A stretch of 64,000 nucleotides of DNA from the NCBI GenBank assembly GCA_964016885.1, contig OZ024753.1:42160001-42224000 (forward strand), written 5' to 3'. The DNA comes from Eledone cirrhosa (taxonomy: Eukaryota). Numbering within the stretch: the first letter of the stretch is position 1; each line of letters opens with the position of its first letter. Below the pieces are notes generated by a model. It saw only the letters and a list, made by a program, of their open reading frames with translations, made no database searches and had not been told where the DNA came from. Of the stretch, positions 1-64,000 are shown piece by piece. Position numbers and translations under genes: made by a program.

Positions 1-880
1 TGGTGTTGTGGTTGTGGTGTTGGTGTTGGTGGTGTGGTGTTGGTGGTGTGGTGTTGGTGGTGTGGTGTTGGTGGTGTGGTGTTGGTGTTGTGGTGTTGGT
101 GTTGTGGTGTTGGTGTTGGTGTTGTGGTGTTGGTGTTGTGGTGTTGGTGGTGTGGTGTTGGTGGTGTGGTGTTGGTGGTGTGGTGTTGGTGTTGTGGTGT
201 TGGTGTTGGTGGTGTGGTGTTGGTGGTGTGGTGTTGGTGGTGTGGTGTTGGTGGTGTGGTGTTTGTGGTATGGTGTTTGTGGTATGGTGTTTGTGGTATG
301 GTGTTGGTGGTGTGGTGTTGGTGGTGTGGTGTTGGTGGTGTGGTGTTTGTGGTGTGGTGTTTGTGGTATGGTGTTTGTGGTATGGTGTTGGTGGTGTGGT
401 GTTGGTGGTATGGTGTTGGTGGTATGGTGTTGGTGGTGTGGTGTTGGTGGTGTGGTGTTGGTGGTGTGGTGTTGGTGGTGTGGTGTTGGTGGTGTGGTGT
501 TGGTGTTGTGGTGTTGGTGTTGTGGTGTTGGTGTTGGTGGTGTGGTGTTGGTGGTGTGGTGTTGGTGGTGTGGTGTTGGTGTTGTGGTGTTGGTGTTGTG
601 GTGTTGGTGTTGTGGTGTTGGTGTTGGTGGTGTTGGTGTTGGTGGTGTTGGTGTTGGTGGTGTGGTGTTGGTGGTGTGGTGTTGGTGGTGTGGTGTTGGT
701 GTTGTGGTGTTGGTGTTGTGGTGTTGGTGTTGTGGTGTTGGTGTTGGTGTTGTGGTGTTGGTGTTGTGGTGTTGGTGGTGTGGTGTTGGTGGTGTGGTGT
801 TGGTGGTGTGGTGTTGGTGTTGTGGTGTTGGTGTTGTGGTGTTGTGGTGTTGGTGTTGGTGTTGTGGTGTTGGTGTTGTG
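1..880. repeat. Almost pure G/T low-complexity repeat (TGGTGT/TGG/TG mosaics)
   Basis: Direct inspection; only a few A and no C on the plus strand. Confidence 0.95.
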
Positions 881-2423
881 TTAAAAGCTCACACCTATGT
901 AGGTTTTTAGCTGGCCTCCTACAAGATCAGATCGCATTCTCAGTTGCTTTAATAATAGCTGTCACAGTCCTATCATTAGATGTGTACATATATATGTGTG
1001 TATGTGTGTTTATATATATATATATTTGTACATTATTCTATGTACTATACTTGCACCTTTGATGAGTTGTAGTGCACCTGAGCACTGTACACAATTTTCA
1101 TTACTATTATTATACACACATCTGAAACAAAACATGTTAGATGACCATGTCTTGCTCATAAGTTCCATTCTGGCGTTTTTTCTACAGTTGGATGCCTTTC
1201 TTAAAAGCCAACCACTTTACAGAGTGTACTGGGTGCATGTTATCATGACATCAGCACTACCACTTTACAGTGTAGTGGGTATATGTTACCATGATACTAG
1301 CACTACCACTTTACAGAGTGTACTGGGTATATGTTACCATAACACTAGCACTACCACTTTACAGAGTGTACTGGGTATATGTTACCATGACACTAGCACT
1401 ACCACTTTACAGAGTGTACTGGGTACATGTTATCTACAGTACTACCACTTATTTAGATAACAATTGTTAAATGTGTCTTGTGAACAACTCTTTACAATCT
1501 GGTAATGATTCAGCAGAAAATATATAAATACAGGTTTGTTAATTGAAATGTTTGTAGTATCTTTAGTAGTGGACAGATTATTGTTCACAATATTAGAGTA
1601 AAGACTAACTTTTTTGCTATCAAACTGCCTGAAACCACCTCTAGTTTTGTTTGTTTTAAAGTTGTTTATGTTTTTCTACAAAGCTGTGTGTGTGTATGTG
1701 TACAATGAACCTCTGCCAGTTTCAACAATAAAAGTTCCCAGTTGGTCAAATGAAATAAATGTGTAAGTGGCTGAGCATTCCACAGACATGTGCTCCCTTA
1801 ACATAATTCTCAGGGAGATTCGTACACAATTTTACTTTGTTTAGTGAAACTAACAGTTATGGAAAATTGGTCTTGCAGCATCAGGAATATTTAAAATTGA
1901 ATGTGTGTGTGTCAGTGGTCCACCGTTTCCGACAATGAGTGTTCTAGCTATTTGATCAATAGGAACAACCTGTGTGTGAATTTAACATGCAAGTGGCTGA
2001 GTATTCCACAGACATGTGTACTCTTAATGTAGTTGTCAGGGAGATTCAGGTTGACAGTGTCTGTCAGGGTGAGTTCTTTAAATTATAAATACTACTCAAA
2101 TTTGCCAGCTGAGTGAACTGGAGTGATATGAAATAATGTTTCTTGCTCAAAGACACAATGCACCACTGAGATACGAACTCCTGACCTCACAATCCTCAAC
2201 TAAACACCCTAACCACAAAGCTATGTGTCCCCTCACAAACCATTATATTACAGTTAAGTTTCTATCTCCTACTCACATCTCATTCAATCTCTTCTCATCT
2301 CACAGTCAGGATGTCAAGATCATGATTTCATGTGAAATTAGATCTACATAGTAAAAAAATACAGGAAGTTGATATTACTAAAACTCATGTTTGGCCTGCG
2401 TAATAGTTTATATACAAGACGCC

Positions 2424-2960
2424 TGGCTGAGTGGTGAGGTGCTGGACTTCCAACTTGTAACGTTGGGAGTTTAATTCCTGGACCAGGCAACACGTGTCCT
2501 TGAGCAAGACTCTATATATCACATCATTCGTAGCCTAGTGGTGAGGTGCTGGACTCCCAACTGTAACGTTGGGAGTTTAATTCCTGGACCAGGCAAAACG
2601 TGTCCTTGAGCAAGACTCTATATATCACATCATTCGTAGCCTAGTGGTGAGGGTGCTGGACTCCCAACTTGTAATGTTGGGAGTTTGATTCCTGGACCAG
2701 GCAACACGTGCCCTTGAGCAAGACTCTATATATCACATCATTCGTAGCCTAGTGGTGAGGTGCTGGACTCTCAACTTGTAATGTTGGGAGTTTGATTCCT
2801 GGACCAGGCAACACGTGTCCTTGAGCAAGACTCTATATATCACATCATGCGTAGCCTAGTGGTGAGGGTGTTGGACTCCCAACTTGTAATGTTGGGAGTT
2901 TGATTCCTGGACCAGGCAACACGTGTCCTTGAGCAAGACAATTTATTTCACATTGCTTCT
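2424..2960 (+). repeat. Tandem array (about 108-110 bp x5) of a SINE tRNA head
   Basis: Repeated GCCTAGTGGTGAGG...GGGAGTTTGATTCCTGGACC...CCTTGAGCAAGAC. Confidence 0.85.
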
Positions 2961-2971
2961 GGCTTAGTAAG

Positions 2972-3138
2972 CAATGCTGGATTTAGGATAAATGTGGCCC
3001 TGTGCTAGTTAACTTATGAGGCCCCTTACTTGGGCCCTGCGGAGGATAAAAACCTTTTTTTGCTGGAAGATGGGTTCCCCCTAGCCAACGGGGCTCTGTG
3101 CTTAAACACACATTAGCACAATGGTAAATCTGACACTG
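2972..3138. mobile_element. Small hAT-like MITE inserted in a SINE head
   Basis: Imperfect TIRs CAATGCTGGATTTA and TAAATCTGACACTG split the SINE A-box GGCTTAG...GTGGTAAGGG. Confidence 0.5.
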
Positions 3139-3519
3139 GTGGTAAGGGTGTTGATCTTACTATCATAATGTTACGGATTCGATTCCTGGACTGGGCTGTG
3201 TGTTGTGTCCTTGAGCAAGACACTTTATTTCACGTTGCTCCAATCCACTGGAACAAAATGAGTTGTGACAATGTTGGTAAAAAAACTGTATTGAATTTTG
3301 CCTTTCTCCTTGAACAACATCATATATAGTGTATATATAGCATATATAAAGTATATAGTGTGTATATAGTGTACATATATAAAGTATATAATGTATATAT
3401 AGTGTATATAGAGTATATATAAGGTATATACTGCATATATAGTGTATACATAGCATATATAATGTATATACTGTATACATAGTGTATATACTGTATATAT
3501 ATATATATATATATATATA

Positions 3520-3555
<36 letters not shown>

Positions 3556-3585
3556 TATATATAGTATATGTATGAGTTTCAATAA

Positions 3586-4420
3586 AATATGGTAATGAAA
3601 GGGTTAAAGACATAGGCAGTGTCTTTCATTAGAAATATGGTAATGAAAGGGTTAATGACATAGACAGTGTCTTTCATTAGAAACATAGTAATGAAAGGGT
3701 TAATGACATAGACAGTGTCTTTCATTAGAAATATGGTAATGAAAGGGTTAAAGACATAGACAGTGTCTTTCATTAGAAACATAGTAATGAAAGGGTTAAA
3801 GACATAGACAGTGTCTTTCATTAGAAACATGGTAATGAAAGGGTTAATGACATAGACAGTGTCTTTCATTAGAAATATGGTAATGAAAGGGTTAATGACA
3901 TAGACAGTGTCTTTCATTAGAAATATGGTAATGAAAGGGTTAAAGACATAGACAGTGTCTTTCATTAGAAACATAGTAATGAAAGGGTTAAAGACATAGA
4001 CAGTGTCTTTCATTAGAAACATAGTAATGAAAGGGTTAATGACATAGACAGTGTCTTTCATTAGAAATATGGTAATGAAAGGGTTAAAGACATAGACAGT
4101 GTCTTTCATTAGAAACATAGTAATGAAAGGGTTAATGACATAGACAGTGTCTTTCATTAGAAATATGGTAATGAAAGGGTTAAGGACATAGACAGTGTCT
4201 TTCATTAGAAATATGGTAATGAAAGGGTTAAAGACATAGACAGTGTCTTTCATTAGAAACATAGTAATGAAAGGGTTAAAGACATAGACAGTGTCTTTCA
4301 TTAGAAACATAGTAATGAAAGGGTTAATGACATAGACAGTGTCTTTCATTAGAAATATGGTAATGAAAGGGTTAATGACATAGGCAGTGTCTTTCATTAG
4401 AAACATGGTAATGAAAGAGT
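3586..4420. repeat. 48-bp minisatellite (about 17 units)
   Basis: Unit GGGTTAATGACATAGACAGTGTCTTTCATTAGAAATATGGTAATGAAA; dispersed related monomers near 30790-30920, 31135 and 32940. Confidence 0.95.
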
Positions 4421-5148
4421 TGTGTATCATAAACATCTTTTATCAAAACCATGATATGCACAAAGCATCAGGGAAGCACCTTAGATCTAAGAACTAGTAT
4501 CTTCTTAGTTACATTGTTATTCAACATAGGATCTTTCAAGATATCTTAATACCAGTGAAACCTGCAGAACTAAATAGGATCTTTCTAGAAGTTTTAATAC
4601 CTGTGATATACGTGGGGCTAAATAGGATCAAGATGTTTTAATACCTGTGATGTACGTAGGACTAAATCTTAGAGTATAACAGATAATACGCTCAGTAATT
4701 TCCTGGGTGTTGTCAGAGCAAGAAATGCCAAAAACTAGGTTTGTCAGTTTGCCAAACTGTAAGTTGAAATTATTTTATTTGAGAGAATGGGGTACCAACT
4801 GGGAGAAGAGGGTACATGTTGTAGTGCTAGCCTAGGGTGCTAATACATGAGGACACATTGTAATGCTAACACAGGGTGTTAAATACCCATGCACACATAG
4901 TAGAGGTAACCTAGGGTGCTAAATATCCAGGTAAACATTGTAAAGTTAGCAAAAGGGCGTTAAATACCCAGGTAAACATTGTAGAGCTAGCAAAGGGCAT
5001 TAAATACCCAGGTACATGTTGTTGTGCTAGCCTAGGGTGCAAAATACCCAAGTACACATTGTAGAATTACCCTAGAGTGCTAAATACCCAGGTACATATT
5101 GTGGAGCTAATTGAACAGAACTGCCAATGACCTGGGATGTTAATAGAG

Positions 5149-5360
5149 TGTGACTGCCAGTGAACTGAGATGGACAGTGAACTGTGACTGCCAGTGGTCT
5201 GTGACTGCCAGTGAACTGAGATGGACAGTGAACTGTGACTGCCAGTGGTCTGTGACTGCCAGTGAACTGAGATGGACAGTGAACTGTGACTGCCAGTGGT
5301 CTGTGACTGCCAGTGAACTGAGATGGACAGTGAACTGTGACTGCTAGTACACTGAGACTG
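5149..5360. repeat. 51-bp minisatellite (about 4 units)
   Basis: Unit TGACTGCCAGTGAACTGAGATGGACAGTGAACTGTGACTGCCAGTGGTCTG. Confidence 0.9.
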
Positions 5361-5929
5361 GCAATAGGTTGATCATCGTGATACAGAGTCAGTTGAGGGA
5401 GGGAGGGTGTCTCCTAATTTGGAAGGAAATGTATGACGTTGAGGAATAAAGGATGAGGATAGGAAATAGAATATGTAACCAATGACAACGACAAAGTATC
5501 ACCAACAATAATTGGACTTGTGTATCATAGAATCTTCTATGTTGGTCATGGAATATTCCATGTTGATCATGGAATCTTCCATGTTAGTCATGGAATATTC
5601 CATGTTGATCCAGGATTGGTCTTCTCAAGTTTTGGAAGATGTCATCAACAAGGAATAAATAGGGGTATCATCTTATGTAAAGATGGGCTGGCCTAAGGTG
5701 TAGGAAAATTCTAGACCTATTTAAACATGCATATACATGTGAATGTGTGTGTGTGTGTATGTGTGTGTGTGAATGTATGTATTTATGTATGTATGTATAT
5801 ATATGTTTGTGTGTGTGTGTATGCAGGTATGGGTGTTATTGCATGCATGGATCTGTATGTTTTGAGATATATATGTGTAAACATGTATATGTTTCTGTAT
5901 CTATACATGTGTATATCCAGATATTATAT

Positions 5930-6925
5930 GCTGAATTTCTGAAATGTTTTACATATATTTACAGTTCCATTAATGGACTGTACTTGCAACTTCTTAACTA
6001 GCCATGCCCTTTCTGGTTCTGTAAAACTCAGCTTCTCAAGATTTGTCTGGATGCAGTTACTAACATATCCCAGTGCTCCATTAATCACAGGTATAAATCT
6101 GAAAGTATAGTCAGGGTAGAGTATCTGCAGATTACTCATTAGTTCCTCATAGATATTCTCTTTTTCGCTAATCTTTGATATTATATTGGCATCTGCTGGA
6201 TAGCTAACTTCCACTACTGTGCATGCCTTCATTTCCCTGTCCCATATCATAATATCTGGTCTGTTATGCCTGCATTTTATTGGGGTTTTTACTGGAACAT
6301 TCCACCAGTAGTCTTGTATGTACATGTCCACCTCACTGCTGTAGCTTTTTAGATTTTTATTCTAATGACTATCTTTTCTATGGATTGCATTGTATAGTGT
6401 TTTGACCAATATATCATGCGTCATAGGTAGATAGTATTGTGTCGACATCTTTAGACAACTGTTTATGATATGGGTGACCTCCTCGCTGTTAATTCCACTA
6501 AGTCTGCATTTGATGTCACATCTAGGTGTTTTGCCTGCATCCCTATCTCTTTTGTACATCAGGTATTTCATAGTTATTTCCTTTTCTTGGATTGCAAAAA
6601 CATATCCTTCAAAGTGAGAGCCAATATAACAGTTGTTGGTCCAAGGTAGACTACTTTACTTATCTATATTACTCTCACTTTGAAGCTTTCTGGCAACATA
6701 GCCAGGCATGACTTTTTGCTGATAAGCATGCAGCTTTTTATTCATTGATTCATTGCGGACCAATTTCCCTGGGTGTGAGTTGTTGGTTATCATGCAGGGA
6801 GCATTTCTCAATGATGTTATCTGCCTCATATAGCAAACTTGTTCTATAGATGGGCTCCTCCTATACTTGGTGGTTCATAGATGTTGTCAGAGGGATATGA
6901 TGCAACACTCAAAGCCAACACGTGT
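5930..6925 (-). mobile_element. Degenerate RLE-endonuclease non-LTR retrotransposon, 3' part (R2/R4/NeSL-like)
   Basis: Broken ORFs give a CCHC-like motif (CRLSG...EEVTHIINSC...HD) followed by RPD...VEVSYP...KISEKENIY, the restriction-like endonuclease motif set; frameshifted. Confidence 0.8.
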
Positions 6926-6984
6926 TAAGGTGAAAATCAGCAATGGGTTTAGTGATGAATTAAGTGTACAGGCTTACTCCACAG

Positions 6985-7385
6985 CCCTCTCCTGTTTATT
7001 ATAGTCCTCCAGGCCATAACATAGGAATTTAAGACCAAATTGTCCATGGTAACTTCTGAATGGTGATGATCTTGCCCTTATAGCAGAATCCTTAAAAGAA
7101 TTAGAGAAGATGTTACACACATGGAAGCAAAACCTGGCATCAAAACTCCTCAAAGTAAACCAAGTAAAGACTGAAGTTTTAGTAAGTAAGGAAGTGGATA
7201 CAGTCCTACACCCTTCAGGGAGATGGCTATGTTTAATATACAGAAAAATGAGGAGTAGGTAGAAACTCCAAACTCCATATAGTGTACCCAGTATGGACAG
7301 TGGACACACAAAAGATGTAGTGGGATCACAGGTAGGCTGACAGAGAAGGTAAACTTTATATGAGACAGGTGCACAGAAATAGTCA
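6985..7385 (+). mobile_element. Old RTE-type LINE RT fragment
   Basis: Degenerate homolog of the element at 24612-25753 (LLFIIVLQAIT, CPW, DDLALIAES). Confidence 0.75.
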
Positions 7386-7799
7386 GGCCGATGCTAATCC
7401 TTGTTTCCATGGCATTAAGTAACAGAGTACAAGAGTCACCCCTGGACAGGACACCAGTCCATCATAGGGTTAAATCCCCAGCTATTGCTGCTGGTACTCA
7501 TTTTCAGCTGAGTATACTAGAGCAACATGAAATGAAGTGTTTTGCTCAAGAACACAACACGCAATCCAGTCGAGGAATCAAACCCACAACATTATGACCA
7601 CTAGACCACACATGAGGAAACTAATTAAGAAACATTTCACACCACAACATAGATACTACCAAATATTTAACACAAACACAATTACATGCCTTAAGGGACG
7701 GCATCAGATCTGACTACATCCAAACATTCTAACATCATTTTCATTATTTTTAATCGCCCTTCTGTATTGCTAGCCATCACTCCCTTTCATTCAAGTCAT

Positions 7800-8366
7800 T
7801 AAATAAAATACACCCAGTACACTCTGCAAAGTGGCAGTGTTAATACCACGATAAATTGCACCCAGTACACTCTGTAAACTGGTAGTGCTGATGTCATGAT
7901 AAATTGCACCCAGTACACTCTGCAAAGTGGCAGTGCTAATGTCACTATAACTTGCACCCAGTACACTCTGTAAACTGGCAGTGCTGATGTCATGATAAAT
8001 TGCACCCAGTACACTCTGCAAAGTGGCAGTGCTAATGTCACTATAACTTGCACCCAGTACACTCTGTAAACTGGCAGTGCTGATGTCATGATAAATTGTA
8101 TCCAGTACACTCTGCAAAGTGGCAGTGCTGATGTCATGATAAATTGCATCCAGTACACTCTGTAAACTGGCAGTGCTGATGTCATGATAAATTGCATCCA
8201 GTACACTCTGCAAAGTGGCAGTGCTGATGTCATGATAAATTGCACCCAGTACACTCTGCAAAGTGGCAGTGCTGATGTCATGATAAATTGCACCCAGTAC
8301 ACTCTGCAAAGTGGCAGTGCTGATACCACGATAAATTGCACCCAGTACACTCTGTGAAGTGGTTGG
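7800..8366. repeat. 48-bp SINE-derived minisatellite
   Basis: Unit CACCCAGTACACTCTG(C/T)AAA(G/C)TGGCAGTGCTGATGTCATGATAAATTG; relatives at 1210-1452, 53320-53470 and 53820-54060. Confidence 0.93.
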
Positions 8367-8844
8367 TTTCAGTAAAGACATTGAATTATATAAACTATAG
8401 AAAAGAGAGAAGGTAGGAGTGAGATGAAATCCTCCAGCTGTTTAAAATATGATAATGATGATGTGATGAGTAAAATATGATAATGATGATGACACATACT
8501 CATATAGATATATATACACATATACACCAAGCCGGCATGGCTAAGACGACTGTGAAACATGGTGTATATGTCTCAAGCACAGGACGGTGCTTATCCACGT
8601 TTCCTTGGTGTTAAGGAACTGAGAGTACATGACTTACCCCTGGATAGGACGTCAGTCTACCGCAGGGCAAAACTCCCAACTATTGTCGGTACTCAAGAAC
8701 ATAACAAATAACCCAGTCCAAGAATTGAAGCCGTGATATTATGTTCACCACCCTTACCACTAGGCCACACACCTTCACATTCTATATATATAGAGAGAGA
8801 GATAGAATAGATAGATAGATAGAGAGACAGAGACATTATATACA

Positions 8845-8892
<48 letters not shown>

Positions 8893-8894
<2 letters not shown>

Positions 8895-9071
8895 AAAAGG
8901 TTCAGGACCCCGACGACAGAGCTCAAGTCGTTTCGATGGCTATTTCCAGAATCGGCTTGAGCTCTGCCGTCGGGGTTCTGAACCTTTTCCTATTACCCAC
9001 TCTACTACCCAAAGTATCGAGTACTCTGGTGCGTTATGGTCCACCTGGTTCCTTACCACACTTCCTTCGTT
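8893..9071 (+). mobile_element. TA-embedded hairpin element, family A copy 1 (putative Penelope-like pLTR relic)
   Basis: Inverted repeat at 8893-8990 plus an ~80-nt tail ending CTTCCTTCGT, with (TA)n on both sides. Confidence 0.7.
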
Positions 9072-9301
9072 ATATATATATATATATATATAATTTTTGT
9101 CACCACTATATCATTTCAGTATTGGACATCTATCCACCCCTCTCCCACCCACCCCCCCACCCCTCACTCTCTAAACACACACACACATTTTCACAGAATT
9201 TTCGTTTTTATTTTCCCGGTGGTTGAACTTAAAATTCTCAAGTGTAACTATATTCAGTCTTGGTTTATTTAGCCTTTTTAGTTTTTCTGTTAGTTACGTC
9301 A

Positions 9302-9337
<36 letters not shown>

Positions 9338-9439
9338 GTATACGTGTGTCAAGCCGAGAAGGACCCGTCTAGCCCACGCAAGCATGGAAAAAACGGACGT
9401 AAAAACGATGGTGTGTGTATATATATATATATATATATA

Positions 9440-9640
9440 GGAACGAGTAGGACCCCGACGGCTGAGCTCAAGCCGTTTCGACGGCTAATTCTGGACTAAT
9501 TAGTCCAGAATTAGCCGTCGAAACGGCTTCAGCTCAGCCGTCGGGGTCCTACTCGTTCCTATTACCCACTCTACTACCCTAAGTATTGAGTACTTTGGTG
9601 CGTTATGGTCCACCTGGTTCCTTACCACATTTCCTTCGTT
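9440..9640 (+). mobile_element. Family A copy 2 (near-perfect palindrome plus tail)
   Basis: Palindrome at 9437-9562 centred at 9499/9500 with one mismatch; the tail runs to 9640. Confidence 0.75.
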
Positions 9641-9911
9641 ATATATATATATACACACACCATCGTTTTTACGTTCGTTCCAACGCACTTCTTGGTAGGA
9701 TACATAAAGCAGGATAAACATAATGATATTATATATATATTTATATATATATATATATATCATCATCATCGTTTAACGTCCATCTTCCACACTAGCATGG
9801 GTTAGACGGGAATTACCGAGTTCAGGCAAGATTGGTCGGCTGACCATGTCGGTAATTCCCGTCTAACCCATGCTAGTGTGGAAGATGGACGTTAAACGAT
9901 GATTATGATGA

Positions 9912-9964
<53 letters not shown>

Positions 9965-10150
9965 CATTATGTTTATCCTGCTTATGTATCCTACCAAGGA
10001 ATGCGTTGGAACAATTGTAAAGTATTAAATATTTTTACAACACTTAAGTGTCATCTCAATTTGTTTATATACATATATATATGCATACATCCACACATAC
10101 GCATACATATATATACACACATACACTGTGTGTGATTATGTATGTGTGTC

Positions 10151-10197
<47 letters not shown>

Positions 10198-10261
10198 CCG
10201 GGTTGAATCGGAGGTAACCACAGTAAGTAAGGTACTCAATACATGGCAGAGTATAAATGTT

Positions 10262-10334
10262 TTAATGTAGAAGCTTCCTGATGATTTCTCACGAATGAAA
10301 CAGTTCTAGTCCCGTAGAAGCTTTTCTACATTAA
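10262..10334 (+). ncRNA. Type I hammerhead-ribozyme-like motif
   Basis: AAGCTTC-CTGATGA(10278-84)-TTTCTCACGAAT-GAAA(10297-300)-C...G-TA(10316)-GAAGCTT. Stem I closes exactly on both sides of the core; stems II and III contain mismatches. Confidence 0.6.
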
Positions 10335-12144
10335 TATATAGATAGATAGATAGATAATAGATAGATATATTATCTGAAGTACGGAAGTGATTCACTCACT
10401 GTTCAGTTTCATATTTAAAAAATGCGATTGGTGATATTTGATATAATAAATATTTAAACTTTTACTTTTGGATTGAGTACTTTTTTTTACCGAGTGTTGT
10501 ACTCAAACGTATACACACATTATATATATATATATATATACGTGTGTACAGTGAGAGAGCAAGAAATATGTGCGAGATTTTGTGTCACTCAGGTATACGT
10601 GTTTCTTGGGAGATAGGTAGATATCAATATATATATACATACATAAATATATGTTAGAGAGAGAGAGAGAGAGAGAGTGCATGAGAGGGGGGAGAGTGCA
10701 TGAGAGGGGAAGAGAGAGCGAGGAGACTGAGGAAGAGAGAGTGCGTGAGAGGGAGAAAGAGAAAGTGCGTGAGAAAGAAAAAGAGAGGGGTGGGGTGGGA
10801 AGGAGGTGAGAGGGAGGAAGAGAGAGAGAGGGGGAGATAGGAGGAGAGAGAGAGAGAGATATGTGGTTGATGGTGACAAAAATGACACTAAAAGCAAGTG
10901 ATGTTGTGGCGATCATCGTTGACCGTGCGTATCAGCCCACATCGTGGGGTAAAAGACACTGCTATGAATGACACACACAACTGGTGAGTAATGTGTGTGT
11001 GTATTGGACCTCCGTCACTATCGACGACGAATGCTATTCTAGTGGTAGAAAATGTTACGAAATCACCTCACATACCCTGGGGTCCCAAATAATAAAGGGA
11101 TGAAATAATCGAAGGATCGGTGGGAAATTGTTAATTTTTCTAGGTTGTCTCCGTTGATTTTTCTTTTTAAAAACCAGAATTAGTCATTTAGTTTACATAT
11201 TGAGACCCCCCCCCCCCCAACACATCCTATTTATTTTATAACGTATGAGATTTCTAGTAATATACTTTGTTGTCATGTATAATGTTTTTTAATGTGTAAA
11301 GAAAATTAATTGCTGCAGGAATGCTGCTACTTAAAATAATATTTCGCCGTAGATAGATTAGCAAAATTTAATAAGCATAGAGGGGAGGGGTAATAAGAGC
11401 GGGGGTGTGAGAGGAAAAAATCTGAAAAATTAAGCGTGGGGGTAGGGACGGTTATTTGAGACCCGAGAGTACATCAATGATTTAATGAAATGAACCCGAA
11501 GGGTGATTAATTGAACTGTAATCAGGGGGCCCTTACTATATTTAAAGGGCACCGAGTTAATTTTGTTGCCAGCAGGACTGAAAGCACGAGCCCTCACTGT
11601 GTTTAACGGGTACAAAATCTATTTATTTGCTGCTATAAATAATATGCCAGTGTCAGGGAGACCCCATGCAAGGTTTTAACTCTTAACATCCTGTAATGAT
11701 TAAGAGTAAAATATCTTGAGATATGTTTAATTCAAATGTTTATAGAATCTTTACTAGTAGACTGATACTGCAAATATTGACATCAATCTGAGTAAATATT
11801 TTTTTTTATTTTAAATGTGATGCAGTCCTAGTAAAGTTTTTTTTTTTTCAACTTTTCACGAATGTCTTGCTAATGTAGTTTCATTTGGTTTATTAATTCA
11901 AATGTTTGCAGTATTAGAGTAGAAACTTTAATTATTAATATAATGCAGTCATAGGACTGTTGTATAATAATACTTTCAAAAGAATGTCTTGCTAATAATA
12001 TAACAGAGGACGTTAATAGTGAAATCTGCCCATGATAGTGAAGTCCGAGCTGTTTGCGGATGTAAATAAATATTATAAACTATGACAGTTAGAACAGCAA
12101 CAGGAATGACTGTCAACGCGAGTGGATAGATAATACAAACGTAC

Positions 12145-12264
12145 CTGTTGCCAACGATCTTCTAACGATGGTTGCGATGAAAAATATCCTGTGTCATGCA
12201 CAACCTGAAGTTCTCGGAATATATTTCCACTTGGTAGTATATCCATAGCAATATCTTCGGGCAT
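12145..12264 (-). CDS. KLF6/7: Kruppel-like factor 6/7 (luna-like), first coding exon; the rest of the gene lies beyond position 1
   Basis: Translates (MPEDIA)[34 protein letters not shown], matching the KLF6/KLF7/luna N-terminal activation domain. It ends in a phase-0 donor CAG|GTACGT at 12145/12144. The conserved Met is at 12246 (102-nt exon, same junction as vertebrate KLF6 exon 1); an in-frame ATG lies upstream at 12264. Confidence 0.93.
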
Positions 12265-12569
12265 TTGAACGAAGTGTGTTAGAAGAGGCTGCTGCTATAT
12301 AGATTAATACCAAAATGACACTTGGTGCAGACGAAAGAGCAGGGTTTGTTAAGAATAGGAAGATACTGTACGGGACAGAATGTGTTGTTGTGTTGTTGGA
12401 GAAGAAGAAGGTGTTGGTGTTGATGTTATTGGTGACGTTAGATAGCAGGTACCCGGAGGAAAATATAGACATAAGGGTGGAAAGAGTGAGGGGAGTTAGA
12501 AAGAGACAAGGCAGACACGGTTATGAATAGAGCAGATTTACGCTTCGCTCAAATGATCACACACTGGGG

Positions 12570-12750
12570 CAATTAGATCACGTGTAAAACATACAATTTA
12601 CAACTGTAAAAAAAAATGTCTATTATACCAACCAATGAAATTAAACCTTACATAATATTGTCAATTTCATGTCCAATCAACGAGGCTTAACTTTCTTTTA
12701 TTTTTATTTTTATTTATTTTATTTTTACAAGACGTAAATTTGCATAATTT
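12570..12750 (-). promoter_or_regulatory. Putative KLF6/7 proximal promoter
   Basis: Non-repetitive region upstream of the exon with an E-box CACGTG (about 12579), two CCAAT boxes (about 12632 and 12673) and an octamer ATTTGCAT (12738-12745). Motif-level evidence only. Confidence 0.4.
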
Positions 12751-13709
12751 CCCTAACTTGAAAGACTATTTTAAACATCTTTCTATACTTTTTACTTTCT
12801 CTATTTTATTGAATCTCTCTCTCTTTCTTTAGCCCTCTCTCTCTCTCTTTCACTCGTCTTTCTCTTTTCATAGCCCCCCCCCCCCGCCAGTGTCTCTATT
12901 TCAATTTCTTTCTCTTTACCATCTCTCTCTCTCTCGTCTCTCTTATCTTTATTTTTATTGTATCACTATCTCTCTCTCTCTTTCACAGTTTCACTCGTCT
13001 TTCTCTTTTCATAGCCCCCCCCCCTCTCTCTGCCAGTGTCTCTATTTCAATTTCTTTCTCTTTACCATCTCTCTCACGCTCTGCAATTCTCTCTCTCGTC
13101 TCTCTTATCTTTAATTTACTATTTCTCTCTTTTTTTATACCATCTCTCTCTCGTCTCTTATCTTTATTTTTATTGTATCACTATCTCTCTCTCTCTTTCA
13201 CTGTTTCACTCGTCTTTCTCTTTTCATAGCCCCCCCCCCTCTCTCTGCCAGTGTCTCTATTTCAATTTCTTTCTCTTTACCATCTCTCTCTCTCTCTCGT
13301 CTCTCTTATCTTTATTTTACTATTTCTCTCTTTTTTTTATTGTATCACTATCTCTCTCTCTCTCTCCTGTCACTATTTCTCTGTCTCTCTCTATTATCAT
13401 TTCTCTCACGAGCCCTCTCTTTCTCACACACACCGTCTGTTTCTCGGCCCCGTCTCTCTCCCTCACCATCTTCCTTTCTTTTTCTCCTTCACAGTCTCTC
13501 TCTCCCTCACCACCTTCTTCCTTTCTTTTTCTCCCTCATACAGTCTCTCTCGCTCTCCCTCACCGCCTCTCTCCCACACAGTCTCTCTCTCTCCTCACCT
13601 TCTCTCTCTCCACTACCACACAACCAACTTCATCTAACATTATATAGCTGCAGGTTGTTTGATCGTCACCAGAGGCAGACATCCACTGTGGCTGACTCAT
13701 TGCATACAT

Positions 13710-14845
13710 ACAGTAGTAGTATTGGTAGTAGTGGTAATAATAGTGGTGATGGTAGTAGTAGTAATGGTGGTAGTAGTAGTAATGGTGGTAGCGGTAATGG
13801 TAGTAATAGTAGTGGTAGTAATAGTGGTGGTAATAATAGCAGTAGTAGTGGAGGTAGTAATAGTAGCAGCAGTAGTAGTGGTGGTGGTAGTAATAGTAAT
13901 AGTAGAAGCAACAGTACTAGTAGTAATTGTAGTAGTAGCAGTAGCAGTGGTGGTATCTACCACAGCTTCCTTTCATATCAACACGATATGTTAAGTCTGT
14001 GTGTGATGATACGTTTCCATGACAACCACTCAATGACGGATTTGCAACATAATGCTGTTGTTGTTGTTCGTGAGATGATGGTGGTGGTATTGGTGGTGGT
14101 GCTGTTGGTGGTGGTATTGGTGGTGATGTTGTCGGTGAGATGGTGGTAGTGATGGTGGTGATGTTGGAAGTGTTGTCGGTGAGATAGTGGTGGTGGTGGT
14201 GGTGGTAGTCGACGTAGTGGTAGTGATGGTGGTGATGTTGGAAGTGTTGTCGGTGAGATAGTGGTGGTGGTGGTGGTGGTAGTGATGGTGGTGTTGTTGG
14301 TAATGTTGTCGGTGAGATAGTGGTGGTGGTGGTGGTGGTAGTGATGGTGGTGATGTTGGTAATGTTGTCGGTGAGATAGTGGTGGTGGTGGTGGTGGTAG
14401 TGATGGTGGTGATGTTGGTAGTGTTGTCGGTGAGATAGTGGTGGTGGTGGTGGTGGTAGTGATGGTGGTGATGTTGGTAGTGTTGTCGGTGAGATAGTGG
14501 TGGTGGTGGTGGTGGTAGTCGACGTAGTGGTAGTGATGGTGGTGATGTTGGAAGTGTTGTCGGTGAGATAGTGGTGGTGGTGGTGGTGGTAGTGATGGTG
14601 GTGTTGTCGGTGAGATAGTGGTGGTGGTGGTGGTGGTAGTCGACGTAGTGGTAGTGATGGTGGTGATGTTGTCGGTGAGATAGCGGTGGTGGTGGTGGTG
14701 GTAGTCGACGTAGTGATGGTGGTAATGTTGTCGGTGAGATAGCGGTGGTGGTGGTGGTAGTCGACGTAGTGATGGTGGTAGGGTTGTTATAGTGCGGCGG
14801 CGGTGGTGGTGTTAGTAATAATGATGATGATGATGATGATGATGT
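13710..14845. repeat. (AGT/GGT/GAT)n triplet-rich low complexity with an ~60-bp higher-order unit
   Basis: Recurring GTTGTCGGTGAGATAGTGG(TGG)n. Confidence 0.9.
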
Positions 14846-15172
14846 AGTATTGCTGGTGGTAGTACTAGTAGTGTTGTTGGGTTCTTTCTCTCCAACATCG
14901 TTCGTGTGTTTCAGATGAAATTATCTACATTACGGTCTCAAACAACTTATTTCGGCGGCACACTTTTTTGCCTTTTATTTTGAATTTATCTCACCATACC
15001 CCTGCTCCCACCCTCATCGCTGCTGCTTCAGAAATATGCTATCTATTTCTTATATACACACACAAGCATATGCTATTTCTTTTATTTATTTATATATATA
15101 TGGGGGTTTCTTCTCTGAAGATCAGCTGACTAGCTCTCCTGAGAATTTCTTAACACAATATATACATATATA

Positions 15173-15298
15173 GGAAAAAGTATGACCCCGACGGCAGAGC
15201 TCAAGCCGTTTCGACGGCTGTTTCTGGACTACTACCCTAAGTATTGAGTACTCTGGTGCGTTATGGTCCATTTGGTTCCTTACCACAATTCCTTTGTT
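15173..15298 (+). mobile_element. Family A copy 3 (internally deleted)
   Basis: The left arm is joined directly to the tail; TA-flanked. A one-arm fragment (copy 4) lies at 15908-15960. Confidence 0.7.
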
Positions 15299-15393
15299 AT
15301 ATATATCACGATAAATTAACGGAGGCATAGGCCCTCGCTATTCCCTGTAAATAATGTGCTCAAAGGAGAAGAGATCCTGAGCTCTTTTTCAAC

Positions 15394-15431
<38 letters not shown>

Positions 15432-15461
15432 CATATACCTCACGTTGGTGCAATAATAACT

Positions 15462-15497
<36 letters not shown>

Positions 15498-16197
15498 AGT
15501 TATTATTGCACCAACGTGAGGTATATGATTTTTAATGCAATGAAATATCTATGATCGTTGGCAAATCACTGATGAGGGACACATTTTATAACATGTTATC
15601 CATGTGCAACCTGCAGTATTCTTCTCCCCATTTTTTCATATATATATATATATATATATTTATTAAAATAACAGATTAAATATTTGCTCTACGGTTCTTA
15701 TATATTTATCCTTATCGAGCCCTCTTTGGATTTTAGTCTTCAAATTTATTATTATTACTATATATATATATTTATTAAAATAACAGATTAAAGTTTAAGC
15801 AAAGAATCGCTGCTTTCACCCTTAACGGGATCTTGTGAAACTAAAAATTTGGATTTTAGTCTTCAAATTTATTATTATTACTATATATATATATAATATA
15901 TATATAGGGAAAAGAGTCGAGACCCCGACGGCTGAGCTCTGGCTGTTTCGACAGCTAGATCCGAACATACATACATACACATATATATGTTATCTATTTC
16001 TTTTATTGAAATTATATATATATATACGCCATCATGTTTTCGCTTCGTATCTGGAAACAAATTATTTTTTAGTTTTCAAACCAATTTCTACAATTGTTAA
16101 TAGTCTTCAATATATAACTTATATACAAACTGATTGTCAAAACTTATATATAAACATAAGACAGGACCTTATTGTCATCATTATTATTATTTATAAT

Positions 16198-16380
16198 TGG
16201 TGTGGATTGGCAGTATCGGTAGAGGGTCGGACGCCATGCTTTGACGCATAGAGTTACGGCCCTTGCATTCTGAGTTCAAATCCCGCCGAGGTTGACTTTG
16301 CCTTTCATACTTACGGTCGATAAAATAAAGTACCAGTAATGCACTGCTGGCCTTGTGCCAAAAGTAGAAACAATTATTAT
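16198..16380 (+). mobile_element. tRNA-like SINE, family 2
   Basis: GGCAGTATCGGTAGAG...GAGTTCAAATCCCGCCGAGG...GTCGATAAAATAAAGTACCAG. Further copies lie near 20697, 28700, 35320 (minus), 46750 (minus), 50225, 55147 and 59685. Confidence 0.8.
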
Positions 16381-16519
16381 TATTTATAATTGTTTACTTT
16401 TGGCACAAGGTCAACAATTATCCCAAAGTACCAGTAATGCACTGGGATAATTATATAACTGTCAAGTCTGAAGGAAGCCTGGGGGAACCCGCACGAGTCG
16501 GGGGGGGGGTCTTTAATGA

Positions 16520-16553
<34 letters not shown>

Positions 16554-16554
<1 letters not shown>

Positions 16555-16683
16555 ACAAAGGAAGTGTGGTAAGGAACCAGGTGGACCATAACGCACCAGA
16601 GTACTCGATACTATGGGTAGTAGAGTGGGTAATAAGAAAAGAGCCAGGACCCCACGGCTGAGCTCCGGTCCTGACTCTTTTCC
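16554..16683 (-). mobile_element. Family A copy 5
   Basis: Tail plus a shortened hairpin; TA-flanked. Confidence 0.7.
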
Positions 16684-16727
16684 TATATATACAGACATAC
16701 ATATACATATATATATACATACATATA

Positions 16728-16775
<48 letters not shown>

Positions 16776-16797
16776 CATATATATATACATACATATA

Positions 16798-16845
<48 letters not shown>

Positions 16846-17371
16846 CTGTCGTGGGGGTAAAAGAGTGAAATGATAGAGGGTACTCGGAAATAGTTGTAAA
16901 CCTAGGGGACAGGCCCCGGTATAACGAGGATCGATTGAAAGGTTCATCGGTTGACCAAGATACTCTCATGGAATGACCAAATGAGGTGTTTTTTCAGCAT
17001 AGTCCCTGGAAAGAAACAACGCAGTTATTAATAAGAAGAGTTGAAATTAATGCATGCAAGATTTCACAGCTCTAGCATCTCTCCTTCATAGTCAGTCTAT
17101 GACCCGTAACAATACATATACATTTATCAATATATACCCTCGTAATAGTATCGTATGTATATATCCATGTATATCATGACTCATACACTGATCACTTTCC
17201 TGACATTTGTAACTTTGATCAGTTGTGCACCCGAGCACTGTACACAATAATTTCATATTATTATATTATTATTATACACACTACAATACATGTAGTACAA
17301 ATATATTTATCAATATATAACCTCCTAATTATACTGTATATACATACACACACGCGCATATATATATACAC

Positions 17372-17465
17372 ATGGTGTCCCCAAAATATGTATACATATT
17401 TTGATTAATTATACAGGCAATATTTATTAGAATGGTGTTGAAGTGTGTATACATCTTTTGGGGAC

Positions 17466-17470
<5 letters not shown>
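17372..17470. mobile_element. Tc1/mariner-type MITE
   Basis: TIRs GGTGTCCCCAAAATATGTATACA and TGTATACATCTTTTGGGGACACC in a TA context; related copy at about 46062-46141. Confidence 0.7.
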
Positions 17471-17526
<56 letters not shown>

Positions 17527-18307
17527 ATATGTGACAATCAGCCCAACACACCCACACGTCAGACAGTGCAGTTTAACACAAACACATATGTATATATATG
17601 TGTATGCATATATATATATATATATATATAGCATACACATGGCAATTTTCCCATGGTTTATATACACACATACACACACGTGTACGTACGCGCTCGCGCA
17701 CGTGGATATTGTTTTGTCCCGGGACGAACATGAATAGCACAGATCAATAATCAAACGCATATTGGCTAATATCAATCATTTTAATATATAGTGAGAGAGA
17801 GAGAGGGGGCCGTTTTTTCCAACGTGTTCTTTCCTTATTAAAAATAGTATCATGTGATTTGAGGGAGATTTGGCTGCTATTTCTAGCTGGTGAAAATATA
17901 AGCATCGTTGAGGGTTCGTGCGATTATGCTTACAATTATTGGTTTGAGCAAAGTAAAGAGTACTCAATACATGCAGCAATAAAGATAAGGTAATCCTTCG
18001 TTTTAAGATCACTGACAACTTCCGGTAATTTCCGTGAGCGTAAAACATAACAAAAACATTATCACTATAATCATAATCTAGAATGTATCTCTGCTATATA
18101 TATATATATATGTTAGGTAATTCCAAAGGAAAAAAGAGTGCTCTATGTATAGAACAGAGCTGTTTAATTAGAAAGTGAACAACACTAAATATAACTACTC
18201 CATAACTGTATATTAATATTGTCTGGGATCCAGAAACCTTTGGTAATGGAGTAGTTATATTTTGTGTTGTTCACTTTCTAAATATATATATATATATATA
18301 TATATAT

Positions 18308-18473
18308 AACGAAGGAAATGTGGTAAGGAACCAGATGGACCATAACGCACCAAAGTACTCAATACTTAGGGTAGTAGAGTGGGTAATAGGAACAAGTATG
18401 AACCCGACGGCTAATTCTGGACACAATTAGCCGTCGAAACGGCTTGAGCTCTGCCGTCGGGGTCATACTTGTT

Positions 18474-18476
<3 letters not shown>
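18308..18476 (-). mobile_element. Family A copy 6
   Basis: Tail plus a hairpin that folds as a three-way junction; TA-flanked. Confidence 0.7.
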
Positions 18477-18506
<30 letters not shown>

Positions 18507-18508
<2 letters not shown>

Positions 18509-18837
18509 TCATCATCATTTTACGTCCGCTTTTCCCTGCTTGCAAGGGTGGGACGGGAACTGATTCTGGCTTGATTTCTACAGCTGGATGCCCTTCCTAA
18601 CACCAACCTCATTTACAGTGAGTGCTGGGTGCTTTTTTTCCGTGGCACCTCCACGTCCACTTTGCAGTGGAATGATATGGACCCCAGTCCCTATCATCTC
18701 ATTTCTACAGCTGAGTAAACTGGAGCAATGTGAAATAAAGTGTCTTGCTCAAGGAAATAACACATCACTCGGTCTGAGAATAGAACTCACCTTTCGATTG
18801 CAAGGCCAATGCTCTAACCACTAAGCCATGTGCCTCC
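18507..18837 (-). mobile_element. SINE family 1 copy
   Basis: Near-identical reverse complement of 19861-20185. Confidence 0.9.
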
Positions 18838-19602
18838 ATGGTATATATATATAAAGTTTGATGGTTCACCACTGGATAAAACTGGTCATTCCGTATAGTT
18901 AATCATGATATTATAGTGGAAAAAGCACTCAACGTAATGTAACTTTGATGTTGAATCCTGTTGTTGGTGCAGGAATGGAAAATATTATGGTGCTTTTTCA
19001 ACTAGAAAACTTTAAGGAAATTTCACCAGTCCGGCCTCGTCATTTTTATCAAAATAATATATATATATATATAATATATATATATAATATAAGACGAAAA
19101 ATCTGTGATGCATCTGAAATCAATTTATTGTGTGTTACAATTGTTTCGCCAGCGGACAGCTCGAGACACGATCATTGCATGGATCTTGTCTGACTCTGGA
19201 CCTGCAGGCTCGTCGGACACGTCAGGCAAGATCCACACAATGATCGCGTCTCGAGCTGTCTGCCAGGGAAACAATTGTAACACACAATAAATTGAGTTCA
19301 GATGCATCACTGATTTTTCATTTTCTATTATATCATACTCTGCTCTGTAAGAGCATAGAGTGCTCAACCGGCCTACCGCCTATGGAAGCATCTTAGCTAC
19401 CATCAGACACAGAGAGAGAGAGAGACTTTACCCTTTCTTCCTCTTCTCACTCTCCTCTATCTTTCTATTCTTTTATTTCTCATTCTCTCATTTGATGACA
19501 GACTAACATCCGAAATGTTAAGACTTTTATCCTAACAAGCATTAAACTAATATATATCTTCATTGTACTATATCGTTATACAATGACATGTTTTTTTTGG
19601 AA

Positions 19603-19640
<38 letters not shown>

Positions 19641-19642
<2 letters not shown>

Positions 19643-19838
19643 CGAAGGAAATGTGGTAAGGAACCAGGTGGACCATAACGCACCAAAGTACTCAATACTT
19701 AGGGTAGTAGAGTGGGTAATAGGAACCAATAAGACCCCGACGGCTGAGCTCAAGCCGTTTCGACGGCTAATTCTGGACTCAAATTAGAATTAGCCGTCGA
19801 AACGGCTTGAGCTCAGCCGTCGGGGTCTTATTGGTTCC
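19641..19838 (-). mobile_element. Family A copy 7
   Basis: Tail plus an ~55-bp perfect inverted repeat with a short spacer; TA-flanked. Confidence 0.75.
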
Positions 19839-19860
19839 TATATATATATATATATGTGGA

Positions 19861-20182
19861 GGCTTAGTGGTTAGAGCATTGGGCTTGCAATCGAAAGGTT
19901 GTGAGTTCAATTCTCAGACCGGGTGATGTGTTGTTTCCTTGAGCAAGACACTTTATTTCACATTGCTCCAGTTTACTCAGCTGTAGAAATGAGATGATAG
20001 GGACTGGGGTCCTTATCATTCCACTGCAAAGTGGTCGTGGAGGTGCCACGGAAAAAAAGCACCCAGCACTCACTGTAAATGAGGTTGGTGTTAGGAAGGG
20101 CATCCAGCTGTAGAAATCAAGCCAGAATCAGTTCCCGTCCCACCCCTGCAAGCAGGGAAAAAGCGGACATAAAATGAAATGA

Positions 20183-20185
<3 letters not shown>
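19861..20185 (+). mobile_element. Young tRNA-derived SINE, family 1 (full length)
   Basis: A-box GGCTTAGTGG, B-box GAGTTCAATTC, CORE-like CCTTGAGCAAGACACTT and an RTE-type tail; near-identical to the copies at 18507 and 22979. Confidence 0.9.
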
Positions 20186-20219
<34 letters not shown>

Positions 20220-20814
20220 GCTTGACAAAGGGTTGTGAGGCCCCTCAGTTGTATCAAAATTATGACTCTGCACTCAGTAGAAAGAGAGACTTGTGTTCAG
20301 CAATTTTTCTATATGGCTGGATGCCCTTCCAAATATATATACATATATATATATGTCTGTATATACACACACATATATATATCCATATATGTGTACATAC
20401 ATACACACACGCATACATACATACATACATACATACATACATACATACATACATACATACTCATACAGACACGCACACAGCAACACATACATTCACAGCA
20501 GTTTTGTTAGCTAATTATTCTATATAATTCTCCAGTGAGTAAATTCTTGTATAATTACCTACTCTTTATAGACGCAGCCATTGTATAATACTGGAAATTA
20601 TATATTTAACATATTTAAATTATTCTTACACAATAAAAACAATTAATGTATAATTTATCTAGAAATGTGGCTTATTGTTAGTATATTATTAGCTTAGGGC
20701 TGTGGATTGACAGTAATCGGTGGAGCGTTGGACAATATGCCATGTGGCATACAGTTACGGCCCTTTACTTTCTGAGTTTAAATCCCACCCAGGTTAGCTT
20801 TGCCATTCATTGTT

Positions 20815-21854
20815 AAAGTAATGCACTGGGGGTCTATAAAATAAAGTACCAGTAATGCACTGGGGGTCTATAAAATAAAGTACCAGTAATGCACTGTGGG
20901 TTGATAAAATAAAGTACCAGTAATGCACTGGGGTTGATAAAATAAAGTACCAGTAATGCACTAGGGTTGATAGACTAAAGTACCAGTAATGCACTGGGGT
21001 TGATAGACTAAAGTACCATTAATGCACTGGGGTTGATAGACTAAAGTACCAGTAATGCACTGGGGTTGATAGACTAAAGTACCAGTAATGCACTAGGGTT
21101 GATAGACTAAAGTACCAGTAATGCACTAGGGTTGATAGACTAAAGTACCAGTAATGCACTGGGGTTGATAGACTAAAGTACCAGTAATGCACTGGGGTTG
21201 ATAGACTAAAGTACCAGTAATGCACTAGGGCTGATAGACTAAAGTACCAGTAATGCACTGGGGTTGATAGACTAAAGTACCATTAATGCACTGGGGTTGA
21301 TAGACTAAAGTACCAGTAATGCACTGGGGTTGATAGACTAAAGTACCAGTAATGCACTAGGGTTGATAGACTAAAGTACCAGTAATGCACTAGGGCTGAT
21401 AGACTAAAGTACCAGTAATGCACTGGGGTTGATAGACTAAAGTACCATTAATGCACTAGGGTTGATAGACTAAAGTACCATTAATGCACTGGGGTTGATA
21501 GACTAAAGTACCAGTAATGCACTAGGGTTGATAGACTAAAGTACCAGTAATGCACTAGGGTTGATAGACTAAAGTACCAGTAATGCACTGGGGTTGATAG
21601 ACTAAAGTACCATTAATGCACTAGGGCTGATAGACTAAAGTACCAGTAATGCACTGGGGTTGATAGACTAAAGTACCAGTAATGCACTAGGGTTGATAGA
21701 CTAAAGTACCAGTAATGCACTAGGGCTGATAGACTAAAGTACCAGTAATGCACTGGGGTTGATAGACTAAAGTACCATTAATGCACTGGGGTTGATAGAC
21801 TAAAGTACCAGTAATGCACTAGGGCTGATAGACTAAAGTACCAGTAATGCACTG
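20815..21854. repeat. 33-bp minisatellite (about 31 units) expanded inside a family-2 SINE
   Basis: Unit AGTAATGCACTGGGGTTGATAGACTAAAGTACC; the SINE head (about 20697) and tail (about 21855-21925) flank the array. Confidence 0.95.
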
Positions 21855-22978
21855 AGGACGATTTAATCAACTTTCCTCCTTCCCCTAAAATTGTTGGCCT
21901 TGTTCCTAAATCAGAAACCATTATTTAGGGTGGTGGATTGGCAATAATTGGTAGAGCGTCAGACAACATGCTTTGCAACATAGAGTTACAAAGTAGTTAC
22001 GGCCCTTTATGTTGAGTTCAAATCCCGTTGAGGTTAGCTTGGTTCAAGAACACAACACAACAACCTGTCCAGGAATCGAACCCACAACATTACAATCATA
22101 CCTGAAACACCCTAACCATTAAGCCACACAGCTTCACATAACTGGGTTACAGTAAACAGCTAAAATACACAAATGAAAGCTTCACTTAACTATTTAGAGA
22201 TGTAAACATGTTAATCCCATTTTGATGATTAGGAAATGGTCAAGTAGAGTGACATTGCTACATATTACTGACCAACCCTTCATGACTCTGTTTCCGCATA
22301 AATTTCTTTAACTCTTAACATCCTGTACCACACAACACCACCACATTAGCAAAGCATTCTTCAAAAGTATAAAACAACTCTATGATTACATTAAAAGCTA
22401 AAAGTTTATACTTTACTTTAATACTGCAAATTTTTCACAATTTATCCACTAGTAAAGTTACTATAAACATTTGAATTAACAAATCACAAGTATAAAACAA
22501 CTCTATGGTTACATTACATTAAAAACAAAGTCTATACTTTAGTTTACTACAAATTTTCACAACAATCTGTCAACTAGTAAAGTTACTATAAACATTTGAA
22601 TTAACAAACTACATCAGCAAAGCATTCTTGAAAAGTATAAATTAGTACTGTGATTAGATCACATTTAAAATTTGAAGTCTCTACTTTAATGCTGCAAATT
22701 TTCACAATAATCTCTGCACTACTAAAAGTACTATAAGCATTTGAATTAAGAAACCACATTAGCAAAACATTCTTCAAAATTATAAAACAATATTATGACA
22801 TTTGAATTAACAAACATTTAAATTTGTCCTGTAGTAAAGATACTATAAACATTTGAATTAACAAACCACATAAAACCATATTAGCAAGACATTCTTGAAA
22901 AGTACAAAACAGTACTGTGACTAGATCACATTTAAAATTTGAAGTTTCTACTTTAATACTGCAAATTTTTACAATCTG

Positions 22979-23311
22979 GAAGCACATGGCTTAGTGGTTA
23001 GAGCATTGGCCTTGCAATCGAAAGGTTGTGAGTTCAATTCTCAGACCGGGTGATGTGTTGTTTCCTTGAGCAAGACACTTTATTTCACATTGCTCCAGTT
23101 TACTCAGCTGTAGAAATGAGATGATAGGGACTGAGGTCCCTATCATTCCACTGCAAAGTGGTCGTGGAGGTGCCACGGCAAAAAAGCACCCAGCACTCAC
23201 TGTAAATGAGGTTGGTGTTAGGAAGGGCATCCAGCTGTAGAAATCAAGCCAGAATCAGTTCCCGTCCCACCCTTACAAGCAGGGAAAAAGCAGACGTAAA
23301 ATGAAAATGAA
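22979..23311 (+). mobile_element. SINE family 1 copy
   Basis: Near-identical to 19861-20185. Confidence 0.9.
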
Positions 23312-23801
23312 TGTCCTCTAGTAAAGATACTATAAACATTTGAATTAACCACATAAAACCACATTAGCAAGACATTCTTCAAACTCCTAAAACACTATGA
23401 CTACATTACATTAAACTAGAATCCTTTAAGGTTCAGTACTTTAGATGTGTTTATAAAGCAATATATATTTCTACTAAATAAAAGCCCATCTATTACCACT
23501 TGAGAATGTGTTACCATTAAAACAGTTTAACTACAATAATAGTTCTGACATAATTATACTGGTTTTATTTCCACAAGAATGTAGTAGTAACTGTTAAATT
23601 TATACTGCTTTTGAAATTCTTGGAATTCAGTTACATACGACTATACTAACTTAACACTTTAGTAGTGATAGTGGTAATGATGGTGGTGATAATGTTGTTG
23701 TTGGTAGTGGGGGGTTGTGATAGTGGTGGTGGGGGTTTGTGATAGAGGTGGTGGTGGTGGTGGCGGATAGTGATAGTGTTGTTGTTAGTGGTGGTGTTGT
23801 G

Positions 23802-23832
<31 letters not shown>

Positions 23833-23888
23833 ATATATATATACACACACTAAAGTGGTGGTGCTGGTGTTGGTAGTGTTGTTGGTAT

Positions 23889-23930
<42 letters not shown>

Positions 23931-24062
23931 TATAGATATACAAACAGTAAAGTGGTGGTGGTGGTGATGTTGTTGTTGTTGGTAGTGGTAGTTTGTGATA
24001 GAGCTGTTGGTAGTGGTGGTAGTGTTGTTGGCATGTTGTATAAATATATATATCATCTTCGC

Positions 24063-25753
24063 CATCATCATCATTTTACGTCCGCTTTTCCCTGCTTGCA
24101 AGGGTGGGACAGGTCTTATTCAGCACAGCATCTCTCCACTCGTCACGGTCCTCCGTGAACTTCAATGATCTTTGGTCTGTTCTCACCACCTCCGCCCATG
24201 TTTTACGTGGTCTACCTCTACGTCTTCCTATCTCAAGGTACAGCTTGATGTCGTCTGCGTACTTTAGTACTGTGGCATTCCTTAAGTTGGCATCTATGTC
24301 ATTAATATATGCCACAAACAAAAGGGGGCCAAGAACAGATCCCTGAGGTACACCAGATGACATCTCACATGGTGAGGAATGCTGTCCCAGAACCGTGACT
24401 ACCTCTCTTCGACTGAGAATGAAGGACTTCAACCAGTTAAAAAGATCATCCTTCACACCCATTGCAGAGAGTTTTGCCATAAGCCTTTTGTGTGGCACAG
24501 AATTGAAGGCCTTCGCAAAGTCAAGGTAAACAACATCCACCCATGAGCCGCCATCAGTGATCCGGGTGATGTCCTCAAGAAACTAATTTCATTATTATTA
24601 TCATTTAACTGGCATTTCCTGGCACTTCTTCACCCGTCGGTCATCCTCCATGCGCATCACATGTCCATACCACCTCAGTCTCCTCTCCCGTACACTACAT
24701 TCTATCCCTCTCAGACAGTTTCTCTCTCAACACATTTATGCTGGGTTGTTCACGCACATCCAACGGAGCATGCTTGCCTCATTTCTCTCCAGCCGTCGCA
24801 TATCCTCTGCAGTTGCTGCCCATGTCTCACTACCATGCAGCAACGCGCTCCTCACACAGGCATCATACAACTGGCCTTTTGTACGCAGGGAGAAACCCTT
24901 CTTCGTCAACAGAGGAAGCAGCTCCCTAAACTTCTTCCAACCCGTCCTTATTCTAGATACTATGGCCTCGGAACACCCTCCTCCCATGCTAATCTGATCT
25001 CCTAGGTACCGGAAGCTATCCACCACTTCTATAGCGCCCTCCTGCATTTGAAAAATGTGTCTATCAATGCGACTTCTACTGTCTAATTTCCCTGTACATC
25101 TACTGCATACGTATTTCTCCCTACCTGTTAGTTTTCCTGCTATCCCGCTACATCCCTTGTGTACCCAGGATCTGCATTGTGTGCATTTTATAGAATTTAT
25201 GCCAGTTCCCTTTCTGCATATCGAACATGGCCATTTCCCTGACGGAATCAGAGTTTTGTCCTCTTTTCTACTCATCAACACTTTTGTCTTAGCTAGGTTC
25301 ACTCTCAGTCCTCTTGCTTCCAACTGCTGTTTCCATAGCCAGAATTTATTCTCTAGCTCCTCTACTGATTCTGCTATAAGAACCAGATCGTCGGCATAGA
25401 GAAGTTCCCATGGACAGCCAGTCTTAAACTCCTCTGTTATGGCTTGGAGGACTATAATGAACAAGAGCGGGCTGAGGACCGAACCTTGATGTACTCCTAC
25501 TTGTATCTGGAATTCCTCACTAAACTCCATTCCTACCCTGACTTTACTGAGAGTACCTCTGTACAAAGTTTGCACTGTCCTCACAAGCCATTCCTCAACA
25601 CCTAGCTTCCTTAGGGACCACCAGATGACAGATCGGAGTACCCTATCAAAGGCCTTCTCTAGGTTAACAAAGGCTAAGTATAGTGGCTTATTTTTCTCTA
25701 AGAACCTCTCTTGCAATTGTCTCACCAAGAGGGCATCTGTTGTACTCTTCCCA
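24063..25753 (-). mobile_element. 5'-truncated RTE-clade LINE, interrupted by a CR1 fragment
   Basis: ORF 24736-25753 has AFV(N)LEKAFD, GVHQGSVLSP, LYADD, a Cys-rich insert and LLHGSETW. The C-terminal GRPRKTW and a (ATG)n tail lie at 24063-24228. Confidence 0.92.
24229..24582 (-). mobile_element. CR1-clade LINE RT fragment
   Basis: DVVYLDFAKAF, SGVPQGSVLGPLLFVAYIND and KYADDIKL. Confidence 0.9.
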
Positions 25754-26080
25754 ATATATATATATATATTGGGAAGAGTACAACAGATGCCCTCTTCTTG
25801 GTGAGACAATTGGCTGAGTGGTTAGAGAATTGGATTCGCAATCGTAAGGTTGTGAGTTCGATTCCTGGACCAGGCGATGCGTTATGTCCTTGAGCAAGAC
25901 ACTTTATTTCACGTTGCTCCTTCTACCTGGAGTTGCGACCGATAGATAGTATTAGCAACTGGAAAGACCAACGGAAACATTGTTCCCTACGTCCGATTTG
26001 ACGAAAGTCGATCGTTCCTTTATATATATATATATATGTATATATACATGTATATATATGTATATATATATATATATGTG

Positions 26081-26116
<36 letters not shown>

Positions 26117-26442
26117 AATATATATATGTGTATATGTGTATATATATATGTGTATATGTGTATATATATATGTGTATATATGTATATATACATATATATA
26201 TATGTGTATATATACATATATATGTATATATACATATATATATGTATGTATATATATATATATATATATATACAGTAAAGTGGTGGTGGTGCCATGATAA
26301 AATGCACCCAGTCCACGCCGTCGGGTGGGTGGGATGGTACCAATAGAAACCAAACCCAGTAGAAGCTGTGCAGTGGTTGACCTGAGGAAGGGCATCCAGC
26401 CCTAGAAACTCTACCAATATAAAACAGATGGGAAACATGGTT

Positions 26443-27162
26443 ACCGTGAACGTGACCTGGGCATTATGGTCAGCAGCAATTTGCGTTGGACGAAGCACGT
26501 CTCTAAAATTGTCAAGAGGGCCGAGGGTGTCTTAGCATCACTCAGCAAGACCTTTGTCAGCCACTCTCCAGATATCTATTTAAGGCTGTACATGGCTATG
26601 GTGCGACCACACTTAGAATTTGCATCATCAGTCTGGAGCCCCTATCTTGCTCAGAACATTGACTGCCTGGAAACTGTTCAGAGACGTGCAACCAAGCGAA
26701 TACCCTCCATCAGGCATCTACCATACTCTGAGCGCCTTGCTTCCCTGGGCATGGATACACTGAAGCTCCGACGCCTGGCAACTGACTTGGTAAACACCCA
26801 CAAAATGATTAACCATCTTGCCAACAACAACCCTGAGTACCTTTTTGATTTCCATGTGTCTAACACACGTGGGCATGCCCACAAAGTCAGAAAACAGCAC
26901 AGCTCCCATGACTTTCGGAAACATTTTTTCACGCTCAGAGTTGCTGAAGCATGGAACAAACTACCTGCATCAGTTGTTAGCTGTCGAGACACTGCATCCT
27001 TTAAGGCCTCCATGCTTCCCGAGATCCGCCAACACTACAGCTAACACATACACACATGTACTTCCCTGACATTTGTGTATTATTCTATGTACTATACATA
27101 CACCTTTGACGAGTTGTAGTGCACCTGAGCACTTTACACAATAATTTCATTATTATTATTAT
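26443..27162 (+). mobile_element. CR1-clade LINE 3' end
   Basis: ERDLGIMV...LYMAMVRPHLEF...QRRATK...TRGH...FFTLRV...WNKLP, then 3' UTR and (ATT)n tail. The same tail recurs near 1060, 17220, 29580, 29705 and 58130 (minus). Confidence 0.92.
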
Positions 27163-27782
27163 GAAACTTGTTTGTCTAACATCAGAGGTGACAACTTGTC
27201 TAACTCATGTAAACATGGGAAATACATAACATGATGATGATATATATATATATATATACATTTATATACACGCATACATATTGATATATACATACACATT
27301 GATATATATACATACACTTTGATATACATTCATACACTTTAATATATGTATACACTTTAATATATGTATACACTTTAATATATGTATACACATTGATATA
27401 TACATACACTTTTATATACACACATACACTTTGATATACATACACACACACTTTGATATACATACACACACATAGATATACATTTACATACACACACATA
27501 CATTATATACACACATTTATATTACACACATACACAGATTGATACAAAGAAATCATGAATCATCAATACTTTTGTAGAAACTAAATATTGACATACATCA
27601 ATAGAGAGGGGGAGAGAGAAAGTGATAGATAGATAGATAGGGAGAGAGAGAGAGAGAGAGACAGAGATAGATAGATAGATAGCTAGGGAGAAAGATAGCT
27701 ATATATATATCATCATCATCATCATCGTTTAACGTCCATGTTCCACGCTTGCATGGGTTTGGACGGTAATATATATATATAT

Positions 27783-27825
<43 letters not shown>

Positions 27826-28012
27826 TGGACAGAGATAATAAAAGTAGAGAGGGAGACCAAGAGAGAGGGAGAGAAAGATAGGTAGATAGATATAGAGCTA
27901 GGGAGAGGGAGAAAGATAGTTATATATATATCATCATCCTAGAGAGAGAGAGAGAGAGAGAGAAAGATAGGTAGATAGATAGATAGAGAGCTAGGTAGAT
28001 AGATAGAGAGCT

Positions 28013-28052
<40 letters not shown>

Positions 28053-28125
28053 GATAAAAGTAGAGAGAGGGAGAGAAAGATAGGTAGATAGATAGATAGA
28101 GAGCTAGGTAGATAGATAGAGAGCT

Positions 28126-28170
<45 letters not shown>

Positions 28171-31100
28171 GGATATGGTGGCTTTTATTTAAAAATAATA
28201 GAATGGTTTGCTTGAAGTGAAGTAGAATATTTAAGAATTAGAAAACATGGCTTTGTTAAATTGAAGAGATAAAGGAAATGGAGAGGAAATAGATTGGTTG
28301 AAATATTTTACTGGGAATAAACAAAGAATAATAGTGTGTGTGTGTGTGTAGTTGTGTGCGTCTCTGTGTAGCAGTGTGTAGTAGTATGTGTATATATAGT
28401 GGCGTGTGTGTATATGTTTGAGTGTATGTAGGTGGTTGTGTGTGTGTGTGTGTGTGTGCGTCTCTGTGTAGCAGTGTGTAGTAGTATGTGTATATATAGT
28501 GGCGTGTGTGTATATGTTTGAGTGTGTGTAGGTGTGTGTGTGTGTGTGTGTGTGTGTGCTATGGTGTGAAGTCACGTGGCTTAGTGGTGAGGGCATTCGG
28601 CTCACAATCATAAGATCACAAGTTTGATTCCTAGAGATACATTGTGACGTTGAGCAAGACACTTTATTTCACACTGCTCCAGTCACAAACTATGTCATGC
28701 TGAATCAGATAGAATGCTTTGTGGTATTTGTTCTGACTCTCTGAGTTCAAATCCCGCCGAGGTCAACTTTGCCTTTCATCCGTTAATAGTCGCTAAAAAA
28801 AAAGTACCAGTCATGTACTGGGGTCAATTCTTCCTCTATATCTCTTTCCCATTCCCCCCCCCCCCCCGTCTCACTTTCTATTTTTCTCTGGAAGAAATCT
28901 ACTGTACTCAGGCCTGGGCTCCGTCAGGTTTTAAATGCCCAAGATACGTTGTATGCCACTATGCCGCTACAGTACCACTATGACTATCAGAAATAACAGG
29001 ACCATACATACAATATTTCATGGGAAGAATAGTGACACAAGACCAGATTGCAACATTAAAGTTTAAGTGCTTTCCCACATGAAACCGCATGAGTAAGACA
29101 TCCTTGAAAAGTACAAAACAAGCACTGTACTTCATCACATTAACCCTTTACCATTTATATTACTCTATATTTACTACTGTATTTTCCCACTAAAGGCTTT
29201 ATCTCGCATAATATTTCACATAATATCAAAGCTATGAGATTTTGATGTTATTTATTTTGAGAAAAGTTCCTTAACATCAGTATGGGGGGCTGGTTACAGC
29301 CGGTTTGAACAGAAAGAGGTGAGAGAATTCTAGCTGGATATGGCCGGTATAAATGTTAAAGAATTAAATACATATTTGAATTATCAAACCCATTTTTAGA
29401 TATTTTCTGCTAAATCATTACATCCTTTAAGACACTCATGCTTCCCGAAATACGCCAAAACTACACCTGATGTACCCCTTCCATACACATGCACACATGT
29501 GTGTATCATGACTCGTGCACTGTTCATTTTACTGATGTTTGTGCATTGCCCTATGTACTGTACATGCACTTTTTTTAATGAGTTGTGGGGCACCTGGGCA
29601 CTGTACACAATATTTCATTAATGTTATTGTTATTATATCATGACTCATACACTGTTCATTTTCCTGACATTTGTACATTATTCTATGTACTATACATGCA
29701 CCTTTGATGAGTTGTAGTGCACCTGAGCACTGTACACAATAATTTCATTATTATTATTATAAGATAACAGTTAACATCTGTTTTTTTTTTCCTGTTAGTA
29801 CGAACTGAAGGAGTTGTCACAAACTAAGTACTTCATCACAGAAACTGACCTCTCAGATGATCCAGGATGCTGCACCTGGTTGACATATGTACTAACACTT
29901 TACAGAGTCAGTACTTAACCTCTTTGATACCAAACTATTTTAAAGTGTTCAGGAATCACCAGGAATTGAACGCAAGATGTTATATGTGTCACTGGGAATC
30001 AAAGTATATTGGAACAACGTAAAATGAAGTGTTTTGCTCAAGATGACAACACACAACACAGTCCAGGAATCACCAGGAATTGAACCCAAGATGTTATGTG
30101 TGTCACTGGGAATCAAATAAACAACCTTACAATCATCAACTTAACACCCTAACCATTAAGCTACCATCATAATACCTTGGTAGAAACCCAGATCATTCCA
30201 AGGTGAAACAGAAAATGTCATACTAACTAAAGGCTAATACCAAAAAGACTGTACCGCTCTATAAACTGTCTTCACTGAAGCATGTTTTAAGATATCAGTA
30301 AAAGTTATAAATTTCTAAAGGTGTGTGACATAAAAATTAATATCTATTGAAAGCTTGTACTGAATAAAAACTGTTTTGACAACAGAGAAAATATAGAGTT
30401 AATAGACTGAATAATGTAGTCTACTACTTCTGTTGCTATTACTACTACTGTTGCTGCTGCAACTACTATTACTGCTGCTGTTACAACTACTATTGCTGCT
30501 GCTACCATTACCACTACTACTAACAACGTATTTTAAGGCCGTTTTACTCAGCTAAAGTAGAGCTTAGCCTTGCAGGCCCAAAAGCAAGCTATATACACAC
30601 CATAAGGTCTTTTTTGAGGCAATGTTTTAGAGTCTGATGCCTTTCATAGCACCAACCCTTTCAGTCACTTATGACACAGGGATATCATGTACATATTCTA
30701 AACCAGATACACACAGAACTGACTGAATGTATATCACAGAAAATTATTTTCTAACTCATTAAACCAACCATTAAGTATTTCGTTATTATATTTCTAATAA
30801 AAGACACTATGTCATTAACCCTTTCATTACCATATTTCTAATGAAAGACACTGTCTATGTCATTAACCCTTTCATTACCATATTTCTAATGAAAGACATT
30901 GTCTACATCTTTAACTCTTTAGTGTTTAAACCGGCCATATCCGGCAAGAATTCTCTCACCTTCTGTTCAAACTGGTTGTAACTGACAGCTCATACTGATG
31001 TTAAGGTATTGTTCTCAAAGTAAATAATATCAAAATCTAGTAGATTTGATATTATGTGAGATAATTATATAAAAAATAATGCCTTTTCTGTGAAAATTCA

Positions 31101-34055
31101 ATAGTAAATATAGAGTAATATGAATGCTAAAGGGTTAACCCTTTCATTACCATACTTCTCATGAAAGACGCTTCATGAGTTTGAAATAATTTTGAGAATA
31201 ATTAAGAATTTGGAGGGATTTAATAAATGTTTCTACTTTAGGCACAAGCCCAGCAATTTTAGAGGCAGAGAAAGTCAATTAAATTGACCCCAGTACTAAG
31301 TTGGTGTCTTATTTCATCAACCCCCCTATGAAAAGCAAAGTTAATAATACAACTACCTTTCTCATTATTTAGCTGGTACTTAGAACATAACTTAACAAAG
31401 GTTCTTACATAAACTCATGAATGAAGGTCTTTACATAACACTTTAAAATATACAGCTTTGAACCAAGAGTGAATTTGTATCAACAGGGATGTGACACTGA
31501 ACCTAGTGTCTACATTATGTTGATCACTAGCATTAACACACACACATTGGTCGTCAACAGTAACATACACACACATACGTGCATTGGTCACTAGCAGTAA
31601 CATATATATACACACACATGTTGGTCACACACTGGTCAAGTATAAACTCGAAATTAAGAGAAATATAGAACATACATTAATATAAACAAGCATACTTATA
31701 AACATACATACACACACACACTTACATATATATGCTATTTCTTTTATTTATATATATATATATATATATCAAAGGTATATATTGAGTTAGAAACTCAAAA
31801 TAGTCTCTTGCAATTAAATAGCTCAAATAAAGAAGTTTTTCTGAGCCGTGTAATATAATTGAATATAAAAGAGAGATAAACACAGATATAAACACGTGTT
31901 CAAATCGTAAGGGACCAGATTCGCTAGGGTGAAAAAAATACTAACTATTAACAATAGGGTTTGCCAGACTCAATTTAAAATAATAAATCAAGCAAATCCT
32001 ATTGTTAATAGTTAGTATTTTTTTCACCCTAGCAAATCTGGTCCCTTACGATTTGAACACATGTGTTTATATCTCTTTTATATTCAATTATATATATATA
32101 TATATACACATACACACATATTTTCATCCAGAACCAAGGGAAGAAAACTGGTTTATTCTATTTACGTAAACAATTAAATATTCAAATCTGTGGAAGCAAT
32201 GAAACTCTGCTCAGAAAATTTTTTTAAAATGTAATCTGTAGAACATATATATAGAATTATTCAATTAATATTTCAGCCGAATCCAAACATTTTGCAATCT
32301 ATCTATATAACTGTCAACCTGAGAACGGAGTTAAGAAGTTAGGTTTATTAAACATGGAAGGTCAGTATAAAACACAGTTACCTCCCATGAACCATAAAAA
32401 CCGATCAGGAAAAAAATATTTTTTTTGAATGTCAAACATTTTCAACTTGGACCAACTGAAAGAAAATAATTTCTACAATACCTTTTAATTTTCAAATTTT
32501 TTCTGGTCTTGATTTTTGATTATCAAAAATACAATAAAAATCATTTAATTTGGTCCCACATTAAAAATTGGGTTTTGTACAGGAAATAGGGTGTGTGGTC
32601 TAATGGGCGTTGGACTCACAATCAAGGTTTATTTTTCAACATAGTCCCTGGAAAGAAAAATGCAGTTATTAATAAGAAAAGTTGAAATTAATGCATGCAA
32701 GATTTCACAGCCCTAACATCACTCCTTCATAGTCAGCCTATGAACTTTGCACCCAGCCCTCGTGTTAAACAGTTTGTTTTAAAGTGTTTTTATTTATCAA
32801 AAATAACCTTCCACATAATTTAACATAAGAACCTTTGTTAAGCTATGTTCCAAATATCAGCTTAATAAGAAGAAAATTTGTTACATTAGTGTTAAATCCA
32901 TTCAAATTCTTCACAATTTAAAAATTTATTTGATAATCATAGGCAGTGTCTTTCTAAAGAATTATGGTAATGAAAAGGTTTAACTATTTTACTACTAACC
33001 CGACCAAAACCAGCTTTGATTCTATTAAACAAAAACAACCATTTTAAAGGGTTCCTATTTTAACTTAAATCTTTCAGCATCATTTTATACAAGAATCATA
33101 TATTAAGTTAATATTTTAGTAATGAAATAATAAATAATTTTAGCAAATCCCTCAAAATTCTTCATTAATTGAAATATAGTGTGTTTCATTAAAAATATAG
33201 TGTAGATAATTAGAAATATGATCATAAAAAGGTTTAAATATAGTTCCCAAAACATTCAGGTAAAACAGTGCTGTATATTTAACATATTATAACAATGAAA
33301 TAATCAATATAGATTTGTATAAGCTTAAATAAAATTGATACAGATATCTTTGGTAATACTTTATTTATAAAAAAAAATGGGAAAAAAAAGGAAAAAATTT
33401 AATTTTAATTTTTTTGGTATTTTTTTTTCTTTTTCTTCTTTTATTTTTTTGGTAGTGTCAAGCTGCCATCAGATCAAATGCTATTGATGTTGGTCAAGAA
33501 AACATTTTCATTTGTTTGTCTGTCTGTCTGGTAAGGGCAGTTATGATTACAGTTGTGGTCATTTGTAGCAAGACATATATCGCCAGTGGAAGTGGACAAT
33601 TAAGCAAGCAATACAATCTACATTTCACTGCTAGCCACAGTTTAGCATCAAGCTTATTTACCAGACCCAAATGATGGACAGAGGTAGGGTATCTCTCTCT
33701 CTCGCTTCTTTTATTTTTTTTTTTTTTGGCCTTTTTTTTGTGTATTTTATTTTGTTTTTTATTTTTTTCAATTATTTCTTTTTTTACCATTTATTATTAT
33801 TATTTTTTTTTTTCTTTCAGTCATCACAATAATCAGCAATTCTCTTCCCGTGTGTCTTCATTGAAGAGACAAGAGACAAGCCATATGTGCCCTGACAAAA
33901 GTTTGCAGTGAGTAGTGAGCAGCTTCACATTCATTAAGATATGATGATGTCTCACAAATAGACAACGATAATTGTCTCAAGTCATTTTTATTTCAAGAGT
34001 TCATTACACATGGCTGGAGGTATTTGTTTTCTACCCCACAGCCACGCAGCCGCCA

Positions 34056-34352
<297 letters not shown>

Positions 34353-35585
34353 TTACAACTTCAGAATTAATTGCCCCCATAAATTTTAGGGACAAACCCA
34401 ACCGGCAGGAGACCCAGGAGTAGACCCCACCGAGCAAGATGGTTGGATAGCATCCATGAGGTTGGCTCGCCTGACTTGGGAATCCAGCCAGATCAATTGG
34501 AGACAGTTGCTTCTGACAGGACCCACTTAAAAGAGTGTTTACGGACCCTGTCATCACAACCTTCCCAAAAATAAGTGGGCAAAGAGGAAAAAGAAGGATG
34601 AAAAGGTAACAACTGTCCTGTGTTTAGATTTGTTACTTCAAATACTCAGGATTTTACCATTTATATTAAAGAAAAAAAGGAGCAATCACAACCCTGGCAA
34701 AAGGAGACAGGATTAAACACAGAATACACAAAGCCAGACCAGATACTGAAAGGTATCCTGCCCAACCTTTTAATAATTCACAACCCCTGGACTAGTAAAA
34801 TTGACAGCACACACCTTTGTAGGGTTACCTGGTTTCCTACAAGATCATGTCTCACATGAAGATTTTCAGGTATTTTAATGATAGGGGGCTCAGTCTTATG
34901 TTATTATTATTACAGTTCACACCTACGTTGGTTTAGCTGCTCTCCTACAAGATCGTATCTCACATGAGGTTAATAAGGTATTTTAATGATAGAGGCTTCA
35001 GTCCTCTGATGTTGTTACAGCTCACACCTGTGTAGGTTTACCTGGTCTCCTACAAGATTGTATCTTAATGGAGGCTTCTTCAAGTGTTTTAATGAGGTGC
35101 CTCAGTCTTATCACGAAAAACATGGCACCTTACTCAAGAACACGACACACAGTAACTCCTGATGGTGTCGTGGGGGTGCCATATTGACATACAGAGTTTC
35201 TTGGGGCATTTTAAAACTTGGCGGACCCCATCTCTTCTCCAAGCCTGAATACAGGAGATTTCTCCCAGAGAAGGATAGAGAGAGTGACAGAGTGAGAAAG
35301 AGATATAGAGGAAGAATCGACCCCAGTATTAGAATGGTACTTTTTTTTATCAAAACCTTGAATGAATGAAAGGTAAAGTTGACTGTGGCAGGATTTGAAC
35401 TCAGAGAACAGAGGGCCAAAACAAATGCTGCAAAAATTCTATCTGGTGCTTTAACAACTCAACGAATTCACAGCTTCTATTACAGTTGACCACTGTGGGA
35501 TTTGAACCCAGTGAGCGGAGAGCTTAAAAAAATACCACAAAGCACTCTATCAACCATTCTAACAACTCAGCCAATTTGCTTCCTA

Positions 35586-35798
<213 letters not shown>

Positions 35799-36224
35799 TC
35801 AACACAATTCTTTAGCCTGTGTATATTTATTATTTATGTAGTTAAGCAATTTAAACGTCCGTATAGAGCTAGTAAGCTATGACAAACTAGGAAAAGTATC
35901 TAGTACTTCTTACAGTTGAGAAACAAAAAACACGATACACAGAGATAAGTTCTTCTTCGACCACTTATTCCTGAGAGGGTAGGGACAGGGCCCTGTCAGA
36001 AGCAACTATCTCCAACTGATCCAGCTGGATCCCCAAGTGTGACCATGGATGTTATCCAACCGTCTTATTTAGGTCTACCCCTGGGTCTCCCATCAGTTTT
36101 GCCTGCAAAATCTGTCCAGCGATTCTTTCCAATTAATTTTGAAAACAACAACAAAATAACCAAGTTTTAAGGAAGTCAGGACCAGGTGTGCAGATATTTT
36201 GTTGATGTCCAAAACCTCAATGTA

Positions 36225-36860
36225 CCAGCTGGCCCAGGAATTGAACTCAAGCTGCTACAATATCCTAACAACTAGGCCATAATGTGCTGCCTAGGCCTGG
36301 AATTGAATCCAAGCTATTACAATATCCTAACCACTAGATCACAATTCACCACATGGCCCAGGAATCGAACTGAAGCTGTTATAATATTCTAACCACTGGG
36401 CCACAATGTACTGCCTGGCCTAGGAATTAAACTGAAGCTGTTATCATAACCCCTGGGCCACAATGTACTGCCTGGCCTAGGAATTGATCCGAAGCTGTTA
36501 TCATAACCACTGGGCCACAATGTACTGCCTGGCCTAGGAATTGAACCCAAGCTGTTATCATAACCACTGAGCCACAATGTACTGCCTGGCCTAGGAATTG
36601 AACTGAAGCTGTTATCATAACCACTGGGCCACAATGTGCTGTCTGGCCTAGGAATTGAACCGAAGCTGTTATCCTAACCACTGGGCCACAATGTACTGCC
36701 TGGCCTAGGAATTGAACCGAAGCTGTTATCATAACCACTAGGTCACAATGTGCTGTCTGGCCTAGGAATTGAACTGAAGCTGTTATCCAAACCACTAAGC
36801 CACAATGTACTGCCTGACCCAGGAATTGAGCTCAAGCTATTATCCTAACCACTAGACCAC
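36225..36860 (-). repeat. 57-bp minisatellite derived from a tRNA-SINE head
   Basis: The minus-strand unit contains TGGCCCAGTGGTTA (A-box) and GTTCAATTCC (B-box); it lies in UBE2E intron sequence. Confidence 0.88.
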
Positions 36861-37774
36861 ACACCTTCACACTATAAATCTGAAAACAAAACATTGTAAA
36901 TATTTCAAAAGTATGTAATATTATTATTATTGAGCACTCCTATCATTAACCATCCACTTAGTTTCTATTTATTTCTTGTTTATATCAGTATATCAAAACA
37001 TGGTGCCTTCAGTCATTTAAATATTTTTAGCAAGCTATTTCAACACCACCTCTTCTACGAAATACAGAGGACGTTAAAAGAGATGAATGTTTATGAACTT
37101 ATGTCAAATTGAAACAAACCAACTTTTTATTTAACAAATGTAACATGAAATGAGAGAAAAAATAAAAAAAAAGAAATGTAATTTACAGCTTACACCTATG
37201 TAGGTTTTGCTGAACTTATATGAGGTTTCTTGGTTGTTTTAATGATAGGGGACCCAGTCATATCATGTTGCTGTTACAGCTCACACCTATGTAGGTTTAG
37301 TTGGCCTCAAATGAGGTTGTCTCTCATAGGAGGTTTCTTGGATGTATTAATAATAACAGGAGCTCCAGTCCTATTCTGTTGTTATTGTTACAGCTCACAT
37401 GTTTAGCTGGCCTCCCACAATGCTATGTCTCATGAGATTTCTTGGTTGTTTTAATGATAAGATCTTTAGTCCTATCATGCTGTTGCTGTTGTTTTTACAG
37501 CTCACACCAATGTAGATATAGCTGGTCTCTTACCTGGTTGAATCTCATATAATTGTGTATCCAACGCTAACATGGGTTAGACTGGTTGTCTCATTATGAG
37601 ACAAATCAGGTCCAGAGACCACATCATGCTAATATGGATCGGTATTTTGGCTTGGTTTCTACAGTCAAATGCCTTTCCTAACACCAACCATGTTCACATA
37701 TATTTTAAAATAATTCAATAATCTAAATATATTTATATAATATAATGGCCAGGGAAAGTGTTAATTCATCTTAC

Positions 37775-37825
37775 CTGCAATTTGGTGGTGGATCAAGTGT
37801 TATTTCAGCCAACTCCTTTTGAATG
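37775..37825 (-). CDS. UBE2E: UBE2E coding exon 2
   Basis: ttttcacag|C ATT CAA AAG GAG... encodes (R)IQKELAEITLDPPPNC(S); 51 nt; AG|GTAAGA donor; phases match both neighbours. Missed by the ORF track. Confidence 0.95.
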
Positions 37826-38141
37826 CTGTGAAAAAAAATGGAGTTTGGATTTCATAACCAACAAAAAAATTAAATGGAGTGAAATTTATAGTTCTCACAG
37901 TTTTACCTGGTCTCCTATGAGGTTGTATCTCATAGGAGGTTTCTCAGGTGTTTTAATGATAGGGGCCACAGTTCTATCGTGTTATTGTTGTTACAGCTCG
38001 CACCTATATAGGTTTAGCTGGCCTTGCATGAGGTTATATCACATAGGAGGCTTCTCAGGTGTTTTAATGTATGTCTGTATGTATGCACGTGAACATGGTA
38101 AAACTAGGAGAATTAGAGAGGAAGATAGACAGATAGATATG

Positions 38142-39105
38142 TTTCTTTATTAGCCACAGGGGCACAAAAGAAGGGGACAAATACAATAGATAGATAGATA
38201 GATAGATAGAGAGATAGATAGAGGGATAGATAGATAGATACATAGAGAGATATACAGATAGATAGATAGATAGATAGATAAATAGATATGTTTCTTTATT
38301 AGCCACAGGGGCACATAGATAGATAGATAGATAGATATATTTCTTTATTAGCCACAAGGGTGCACAAGAAAAGGGGACAATACAAAGACATGCCGGGGAT
38401 TTTACATACAGTCGTGTAAAAAAATATAAAAACAAACAATTACAACAATCGAAATCCCCCAATAGGGGGGAGGTGCCACAAATGGGTTGTTTAATACCCC
38501 GTAGATAGAACAACCCTCAACTTCAGAAGCGTGTTGTGCAAGTGCTCCTTTCTTCCTTAGAGAGATAGATAGATAGATAGAGATACAGATAGATAGATAG
38601 ATAGATATGTTTCTTTATTAGCCACAGGGGCACAAAAGAAGGGGTCAAATACAAAGGAGGAAGTTTACATACAATAAAAACATGTAAAATGTTATCACAA
38701 ATGCAATTTAAAAAGTTAGTCGATTTTCCCCAATAGGGAGAGACAGTTCATATGGGTAACACATACCCCCGAAAAAATGTGCAACCCTCAACTCCAGGAG
38801 TGCGAAGAGTTTGTACTCCTTTCCTCTCCTCCTCCTTTTCCTCAACCTACAGGCTGATATAGAGAGAAGGCCCATTCACTCGGGCCATTCTCGCCACTTT
38901 CACCCACCTTTCATAAAACTTGCTGGGGTGCAGCACCTCTCTCTCCACCCTGATTCTTCTTCCAAAGTGGTATTTGAAAAAAAAAAAATCAGTTGTTGGC
39001 CGGAGAGAAAAGTGTCTGACTTCAGCCCTTTTAACCTTGTCCACCATACAACCTCTTTCACCATAGCTATCACACAAAGGAAAACTGCCTCTCCTTCGTT
39101 TTTGA
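38142..39105 (-). mobile_element. Four nested 3' ends of an L1/Tx1-like element in a (GATA)n tract
   Basis: The minus-strand terminus TGTGCCCCTGTGGCTAATAAAGAAA (or a close variant) ends at about 38142, 38291, 38341 and 38610. The longest copy encodes ...FFKYHFGRRIRVEREVL...FYERWVKVAR, resembling a Tx1/L1 ORF2 C-terminus. Confidence 0.6.
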
Positions 39106-39121
39106 AGATAGATAGATAGAG

Positions 39122-39216
<95 letters not shown>

Positions 39217-39288
39217 GAGATAGAGAGATAGATAGATAGATACATAGATAAATAGACAGACAGACAGTGAGACAGGAAGGTAACTTAC

Positions 39289-39563
39289 CGTTTTAGGCTG
39301 GTACTCATGGCCTTCATATTTTTGGAAGTCGGCCCCCGAGGTATGGCTGGAGAGTCGTTACTCGTACTAGCAGTACCATCATCTATGGTAGCACCATCAC
39401 CAGTAGCGACAGCACCACCACCACCACGTACAGACGATGTTGTTGTTGGTGTTGTTGTTGTTAACCTTCTCCCACGACCACCACCGCCGCCACCACTGTG
39501 TCCACTGCGGCTAGGACCGCTGGTACTGGCACCACCTCGGTCATTATTCGAAGACATCTTCAT
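39289..39563 (-). CDS. UBE2E: UBE2E-type ubiquitin-conjugating enzyme, coding exon 1 (Gly/Ser/Thr-rich N-terminal extension)
   Basis: ATG at 39563 (MKMSSNND...AMSTSLKR), phase-2 donor CG|GTAAGT at 39289. An upstream acceptor tttctcttttccag|G at 39745 implies 5' UTR within this exon. Start codon choice (39563 or 39557) is uncertain. Confidence 0.85.
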
Positions 39564-39934
39564 CAATTTAATTTGTTTATTGTTCACCACTGCCGCCACC
39601 GATCAATCGATCGATCGTGTGACCAGCACCACACCACAGCACTGCTACACCACCACAACACTGCTACAACACCACCACACCACTACAACACAAGAAAGGC
39701 AGTGGAGCAAGGAGGGGAAAAAAAAAAAAACAAAGCACCTCCAACCTGGAAAAGAGAAACAAATAAAGAACAGAATTAGTTTCATGAACTGATCATGTAT
39801 GAACACCACCACACCATTACATCACCATCACACTGCTACACCACAACACCAACAGCACCACTACCACCACATTGCTACCCCACTATCATCATCACACTGT
39901 AAAGTGGTTGGCATTACAGAGTGGGCCAGGTGCT

Positions 39935-41570
39935 TTTTGTTGTGTCACCAACACAACCACTTAACAGGGTGGACTGAGTACTTTATGTTGTGTCACCACT
40001 GCAACCACTTTACAGAGTGGACTGAGTACTTTTTGTTGTGTCACCAACGTGACCACTTTACAGGGTGGACTGAGTACTTTTTGTTGTGTCACCAATACAA
40101 CCACTTTACAGGGTGGACTGAGTACTTTATGTTGTGACACCACTGCAACCACTTTACAGGGTGGACTGAGTACTTTTTGTTGTGTCACCAATGCAACCAC
40201 TTTACAGGGTGGACTGAGTACTTTATGTTGTGTCACTAATGCAACCACTTTACAGGGTGGACTGAGTACTTTTTGTTGTCACCAACGTGACCACTTTACA
40301 GGGTGGACTGAGTACTTTCTTGTGTCACCAATGCAACCACTTTACAGGGTGACTGAGTACTTTTTGTTGTGTCACCAATACAACCACTTTACAGGGTGAC
40401 TGAGTACTTTTTGTTGTGTCACCAATACAACCACTTTACAGGGTGGACTGAGTACTTTTTGTTGTGTCACCAATACAACCACTTTACAAGGTGACAGTAC
40501 TTTTTGTTGTGTCACCAATACAACTACTTTACAGGGTGACTGAGTACTTTTTGTTGTGTCACCAATACAACCACTTTACAGGGTGACTGAGTACTTTTTG
40601 TTGTGTCACCAATACAACCACTTTACAGGGTGGACTGAGTACTTTATGTTGTGTCACCAATACAACCACTTGACAGGGTGGACTGAGTACTTTATGTTGT
40701 GTCACCAATGCAACCACTTTACAGGGTGGACTGAGTACTTTATGTTGTGTCACCAATACAACCACTTGACAGGGTGGACTGAGTACTTTATGTTGTGTCA
40801 CCAATGCAACCACTTTACAGGGTGGACTGAGTACTTTATGTTGTGTCACCAATACAACCACTTTACAGGGTGGACTGAGTACTTTATGTTGTGTCACCAA
40901 TACAACCACTTGACAGGGTGGACTGAGTACTTTATGTTGTGTCACCAATGCAACCACTTTACAGGGTGGACTGAGTACTTTATGTTGTGTCACCAATACA
41001 ACCACTTTACAGGGTGGACTGAGTACTTTTTGTTGTGTCACCAATACAACCACTTTACAGGGTGGACTGAGTACTTTATGTTGTGTCACCAATACAACCA
41101 CTTGACAGGGTGGACTGAGTACTTTATGTTGTGTCACCAATGCAACCACTTTACAGGGTGGACTGAGTACTTTATGTTGTGTCACCAATACAACTACTTT
41201 ACAGGGTGGACTGAGTACTTTATGTTGTCACCAATGCAACCACTTTACAGGGTGGACTGAGTACTTTATGTTGTGTCACCAACACAACCACTTGACAGGG
41301 TGGACTGAGTACTTTATGTTGTGTCACCAATGCAACCACTTTACAGGGTGGACTGAGTACTTTTTGTTGTGTCACCAACACAACCACTTGACAGGGTGGA
41401 CTGAGTACTTTATGTTGTGTCACCAATGCAACCACTTTACAGGGTGGATTGAATACTTTATGTTGTGTCACCAATACAACCACTTTACAGGGTGGACTGA
41501 GTACTTTTTGTTGTGTCACCAATACAACCACTTGACAGGGTGGACTAGATATTTTTTGTTGTGTCACCAA
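39935..41570. repeat. 48-bp minisatellite (about 34 units)
   Basis: Unit CAACCACTTTACAGGGTGGACTGAGTACTTTATGTTGTGTCACCAATA, related to the SINE segment CAACCACTTTACAGAGTG. Confidence 0.95.
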
Positions 41571-41659
41571 CAAGACCATATATATTACCCTTTTATCTTT
41601 TCCAGTCAACTGACTGAGGCCATGCTGGGGCACCAACATTGTCAATACACTCTGTAGCT

Positions 41660-42290
41660 ACCATTCCTTGGTTGGCCATTGATGTAAGAGGGAGTTTGTA
41701 GCTGCTGCCCTTATTTGTACTTCATTTCACGCTGTGTGGTTAGAGTTATCTTGGATGTTGAGAATTATATTGAAAACATCTACATCCATCCCTTGTAGAT
41801 GTCTCAGATTTTTAGAGCTAGGGGCTTTTGAACCCCAGACTATTGTAGTATCTGGCCCTCACTCTAGATGCAACTAATGGAACCTTTAGCACCACACAGT
41901 GGTGTCCTGTTTGAGGGTTACTCCAGCTCTCAATGCCAAAGGTTGGTGTCAGTCCTTCCATATGTATATCACTGTATCCTTCATGTCTTCATCCCAAGGA
42001 ATAGAGTCTAGTTCTTTCAGCCTCTCCCAGTATCTCATCTGTTTCACTGAGGCAATCCTCTTTGTGTAGCTTCATTGGATTGCTTCAAGTTCTGCAGTTA
42101 GTTTGGCACTGTGGGGTGACCACCGCTGAGATCAATGAGCCAGTCAGCTGAAGATAAATGTCCTTCAGTGGACCAACATGGTTTCCCAGTCTCTTGTCCT
42201 GAAAGTCCTTAGAATCCAGCCATCCTGTTGTCTGCCCATTGCTGCCATTTCCCTGATGAGAGCATGAAACGATGCATCATTGCTCATGTC
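41660..42290 (-). mobile_element. Degenerate CR1-like LINE fragment
   Basis: GWILRTFRTRD.ETML segment and downstream decayed CR1-type C-terminal coding sequence. Confidence 0.65.
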
Positions 42291-42395
42291 GATACTTGGG
42301 TACCATGTTGATTTTGATTCCTCCTGGTCTGGTATAGCTTTGTTATAATGGCCTTGTGGTAGCAGGTTGATAGCAAAGAGATCAACATTTTCCAG

Positions 42396-42445
<50 letters not shown>

Positions 42446-42599
42446 TGTAATAAACAACATAAGGCAATTATTCCATTTACCAGTGGTTTCTTAAAAGCAA
42501 AAAATTTTGCTTTCAATCCTCAGAATGAAAAAATCTTGGTCTGTTTATTGAATTTAGAGCACTCTTTTTTCCTGGACTTTTCCGACAGAATTACTTCAT

Positions 42600-42627
<28 letters not shown>

Positions 42628-42630
<3 letters not shown>

Positions 42631-42961
42631 AAATAAAGTGTCTTGCTCAAGGAAACAACACATCACCCGGTCTGTGAGTTCAATTCTCAGACCGGGTGAT
42701 GTGTTGTTTCCTTGAGCAAGACACTTTATTTCACATTGCTCCAGTTTACTCAGCTGTAGAAATGAGATGATAGGGACCGGGGTCCATATCATTCCACTGT
42801 AAAGTGGTCGTGCAGGTGCCACGGCAAAAAAGCACCCAGCACTCACTGTAAATGAGGTTGGTGTTAGGAAGGGCATCCAGCTGTAGAAATCAAGCCAGAA
42901 TCAGTTCCCGTCCCACCCTTGCAAGCAGGGAAAAGCGGATGCAAAATGATGATGATGATGA
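42628..42961 (+). mobile_element. SINE family 1 copy, 5'-truncated with an inverted 5' segment
   Basis: Body at about 42674-42961; 42628-42674 is the reverse complement of about 42687-42733. Confidence 0.85.
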
Positions 42962-43293
42962 TATATATATATATATCTATATATATACACACTGTTGTAT
43001 AGAAAATATTGCAATAGGTTATTGGTTCAAGCAGCTTCAGCAATAATTCATAGCATCTATTCTCTTGTTAGTAACCAATTCATATTTAAATATATATCTG
43101 TCTTGTACATACACAAATATACATATGTATATATACATGTATATATACATGTGTGTGTATATATATATATATAAATATATAAAGACAGATATATATTTAA
43201 ATATTAATTGTTTACTAACAAGAGAATAGATGCTATGAATTATTGCTGAAGCTGTTTGAACCAATAACCTATTGCAATATTTTCTATACAAGA

Positions 43294-43344
<51 letters not shown>

Positions 43345-43545
43345 CCAGATAATAGATAGCTTTATATATATTTATATATATATCAACAGATAGTAAATAG
43401 ATTGTATATGTTTACATAGAAGATGACAGTTTATATATAATAGTGTATATGTTTATATACCAGATAATAGATTTACATACCATATATATATGTATATATA
43501 TATATACCAGTACATTGTGTACCATATTTACATAGATATACAATA

Positions 43546-43578
<33 letters not shown>

Positions 43579-43753
43579 AGATAATAGATTTACATACCAT
43601 ATATATATGTATATATATATACCAGTACATTGTGTAGCATATTTACATAGATATACAATAGTATATATATATACCAGATAATAGATTTACATACCATATA
43701 TATATATATATACACCAGTACATTGTGTAGCATATTCACATAGATATACAATA

Positions 43754-43794
<41 letters not shown>

Positions 43795-43946
43795 AGATAA
43801 TAGATTTACATACCATATATATATATATATATACACCAGTACATTGTGTAGCATATATATATATATATACACCAGTACATTGTGTAGCATATATATATAT
43901 ATATACACCAGTACATTGTGTAGCATATTTACATAGATATACAATA

Positions 43947-44001
<55 letters not shown>

Positions 44002-44021
44002 AGATAATAGATTTACATACC

Positions 44022-44052
<31 letters not shown>

Positions 44053-44091
44053 CCAGTACATTGTGTAGCATATTTACATAGATATACAATA

Positions 44092-44127
<36 letters not shown>

Positions 44128-44174
44128 CTATATATATATATATATATATATACCAATATAATAGCTTATACACC

Positions 44175-44211
<37 letters not shown>

Positions 44212-44459
44212 AGTGAACAGTGGTGTATAATAGTTCATATACCATATATATTTATATATATATATATATATACACAATAGTAGTGTATATATTTCTATAT
44301 ACATGATGATAGTGTATATAAATGTTTATTATCAGTATTCTAAGCTGTATAAGTTGTGACATTCGTGTTTATTTCAAAATGTTTTAAACGACGTAAAAGT
44401 CTGCTACTGCCGGAAATACATTATACTAAAGTGCACTGAATGTCGAGTGCTGCTTTTAA

Positions 44460-45690
44460 AGAAGGCATCAGGGCCACTACATCACTGATTGGTGTCAGTA
44501 GAGGCTTGGAGTGAGGCATCAGAGCCACTACATCACTGATTGGTGTCACTAGAGGCTTGGAGTGAGGCATCAGAGCCATTACATCACTCTTTCATGCCAT
44601 TAGGCCACTACATCAGTTTCATGTCATTGAAGGCTTTGAGAAAGGCATGAATGCTCCTACATCATCGATTCACATCACTGAAGGCTTAGAGCGAGGCATC
44701 AGGGCCACTACCTCATCAATTCACATCACTGAAGGCCTGGAGCGAGGCATCAGGGCCACTACCTCATCAATTCATATCACTGAAGGCCTGGAGCGTGGCA
44801 TCAGGGCCACTACCTCATCAATTCACATCACTGAAGGCCTGGAGCGAGGCATCAGGGCCACTACCTCATCAATTCACATCACTGAAGGCCTGGAGCGAGG
44901 CATCAGGGCCACTACCTCATCAATTCACATCACTGAAGGCCTGGAGCGAGGCATCAGGGCCACTACCTCATCAATTCACATCACTGAAGGCCTGGAGCGA
45001 GGCATCAGGGCCACTACCTCATCAATTCATATCACTGAAGGCCTGGAGCGTGGCATCAGGGCCACTACCTCATCGATTCACATCACTGAAGGCCTGGAGC
45101 GAGGCATCAGGGCCACTACCTCATCGATTCACATCACTGAAGGCCTGGAGCGAGGCATCAGGGCCACTACCTCATCAATTCACATCACTGAAGGCCTGGA
45201 GCGAGGCATCAGGGCCACTACCTCATCGATTCACATCACTGAAGGCCTGGAGCGAGGCATCAGGGCCACTACCTCATCGATTCACATCACTGAAGGCTTA
45301 GAGCGAGGCATCAGGGCCACTACCTCATCAATTCACATCACTGAAGGCCTGGAGCGAGGCATCAGGGCCACTACCTCATCAATTCACATCACTGAAGGCC
45401 TGGAGCGAGGCATCAGGGCCACTACCTCATCAATTCACATCACTGAAGGCCTGGAGCGAGGCATCAGGGCCACTACCTCATCAATTCACATCACTGAAGG
45501 CCTGGAGCGAGGCATCAGGGCCACTACCTCATCAATTCACATCACTGAAGGCCTGGAGCGAGGCATCAGGGCCACTACCTCGTCATTTCACATCACTGAA
45601 GGCCTGGAGCGAGGCATCAGGGCCACTACCTCATCAATTCATATCACTGAAGGCTTGGAGAGAGGCATGAATGCCACAACATCACCGATT
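44460..45690. repeat. 51-bp minisatellite (about 20 homogeneous units with diverged edges)
   Basis: Unit AGGGCCACTACCTCATCAATTCACATCACTGAAGGCCTGGAGCGAGGCATC. Confidence 0.95.
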
Positions 45691-45988
45691 CCTCTCAATC
45701 TCTGTTCCAGGAAACATCTTAGACAAGACATAATAATTAACATGCGTTTTTTTTATGTAAATATTTGTAGAGTAAAAAAAAAAAAAATTGATTAAATAAT
45801 AAATTATCTGAATTACGATATTTCTTAGAATTTATAAATAGTTAAATATATTTTGACTCCCAGTTCGTTGATGTTGGAGGGTTTTCGGGGGAAAGGCATG
45901 AATGCTGCAACATCACCCATTGCTTCTTTCCTCTTTCTTTCTCTCTGTCTTCTCTGGAACATCTTGTAAGATTTACATGCCTAGAGGC

Positions 45989-46024
<36 letters not shown>

Positions 46025-46485
46025 ATGTATATATATAATGTATATATATAATGTATATATACATGGTGTTCCCGAAAAATGTATACACGCTTCAACAGCT
46101 TTCTAATAAATATGTGCATACATTTTTTTGGGACACCCTGTGTGTATGTATGTATATATATATATAGTATGTATATATATGCATATGCATATATATAATA
46201 TGTATATATATGCATATATATATATATAATATGTATATATATGCATATATATATATATAATATGTATATATATGCATATATATATATATATATTTATGCA
46301 TATATATATATATATATGCATATATATATATATATATGCATATATATATATGCATATATATATATACATATATATATATATATGCATATATATATATACA
46401 TATGTATATATATATATATATACATATGTATATATATATGCATATATATATATATGCATATATATATGCATATATATATATATAC

Positions 46486-46524
<39 letters not shown>

Positions 46525-46595
46525 TATATATATATACATATGTATATATATATATATATAGATATATACATATGTATATATATATATAATATATA

Positions 46596-46648
<53 letters not shown>

Positions 46649-47045
46649 ATATATGTATATATATATATACACACATACTATATATGTATATATATATACA
46701 CATAGTATATATGTATATATATATATATACAGTATGTATGTATAATATAATTGTTTCTATGTTATGCACAAGGCCAGCAATTACCCAGTACATTACTGGT
46801 ACTTTATTTTACCGACCCCGCAAGGATGAAAGGCAAAGTCAACCTCGGCGGGATTTGAACTCAGATCGTTTAGAAAATCTTTGTTGAGTAAACAACTTGA
46901 TTAGATTATAAATTATTCTAATTATATTGGTTCTTCCTACTCCAAATTTATAAATACATAAATATATTTCCACTTCCAGTTTATTTGTGATGTTGAAGTG
47001 TTTGAGGAAAGGCATCAATGCTACAACATCCCCGATTGCTTCCTT

Positions 47046-47076
<31 letters not shown>

Positions 47077-47113
47077 TCCCTGGAACATCTTGTAAGATTT
47101 TCATGCCTGAAGG

Positions 47114-47157
<44 letters not shown>

Positions 47158-47650
47158 TGTATATATATATAGTATGTATATATATATATATATATATAGT
47201 ATGTATATATATTTATGTATGCATAATATAATATAATAAACAAGGCTTAGAAAAGTATATTTGTTGTGTGAAAAACTTGATTAAATTATTAACATTATAA
47301 CATAATTCTTGTAATGTACGGATGGAACCAGACAAACAGACCGAAATCTAATAAAGAATTACAGGTATATAATATAATATAATATATATATATATACATA
47401 TATATATATTTATATATGTATTTATATAAGATAAGTGAGAGAGAGGGATTAATTAAATGATCTGGGAGGTTTAATAAGATGATGGAGAAGATATTTGATG
47501 GAGAGAGAGAAATCTATTCTTTTACTCATCATCAACAAAGAGTGGAAAAAAGCACACACACGATTGAATCGTTTCATTTTGAGAGGGAAGAGCCATAAAG
47601 TTGGACTGATATAGAATGGAATTATTATTAATAATAATGTCGACTTTTAC

Positions 47651-47830
47651 CTGCAAACTGTGGATCAACAACAAAATCCTTGGAGATATTTCTTTCGGTA
47701 AATTCCACACGAAAAAAAAGAGAGGAAAAAAAACTGATTAAAGAAAAAATGCGTGTAGCTTGCCAATAATGAACAAGGCTCTTACGTCGTCACTGTCTAC
47801 TGTTTGTTTATTTGGCGACCAATGAACCTA
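47651..47830 (-). promoter_or_regulatory. Candidate UBE2E non-coding first exon and promoter
   Basis: Minus-strand donor GCAG|GTAAAA at 47651 in unique sequence, with CCAAT boxes (47763, 47819) and a CRE-like TTACGTCGTCA (about 47781). It could splice to the acceptor at 39745 (inference). Confidence 0.45.
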
Positions 47831-49744
47831 GAAATATCGCTACAACTGCATATCGTATAGAAACCTACGTTGGTGAATTCTATAAAGAATTTTATCAACT
47901 GTTTCATTCATTTTAAACTGCTGGATATGTGTATAGCTACCTTATCCACTGATTAAAGATAAACTTGCAGTGGGAGGCAAAAATTAACAGCAATTATGGT
48001 CTCTCTCTAGTAGTGTAGACTTCACCACTTCTCTCTAAAAAAAAAGGGGGTATTAGCTTCATTGTGGTAATTTATCAAATCACATCTTTGCTTTTCTTCG
48101 TACTAATACATTTTTTTTTATTTGTAATAATTAAATATTATTTCTATCTATTAATATATTAAATAATATTTCGATTTAAGATGGCTATTTTGATAAATAA
48201 TTTTATTATTTTCCTTGTGTCTACAACCTTGCTCCCCTTCGCTGCAGCATCAGTGTCTGCTTGTGTCTACCATATCGAGAAGTGTGTCGGTCAACTAAAA
48301 TCATTTCAGCGCCGGTACTTTACTTTATATATATATACATTTATATATATATACACAAATATAGATATATATTAATTTATAATATAACGTGGAAAAAATT
48401 AAAGCAAGGTCGCCTTTGTTTATATTTTTATTGTAATCAAATTATTTATTTATTTTAAATAATTACGGATTTTTCCCTGTGAAAGATAAACCTACTTTAC
48501 TTAAATGTTGCGTTAATATAAAATAAAGCTGTTTATTTCTACTGGCCAAATTAAGTCCACGCGGTCTCTAAATATTTCCCCACTCTCTAGACAAGCTCTG
48601 AAAAAACGTCCAAAAACATATTTTTAAAAATATTTACTTATGTATTTTTTGTTGCTTTGGTTTATTATTTTATTATTTTCCAAATTTGTAAACACCAAAA
48701 TTATTTGACGACATTAAAATATAAAAAAAAACACATGGCCGTGTGGTTAAAGAGTTCGTTTTCCAACCACGTGGTTTCGGGTTCGCTTACTCTGTTCGGT
48801 ACATTGGGTAAATATTTTCTATAGTTTGGGGTTGGGTTAATTAATGCTATGAGATGTAAATACAAACAGAAAGCAAAGAATATGATTTAAGATGCAAAAT
48901 GTTATAACATATATGAACTTCGTCATTAAAGTGTTATTACCAGGGATAAAATAACCTCCCTAGTGTTGGTGATTTACATGATAAACGCACCCAGTACACT
49001 GTAAGGTGGTTGGTGATAGGAAGGGCATCCAGCCATAGAAATCCTGCCAAAAGCAAAAGTTGGGAGCACTTCTGCTGTGCGAAAGAGATGACAATTTGCT
49101 TAGTGCTGTTGCCTCGATAAAACTCGAGATCAGAGGTTCTGCTTGCACACAGACCAGCCTATGACGAGGTGTCCAATGCTTGCTAGCATGGAAAACGGAC
49201 ATTAAACTATAATCATATATATAATACATACAAACACAGATGTACATAAGAACCAGTAAGTTATGAAAAAATCTAATCGTATCATTTTTTGAATATTTGG
49301 TGGGGTATTTAATTAATGTAGTAAGAATTAATAATTATTACATTGTATAAATGCTTTTCTTTATTTTGTAATAAATAAAACCATCCATACACACACTGAA
49401 ATTATCTCCCTTGTCCGGAGAAAGTTGATCCATTCGGCCACCAGGTATTAAAATGTAAACAATCAGTTCTAATTCAAATTAAAGCTAACTCTTCATTCCT
49501 TCACCATATCTTTGATCACCGTCCTGATTGATTTATATCGATATGATTTATTATCATATAACAAATATATAAGATTAAATAGAGGTATATATATATATAT
49601 AGGCAAAACGGATATTCAATTTGTTGGTAATTCAACAAATATAAATGTTTATAACAGGTTCAGAGCACTCGACAAGTTTTCTGGAGTATAATATTCAATG
49701 ATATTAAATAAATGGAAACTATATTTATAAAACCATATTTATTC

Positions 49745-49798
49745 TTTTATATATATTTCAAGGGTACCAAAACTTTGGTACGCTTTCATCAGATAAAA
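49745..49798 (-). ncRNA. Minimal type I hammerhead-ribozyme-like motif
   Basis: Minus strand reads TTTTAT-CTGATGA-AAGCGTACCAAAGTTTTGGTACCCTT-GAAA-TATATA-TAAAA. The core boxes are intact, stem II is about 10 bp and stem III is a palindromic mini-stem; the stem I register is off by one nucleotide. Confidence 0.6.
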
Positions 49799-50438
49799 TA
49801 CAAAGTTTGTTTTATAAATTTTGCCATAACCAAGAAAAGATCCCTTAACGAACCAAGCGGAAATTTATAAATTTAATTTATAATAAATTGGAGTGAAACA
49901 ACTGGTGCGTGTGTTTCTTATTGGCAACATGACCCTCCCAAAGCATAACAATATATATATAAATTCAATTAATTAGTGCTAGGAACCTTATAAATATAAT
50001 AAAGACCCCCTTCGGTCACAAATGACCATGGGATTTGCACTTAGAAAATTCCCCTCTGATGCACAAGTCCGGACAAGGTGTGTTTGTGGAAGACCAGCAG
50101 TCGTCCATGCATGCAAGCAATAAGTGCGGTGCCCTTCAGTTCAAAGATCGATTTCGGTCCTATTCAAAGTGATCTTCAGAGCTGGTCTTTAACTCTTTCG
50201 TTATCCATAGCTATTTAAATTATGCTCTGAGTTAAAATCCCGTAAAGATCTACTTTGCCTTTCATCGTTTCGAGGTCGATAAAATGAGTACCAGACTGTT
50301 ACTGAGGATACTGAAGTGTGCGCCCTTACAGCTACCTAGTTGACTTTAGTGGTAGCACCGGTCCTAGGCGTGGAAGCTAAAGAACATGGGCAGATAACTC
50401 GTCGCTGTTATTGTTCGGTTGTGGTTTGTCCTTTCATT

Positions 50439-50540
50439 ATGTCAATGTTAACACGCCGTCTCCCTGTAAAATTACTTAGACATCTCCTGAGAAACAACCA
50501 CGTTTGCTCTTATGGAGTTATAACTCGACTAAACGTTAAG
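50439..50540 (+). CDS. FXN: Frataxin exon 1 (mitochondrial targeting peptide)
   Basis: MSMLTRRLPVKLLRHLLRNNHVCSYGVITRLNVK is Arg/Leu-rich with no acidic residues; phase-0 donor AAG|GTAATT. Confidence 0.78.
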
Positions 50541-51154
50541 GTAATTTATAAACAGATCTCTTTATTTACTATTCAAAATTCGATTCAGATGATGTAGTAT
50601 TTTTTAAAGCGTGTTAACTGTTCATTTATAAAACCTTGGACGCACATGTCGAAAGTTTATTAATTATTAAATTCTTGTAAATATGGTGAATGCACATACT
50701 TCGTTAGATAACATTTCCTAGAAACATATATGACTATCCTGATAAAGGTTCTCTTTTTGATTCCAAACCTCCCGAAACCGCTCGTGGTTCTATGGTACCA
50801 AGTTGTTTATTTTAAAGTGTTTATATTTATCAAAAACATTTCGTGATTATGGATTTGATTGGGTTGTTGTTGAGTTAGAAGATCTACACTGCCTCAGTGT
50901 GAGTGTGTGTCTGTGGAATATATACATATATAGCAGGAACACGAAGGAAGCAAACACCCACTGTCACTGCCCCCGTCTCTCCTGCTCTCCCCATCTCTCA
51001 CTATTATCAGCAAATGGGGGCCCACGCACATTGTGTATACCGCTACCTAGTCAACCCTTGTATTTGCTATTTTCTTTTCTTTAACCATTAAAAATTGAGA
51101 CCCTTTATGTGCTGAAAATGTCCTTTTAAAGATGCCATATATTTTATTTAATAG

Positions 51155-51234
51155 GTTCATGGATCAAATTCATCAAAGGATCTGCAGTTCTCTCACCCAG
51201 GTTCACCCCAAAATTACTGTACAGATGTTCAAAA
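51155..51234 (+). CDS. FXN: Frataxin exon 2
   Basis: ttttatttaatag|GTT... encodes VHGSNSSKDLQFSHPGSPQNYCTDVQ, then AA|GTTAGT. 80 nt; phase 0 in and phase 2 out bridges exons 1 and 3 exactly. The sequence is poorly conserved, so it is assigned by phase. Confidence 0.72.
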
Positions 51235-51722
51235 GTTAGTGAATCATGATAAGTATTTATGTTTGGTTAAAAGCAAATTTCTATGAAGAAAAATGGAACC
51301 TAGTGCATTAAGTTTATATGTGTAAGTGAGTCAGTTTATATATATATATTTGTAGTAAGGTTGCTTGGATGCGTCCATAGGCGGTATGCCAATTGAGCTG
51401 TTCGCCGGAGAAACAATTGTAATACGTCATAAATTGTGTTCCGATGCATCACTGATTTTTCGTTTTCCATATATATATAACCGGTAGATAGTTTCGGCAA
51501 TAGAAAGACGAAAGGAAAGATTGTTTCCTTGGTCCAATTTGGCTATTTCCACCTCAGTTGTTAAGCAAATGAGATCTGGGATCTTGTTCGAACTTTATGC
51601 TCTATATATTAGACGAGAGTCTGAATCATTAAGACTCTTTTCCTAATACTTCAAGCGTTAAATCAATATATTTCTTCATTGTTCTTTCTCACTTGCTGTT
51701 ATTTCTGTCTACTTTTTACATA

Positions 51723-52661
51723 CAGTGGCGGACTAGTCAGCTTGCCCAATGTCAAGTGGGCCCCAGGGACCCCACAGTAGTATTGCAAGAGCCCACAGTA
51801 GCATTGCAGGGTCCACTGTAGTATTTTAGGGGCCAGATTCAAATATCACAGAGAGAAAGAAAGGTGGGGAGGGGCGGGGATGAGGTGCAACAGAAATGAA
51901 ACATGGATTACAGGTTAAAATATAGTCTAGATACATTGAAACAAAACGAGGATGTAGTTTATGGAACACCCAAATGATTTAGAAGTCGACCTTAAGTAGG
52001 AGCAATAACCTTAATAAAGACATGAAGGCCGCCACAACACTTTGTTTTGAAAATTTTGAAAGTAGGTTTATAAGTATGAATTTTCATAAGATTTTTGTAC
52101 TTGTCTCTGTGGCCCAGTGGTAGATGCTAGAGATGGTGGAGATCCTGGCTTTGTGTTCAATCCTAGTCAAGAGGTACATGTAACATTTTTCAGTTTTTAT
52201 TTTACAACCAATAGAAAAAAACTGAAAAGGTTTACTGGTAACCCTACTCACGACCAGGATAGAACTTCAAACCATGATCACCACCGTCTATGATTCTCAC
52301 AACTAGTCCACCGAAACAACTACAAAAGTACAATGAAAATTGATAATTATAAACCTACTTTAAAAATCAAAGTTAAAAGCATGTGGTGTCATTCATGGCT
52401 TTCCTAGAGCTATTAGTAATATTTAGGGTCGACTTCTGGTCATTATTGAAAGTCTCTGGATTTCGTAAAATAAATAATATTTTTTATTGGAGAAGGTAAG
52501 ATATTTTTCCGCAAACATTTTATTCCACTGTTTTGTTTCCAGTTATGTATTTTTCGAAAATGTTATTTATTTATTATAAAAATTTAATGATAGCATTCTA
52601 TATGTAGGTGGGCCCCCTTCATCTCCTGGCAACCAATATTTTTAGACCCAGTCCGCCACTG
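51723..52661. mobile_element. Non-autonomous DNA transposon in frataxin intron 2
   Basis: Perfect 12-bp TIRs CAGTGGCGGACT and AGTCCGCCACTG flanked by TA; a diverged internal inverted repeat spans about 51983-52435. Confidence 0.75.
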
Positions 52662-52832
52662 TATATATACATGGGAATATTCTTTTAAAGATGTAGTAAG
52701 TTACAGTTTTAAATCTGTAAATCTCTTAGTATCTTAGAGATGATCCATCATATTTTACTAATTTGATTGTTGTACCTTAGTAGACAACGGGGTCATCTCT
52801 GTCTAAATGTGATTATATTTTTCTATTTCCAG

Positions 52833-52953
52833 TGCCTTGAATGAGAATGAGTACAACAGAATTGCAGAAGAAACGCTGGAATCTTTATTGGAATTAATTG
52901 AAAGTTTAGAAGATGTAGAAAACTGTCCAAAAGGATTTGATGCCTGTTATTCT
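52833..52953 (+). CDS. FXN: Frataxin exon 3
   Basis: ttttctatttccag|T GCC TTG... encodes ALNENEYNRIAEETLESLLELIESLEDVENCPKGFDACYS (acidic helix 1); 121 nt; donor GTAAGT. Confidence 0.93.
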
Positions 52954-54167
52954 GTAAGTAGAGTAATCAATGCTTCTGCTCAGTACTATATAATGGTAAG
53001 GAAAGAACCCTGGGAGGTGGAGTGGGTGTTGCTGGCTGTCTCCATGGCAATGTCTTCATTCTATCTGAAGGGTGCAGCTGTGAGATACTTCTCAGACTGG
53101 AGTGTAGAGTCTGTCCCCCCCCCCCTCTTCTCTTCCATTTGTTTAATTTCTTTTTTTATTTTCTTCTATTCGTCATTGATGGTCGCTTTGTCAGTTTGTC
53201 ATTCTGAGTTCAACTTCCCACATTCATATATAACTTCAAATTAGATGAGCTGACTGGCCTTAGGTATGATACAATGGGTAACAAGACCCCATCTGTAGTA
53301 ATTAAGGTATAAAACAACAGCAGTACCACAATAAACCTTACCCAGTACATTCTGTAAAGTGGTAGTGTTGGTGCCATGTTAAAATGTACCCTATACACTC
53401 TGTAAAGTGGTAGTGCTGGTGCAATGATAAAATGTACCCTATACATTCTGTAAAGTGGTAGAATTGGTGCCTACATAAGTATGAGGTGTAAATCTCATGT
53501 CTTCTATTTCAAATTATAGATATATTTCTTTCTTTGTTTATTTATTTATTTATTTATAGTTGGTGTTAGGAAGGGCATCCAGCTGTAGAAATCAAGCCAG
53601 CATCAGTTCCCGTCCCACCCTTGCAAGCAGGGAAAAGCGGACGTAAAATGGAATAAATAAAAATAAATAAATAATAGTGAATACCTTATTTTCAAGACAC
53701 CTAATTAATACTACCAGAGTTATCTCTCTTATTCTACAAGCTCTGATTGTTTTCCATGATGGCATTGGTTAGACTGTTCCATATTTCGCATCGTTTCTAC
53801 AGATACTCTTCCTAATGCCATACACGTTACAAAGTGTACTGGGTGTATATTATTATGGTACCAGCGCTACCGCATTACAGAATGTACTGGATGTATTTTA
53901 TTGTGGCACCAACACTACCACTTTACAGAGTATACTGGGTACATTTTATTGTGGCACAAGCACTACCACTTTACAAAGCGTACTGGGTACATTTTATCAT
54001 GGAACCAGCACTACTGCTTTACAGAGTGTACTGGGTGTATTTTATTGTGGCACCAGCACTAGACTGGTTACCATGTACTTAACCAGACTGAACAGTCCTC
54101 TCAACTCTATATTGACCATGTTAATGTTTTCAAGATATTTCAATTGATTCTTTTATCTTTATCTTAG

Positions 54168-54262
54168 AGTGGAGTTCTCACTGTATCTGTTGGAGATCAT
54201 GGTACCTACATCATAAACAAGCAGTCCCCTAACCAACAGATTTGGCTTTCCTCACCTATCAG
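54168..54262 (+). CDS. FXN: Frataxin exon 4
   Basis: [31 protein letters not shown](S) contains the frataxin signature GTYxINKQxPNxQIWLSSP; AG|GTAATA donor. Missed by the ORF track. Confidence 0.97.
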
Positions 54263-54765
54263 GTAATAATTTAACTCCTTCATGATCATATTTCTAATGA
54301 AACACACTCTATTTCAATTAATTAAAGAAGAATTTTGAGGGAATTACTAAAATTATTAATTATACAGGTTAGACAATGAAAACAATGAAGGTGAGGTTTA
54401 GTGCTTAATTAGTTCATTAACGATCCTTTTGATATGTCCAATGAACCGTGACAATATCAATATATTGATTAATCTATATCAGTTATGTAACTCCAAAATC
54501 ACGAATTATTTCATGATTTTGTGAAGGCATGTGGCCTAATGGTTAGGGTGTAGGATTTACAATCATAAAGTCAAGGGTTTCATTTCTAGTCCCTAGAAAC
54601 AAACAATGCAGTTATTATTAAAAAGAGTTGAAATTAATACATGCACTATTTCACAGCTCATTCGTTCATAGTAATCCTATGAAATTTTTAGTTGATCCTC
54701 GTAAGTTTTTATTTGAAATAAGATTACTTAAAATATTTGAATAACTGTCGTTTTATTTTTAACAG

Positions 54766-54904
54766 TGGACCAAAACGTTATGATTTTATAGGAAATAAAT
54801 GGATCTATAATCGAGATGGAACCAGTTTACATGGTCTACTACAAGAAGAGATGACTTCTATCATGAAAACAGATATTTCTTTCTCAAACTGTTCCTTCTA
54901 CTGA
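54766..54904 (+). CDS. FXN: Frataxin exon 5 (stop)
   Basis: (S)GPKRYDFIGNKWIYNRDGTSLHGLLQEEMTSIMKTDISFSNCSFY*; SGPKRYD motif; joined CDS is 537 nt. Confidence 0.96.
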
Positions 54905-54987
54905 AAGTTTTCTCCTCATTTTTTTTCATAAACCCAATAATTAATTTATATATTTTAAAGAACTGCAATGTATATATGATATATAAT

Positions 54988-54993
54988 AATAAA
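54988..54993 (+). terminator. Candidate frataxin polyadenylation signal
   Basis: AATAAA about 85 nt after the stop codon, in an AT-rich context. Confidence 0.4.
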
Positions 54994-55339
54994 GAGTTTA
55001 ATAATACATATATTATTCTGTGAATTGGAATAACATGAAAAATCCATCATGTTTTATCATCATACAGAGTCGATAAAATAAAGTACCAGTAATACACTGG
55101 GTAATTGCTGGCCTTGTGCCAAAATTAGAAACATTTATTATTTTATGTGGATTCCAGGTCGGTAGAGGGTCGGACTCCATGCTTTGACGCATAGAGTTAC
55201 GGCCCTTGCCATTCTGAGTTCAAATCCCGCCGAGGTTAACTTTACCTTTCATCCTTACGGGGTCGATAAAATAAAGTACCAGTAATATACTGGTATAATT
55301 GCTGGCCTTGTGCCAAAAGTAGAAACAATTATTATTTTA

Positions 55340-55760
55340 TGTCTTTTTCCATGCTTCCATGGGTTAGACACTGATTGAACTCCTTTGTAAAGTTCAGCAT
55401 TCAAAGATCAGTTCTCACCACCTCTGCCCAGGTCTTCCATGGGTCAGACAGGTCTTCTGGGTTAGACGGATCTTCTCCAGCATAGCTTACCCACACTCGG
55501 CATCTTCCTTCTTCATCACCTTTGCGAGGTTCAACATCTTAAGTTCAGTCAATAGTAGTGCTTCAGCATGGCCTCAGCCTGTCGGCTGGAACACATAATA
55601 GAGTTCATCACCCCCTGCCCAGGATTTTCTCTGTCTTCCTGTACTTCAGCTTCCTTCTGCTGGAATTTCTTGGCACTTCTTCACCCATATGTCTCTATAC
55701 CAGTACAGTCTTTTTTCCTGCACACTGGAAGTTTCTTATATGGACTCCAATACGTGACTT
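55340..55760 (-). mobile_element. Decayed RTE-like LINE 3' fragment
   Basis: CCCAGGTCTTCC (RKTW on the minus strand) and a CCATGCTTCCATGGGTTAGAC tail similar to other RTE ends. Confidence 0.5.
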
Positions 55761-58700
55761 GTACTTTATTTTATCAACCTTTGAAGAATGAAAAGCAAAG
55801 TTGACCTCTAGAAAATATAATTATTTTTTACCTTTATTCTCTGGCAGAATATAATAAAATGCAACATTTTGTGTTCTTGAATATTTTACAAGTTGTAAAT
55901 AAATATTTAAAAAAATTCATTGTAATAGCAGCAAAGTTACCTCCCCTGAAATATTTTTCATTTGGGAGGTTCCTATCGTTTAGTGTATGTAGCTGAAATC
56001 TAATAAGATTTATAGGATGTCTATTGCTTTCTCCAATTGTCTTTAAAGACACGACCCACTCTCATCTACATTGGCTTTATTTTCCCAAAATTTCAATTGG
56101 TTGATCTTATTGGAGTTATCTTTCTTGTATTTGTTTTTTTCTTTTCTTTTTTTTACCTAGAATACTCAGCTGGAAATGAGGACCAGCAATAGCTGGGGGT
56201 TTTAACCCTGCGATGGACTAGAATCTTGTCCAGGGGCTAGTCTTGTACTCTCAGTTAACCTGGGGTGCTAAATATCAAGATACAGTGTAGAGCTAACCTA
56301 GGGTGCTAAATATCAAGGCAGGCATTGTAGAGCTAGCCTAAGGAGCTAAATACCCAGGTACACATTGTAGAGTTAGCCTAGGGAGCTAAATAACCAGGTA
56401 AACATTGTAGAGCTAGACAGGGTGCTAAATACCCAGGTAAACATTATAGAGCTAGACAGGGTGTTAAATACCCACACAAACATTGTAGATCTAATCTAGG
56501 GTGTTAAATATCCACACACCATCCCTAATAAGAACAGATGTTCTGTAGACATAAAGTCACAATATTTTTATCTAGCTAAAGAACACATGTGACATCAGAA
56601 ATACTTAAATAAAGGGAAAGGGGGATGGAGTGAGTATATCCAAAGGATTTCTTTATCTTCATGTTGATTATTTTAAGGAAGAAGAAAAACCAGTTATGAC
56701 AGACAGTCAGTCATTGTAACTGACCTATTTGTGGTGTATCAACTAGAAAAGTGTTGTTATGAGAACGTGACCAATATAATCAACATTATATCCAGCTTGA
56801 GGAAATGGTTAATTTATTTACTTCTTATCATTTCTACAATTATTATAACATGACAAATTTTCAGTAACAATGACTAAATGATTTGATATAAATTCAAATA
56901 ATCTAACATACCTGGGATGTTTTGGGGATTTTAACCATCCATTTATCTAACTTCTTGCTGTTTGGAACCAATAAATTAACAAACATTATTTGTATTTATT
57001 TTAAAATAAATAAAAATGATACAATTATGTTGTTGTTGTTTTGTTTTTGTTTCTTTTTTATCACAATTTAATCTTAAATAGATATTTTTTTATCATTATT
57101 ATATAGGGCAAAGCTGATAAAACAAATATCAAGCAAGAACTAATGTTGATTTAATAAACCATTTTGTGGACATATTTTTTTAATGAAATATTTTGTCAAT
57201 ATCTTTCAATTAATGGTTTTAAATAATCAATAATTTTGAGCAGATTCAATAGTAAAGTAATGAATTTCTCCGTTATGAAGCTGGTGTTTGGATATAACAT
57301 AACAGAGGTTCCTTACATAGAAATTTGAGAACAGGTTTCAATTTAAATAATGGTAAACAGGAAGGTGAATAGAAACAATACCAGGTATGATGGCTAATTA
57401 AAGTTATGAAAGAGGTAGAGAGGATGGCCTGTGGGAACAATACCTTGAAGATTATCGACTTTATTGTTGAATGTGTTTTCCATGCTGACATGTGTTAAAT
57501 GAAGTGTCACATATTGTGAGGTCTGACCAATCAGATTACTATGTCCTGCTTGTATATTCAGTTTTTGGCTGGCATTACCACTTTACTGAGTAGCCTTAGT
57601 TTTTGGTTTGGTTTCTATGACTGGATGCCCTTCCTAATGCCAACCACTTTACAGAGTGTACTGGAAGCATTTTTTTTTCCACCTTACAGAGTGAACTGGG
57701 TGCTTTTTTTTTTTATCATGACTCTAGCACTACTACTTTACAGAGCAGATTCAGTTTTTTGGCTTGGTTCCTACGACTGGATGCTCTTCCTAATGGACTG
57801 GGTGCTTTTTGTTATGGCACCAGCACTACCACTTTATAGTGTGGACTGGAGATGAGAGGAGGATTACTCAGGGATATGAACTGAAACCCTGACTAACCCT
57901 TTTTTCACCTTTCCAACACAGAATAAGGGTGGGGACTCTTGAGAGAGGTTTTACACTGTTCCACCCTGCAGTATCCTCATGGCACTGGAGGGAGGTGGTG
58001 GCACACTTTTCTACCCTGCAGTGCCACCACAATTCTGGAGAGTGAAGGGTCTGATTTAAGTCCAATCTGGCTATTTCTAGCCAACCAGGCCACCATGTTG
58101 AAACTCCCATTGAATGTATTATATATAATAATAATAATAATGAAATATTGTGTACAGTGCTCAGGTGCACTACAACTCATCAAAAAGTGTATGTATAGTA
58201 CATAGGGTAATGTACAAACGTCAGGAAAATGACGTATGATAGAAGCAATGTTATCATCTTAATGACATATCAGAAGCTACATCACTTCATTTAATAACAT
58301 CCTCATTTCAAATCAATTGTTTCATTATCCAGATTAAAATCTTTTGTTTTGCTTTGTCTCATATTTATTTGGTTATTTATCTTGGTTAACTTACTGTTGA
58401 CCTAGTTTTTATAATTTCCTTCACTGTAAATATATTTAAACAATATCTTTATTTACATAGGTATATTCCTCATGTTTTTATATTTATATACATAGCTATA
58501 TGCCTCATATTTTTATATATATTTATATACCTAGTTACAATTTCCCTGACTAAACACTATATCTATACACATAGCTATATATATATATATATGTATAGAG
58601 AGAGCTACATGTTCTTCATATCGTGTAGGTGTCACGACAAAAAAAAACACACAGTCCACGCTGTAATGTGGCCGTGTAGGTAACACGGTAAAAACCTCCC

Positions 58701-60253
58701 AGTTCCACACTGTAAATGTGGTTGGTATTAGGAAGGGCATCCAGCCGTAGAAAACCCGCCAGACAGTCCACGCTGTAATGTGGCCGTGTAGGCAACACGG
58801 TAAAAACCTCCCAGCCCCACACTGTAAATGTGGTTGGTGTTAGGAAGGGCATCCAGCCGTAGAAAACCCGCCAGACAGTCCTATGCGAGCAAGACAACCA
58901 CTCTTGCCTCAAGTGGGAAAACTCCCGTCCAAACCCATGCAAGCGTGGAATATGGACGTTAAACGATGATGATGATTTACCAAAGGGTTGGGAGGACCCT
59001 TCAGTTGATCTACATGATAAACACACCCAGTACATGCTGTAAAGTGGTTGGTGTTAGGAAGGGCATCCAGCCATAGAGAGGTTGTCAAACAAAGGGAAGA
59101 GAGGCTAATTCAGTTGTGTCAAAAACATGACAACCTCTCTTGAGCTGGTGCTCTCAGTAGAACATGAGATTGTACTTAAGTGAGAGGCAGACCCTGGTGT
59201 GTGTGGAAGATCAGTAGTCCTGCTTCAGTACTGACTTGGTCTTTGTAGACCCATTCAACCCTTGCTAGGGAAAGTGGATGTTAGACATTGCCCTAGATTA
59301 GCTATACAATGTATGCCTGGGTATTTAGTATCCTAGACTAGATCTACAATGTGCACCTCAATATTTAGCAGCTTAGACTAGGTTATTTAGCACCCTTGGC
59401 TAACTCTACAATGTGCACCTGGGGGTTTAGCGTCCTCTTCTCTTAGTTATACACGCCATTCTCCAGAATAAAGTAATGAACAGAAAGCTGATGAACATAA
59501 CTTTTGAGACTTCTTACTCTGATCACACTAAGAAAATTACTAAGCCTGCATTTCCCACTATACAGTCCACACCAATTCATGTGACAGTTCATAACATCAT
59601 ACAACCTTCTTCATAACTTTGGATATTTACACAACACTGTTATTTCAAAATATGCCCAGCAATTTATTTATTGATCACAAGAATTTCAAATCCCGCCGAG
59701 GTTAACTTTGCCTTTCATCCTTACGGGGTCGATAAAATAAAGTACCAGTAATGCACAGGAATAATTGCTGGCCTTGTACCAAAAGTAGAAACAATTATAT
59801 ATAGACCAATTATATATCTAATTCAAGTTTTATAAATTTGTATAAAACTATGATCCTTTTTTTTTTTTTAACCTGTGGCTTTCGAGATGGTTTTTTTTTG
59901 AGGGGCGGGGGTGCTGGGGGGTTGACAATGAACCTCTTGTTATTTTTGACGACTCTAACACGCCTTGCTAAAAAAAACAAAAAAATCTCTCCAGCCATGC
60001 TCTTTTTGAGGGTGCTTGGTTGTTCCGGAACCTTACTCACGCTATCACCTGTGGCAATGCCGTGAGTGCCTCGGTTTGTTGATTGCAGGTCTGCACCTGA
60101 GGCAGATGCCTAGTTGGCTTTAAATGGTAGCGCCAGACCTAACCCTACTTCTAAATCAACGTATTAAATTATATATCGGATCGTTAATTGTTTTGAAATT
60201 GTTCTGGTTCGGAATTTCCTAGTTTGTTTATAATTTATCCCAGAACACTGGTC

Positions 60254-60321
<68 letters not shown>

Positions 60322-60949
60322 AAAGTTTTATATTTTTATTTGAAATTAAAGCGGTGTTAAATTAAATAGCTACTGTAGATTAATTTAAATAATAATTCCT
60401 CGCTGGAATAAATAACCAGATTCCTGCAGGGATGTGTTTTATTTAAATTTTAAACCTATCTTTGTAATCAATAATCAATGTATATTGATTTATGAGAACA
60501 CCACAGCTTTATTAAATGGGTGGGTTTGACGAAAAATTAGGTCTTTTTTAATTGTTCATTGAAATGAAACGGTTTTGATCTGAAACCGAAGGCTGTAGGG
60601 CAGTGACTGAAGGGTCGGTTACCTTTTCATGATCAGCATTAATCATGAATTATAAACAAATTTATTTTGACGTTTTTGTTTTGTTTTGTTTTTGTGATTT
60701 TAGCCATCACGGACGGAACGTAGGAGCACCGCCTTCACTTGAGACAAAAACCGCGAGGAAGGAAGAAAAAAATATTACAAAATGACTAGACAAAGGTTGA
60801 ATAAATAATTGGTTTTGTCGTTAGATGATAGAGTTATAGTTGACCTTTAAAGCTTGATAGAAAGAGAAAGAGGCAATGTTTTAAAGTAAATATATTAAAT
60901 CTATTAAACGAAGCAGGGAGCACTGTTTAATGATTACAAAACATTTTTA

Positions 60950-61260
60950 ATTATTTGCGCCATATTTTCAATGATTGCTTTCATAGATAAAAAAAAAATC
61001 TCTTCTCTCATTTGAAGTTCCAGCCAGCCATTTAACCGCAAAACATTACTTTATTTACCTAAATAAAATATTAAACCTTTAAACTGCACTACTTAAATAT
61101 ATATAAATATATATATAATTTATATAGATATATTTCTAAAGATATTTTATCAAGAGTTTAATATTGAAACAAAACGAAACGAAACGAGAGTCGTTGACAA
61201 CATATCCCAGAATGCTGTGCTGTGTTTTGAGAGCGCATGTGCAATGACCTTGGCCCGGTC
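60950..61260. promoter_or_regulatory. Candidate AF10 promoter
   Basis: YY1-like GCGCCATATTTT (about 60957) and NRF1-like GCGCATGTGC (about 61233) upstream of the first coding exon. Confidence 0.35.
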
Positions 61261-61415
61261 AAGTTGTCGTCGTGGTGGTGGAGGAGGTAGTGGTGGTCGT
61301 CGTCAGAAAGCTAGGCTGGCAACTCTCAGTCAATGGTGCCAGCAAAATACACAATCAAGCATGGCTTAGACCACTGCTTCAGTCGTGACTTTCTTTATCG
61401 TTGAACAATTCCAGA

Positions 61416-61524
61416 ATGAAGGAGATGGTTGGTGGCTGCTGTGTTTGTTCTGACGAGAGAGGTTGGGCGGAAAATCCCCTGGTTTATTGTGATGGTCACG
61501 GGTGTAATGTCGCCGTACATCAGG
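61416..61524 (+). CDS. MLLT10: AF10/AF17 (MLLT10/MLLT6, Alhambra) coding exon 1, PHD finger start
   Basis: MKEMVGGCCVCSDERGWAENPLVYCDGHGCNVAVHQ then G|GTAGGT (phase 1); near-identical to the vertebrate AF10/AF17 N-terminus. Confidence 0.96.
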
Positions 61525-61724
61525 GTAGGTTCAACTATACTGTGTATATATATATATGATGCATACATATTATATTATATATATACATACAGATCTAATG
61601 CACACACATATATATAAATATATATTCAGATCTAATATAATTATTGCATGTATATTTATATTTTGTATAAACCTATTGCATGTATTTATATATATATTAT
61701 GTATGTATATATATATATATATGG

Positions 61725-61761
<37 letters not shown>

Positions 61762-62743
61762 CTCAAAATCTATATATATATTATGTATGTACGTATATAT
61801 GGGTGTATATATATATCGTTTATAATACACACGTATATTTATATTTACAAATCTAATCCATATATTTATATATATATATATATATATATATAGTTGAAAT
61901 CCACATATTAATATATCTGTCTCTCTCTCTATATATATACAATCGTAATCTATATATTTATATATACAGATGTAATGCACATATATATATACATACACAT
62001 ATATATATGTATATAAATATACACATATATGTTTGTATATATATACATTCGTAATCCAGATCTATATATCTATGTTATATATTTAGTACATCAGATGCAC
62101 ATATACACACATATATATATACATACACATATAAATATATATAGAAATATACACATATATGTTTGTATATATACATTCGTAATGCATATCTATATATCTG
62201 TTATATATTTAGTACATCAGATGCACATATACACACACATATATATATAAATATACACATATATGTTTGTATATATACATTCGTAATCCATATCTATATA
62301 TCTATCTGTTATATATTTAGTACATCAGATGCACATATACACACATATATATATACATACACACATATATATATACATACACACACATATATACACATAT
62401 ATATATATATATATATAAATATACACATATATGTTTGTATATATACATTCGTAATGCATATCTATATATCTATATGTTATATATTTAGTACATCAGTATT
62501 GATTTAATAACAGATCTAAATATTATTTTGTTTTAATAAATATAAATACAAGGAAAGTCTTTGAATTGATTTTATAATTTTATTATTATTTTCTCTCAAT
62601 GTTTTTCTATTATCTATTTTATTTAGTTCCTAGTTTTGATAAATTATCCATGAAACTACTACCACCATTTTTTTTCTCTCTTGTTAAGAGTATAGTGTTA
62701 TTTTTTTTTTCTTCTTCTCTCTCTCTCTGTTTTTATTGTTCAG

Positions 62744-62823
62744 CATGTTACGGAATTGTGCAAGTACCGACAGGTCCTTGGTTCTGTAGGAAATGTGAGT
62801 CTCAAGAGAGAGCAGCTAGAGTG
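62744..62823 (+). CDS. MLLT10: AF10/AF17 coding exon 2; the gene continues beyond the window
   Basis: Long polypyrimidine tract then cag|CA TGT... encodes (A)CYGIVQVPTGPWFCRKCESQERAARV; 80 nt; GTG|GTAAGC donor. Confidence 0.96.
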
Positions 62824-62874
62824 GTAAGCGGCCATTTTTCAACTTACTTCTTAAACGTTTCACAAGCACAGAGG

Positions 62875-63365
62875 TGGAGACGGTTATGTTGATGGTGGTG
62901 GTGGTGGTGTGGGTGATGATGGTGGTGGTGGTGGTGGTGGTGGTGTGGGTGTGGATGATGGTGGTGGTGGTGGCGTGTAGTGCTGTTGGTGGAGGTGGTG
63001 GTGGTGGTGATGATGATGACGATGGTAGTGGTAGTGGTGGTGTTGATGGAGGCGGTTATGTTGATGGTGGTGGTGGTGTGGTTGATGATGATGGTGGTGG
63101 TAGTGCTGTTGGAGGTGATGATGATGGTGGTGGTGGTGGTGTTGATGGAGGTGGAGGCGGTTATGATGGTGGTGGTGGTGTTGGGAGAGGCGTTGATGGG
63201 TGATGATGGTAGTGGTGGTGGTGATGGTGGTGGCGGAGGCGGTTATGGTAGTGATGATGATAGTTGTGTTGGTAGTGGTGTTGATGGTAGTGATGATGAT
63301 GATGATGATGGTAGTGTTGGTGGTGGAGGCGGTTGTTGTAGTGATGGTGGTGGTGGAGGCGGTTG
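62875..63365. repeat. (GGT/GAT)n intronic low-complexity repeat
   Basis: It follows the AF10 exon donor; recurring GGAGGCGGTTATG. Confidence 0.9.
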
Positions 63366-63852
63366 CGCTGCCCCACACGTGGTGTTTTGGTGAGGGTGGC
63401 GACCAAATAGCTACACTATAGCATTATATATTATTAGGTATATATAATATTGTATATTCTTCCCTCCCTCACACAATCAGTCAGGCAGTCAGTCCATCAC
63501 TACGTCCCCTTAGATGGTCTATATAATATAATATACACGTATATATATATATATACACACATATATAACCCTCTCTAGTGCTACCTTTCTCTCTTTCCTT
63601 CTCCTCTACGCCTCTCACTCTAGTCTGATGCTTTCACTGACAACTCTCTGACACACTAATACACACACACACTAACCAAAACACACACACACACACACAC
63701 GCACACTAACCAAAACGCACACACCAAAACACTCATAAATACATTAACACGTACATATATATATATATACTTTCATAAAAATATTCACACAGATAGACAC
63801 ACACCAAAACATACACATATGTGTGTGTATATATATATATATACGTACATAC

Positions 63853-63883
<31 letters not shown>

Positions 63884-64000
63884 CGTACACACATATACAT
63901 ATATATATATATATACGTACACATATGTGTATATATATATATACGTACACATATATATATATATATATACGTACACATACAACGTACTCTCGCGCGTATA

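Follow-up and report, generated by a model that had tools for sequence, protein, structure and literature searches.

Seven copies of one element in TA repeats

The window (the whole 64-kb stretch of DNA analysed here) contains seven copies of one element, all within 11 kb and each adjoining TA dinucleotide repeats (7/7). The starts of all seven had been given correctly in the original prediction, as had insertion into TA tracts. Its claim that there are no further copies elsewhere in the window agrees with a blastn search of the window (word 7), which yielded none, the remaining matches being 17 nt or shorter. The element is laid out as (TA)n, inverted arm, direct arm, a single 79-nt tail and (TA)n. 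The copies are:

8893-9072, + strand: copy 1 (c1), subfamily A; tail and both arms, the direct one shortened
9440-9640, + strand: copy 2 (c2), subfamily B; tail after perfect 63-nt arms (9437-9562)
15173-15298, + strand: copy 3 (c3); clipped tail joined straight onto the inverted arm, with CT microhomology
15907-15966, + strand: copy 4 (c4), subfamily A; inverted arm only
16554-16683, − strand: copy 5 (c5), subfamily A; short arms that have lost GAAA, tail hairpin at 16626-16600
18308-18475, − strand: copy 6 (c6), subfamily B; 23 nt missing from the direct arm, tail hairpin at 18380-18354
19641-19838, − strand: copy 7 (c7), subfamily B; rare linker variant in both arms (19729, 19831), tail hairpin at 19713-19687

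An inverted copy had been said to precede each element. This is so in five of the seven; c3 carries an inversion without duplication, and c4 is devoid of direct arm and tail. Similarly, the constant tail of about 80 nt stands as a 79-nt tail with 0-7 differences over 69 nt among six copies, while c4 is tail-less and the tail of c3 is clipped. One tail is present in six of the seven copies and two tails in none. The element begins with GGAA and ends with TTCGTTA, and the palindrome spans the first 125 nt only. In every case the inverted arm stops at a TAT that lies 5 nt ahead of a bulged hairpin in the tail. Arm junctions vary from copy to copy, while the outer ends are fixed in TA repeats. The arm contains three copies of a 6-mer, and the 7-9-nt linker is shared by no two of the seven copies.

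The seven copies are more clustered than expected by chance; for an interval chosen post hoc, P is ~0.001 against 83 merged TA tracts and 0.0001 against a uniform distribution. Local spread, proposed in the original prediction, is not borne out: the family is very abundant and dispersed, occurs in a second organism as well, and no linker is shared among the seven copies. A reading frame at 12246-12145 (− strand), which we take to be the N-terminus of KLF6/7, lies near the copies. Two copies that are near-perfect palindromes are found on the intron side of this putative KLF6/7 first exon.

A hammerhead half and a conserved tail hairpin

The motif GAAAC, followed by a 5-6-bp stem and UC, is present on seven arms of five copies, at 8934 (−), 9479 (−), 9520 (+), 15212 (−), 18436 (+), 19761 (−) and 19799 (+), which upholds the earlier description of a half-hammerhead made of a GAAA box, stem III and GUC. 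The stem is mismatched in c4, and c5 has no GAAA. In copy 2, the half-hammerhead and the tail hairpin lie as follows:

9520-9548, + strand: hammerhead 3′ half of copy 2, consisting of GAAA, stem III, GUC and a stem I strand, with no CUGANGA upstream
9568-9594, + strand: bulged hairpin of the copy 2 tail, RCTC-stem-loop-stem-NN-GAGY-RCT, beginning 5 nt past the end of the inverted arm

No exact CUGANGA was found within 150 nt upstream of the seven halves, and a single site had one mismatch. Of the canonical type I hammerhead, the family retains the 3′ half, while CUGANGA is missing from every copy. Type II and type III arrangements, inspected by eye on both strands, were rejected because no core follows stem I. 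Stem III is 6 bp long with a 7-nt loop and competes with an alternative hairpin, its pair probability being 0.28-0.34.

Copy 6 had been described as a three-stem junction lacking only CUGANGA. Its three-stem fold (−50.6 kcal/mol) is indeed near the MFE (−51.3 kcal/mol), although the MFE fold buries GAAA. Loss of 23 nt between two direct repeats, AGCCGTC, accounts for the sequence, and the junction is best read as a deletion product, not as a near-complete ribozyme. An Rfam search gave 13 matches for c6 and no hammerhead among them. Over the window, no hammerhead was present among the 150 Rfam matches listed of 301, the listed ones being microRNA artefacts of palindromes.

A descriptor of the tail hairpin gave 10 matches at nine loci in the window, compared to 0.05 in 100 shuffles. 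Five of these are tails of the seven-copy family and four belong to unrelated relics, each of which adjoins a hammerhead or a hammerhead 3′ half. Relics of other families in the window are:

10194-10335, − strand: (TA)n relic of the same architecture (E 7e-5 with the covariance model described below); CUGAUGA...GAAA in the inverted arm (10278, + strand), tail hairpin at 10252
18113-18284, − strand: (TA)n relic; inverted arm with a hammerhead 3′ half, tail hairpin at 18160
19082-19400, + strand: relic whose 120-nt arms contain GAAAC-stem III-UA, the core being mutated; tail hairpin at 19337, and only an approximate position for the 3′ end
42442-42600, + strand: (TA)n relic; pattern of a complete type I hammerhead with a 12-bp stem II at 42523 (− strand), tail hairpin degenerate and on the + strand
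49598-49805, − strand: relic ending in (TA)n; CUGAUGA...GAAA at 49792, tail hairpin at 49687

The relic with the hairpin at 49687 was discovered by the hairpin scan alone. The original prediction had overlooked three complete cores, at 10278 (+), 42523 (−) and 49792 (−), of hammerheads that belong to other families. Rfam reported no hammerhead in 42430-42610 and, in 10262-10306, only Hammerhead_3 with E 8.8. A general hot spot for Penelope-like elements (PLEs) at the locus is not demonstrated: three of the five clear relics of other families lie inside the interval, with P 0.25 against TA tracts and 0.04 against length.

The three hairpin pairs are kept in 32, 32 and 33 of 34 distinct hairpins, compared to 16, 12 and 18 of 21 putative chance matches, with both A-T/G-C and C-G/T-A exchanges seen. 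A fourth pair, free of pattern constraint, is paired in 21/34 versus 10/21. The MFE of the tail is no better than that of shuffled sequences (z ~ −0.2), and subfamily B prefers an alternative hairpin. The bulged structure is a putative one that comparison, not folding energy, supports. A covariance model built from 20 loci outside the window gave weak scores for the tails of the seven-copy family (E 0.1-0.6), while the best 12 of 26 matches were all relics named in this analysis; the model is partly circular, since the scan pattern was derived from these motifs. In the literature searched, there is no description of a PLE tail hairpin.

Probable Hydra-type relatives and genome-wide abundance

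Metagenomes were scanned with a pattern made of GAAAC and the tail hairpin, with CUGANGA left out; 120 loci were listed of ~860 estimated. Of the 99 matches that could be evaluated, 52 had CUGANGA no more than 45 nt upstream of GAAAC, compared to 7/593 in the control. These matches are not independent, comprising 21 distinct stem III 13-mers with four families dominating. Penelope-like ORF sequence, defined by a match to the 707-aa ORF of locus L014, was found at 16/121 loci and was nearly whole at two. The L014 ORF is unnamed by Pfam and NCBIfam. It bears RWK, DKT and CxCX5C, the published marks of Hydra elements (PMC8557442), and in the ESM Atlas it has neighbours at 0.96-0.99, part of whose members contain GIY-YIG or RVT_1.

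The scan loci also share the geometry of the seven copies. An inverted arm is present in 20 of 64 hammerhead-like matches, and none of these arms takes in the hairpin. The arm ends −2 to −6 nt from the hairpin in 16/22 metagenome loci and at −5 in c2 and c7; inner arm ends lie at 0 to −34 in the metagenome loci, and at −20 and −13 in the seven-copy family. GAAAC is spaced from the hairpin by 43 nt in our family, against 40-64 nt in core-positive loci, and the tail is 79 nt long, against 60-67 nt in the metagenome families. What is common to both is the hairpin motif and the geometry; direct nucleotide similarity is insignificant (blastn of c2, best E 0.03). The family's own tail pattern had no matches in metagenome and viral contigs. 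The sole viral match of the hairpin pattern (L001) lies within a gene and was set aside as a chance one.

A scan for GAAAC and the hairpin thus led to CUGANGA, Penelope-like ORFs and matching arm ends, which makes it very likely that the half-hammerhead is a genuine remnant of the 3′ end of a Hydra-like PLE. No ORF with RT and GIY-YIG was found in or beside any copy. In tblastn with the L014 ORF, the 64-kb window gave only E 0.048 (7621-7710), in line with the earlier report that no such PLE ORF is visible in it.

In same-species runs, 20,560 contigs and 25,527 raw reads align on one copy. In these data, the tail is the deepest and most constant part of the element, and loose ends reveal (TA)n at both outer ends genome-wide. 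Inversions of the c3 type recur at three other breakpoints, and in some contigs (TA)n is joined directly to the direct arm. Tandem head-to-tail copies occur in 38 reads with two starts. The c7 variants at 19729 and 19831, mirrored in both arms, each account for <1% of summed contig depth in dataset X1, whereas there is no homogenisation between arms of the CpG-type changes found in c1 or of the single changes found in c2, c5 and c6. Upstream continuation at loose ends was seen in 93 X1 contigs (agreement 0.53), one X5 contig and, for subfamily A, 1004 X21 reads. This continuation lengthens stem II and, among the loose ends listed, contains no exact CUGANGA in the 30 letters given. A 7-nt insertion was absent among the 12 indels listed of 20. 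Per-copy hypervariability of the 7-nt linker was also considered and rejected; the linkers are a few subfamily haplotypes.

Origin and insertion of the family

Taken together, the data make it probable that the seven copies are the extreme 3′ end (hammerhead 3′ half and tail) of a Hydra-type PLE, placed in (TA)n by a predicted PLE RT/GIY-YIG protein. PLE ancestry, a hammerhead relic and tail-to-tail inverted arms were all part of the original prediction, and the tail hairpin now ties them to complete hammerheads and Hydra-type ORFs. The insertion architecture is already described, and the element is of a known kind: an inverted 5′-truncated copy, a tail at one end and (TA)n targets are the published PLE pattern, and Hydra elements, e.g. 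Hydra-1_Obim, are present in Octopus (PMC8557442). The sequence of the family, octopus hammerheads and octopus palindromic TA elements are not described in the papers searched.

A PLE endonuclease may cut both strands within a TA tract. One cut would prime reverse transcription from the end of the tail; the other would prime at the internal TAT beside the hairpin, or a single cDNA would fold back and end there. Both cDNAs would stop 13-20 nt upstream of GAAA, where stem II of the ribozyme lies, and would be joined head to head, so that the inverted arm would be made anew at insertion and CUGANGA left out. The hairpin could be the mark to which the protein binds, and so define the internal start. 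No self-cleavage is predicted for the copies. We lean slightly towards a short self-propagating non-autonomous master as their source, and give repeated truncation of an autonomous parent a little under an even chance.

Alternatively, a palindromic master could be copied whole in a SINE-like manner, one cDNA running from the tail through both arms, with the varied centres due to later slippage deletions and the arms matched by template switching. Such a master would fit the junctions of c6 and c3, where direct repeats or microhomology are present as is usual when palindromes suffer deletions, and the outer ends that are fixed genome-wide. Yet a rare variant is mirrored in c7 while the changes in c1, c2, c5 and c6 were not homogenised, and the same arm geometry is seen in unrelated Hydra families beside intact parents. 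We consider a whole-palindrome master unlikely; it alters how the arms arise, not the PLE ancestry.

An ordinary MITE or DNA fold-back element inserting at TA, with GAAAC...GUC arising by chance from nested short palindromes, is very improbable. The TA tracts of the window do harbour true TIR elements, e.g. at 17358-17484, which we take to be Tc1/mariner-like; GAAA-stem-UH halves with stems of at least 5 bp arise dozens of times in the window by chance; and the arm repeats one 6-mer three times. Against this, the sequences at the two ends of the element do not form inverted repeats, unlike the fixed TIRs by which the earlier note would have recognised a MITE, the most constant and deepest part is the tail and not the arms, one arm is missing in c3 and c4, and the tail hairpin connects the family with complete hammerheads as well as with PLE ORFs. 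Least credible of all is a retrozyme-like active ribozyme element spreading locally via circular RNA: seven copies in 11 kb (P ~0.001) and the tandem reads would suit it, but the copies have no CUGANGA, have seven different linkers and main variant letters that are common genome-wide, and the definition of a retrozyme calls for tandem units, every one of them bearing a complete type I hammerhead (bioRxiv 10.64898/2026.07.22.740005).

Several known systems come close to the family. Hydra clade PLEs (Craig et al. 2021, PMC8557442) share (TA)n insertion, the inverted 5′-truncated copy and the one-sided tail, and have a type I hammerhead near the 3′ end, of which our family keeps only the 3′ half. 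The same bulged hairpin was recognised by eye 38-47 nt past the cleavage site in Hydra-2_Amil, Hydra-2_Ajap and Hydra-1_Crog (degenerate), and at the start of Hydra-1_Ajap. In contrast to this clade, the family is devoid of ORF and CUGANGA, and its stem III is longer and GC-rich; the stems of Hydra-1_oBim do not match those of the family, and its tail exceeds the 30-40 nt quoted for PLEs. Dispersed PLE min-HHRs, which derive from truncated PLEs (Cervera and De la Pena 2014, PMC4209133), are likewise thousands of short copies, some in opposite-strand pairs, with a long stem II and a palindromic stem III loop. They are defined by an intact core, and our family, half its core gone, would escape their descriptor. 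MRC1 of Chlamydomonas (PMC8557442), a non-autonomous PLE, is likewise non-coding and retains only a PLE 3′ end, but it belongs to the Chlamys clade and forms head-to-tail pLTR arrays with no canonical hammerhead. Non-LTR retrozymes (bioRxiv 10.64898/2026.07.22.740005), similarly non-coding derivatives of PLE ends with a type I hammerhead, are tandem arrays with complete ribozymes, unlike the dispersed inverted monomers with a broken core found here. In Poseidon PAc of Anolis, two RT start sites bound the tail, and both strands were extended in vitro (Frangieh et al. 2024, PMC11167929). A stem loop lies at the start site, and hammerhead cleavage is dispensable in vitro. This element is from another clade, has a 30-40-nt tail inside the ORF start and initiates without target homology, whereas both ends of our family sit at TA.

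Published work has yet to settle which role the hammerhead plays in PLEs and which feature of the tail the PLE protein recognises (PMC8557442, PMC11167929). Being very abundant without a catalytic core, the family offers a natural test of whether cleavage can be dispensed with, and the conserved hairpin, 5 nt away from the putative internal start, is a well-defined site for mutation in an in vitro assay. It can also serve in simple searches for the ends of Hydra PLEs, 52/99 scan matches having led to complete cores. Tentatively, the family may be a self-propagating non-autonomous PLE parasite of ~140 nt with thousands to tens of thousands of copies, which has lost the catalytic core but retained a bulged tail hairpin that Hydra PLEs of distant marine animals have in common. 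The cis signal would then lie in the hairpin and not in cleavage, with the hairpin recruiting the PLE protein and determining the internal start site, and the genome would be seeded with perfect 60-bp palindromes able to feed A-to-I hyper-editing. In octopus, near-perfect dsRNA loci and hyper-editing reportedly reach an unusually large proportion (PMC5625713), so that the palindromic copies by the putative KLF6/7 exon are candidate hyper-editing substrates if the host is a cephalopod.

Anatomy and dispersal of the fold-back family

The window is AT-rich animal DNA (GC 36.6%) and abounds in (TA)n tracts, SINEs and LINE relics. Its repeat features suggest a cephalopod, probably an octopus. All seven copies of the fold-back family lie at the positions originally given (copies 1–7: 8893-9072 +, 9440-9640 +, 15173-15298 +, 15907-15966 +, 16554-16683 -, 18308-18475 - and 19641-19838 -), and no others were detected within 64 kb. 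In element orientation, a copy consists of (TA)n, an inverted arm, a direct arm, a tail and (TA)n. The direct arm extends from approximately TAGTCC through GAAAC, a 5-6-bp stem, GUC, GGGGTC and a 7-9-nt linker to TTCC-TAT, directly 3' of which lies the 79-nt tail. The inverted arm starts in every case at the TAT that ends the direct arm. The claim that an inverted copy precedes the direct one holds for copies 1, 2, 5, 6 and 7, which have two arms each with centres differing among copies, but not for copy 3, an inversion without duplication, or copy 4, a solitary inverted arm.

Abundance was gauged by aligning four of 23 listed sequencing runs to copy 7. In runs labelled as the same species, 20,560 contigs (X1), 535 contigs (X4) and 25,527 of 12.47 million RAD reads (X21) matched; X5, from another organism, yielded 44 contigs. 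Almost half of the reads aligned to copy 7 (49%) continue into unlike sequence, and several variants are near the maximum number of start places. The summed depth on copy 7, 3.8 million, is not to be read as copy number; divided by the depth of single loci (7-25) and by the maximum contig overlap possible (31), it would correspond to ~5,000-17,000 locus equivalents. Given the match counts, the reads running into unlike sequence and this estimate, the family is therefore dispersed and abundant. Clustering of the seven copies exceeds chance (P about 0.001 versus TA tracts). The local spread proposed for them is not supported: the family is dispersed, and the seven different linkers of the seven copies, in two subfamilies, argue for independent arrivals.

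The 40-nt flanks of copy 2 (9392-9431 and 9640-9679; a SINE-like end plus TA) are mutual inverted repeats (97.5%), which places this copy in the middle of a bigger palindrome centred on TA. Inverted duplications centred on or anchored in TA also affect unrelated sequence at 15429-15530, 25694-25829, 9668-10021 and 42626-42736 (genomic flank, an RT ORF's truncated 5' end, SINE pieces). (TA)n tracts seem to be general seeds of fold-back copying.

Probable ribozyme remnant, tail hairpin and Hydra-type elements

The 150 nt upstream of each of the family's seven GAAAC halves contain no exact hammerhead core, CUGANGA, and the ribozyme of these copies is predicted to be dead. The three-stem junction claimed for copy 6 is nearly isoenergetic with the MFE structure (-50.6 vs -51.3), but the same sequence is best explained by the deletion of 23 nt between two repeats of AGCCGTC. 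Rfam named no hammerhead for copy 6 (13 matches) or among the 150 of 301 window matches listed. Since the window contains dozens of such hammerhead halves, one of them by itself is weak evidence.

Passages of Craig et al. (PMC8557442) describe insertions of Penelope-like elements (PLEs) as an inverted 5'-truncated copy with the tail at one end, and Hydra-clade PLEs, known from Octopus, with type I hammerheads and (TA)n targets. By-eye comparison of the Hydra 3' ends presented there with the family tail revealed a common bulged hairpin, RCTC-stem-loop-stem-NN-GAGY-RCT. Its descriptor matched nine loci in the window versus 0.05 in shuffles: the tails of five family copies, and four relics unrelated to the family (10252, 18160, 19337 and 49687), three of which, all except 49687, went into the descriptor design. 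Each relic hairpin adjoins a hammerhead core or 3' half. Three hairpin pairs were kept, with pair types exchanged, in 32-33 of 34 distinct hairpins; a fourth, unconstrained pair had no clear excess over the chance set. With a covariance model built from 20 non-window loci, the top 12 of 26 window matches were all named relics, and family tails reached only E 0.1-0.6. In the supplement text of Craig et al., where line breaks can mask matches, six exact 10-mers of the hairpin 3' side occurred five times, three times in Hydra ends and twice in unrelated context; on these matches the motif looks Hydra-specific.

Metagenomes were searched for GAAAC, 35-65 nt and the hairpin; 120 loci were listed of about 860, a total estimated from 9 of 64 parts. 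Of the 99 evaluable matches among those listed (21 were left out, a contig edge being too near), 52 had CUGANGA at most 45 nt before GAAAC, compared to 7 of 593 control sites. All but one of the 52 also had stem III and UH (51), and together they comprise 21 different stem III types, of which four dominate. Two loci contained intact ORFs:

L014:647-2770, metagenome contig, intact Hydra-type PLE ORF with hammerhead and tail hairpin
L025:298-2421, metagenome contig, intact Hydra-type PLE ORF with hammerhead and tail hairpin

The 707-aa L014 ORF ends 112 nt upstream of GAAAC, has the Hydra marks RWK, DKT and CxCX5C, and is matched over its whole length by L025. Its protein was unrecognised by Pfam. 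Matches to it were found at 16 of 121 loci, though 40 loci have short flanks only. Both ORFs are usable in an in vitro assay. The hairpin thus ties the family to complete hammerheads and Hydra-type ORFs, in support of the predicted PLE ancestry, which we consider quite probable.

The family behaves as the end of a Hydra PLE would, but is not classed as a Hydra PLE because neither the ORF nor the full core of such elements was found in it. The insertion architecture is already known. Passages of the literature also describe dispersed PLE hammerheads, of which some occupy opposite strands (PMC4209133), non-autonomous PLEs such as MRC1 (PMC8557442) and retrozymes as PLE derivatives (bioRxiv 10.64898/2026.07.22.740005); main-text passages of an O. 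vulgaris repeat paper (PMC13282606) give active Penelope families and no element like the present one. No description of this fold-back family, or of a conserved tail hairpin at fixed distance to the arm end, was found in the literature, Repbase and Dfam lying outside the search.

Origin of the arms and the missing core

An inverted arm was present upstream in 20 of 64 hammerhead-like metagenome matches with enough flank, and included the hairpin in none. In 16 of 22 loci, its outer end preceded the hairpin by 2-6 nt (5 nt in copies 2 and 7); its inner end preceded GAAAC by 0-34 nt (20 and 13 nt in copies 2 and 7). Part of CUGAUGA was also lost from the direct arms of L016, L083, L089, L090 and L095.

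The copy 7 letters at 19729 and its mirror position 19831 differ from >99% of X1 summed depth; in X21 reads the majority letter at these positions makes up 66-98%. Sharing these rare letters, the two arms of copy 7 therefore derive from a single template, copied during insertion or shortly before it. By contrast, copies 1, 2, 5 and 6 have later point changes, each in one arm only. Arm-to-tail inversions in reads have three breakpoints, arms begin at (TA)n-GGAA in 863 reads, and in some contigs (TA)n is joined directly to the direct arm. RAD molecules ending at AATT sites (4,812 on the tail side versus 2,526 on the far side, with biased sampling) suggest an inverted arm in roughly half of the copies.

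In a Poseidon PLE studied by Frangieh et al. (PMC11167929), both strands of the target are cut and extended, reverse transcription begins at two sites flanking the tail, and mutating the ribozyme does not abolish insertion. In the present family, one nick in (TA)n may prime cDNA at the tail end and a second at the TAT that precedes the hairpin, and each cDNA would halt in the stem II region before the two are joined. Stem II is long in other hammerheads of the window (12 bp at both 42523 and 49792), and the copy 7 centre is readable as a stem II of 10-13 bp closed by an 11-nt loop; halting or folding back there would therefore omit CUGANGA. Upstream continuation in loose ends (93 X1 contigs, agreement 0.53; one X5 contig) lengthens the copy 7-type stem II. 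CUGANGA is absent from its 30 letters among the loose ends listed, which counts against the simplest version of this mechanism; the subfamily A continuation (1004 reads) likewise has no exact CUGANGA among those listed. Either the source itself is a non-autonomous master without the core, or a core-bearing parent is too rare to appear among the loose ends listed.

Other hammerheads and features of the window

In three relics of other families (10194-10335, 18113-18284 and 42442-42600), the direct arm starts no more than 3 nt from the predicted cleavage site and the inverted arm contains the core or 3' half. Cleaved RNA could have been the template, or the arms could merely be joined via stem I; the two are indistinguishable here. 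One complete pattern was found:

42523-42480 (-), complete type I hammerhead pattern: 7-bp stem I, CUGAGGA, 12-bp stem II, GAAA, ACCA/UGGU stem III, GUA site

It has the same stem III as Hydra-1_oBim, is missed by Rfam and, judged from sequence, is the window's strongest candidate for an active ribozyme. At 42253-42285 (+), CUGAUGA...GAAA is combined with a palindromic stem III, as in minimal hammerheads, but with no good stem I. Two more degenerate relics with a GTATTGAGTAC-like tail motif adjoin TA tracts at 10345-10515, where an inverted GAAAC-stem half is present, and 17880-18095.

A short frame at 7608-7710 (+), 1.2 kb from copy 1, resembles part of a Hydra PLE ORF (41% over 34 aa, tblastn E 0.048), possibly by chance. 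We take 5924-6361 (-) to be a relic of a restriction-like endonuclease LINE ORF and 24076-27044 to hold relics of RT-bearing LINE ORFs. Exons at 52813-53244 and 61450-62892 are presumably frataxin-like and AF10/MLLT10-like; a database search with a short frataxin-like piece gave no match. Related 48-nt minisatellites from one SINE segment occupy 1211-1432, 7803-8362, 39933-41570 and 53339-54061, and 33-nt and 51-nt arrays lie at 20817-21854 and 44657-45668, respectively.
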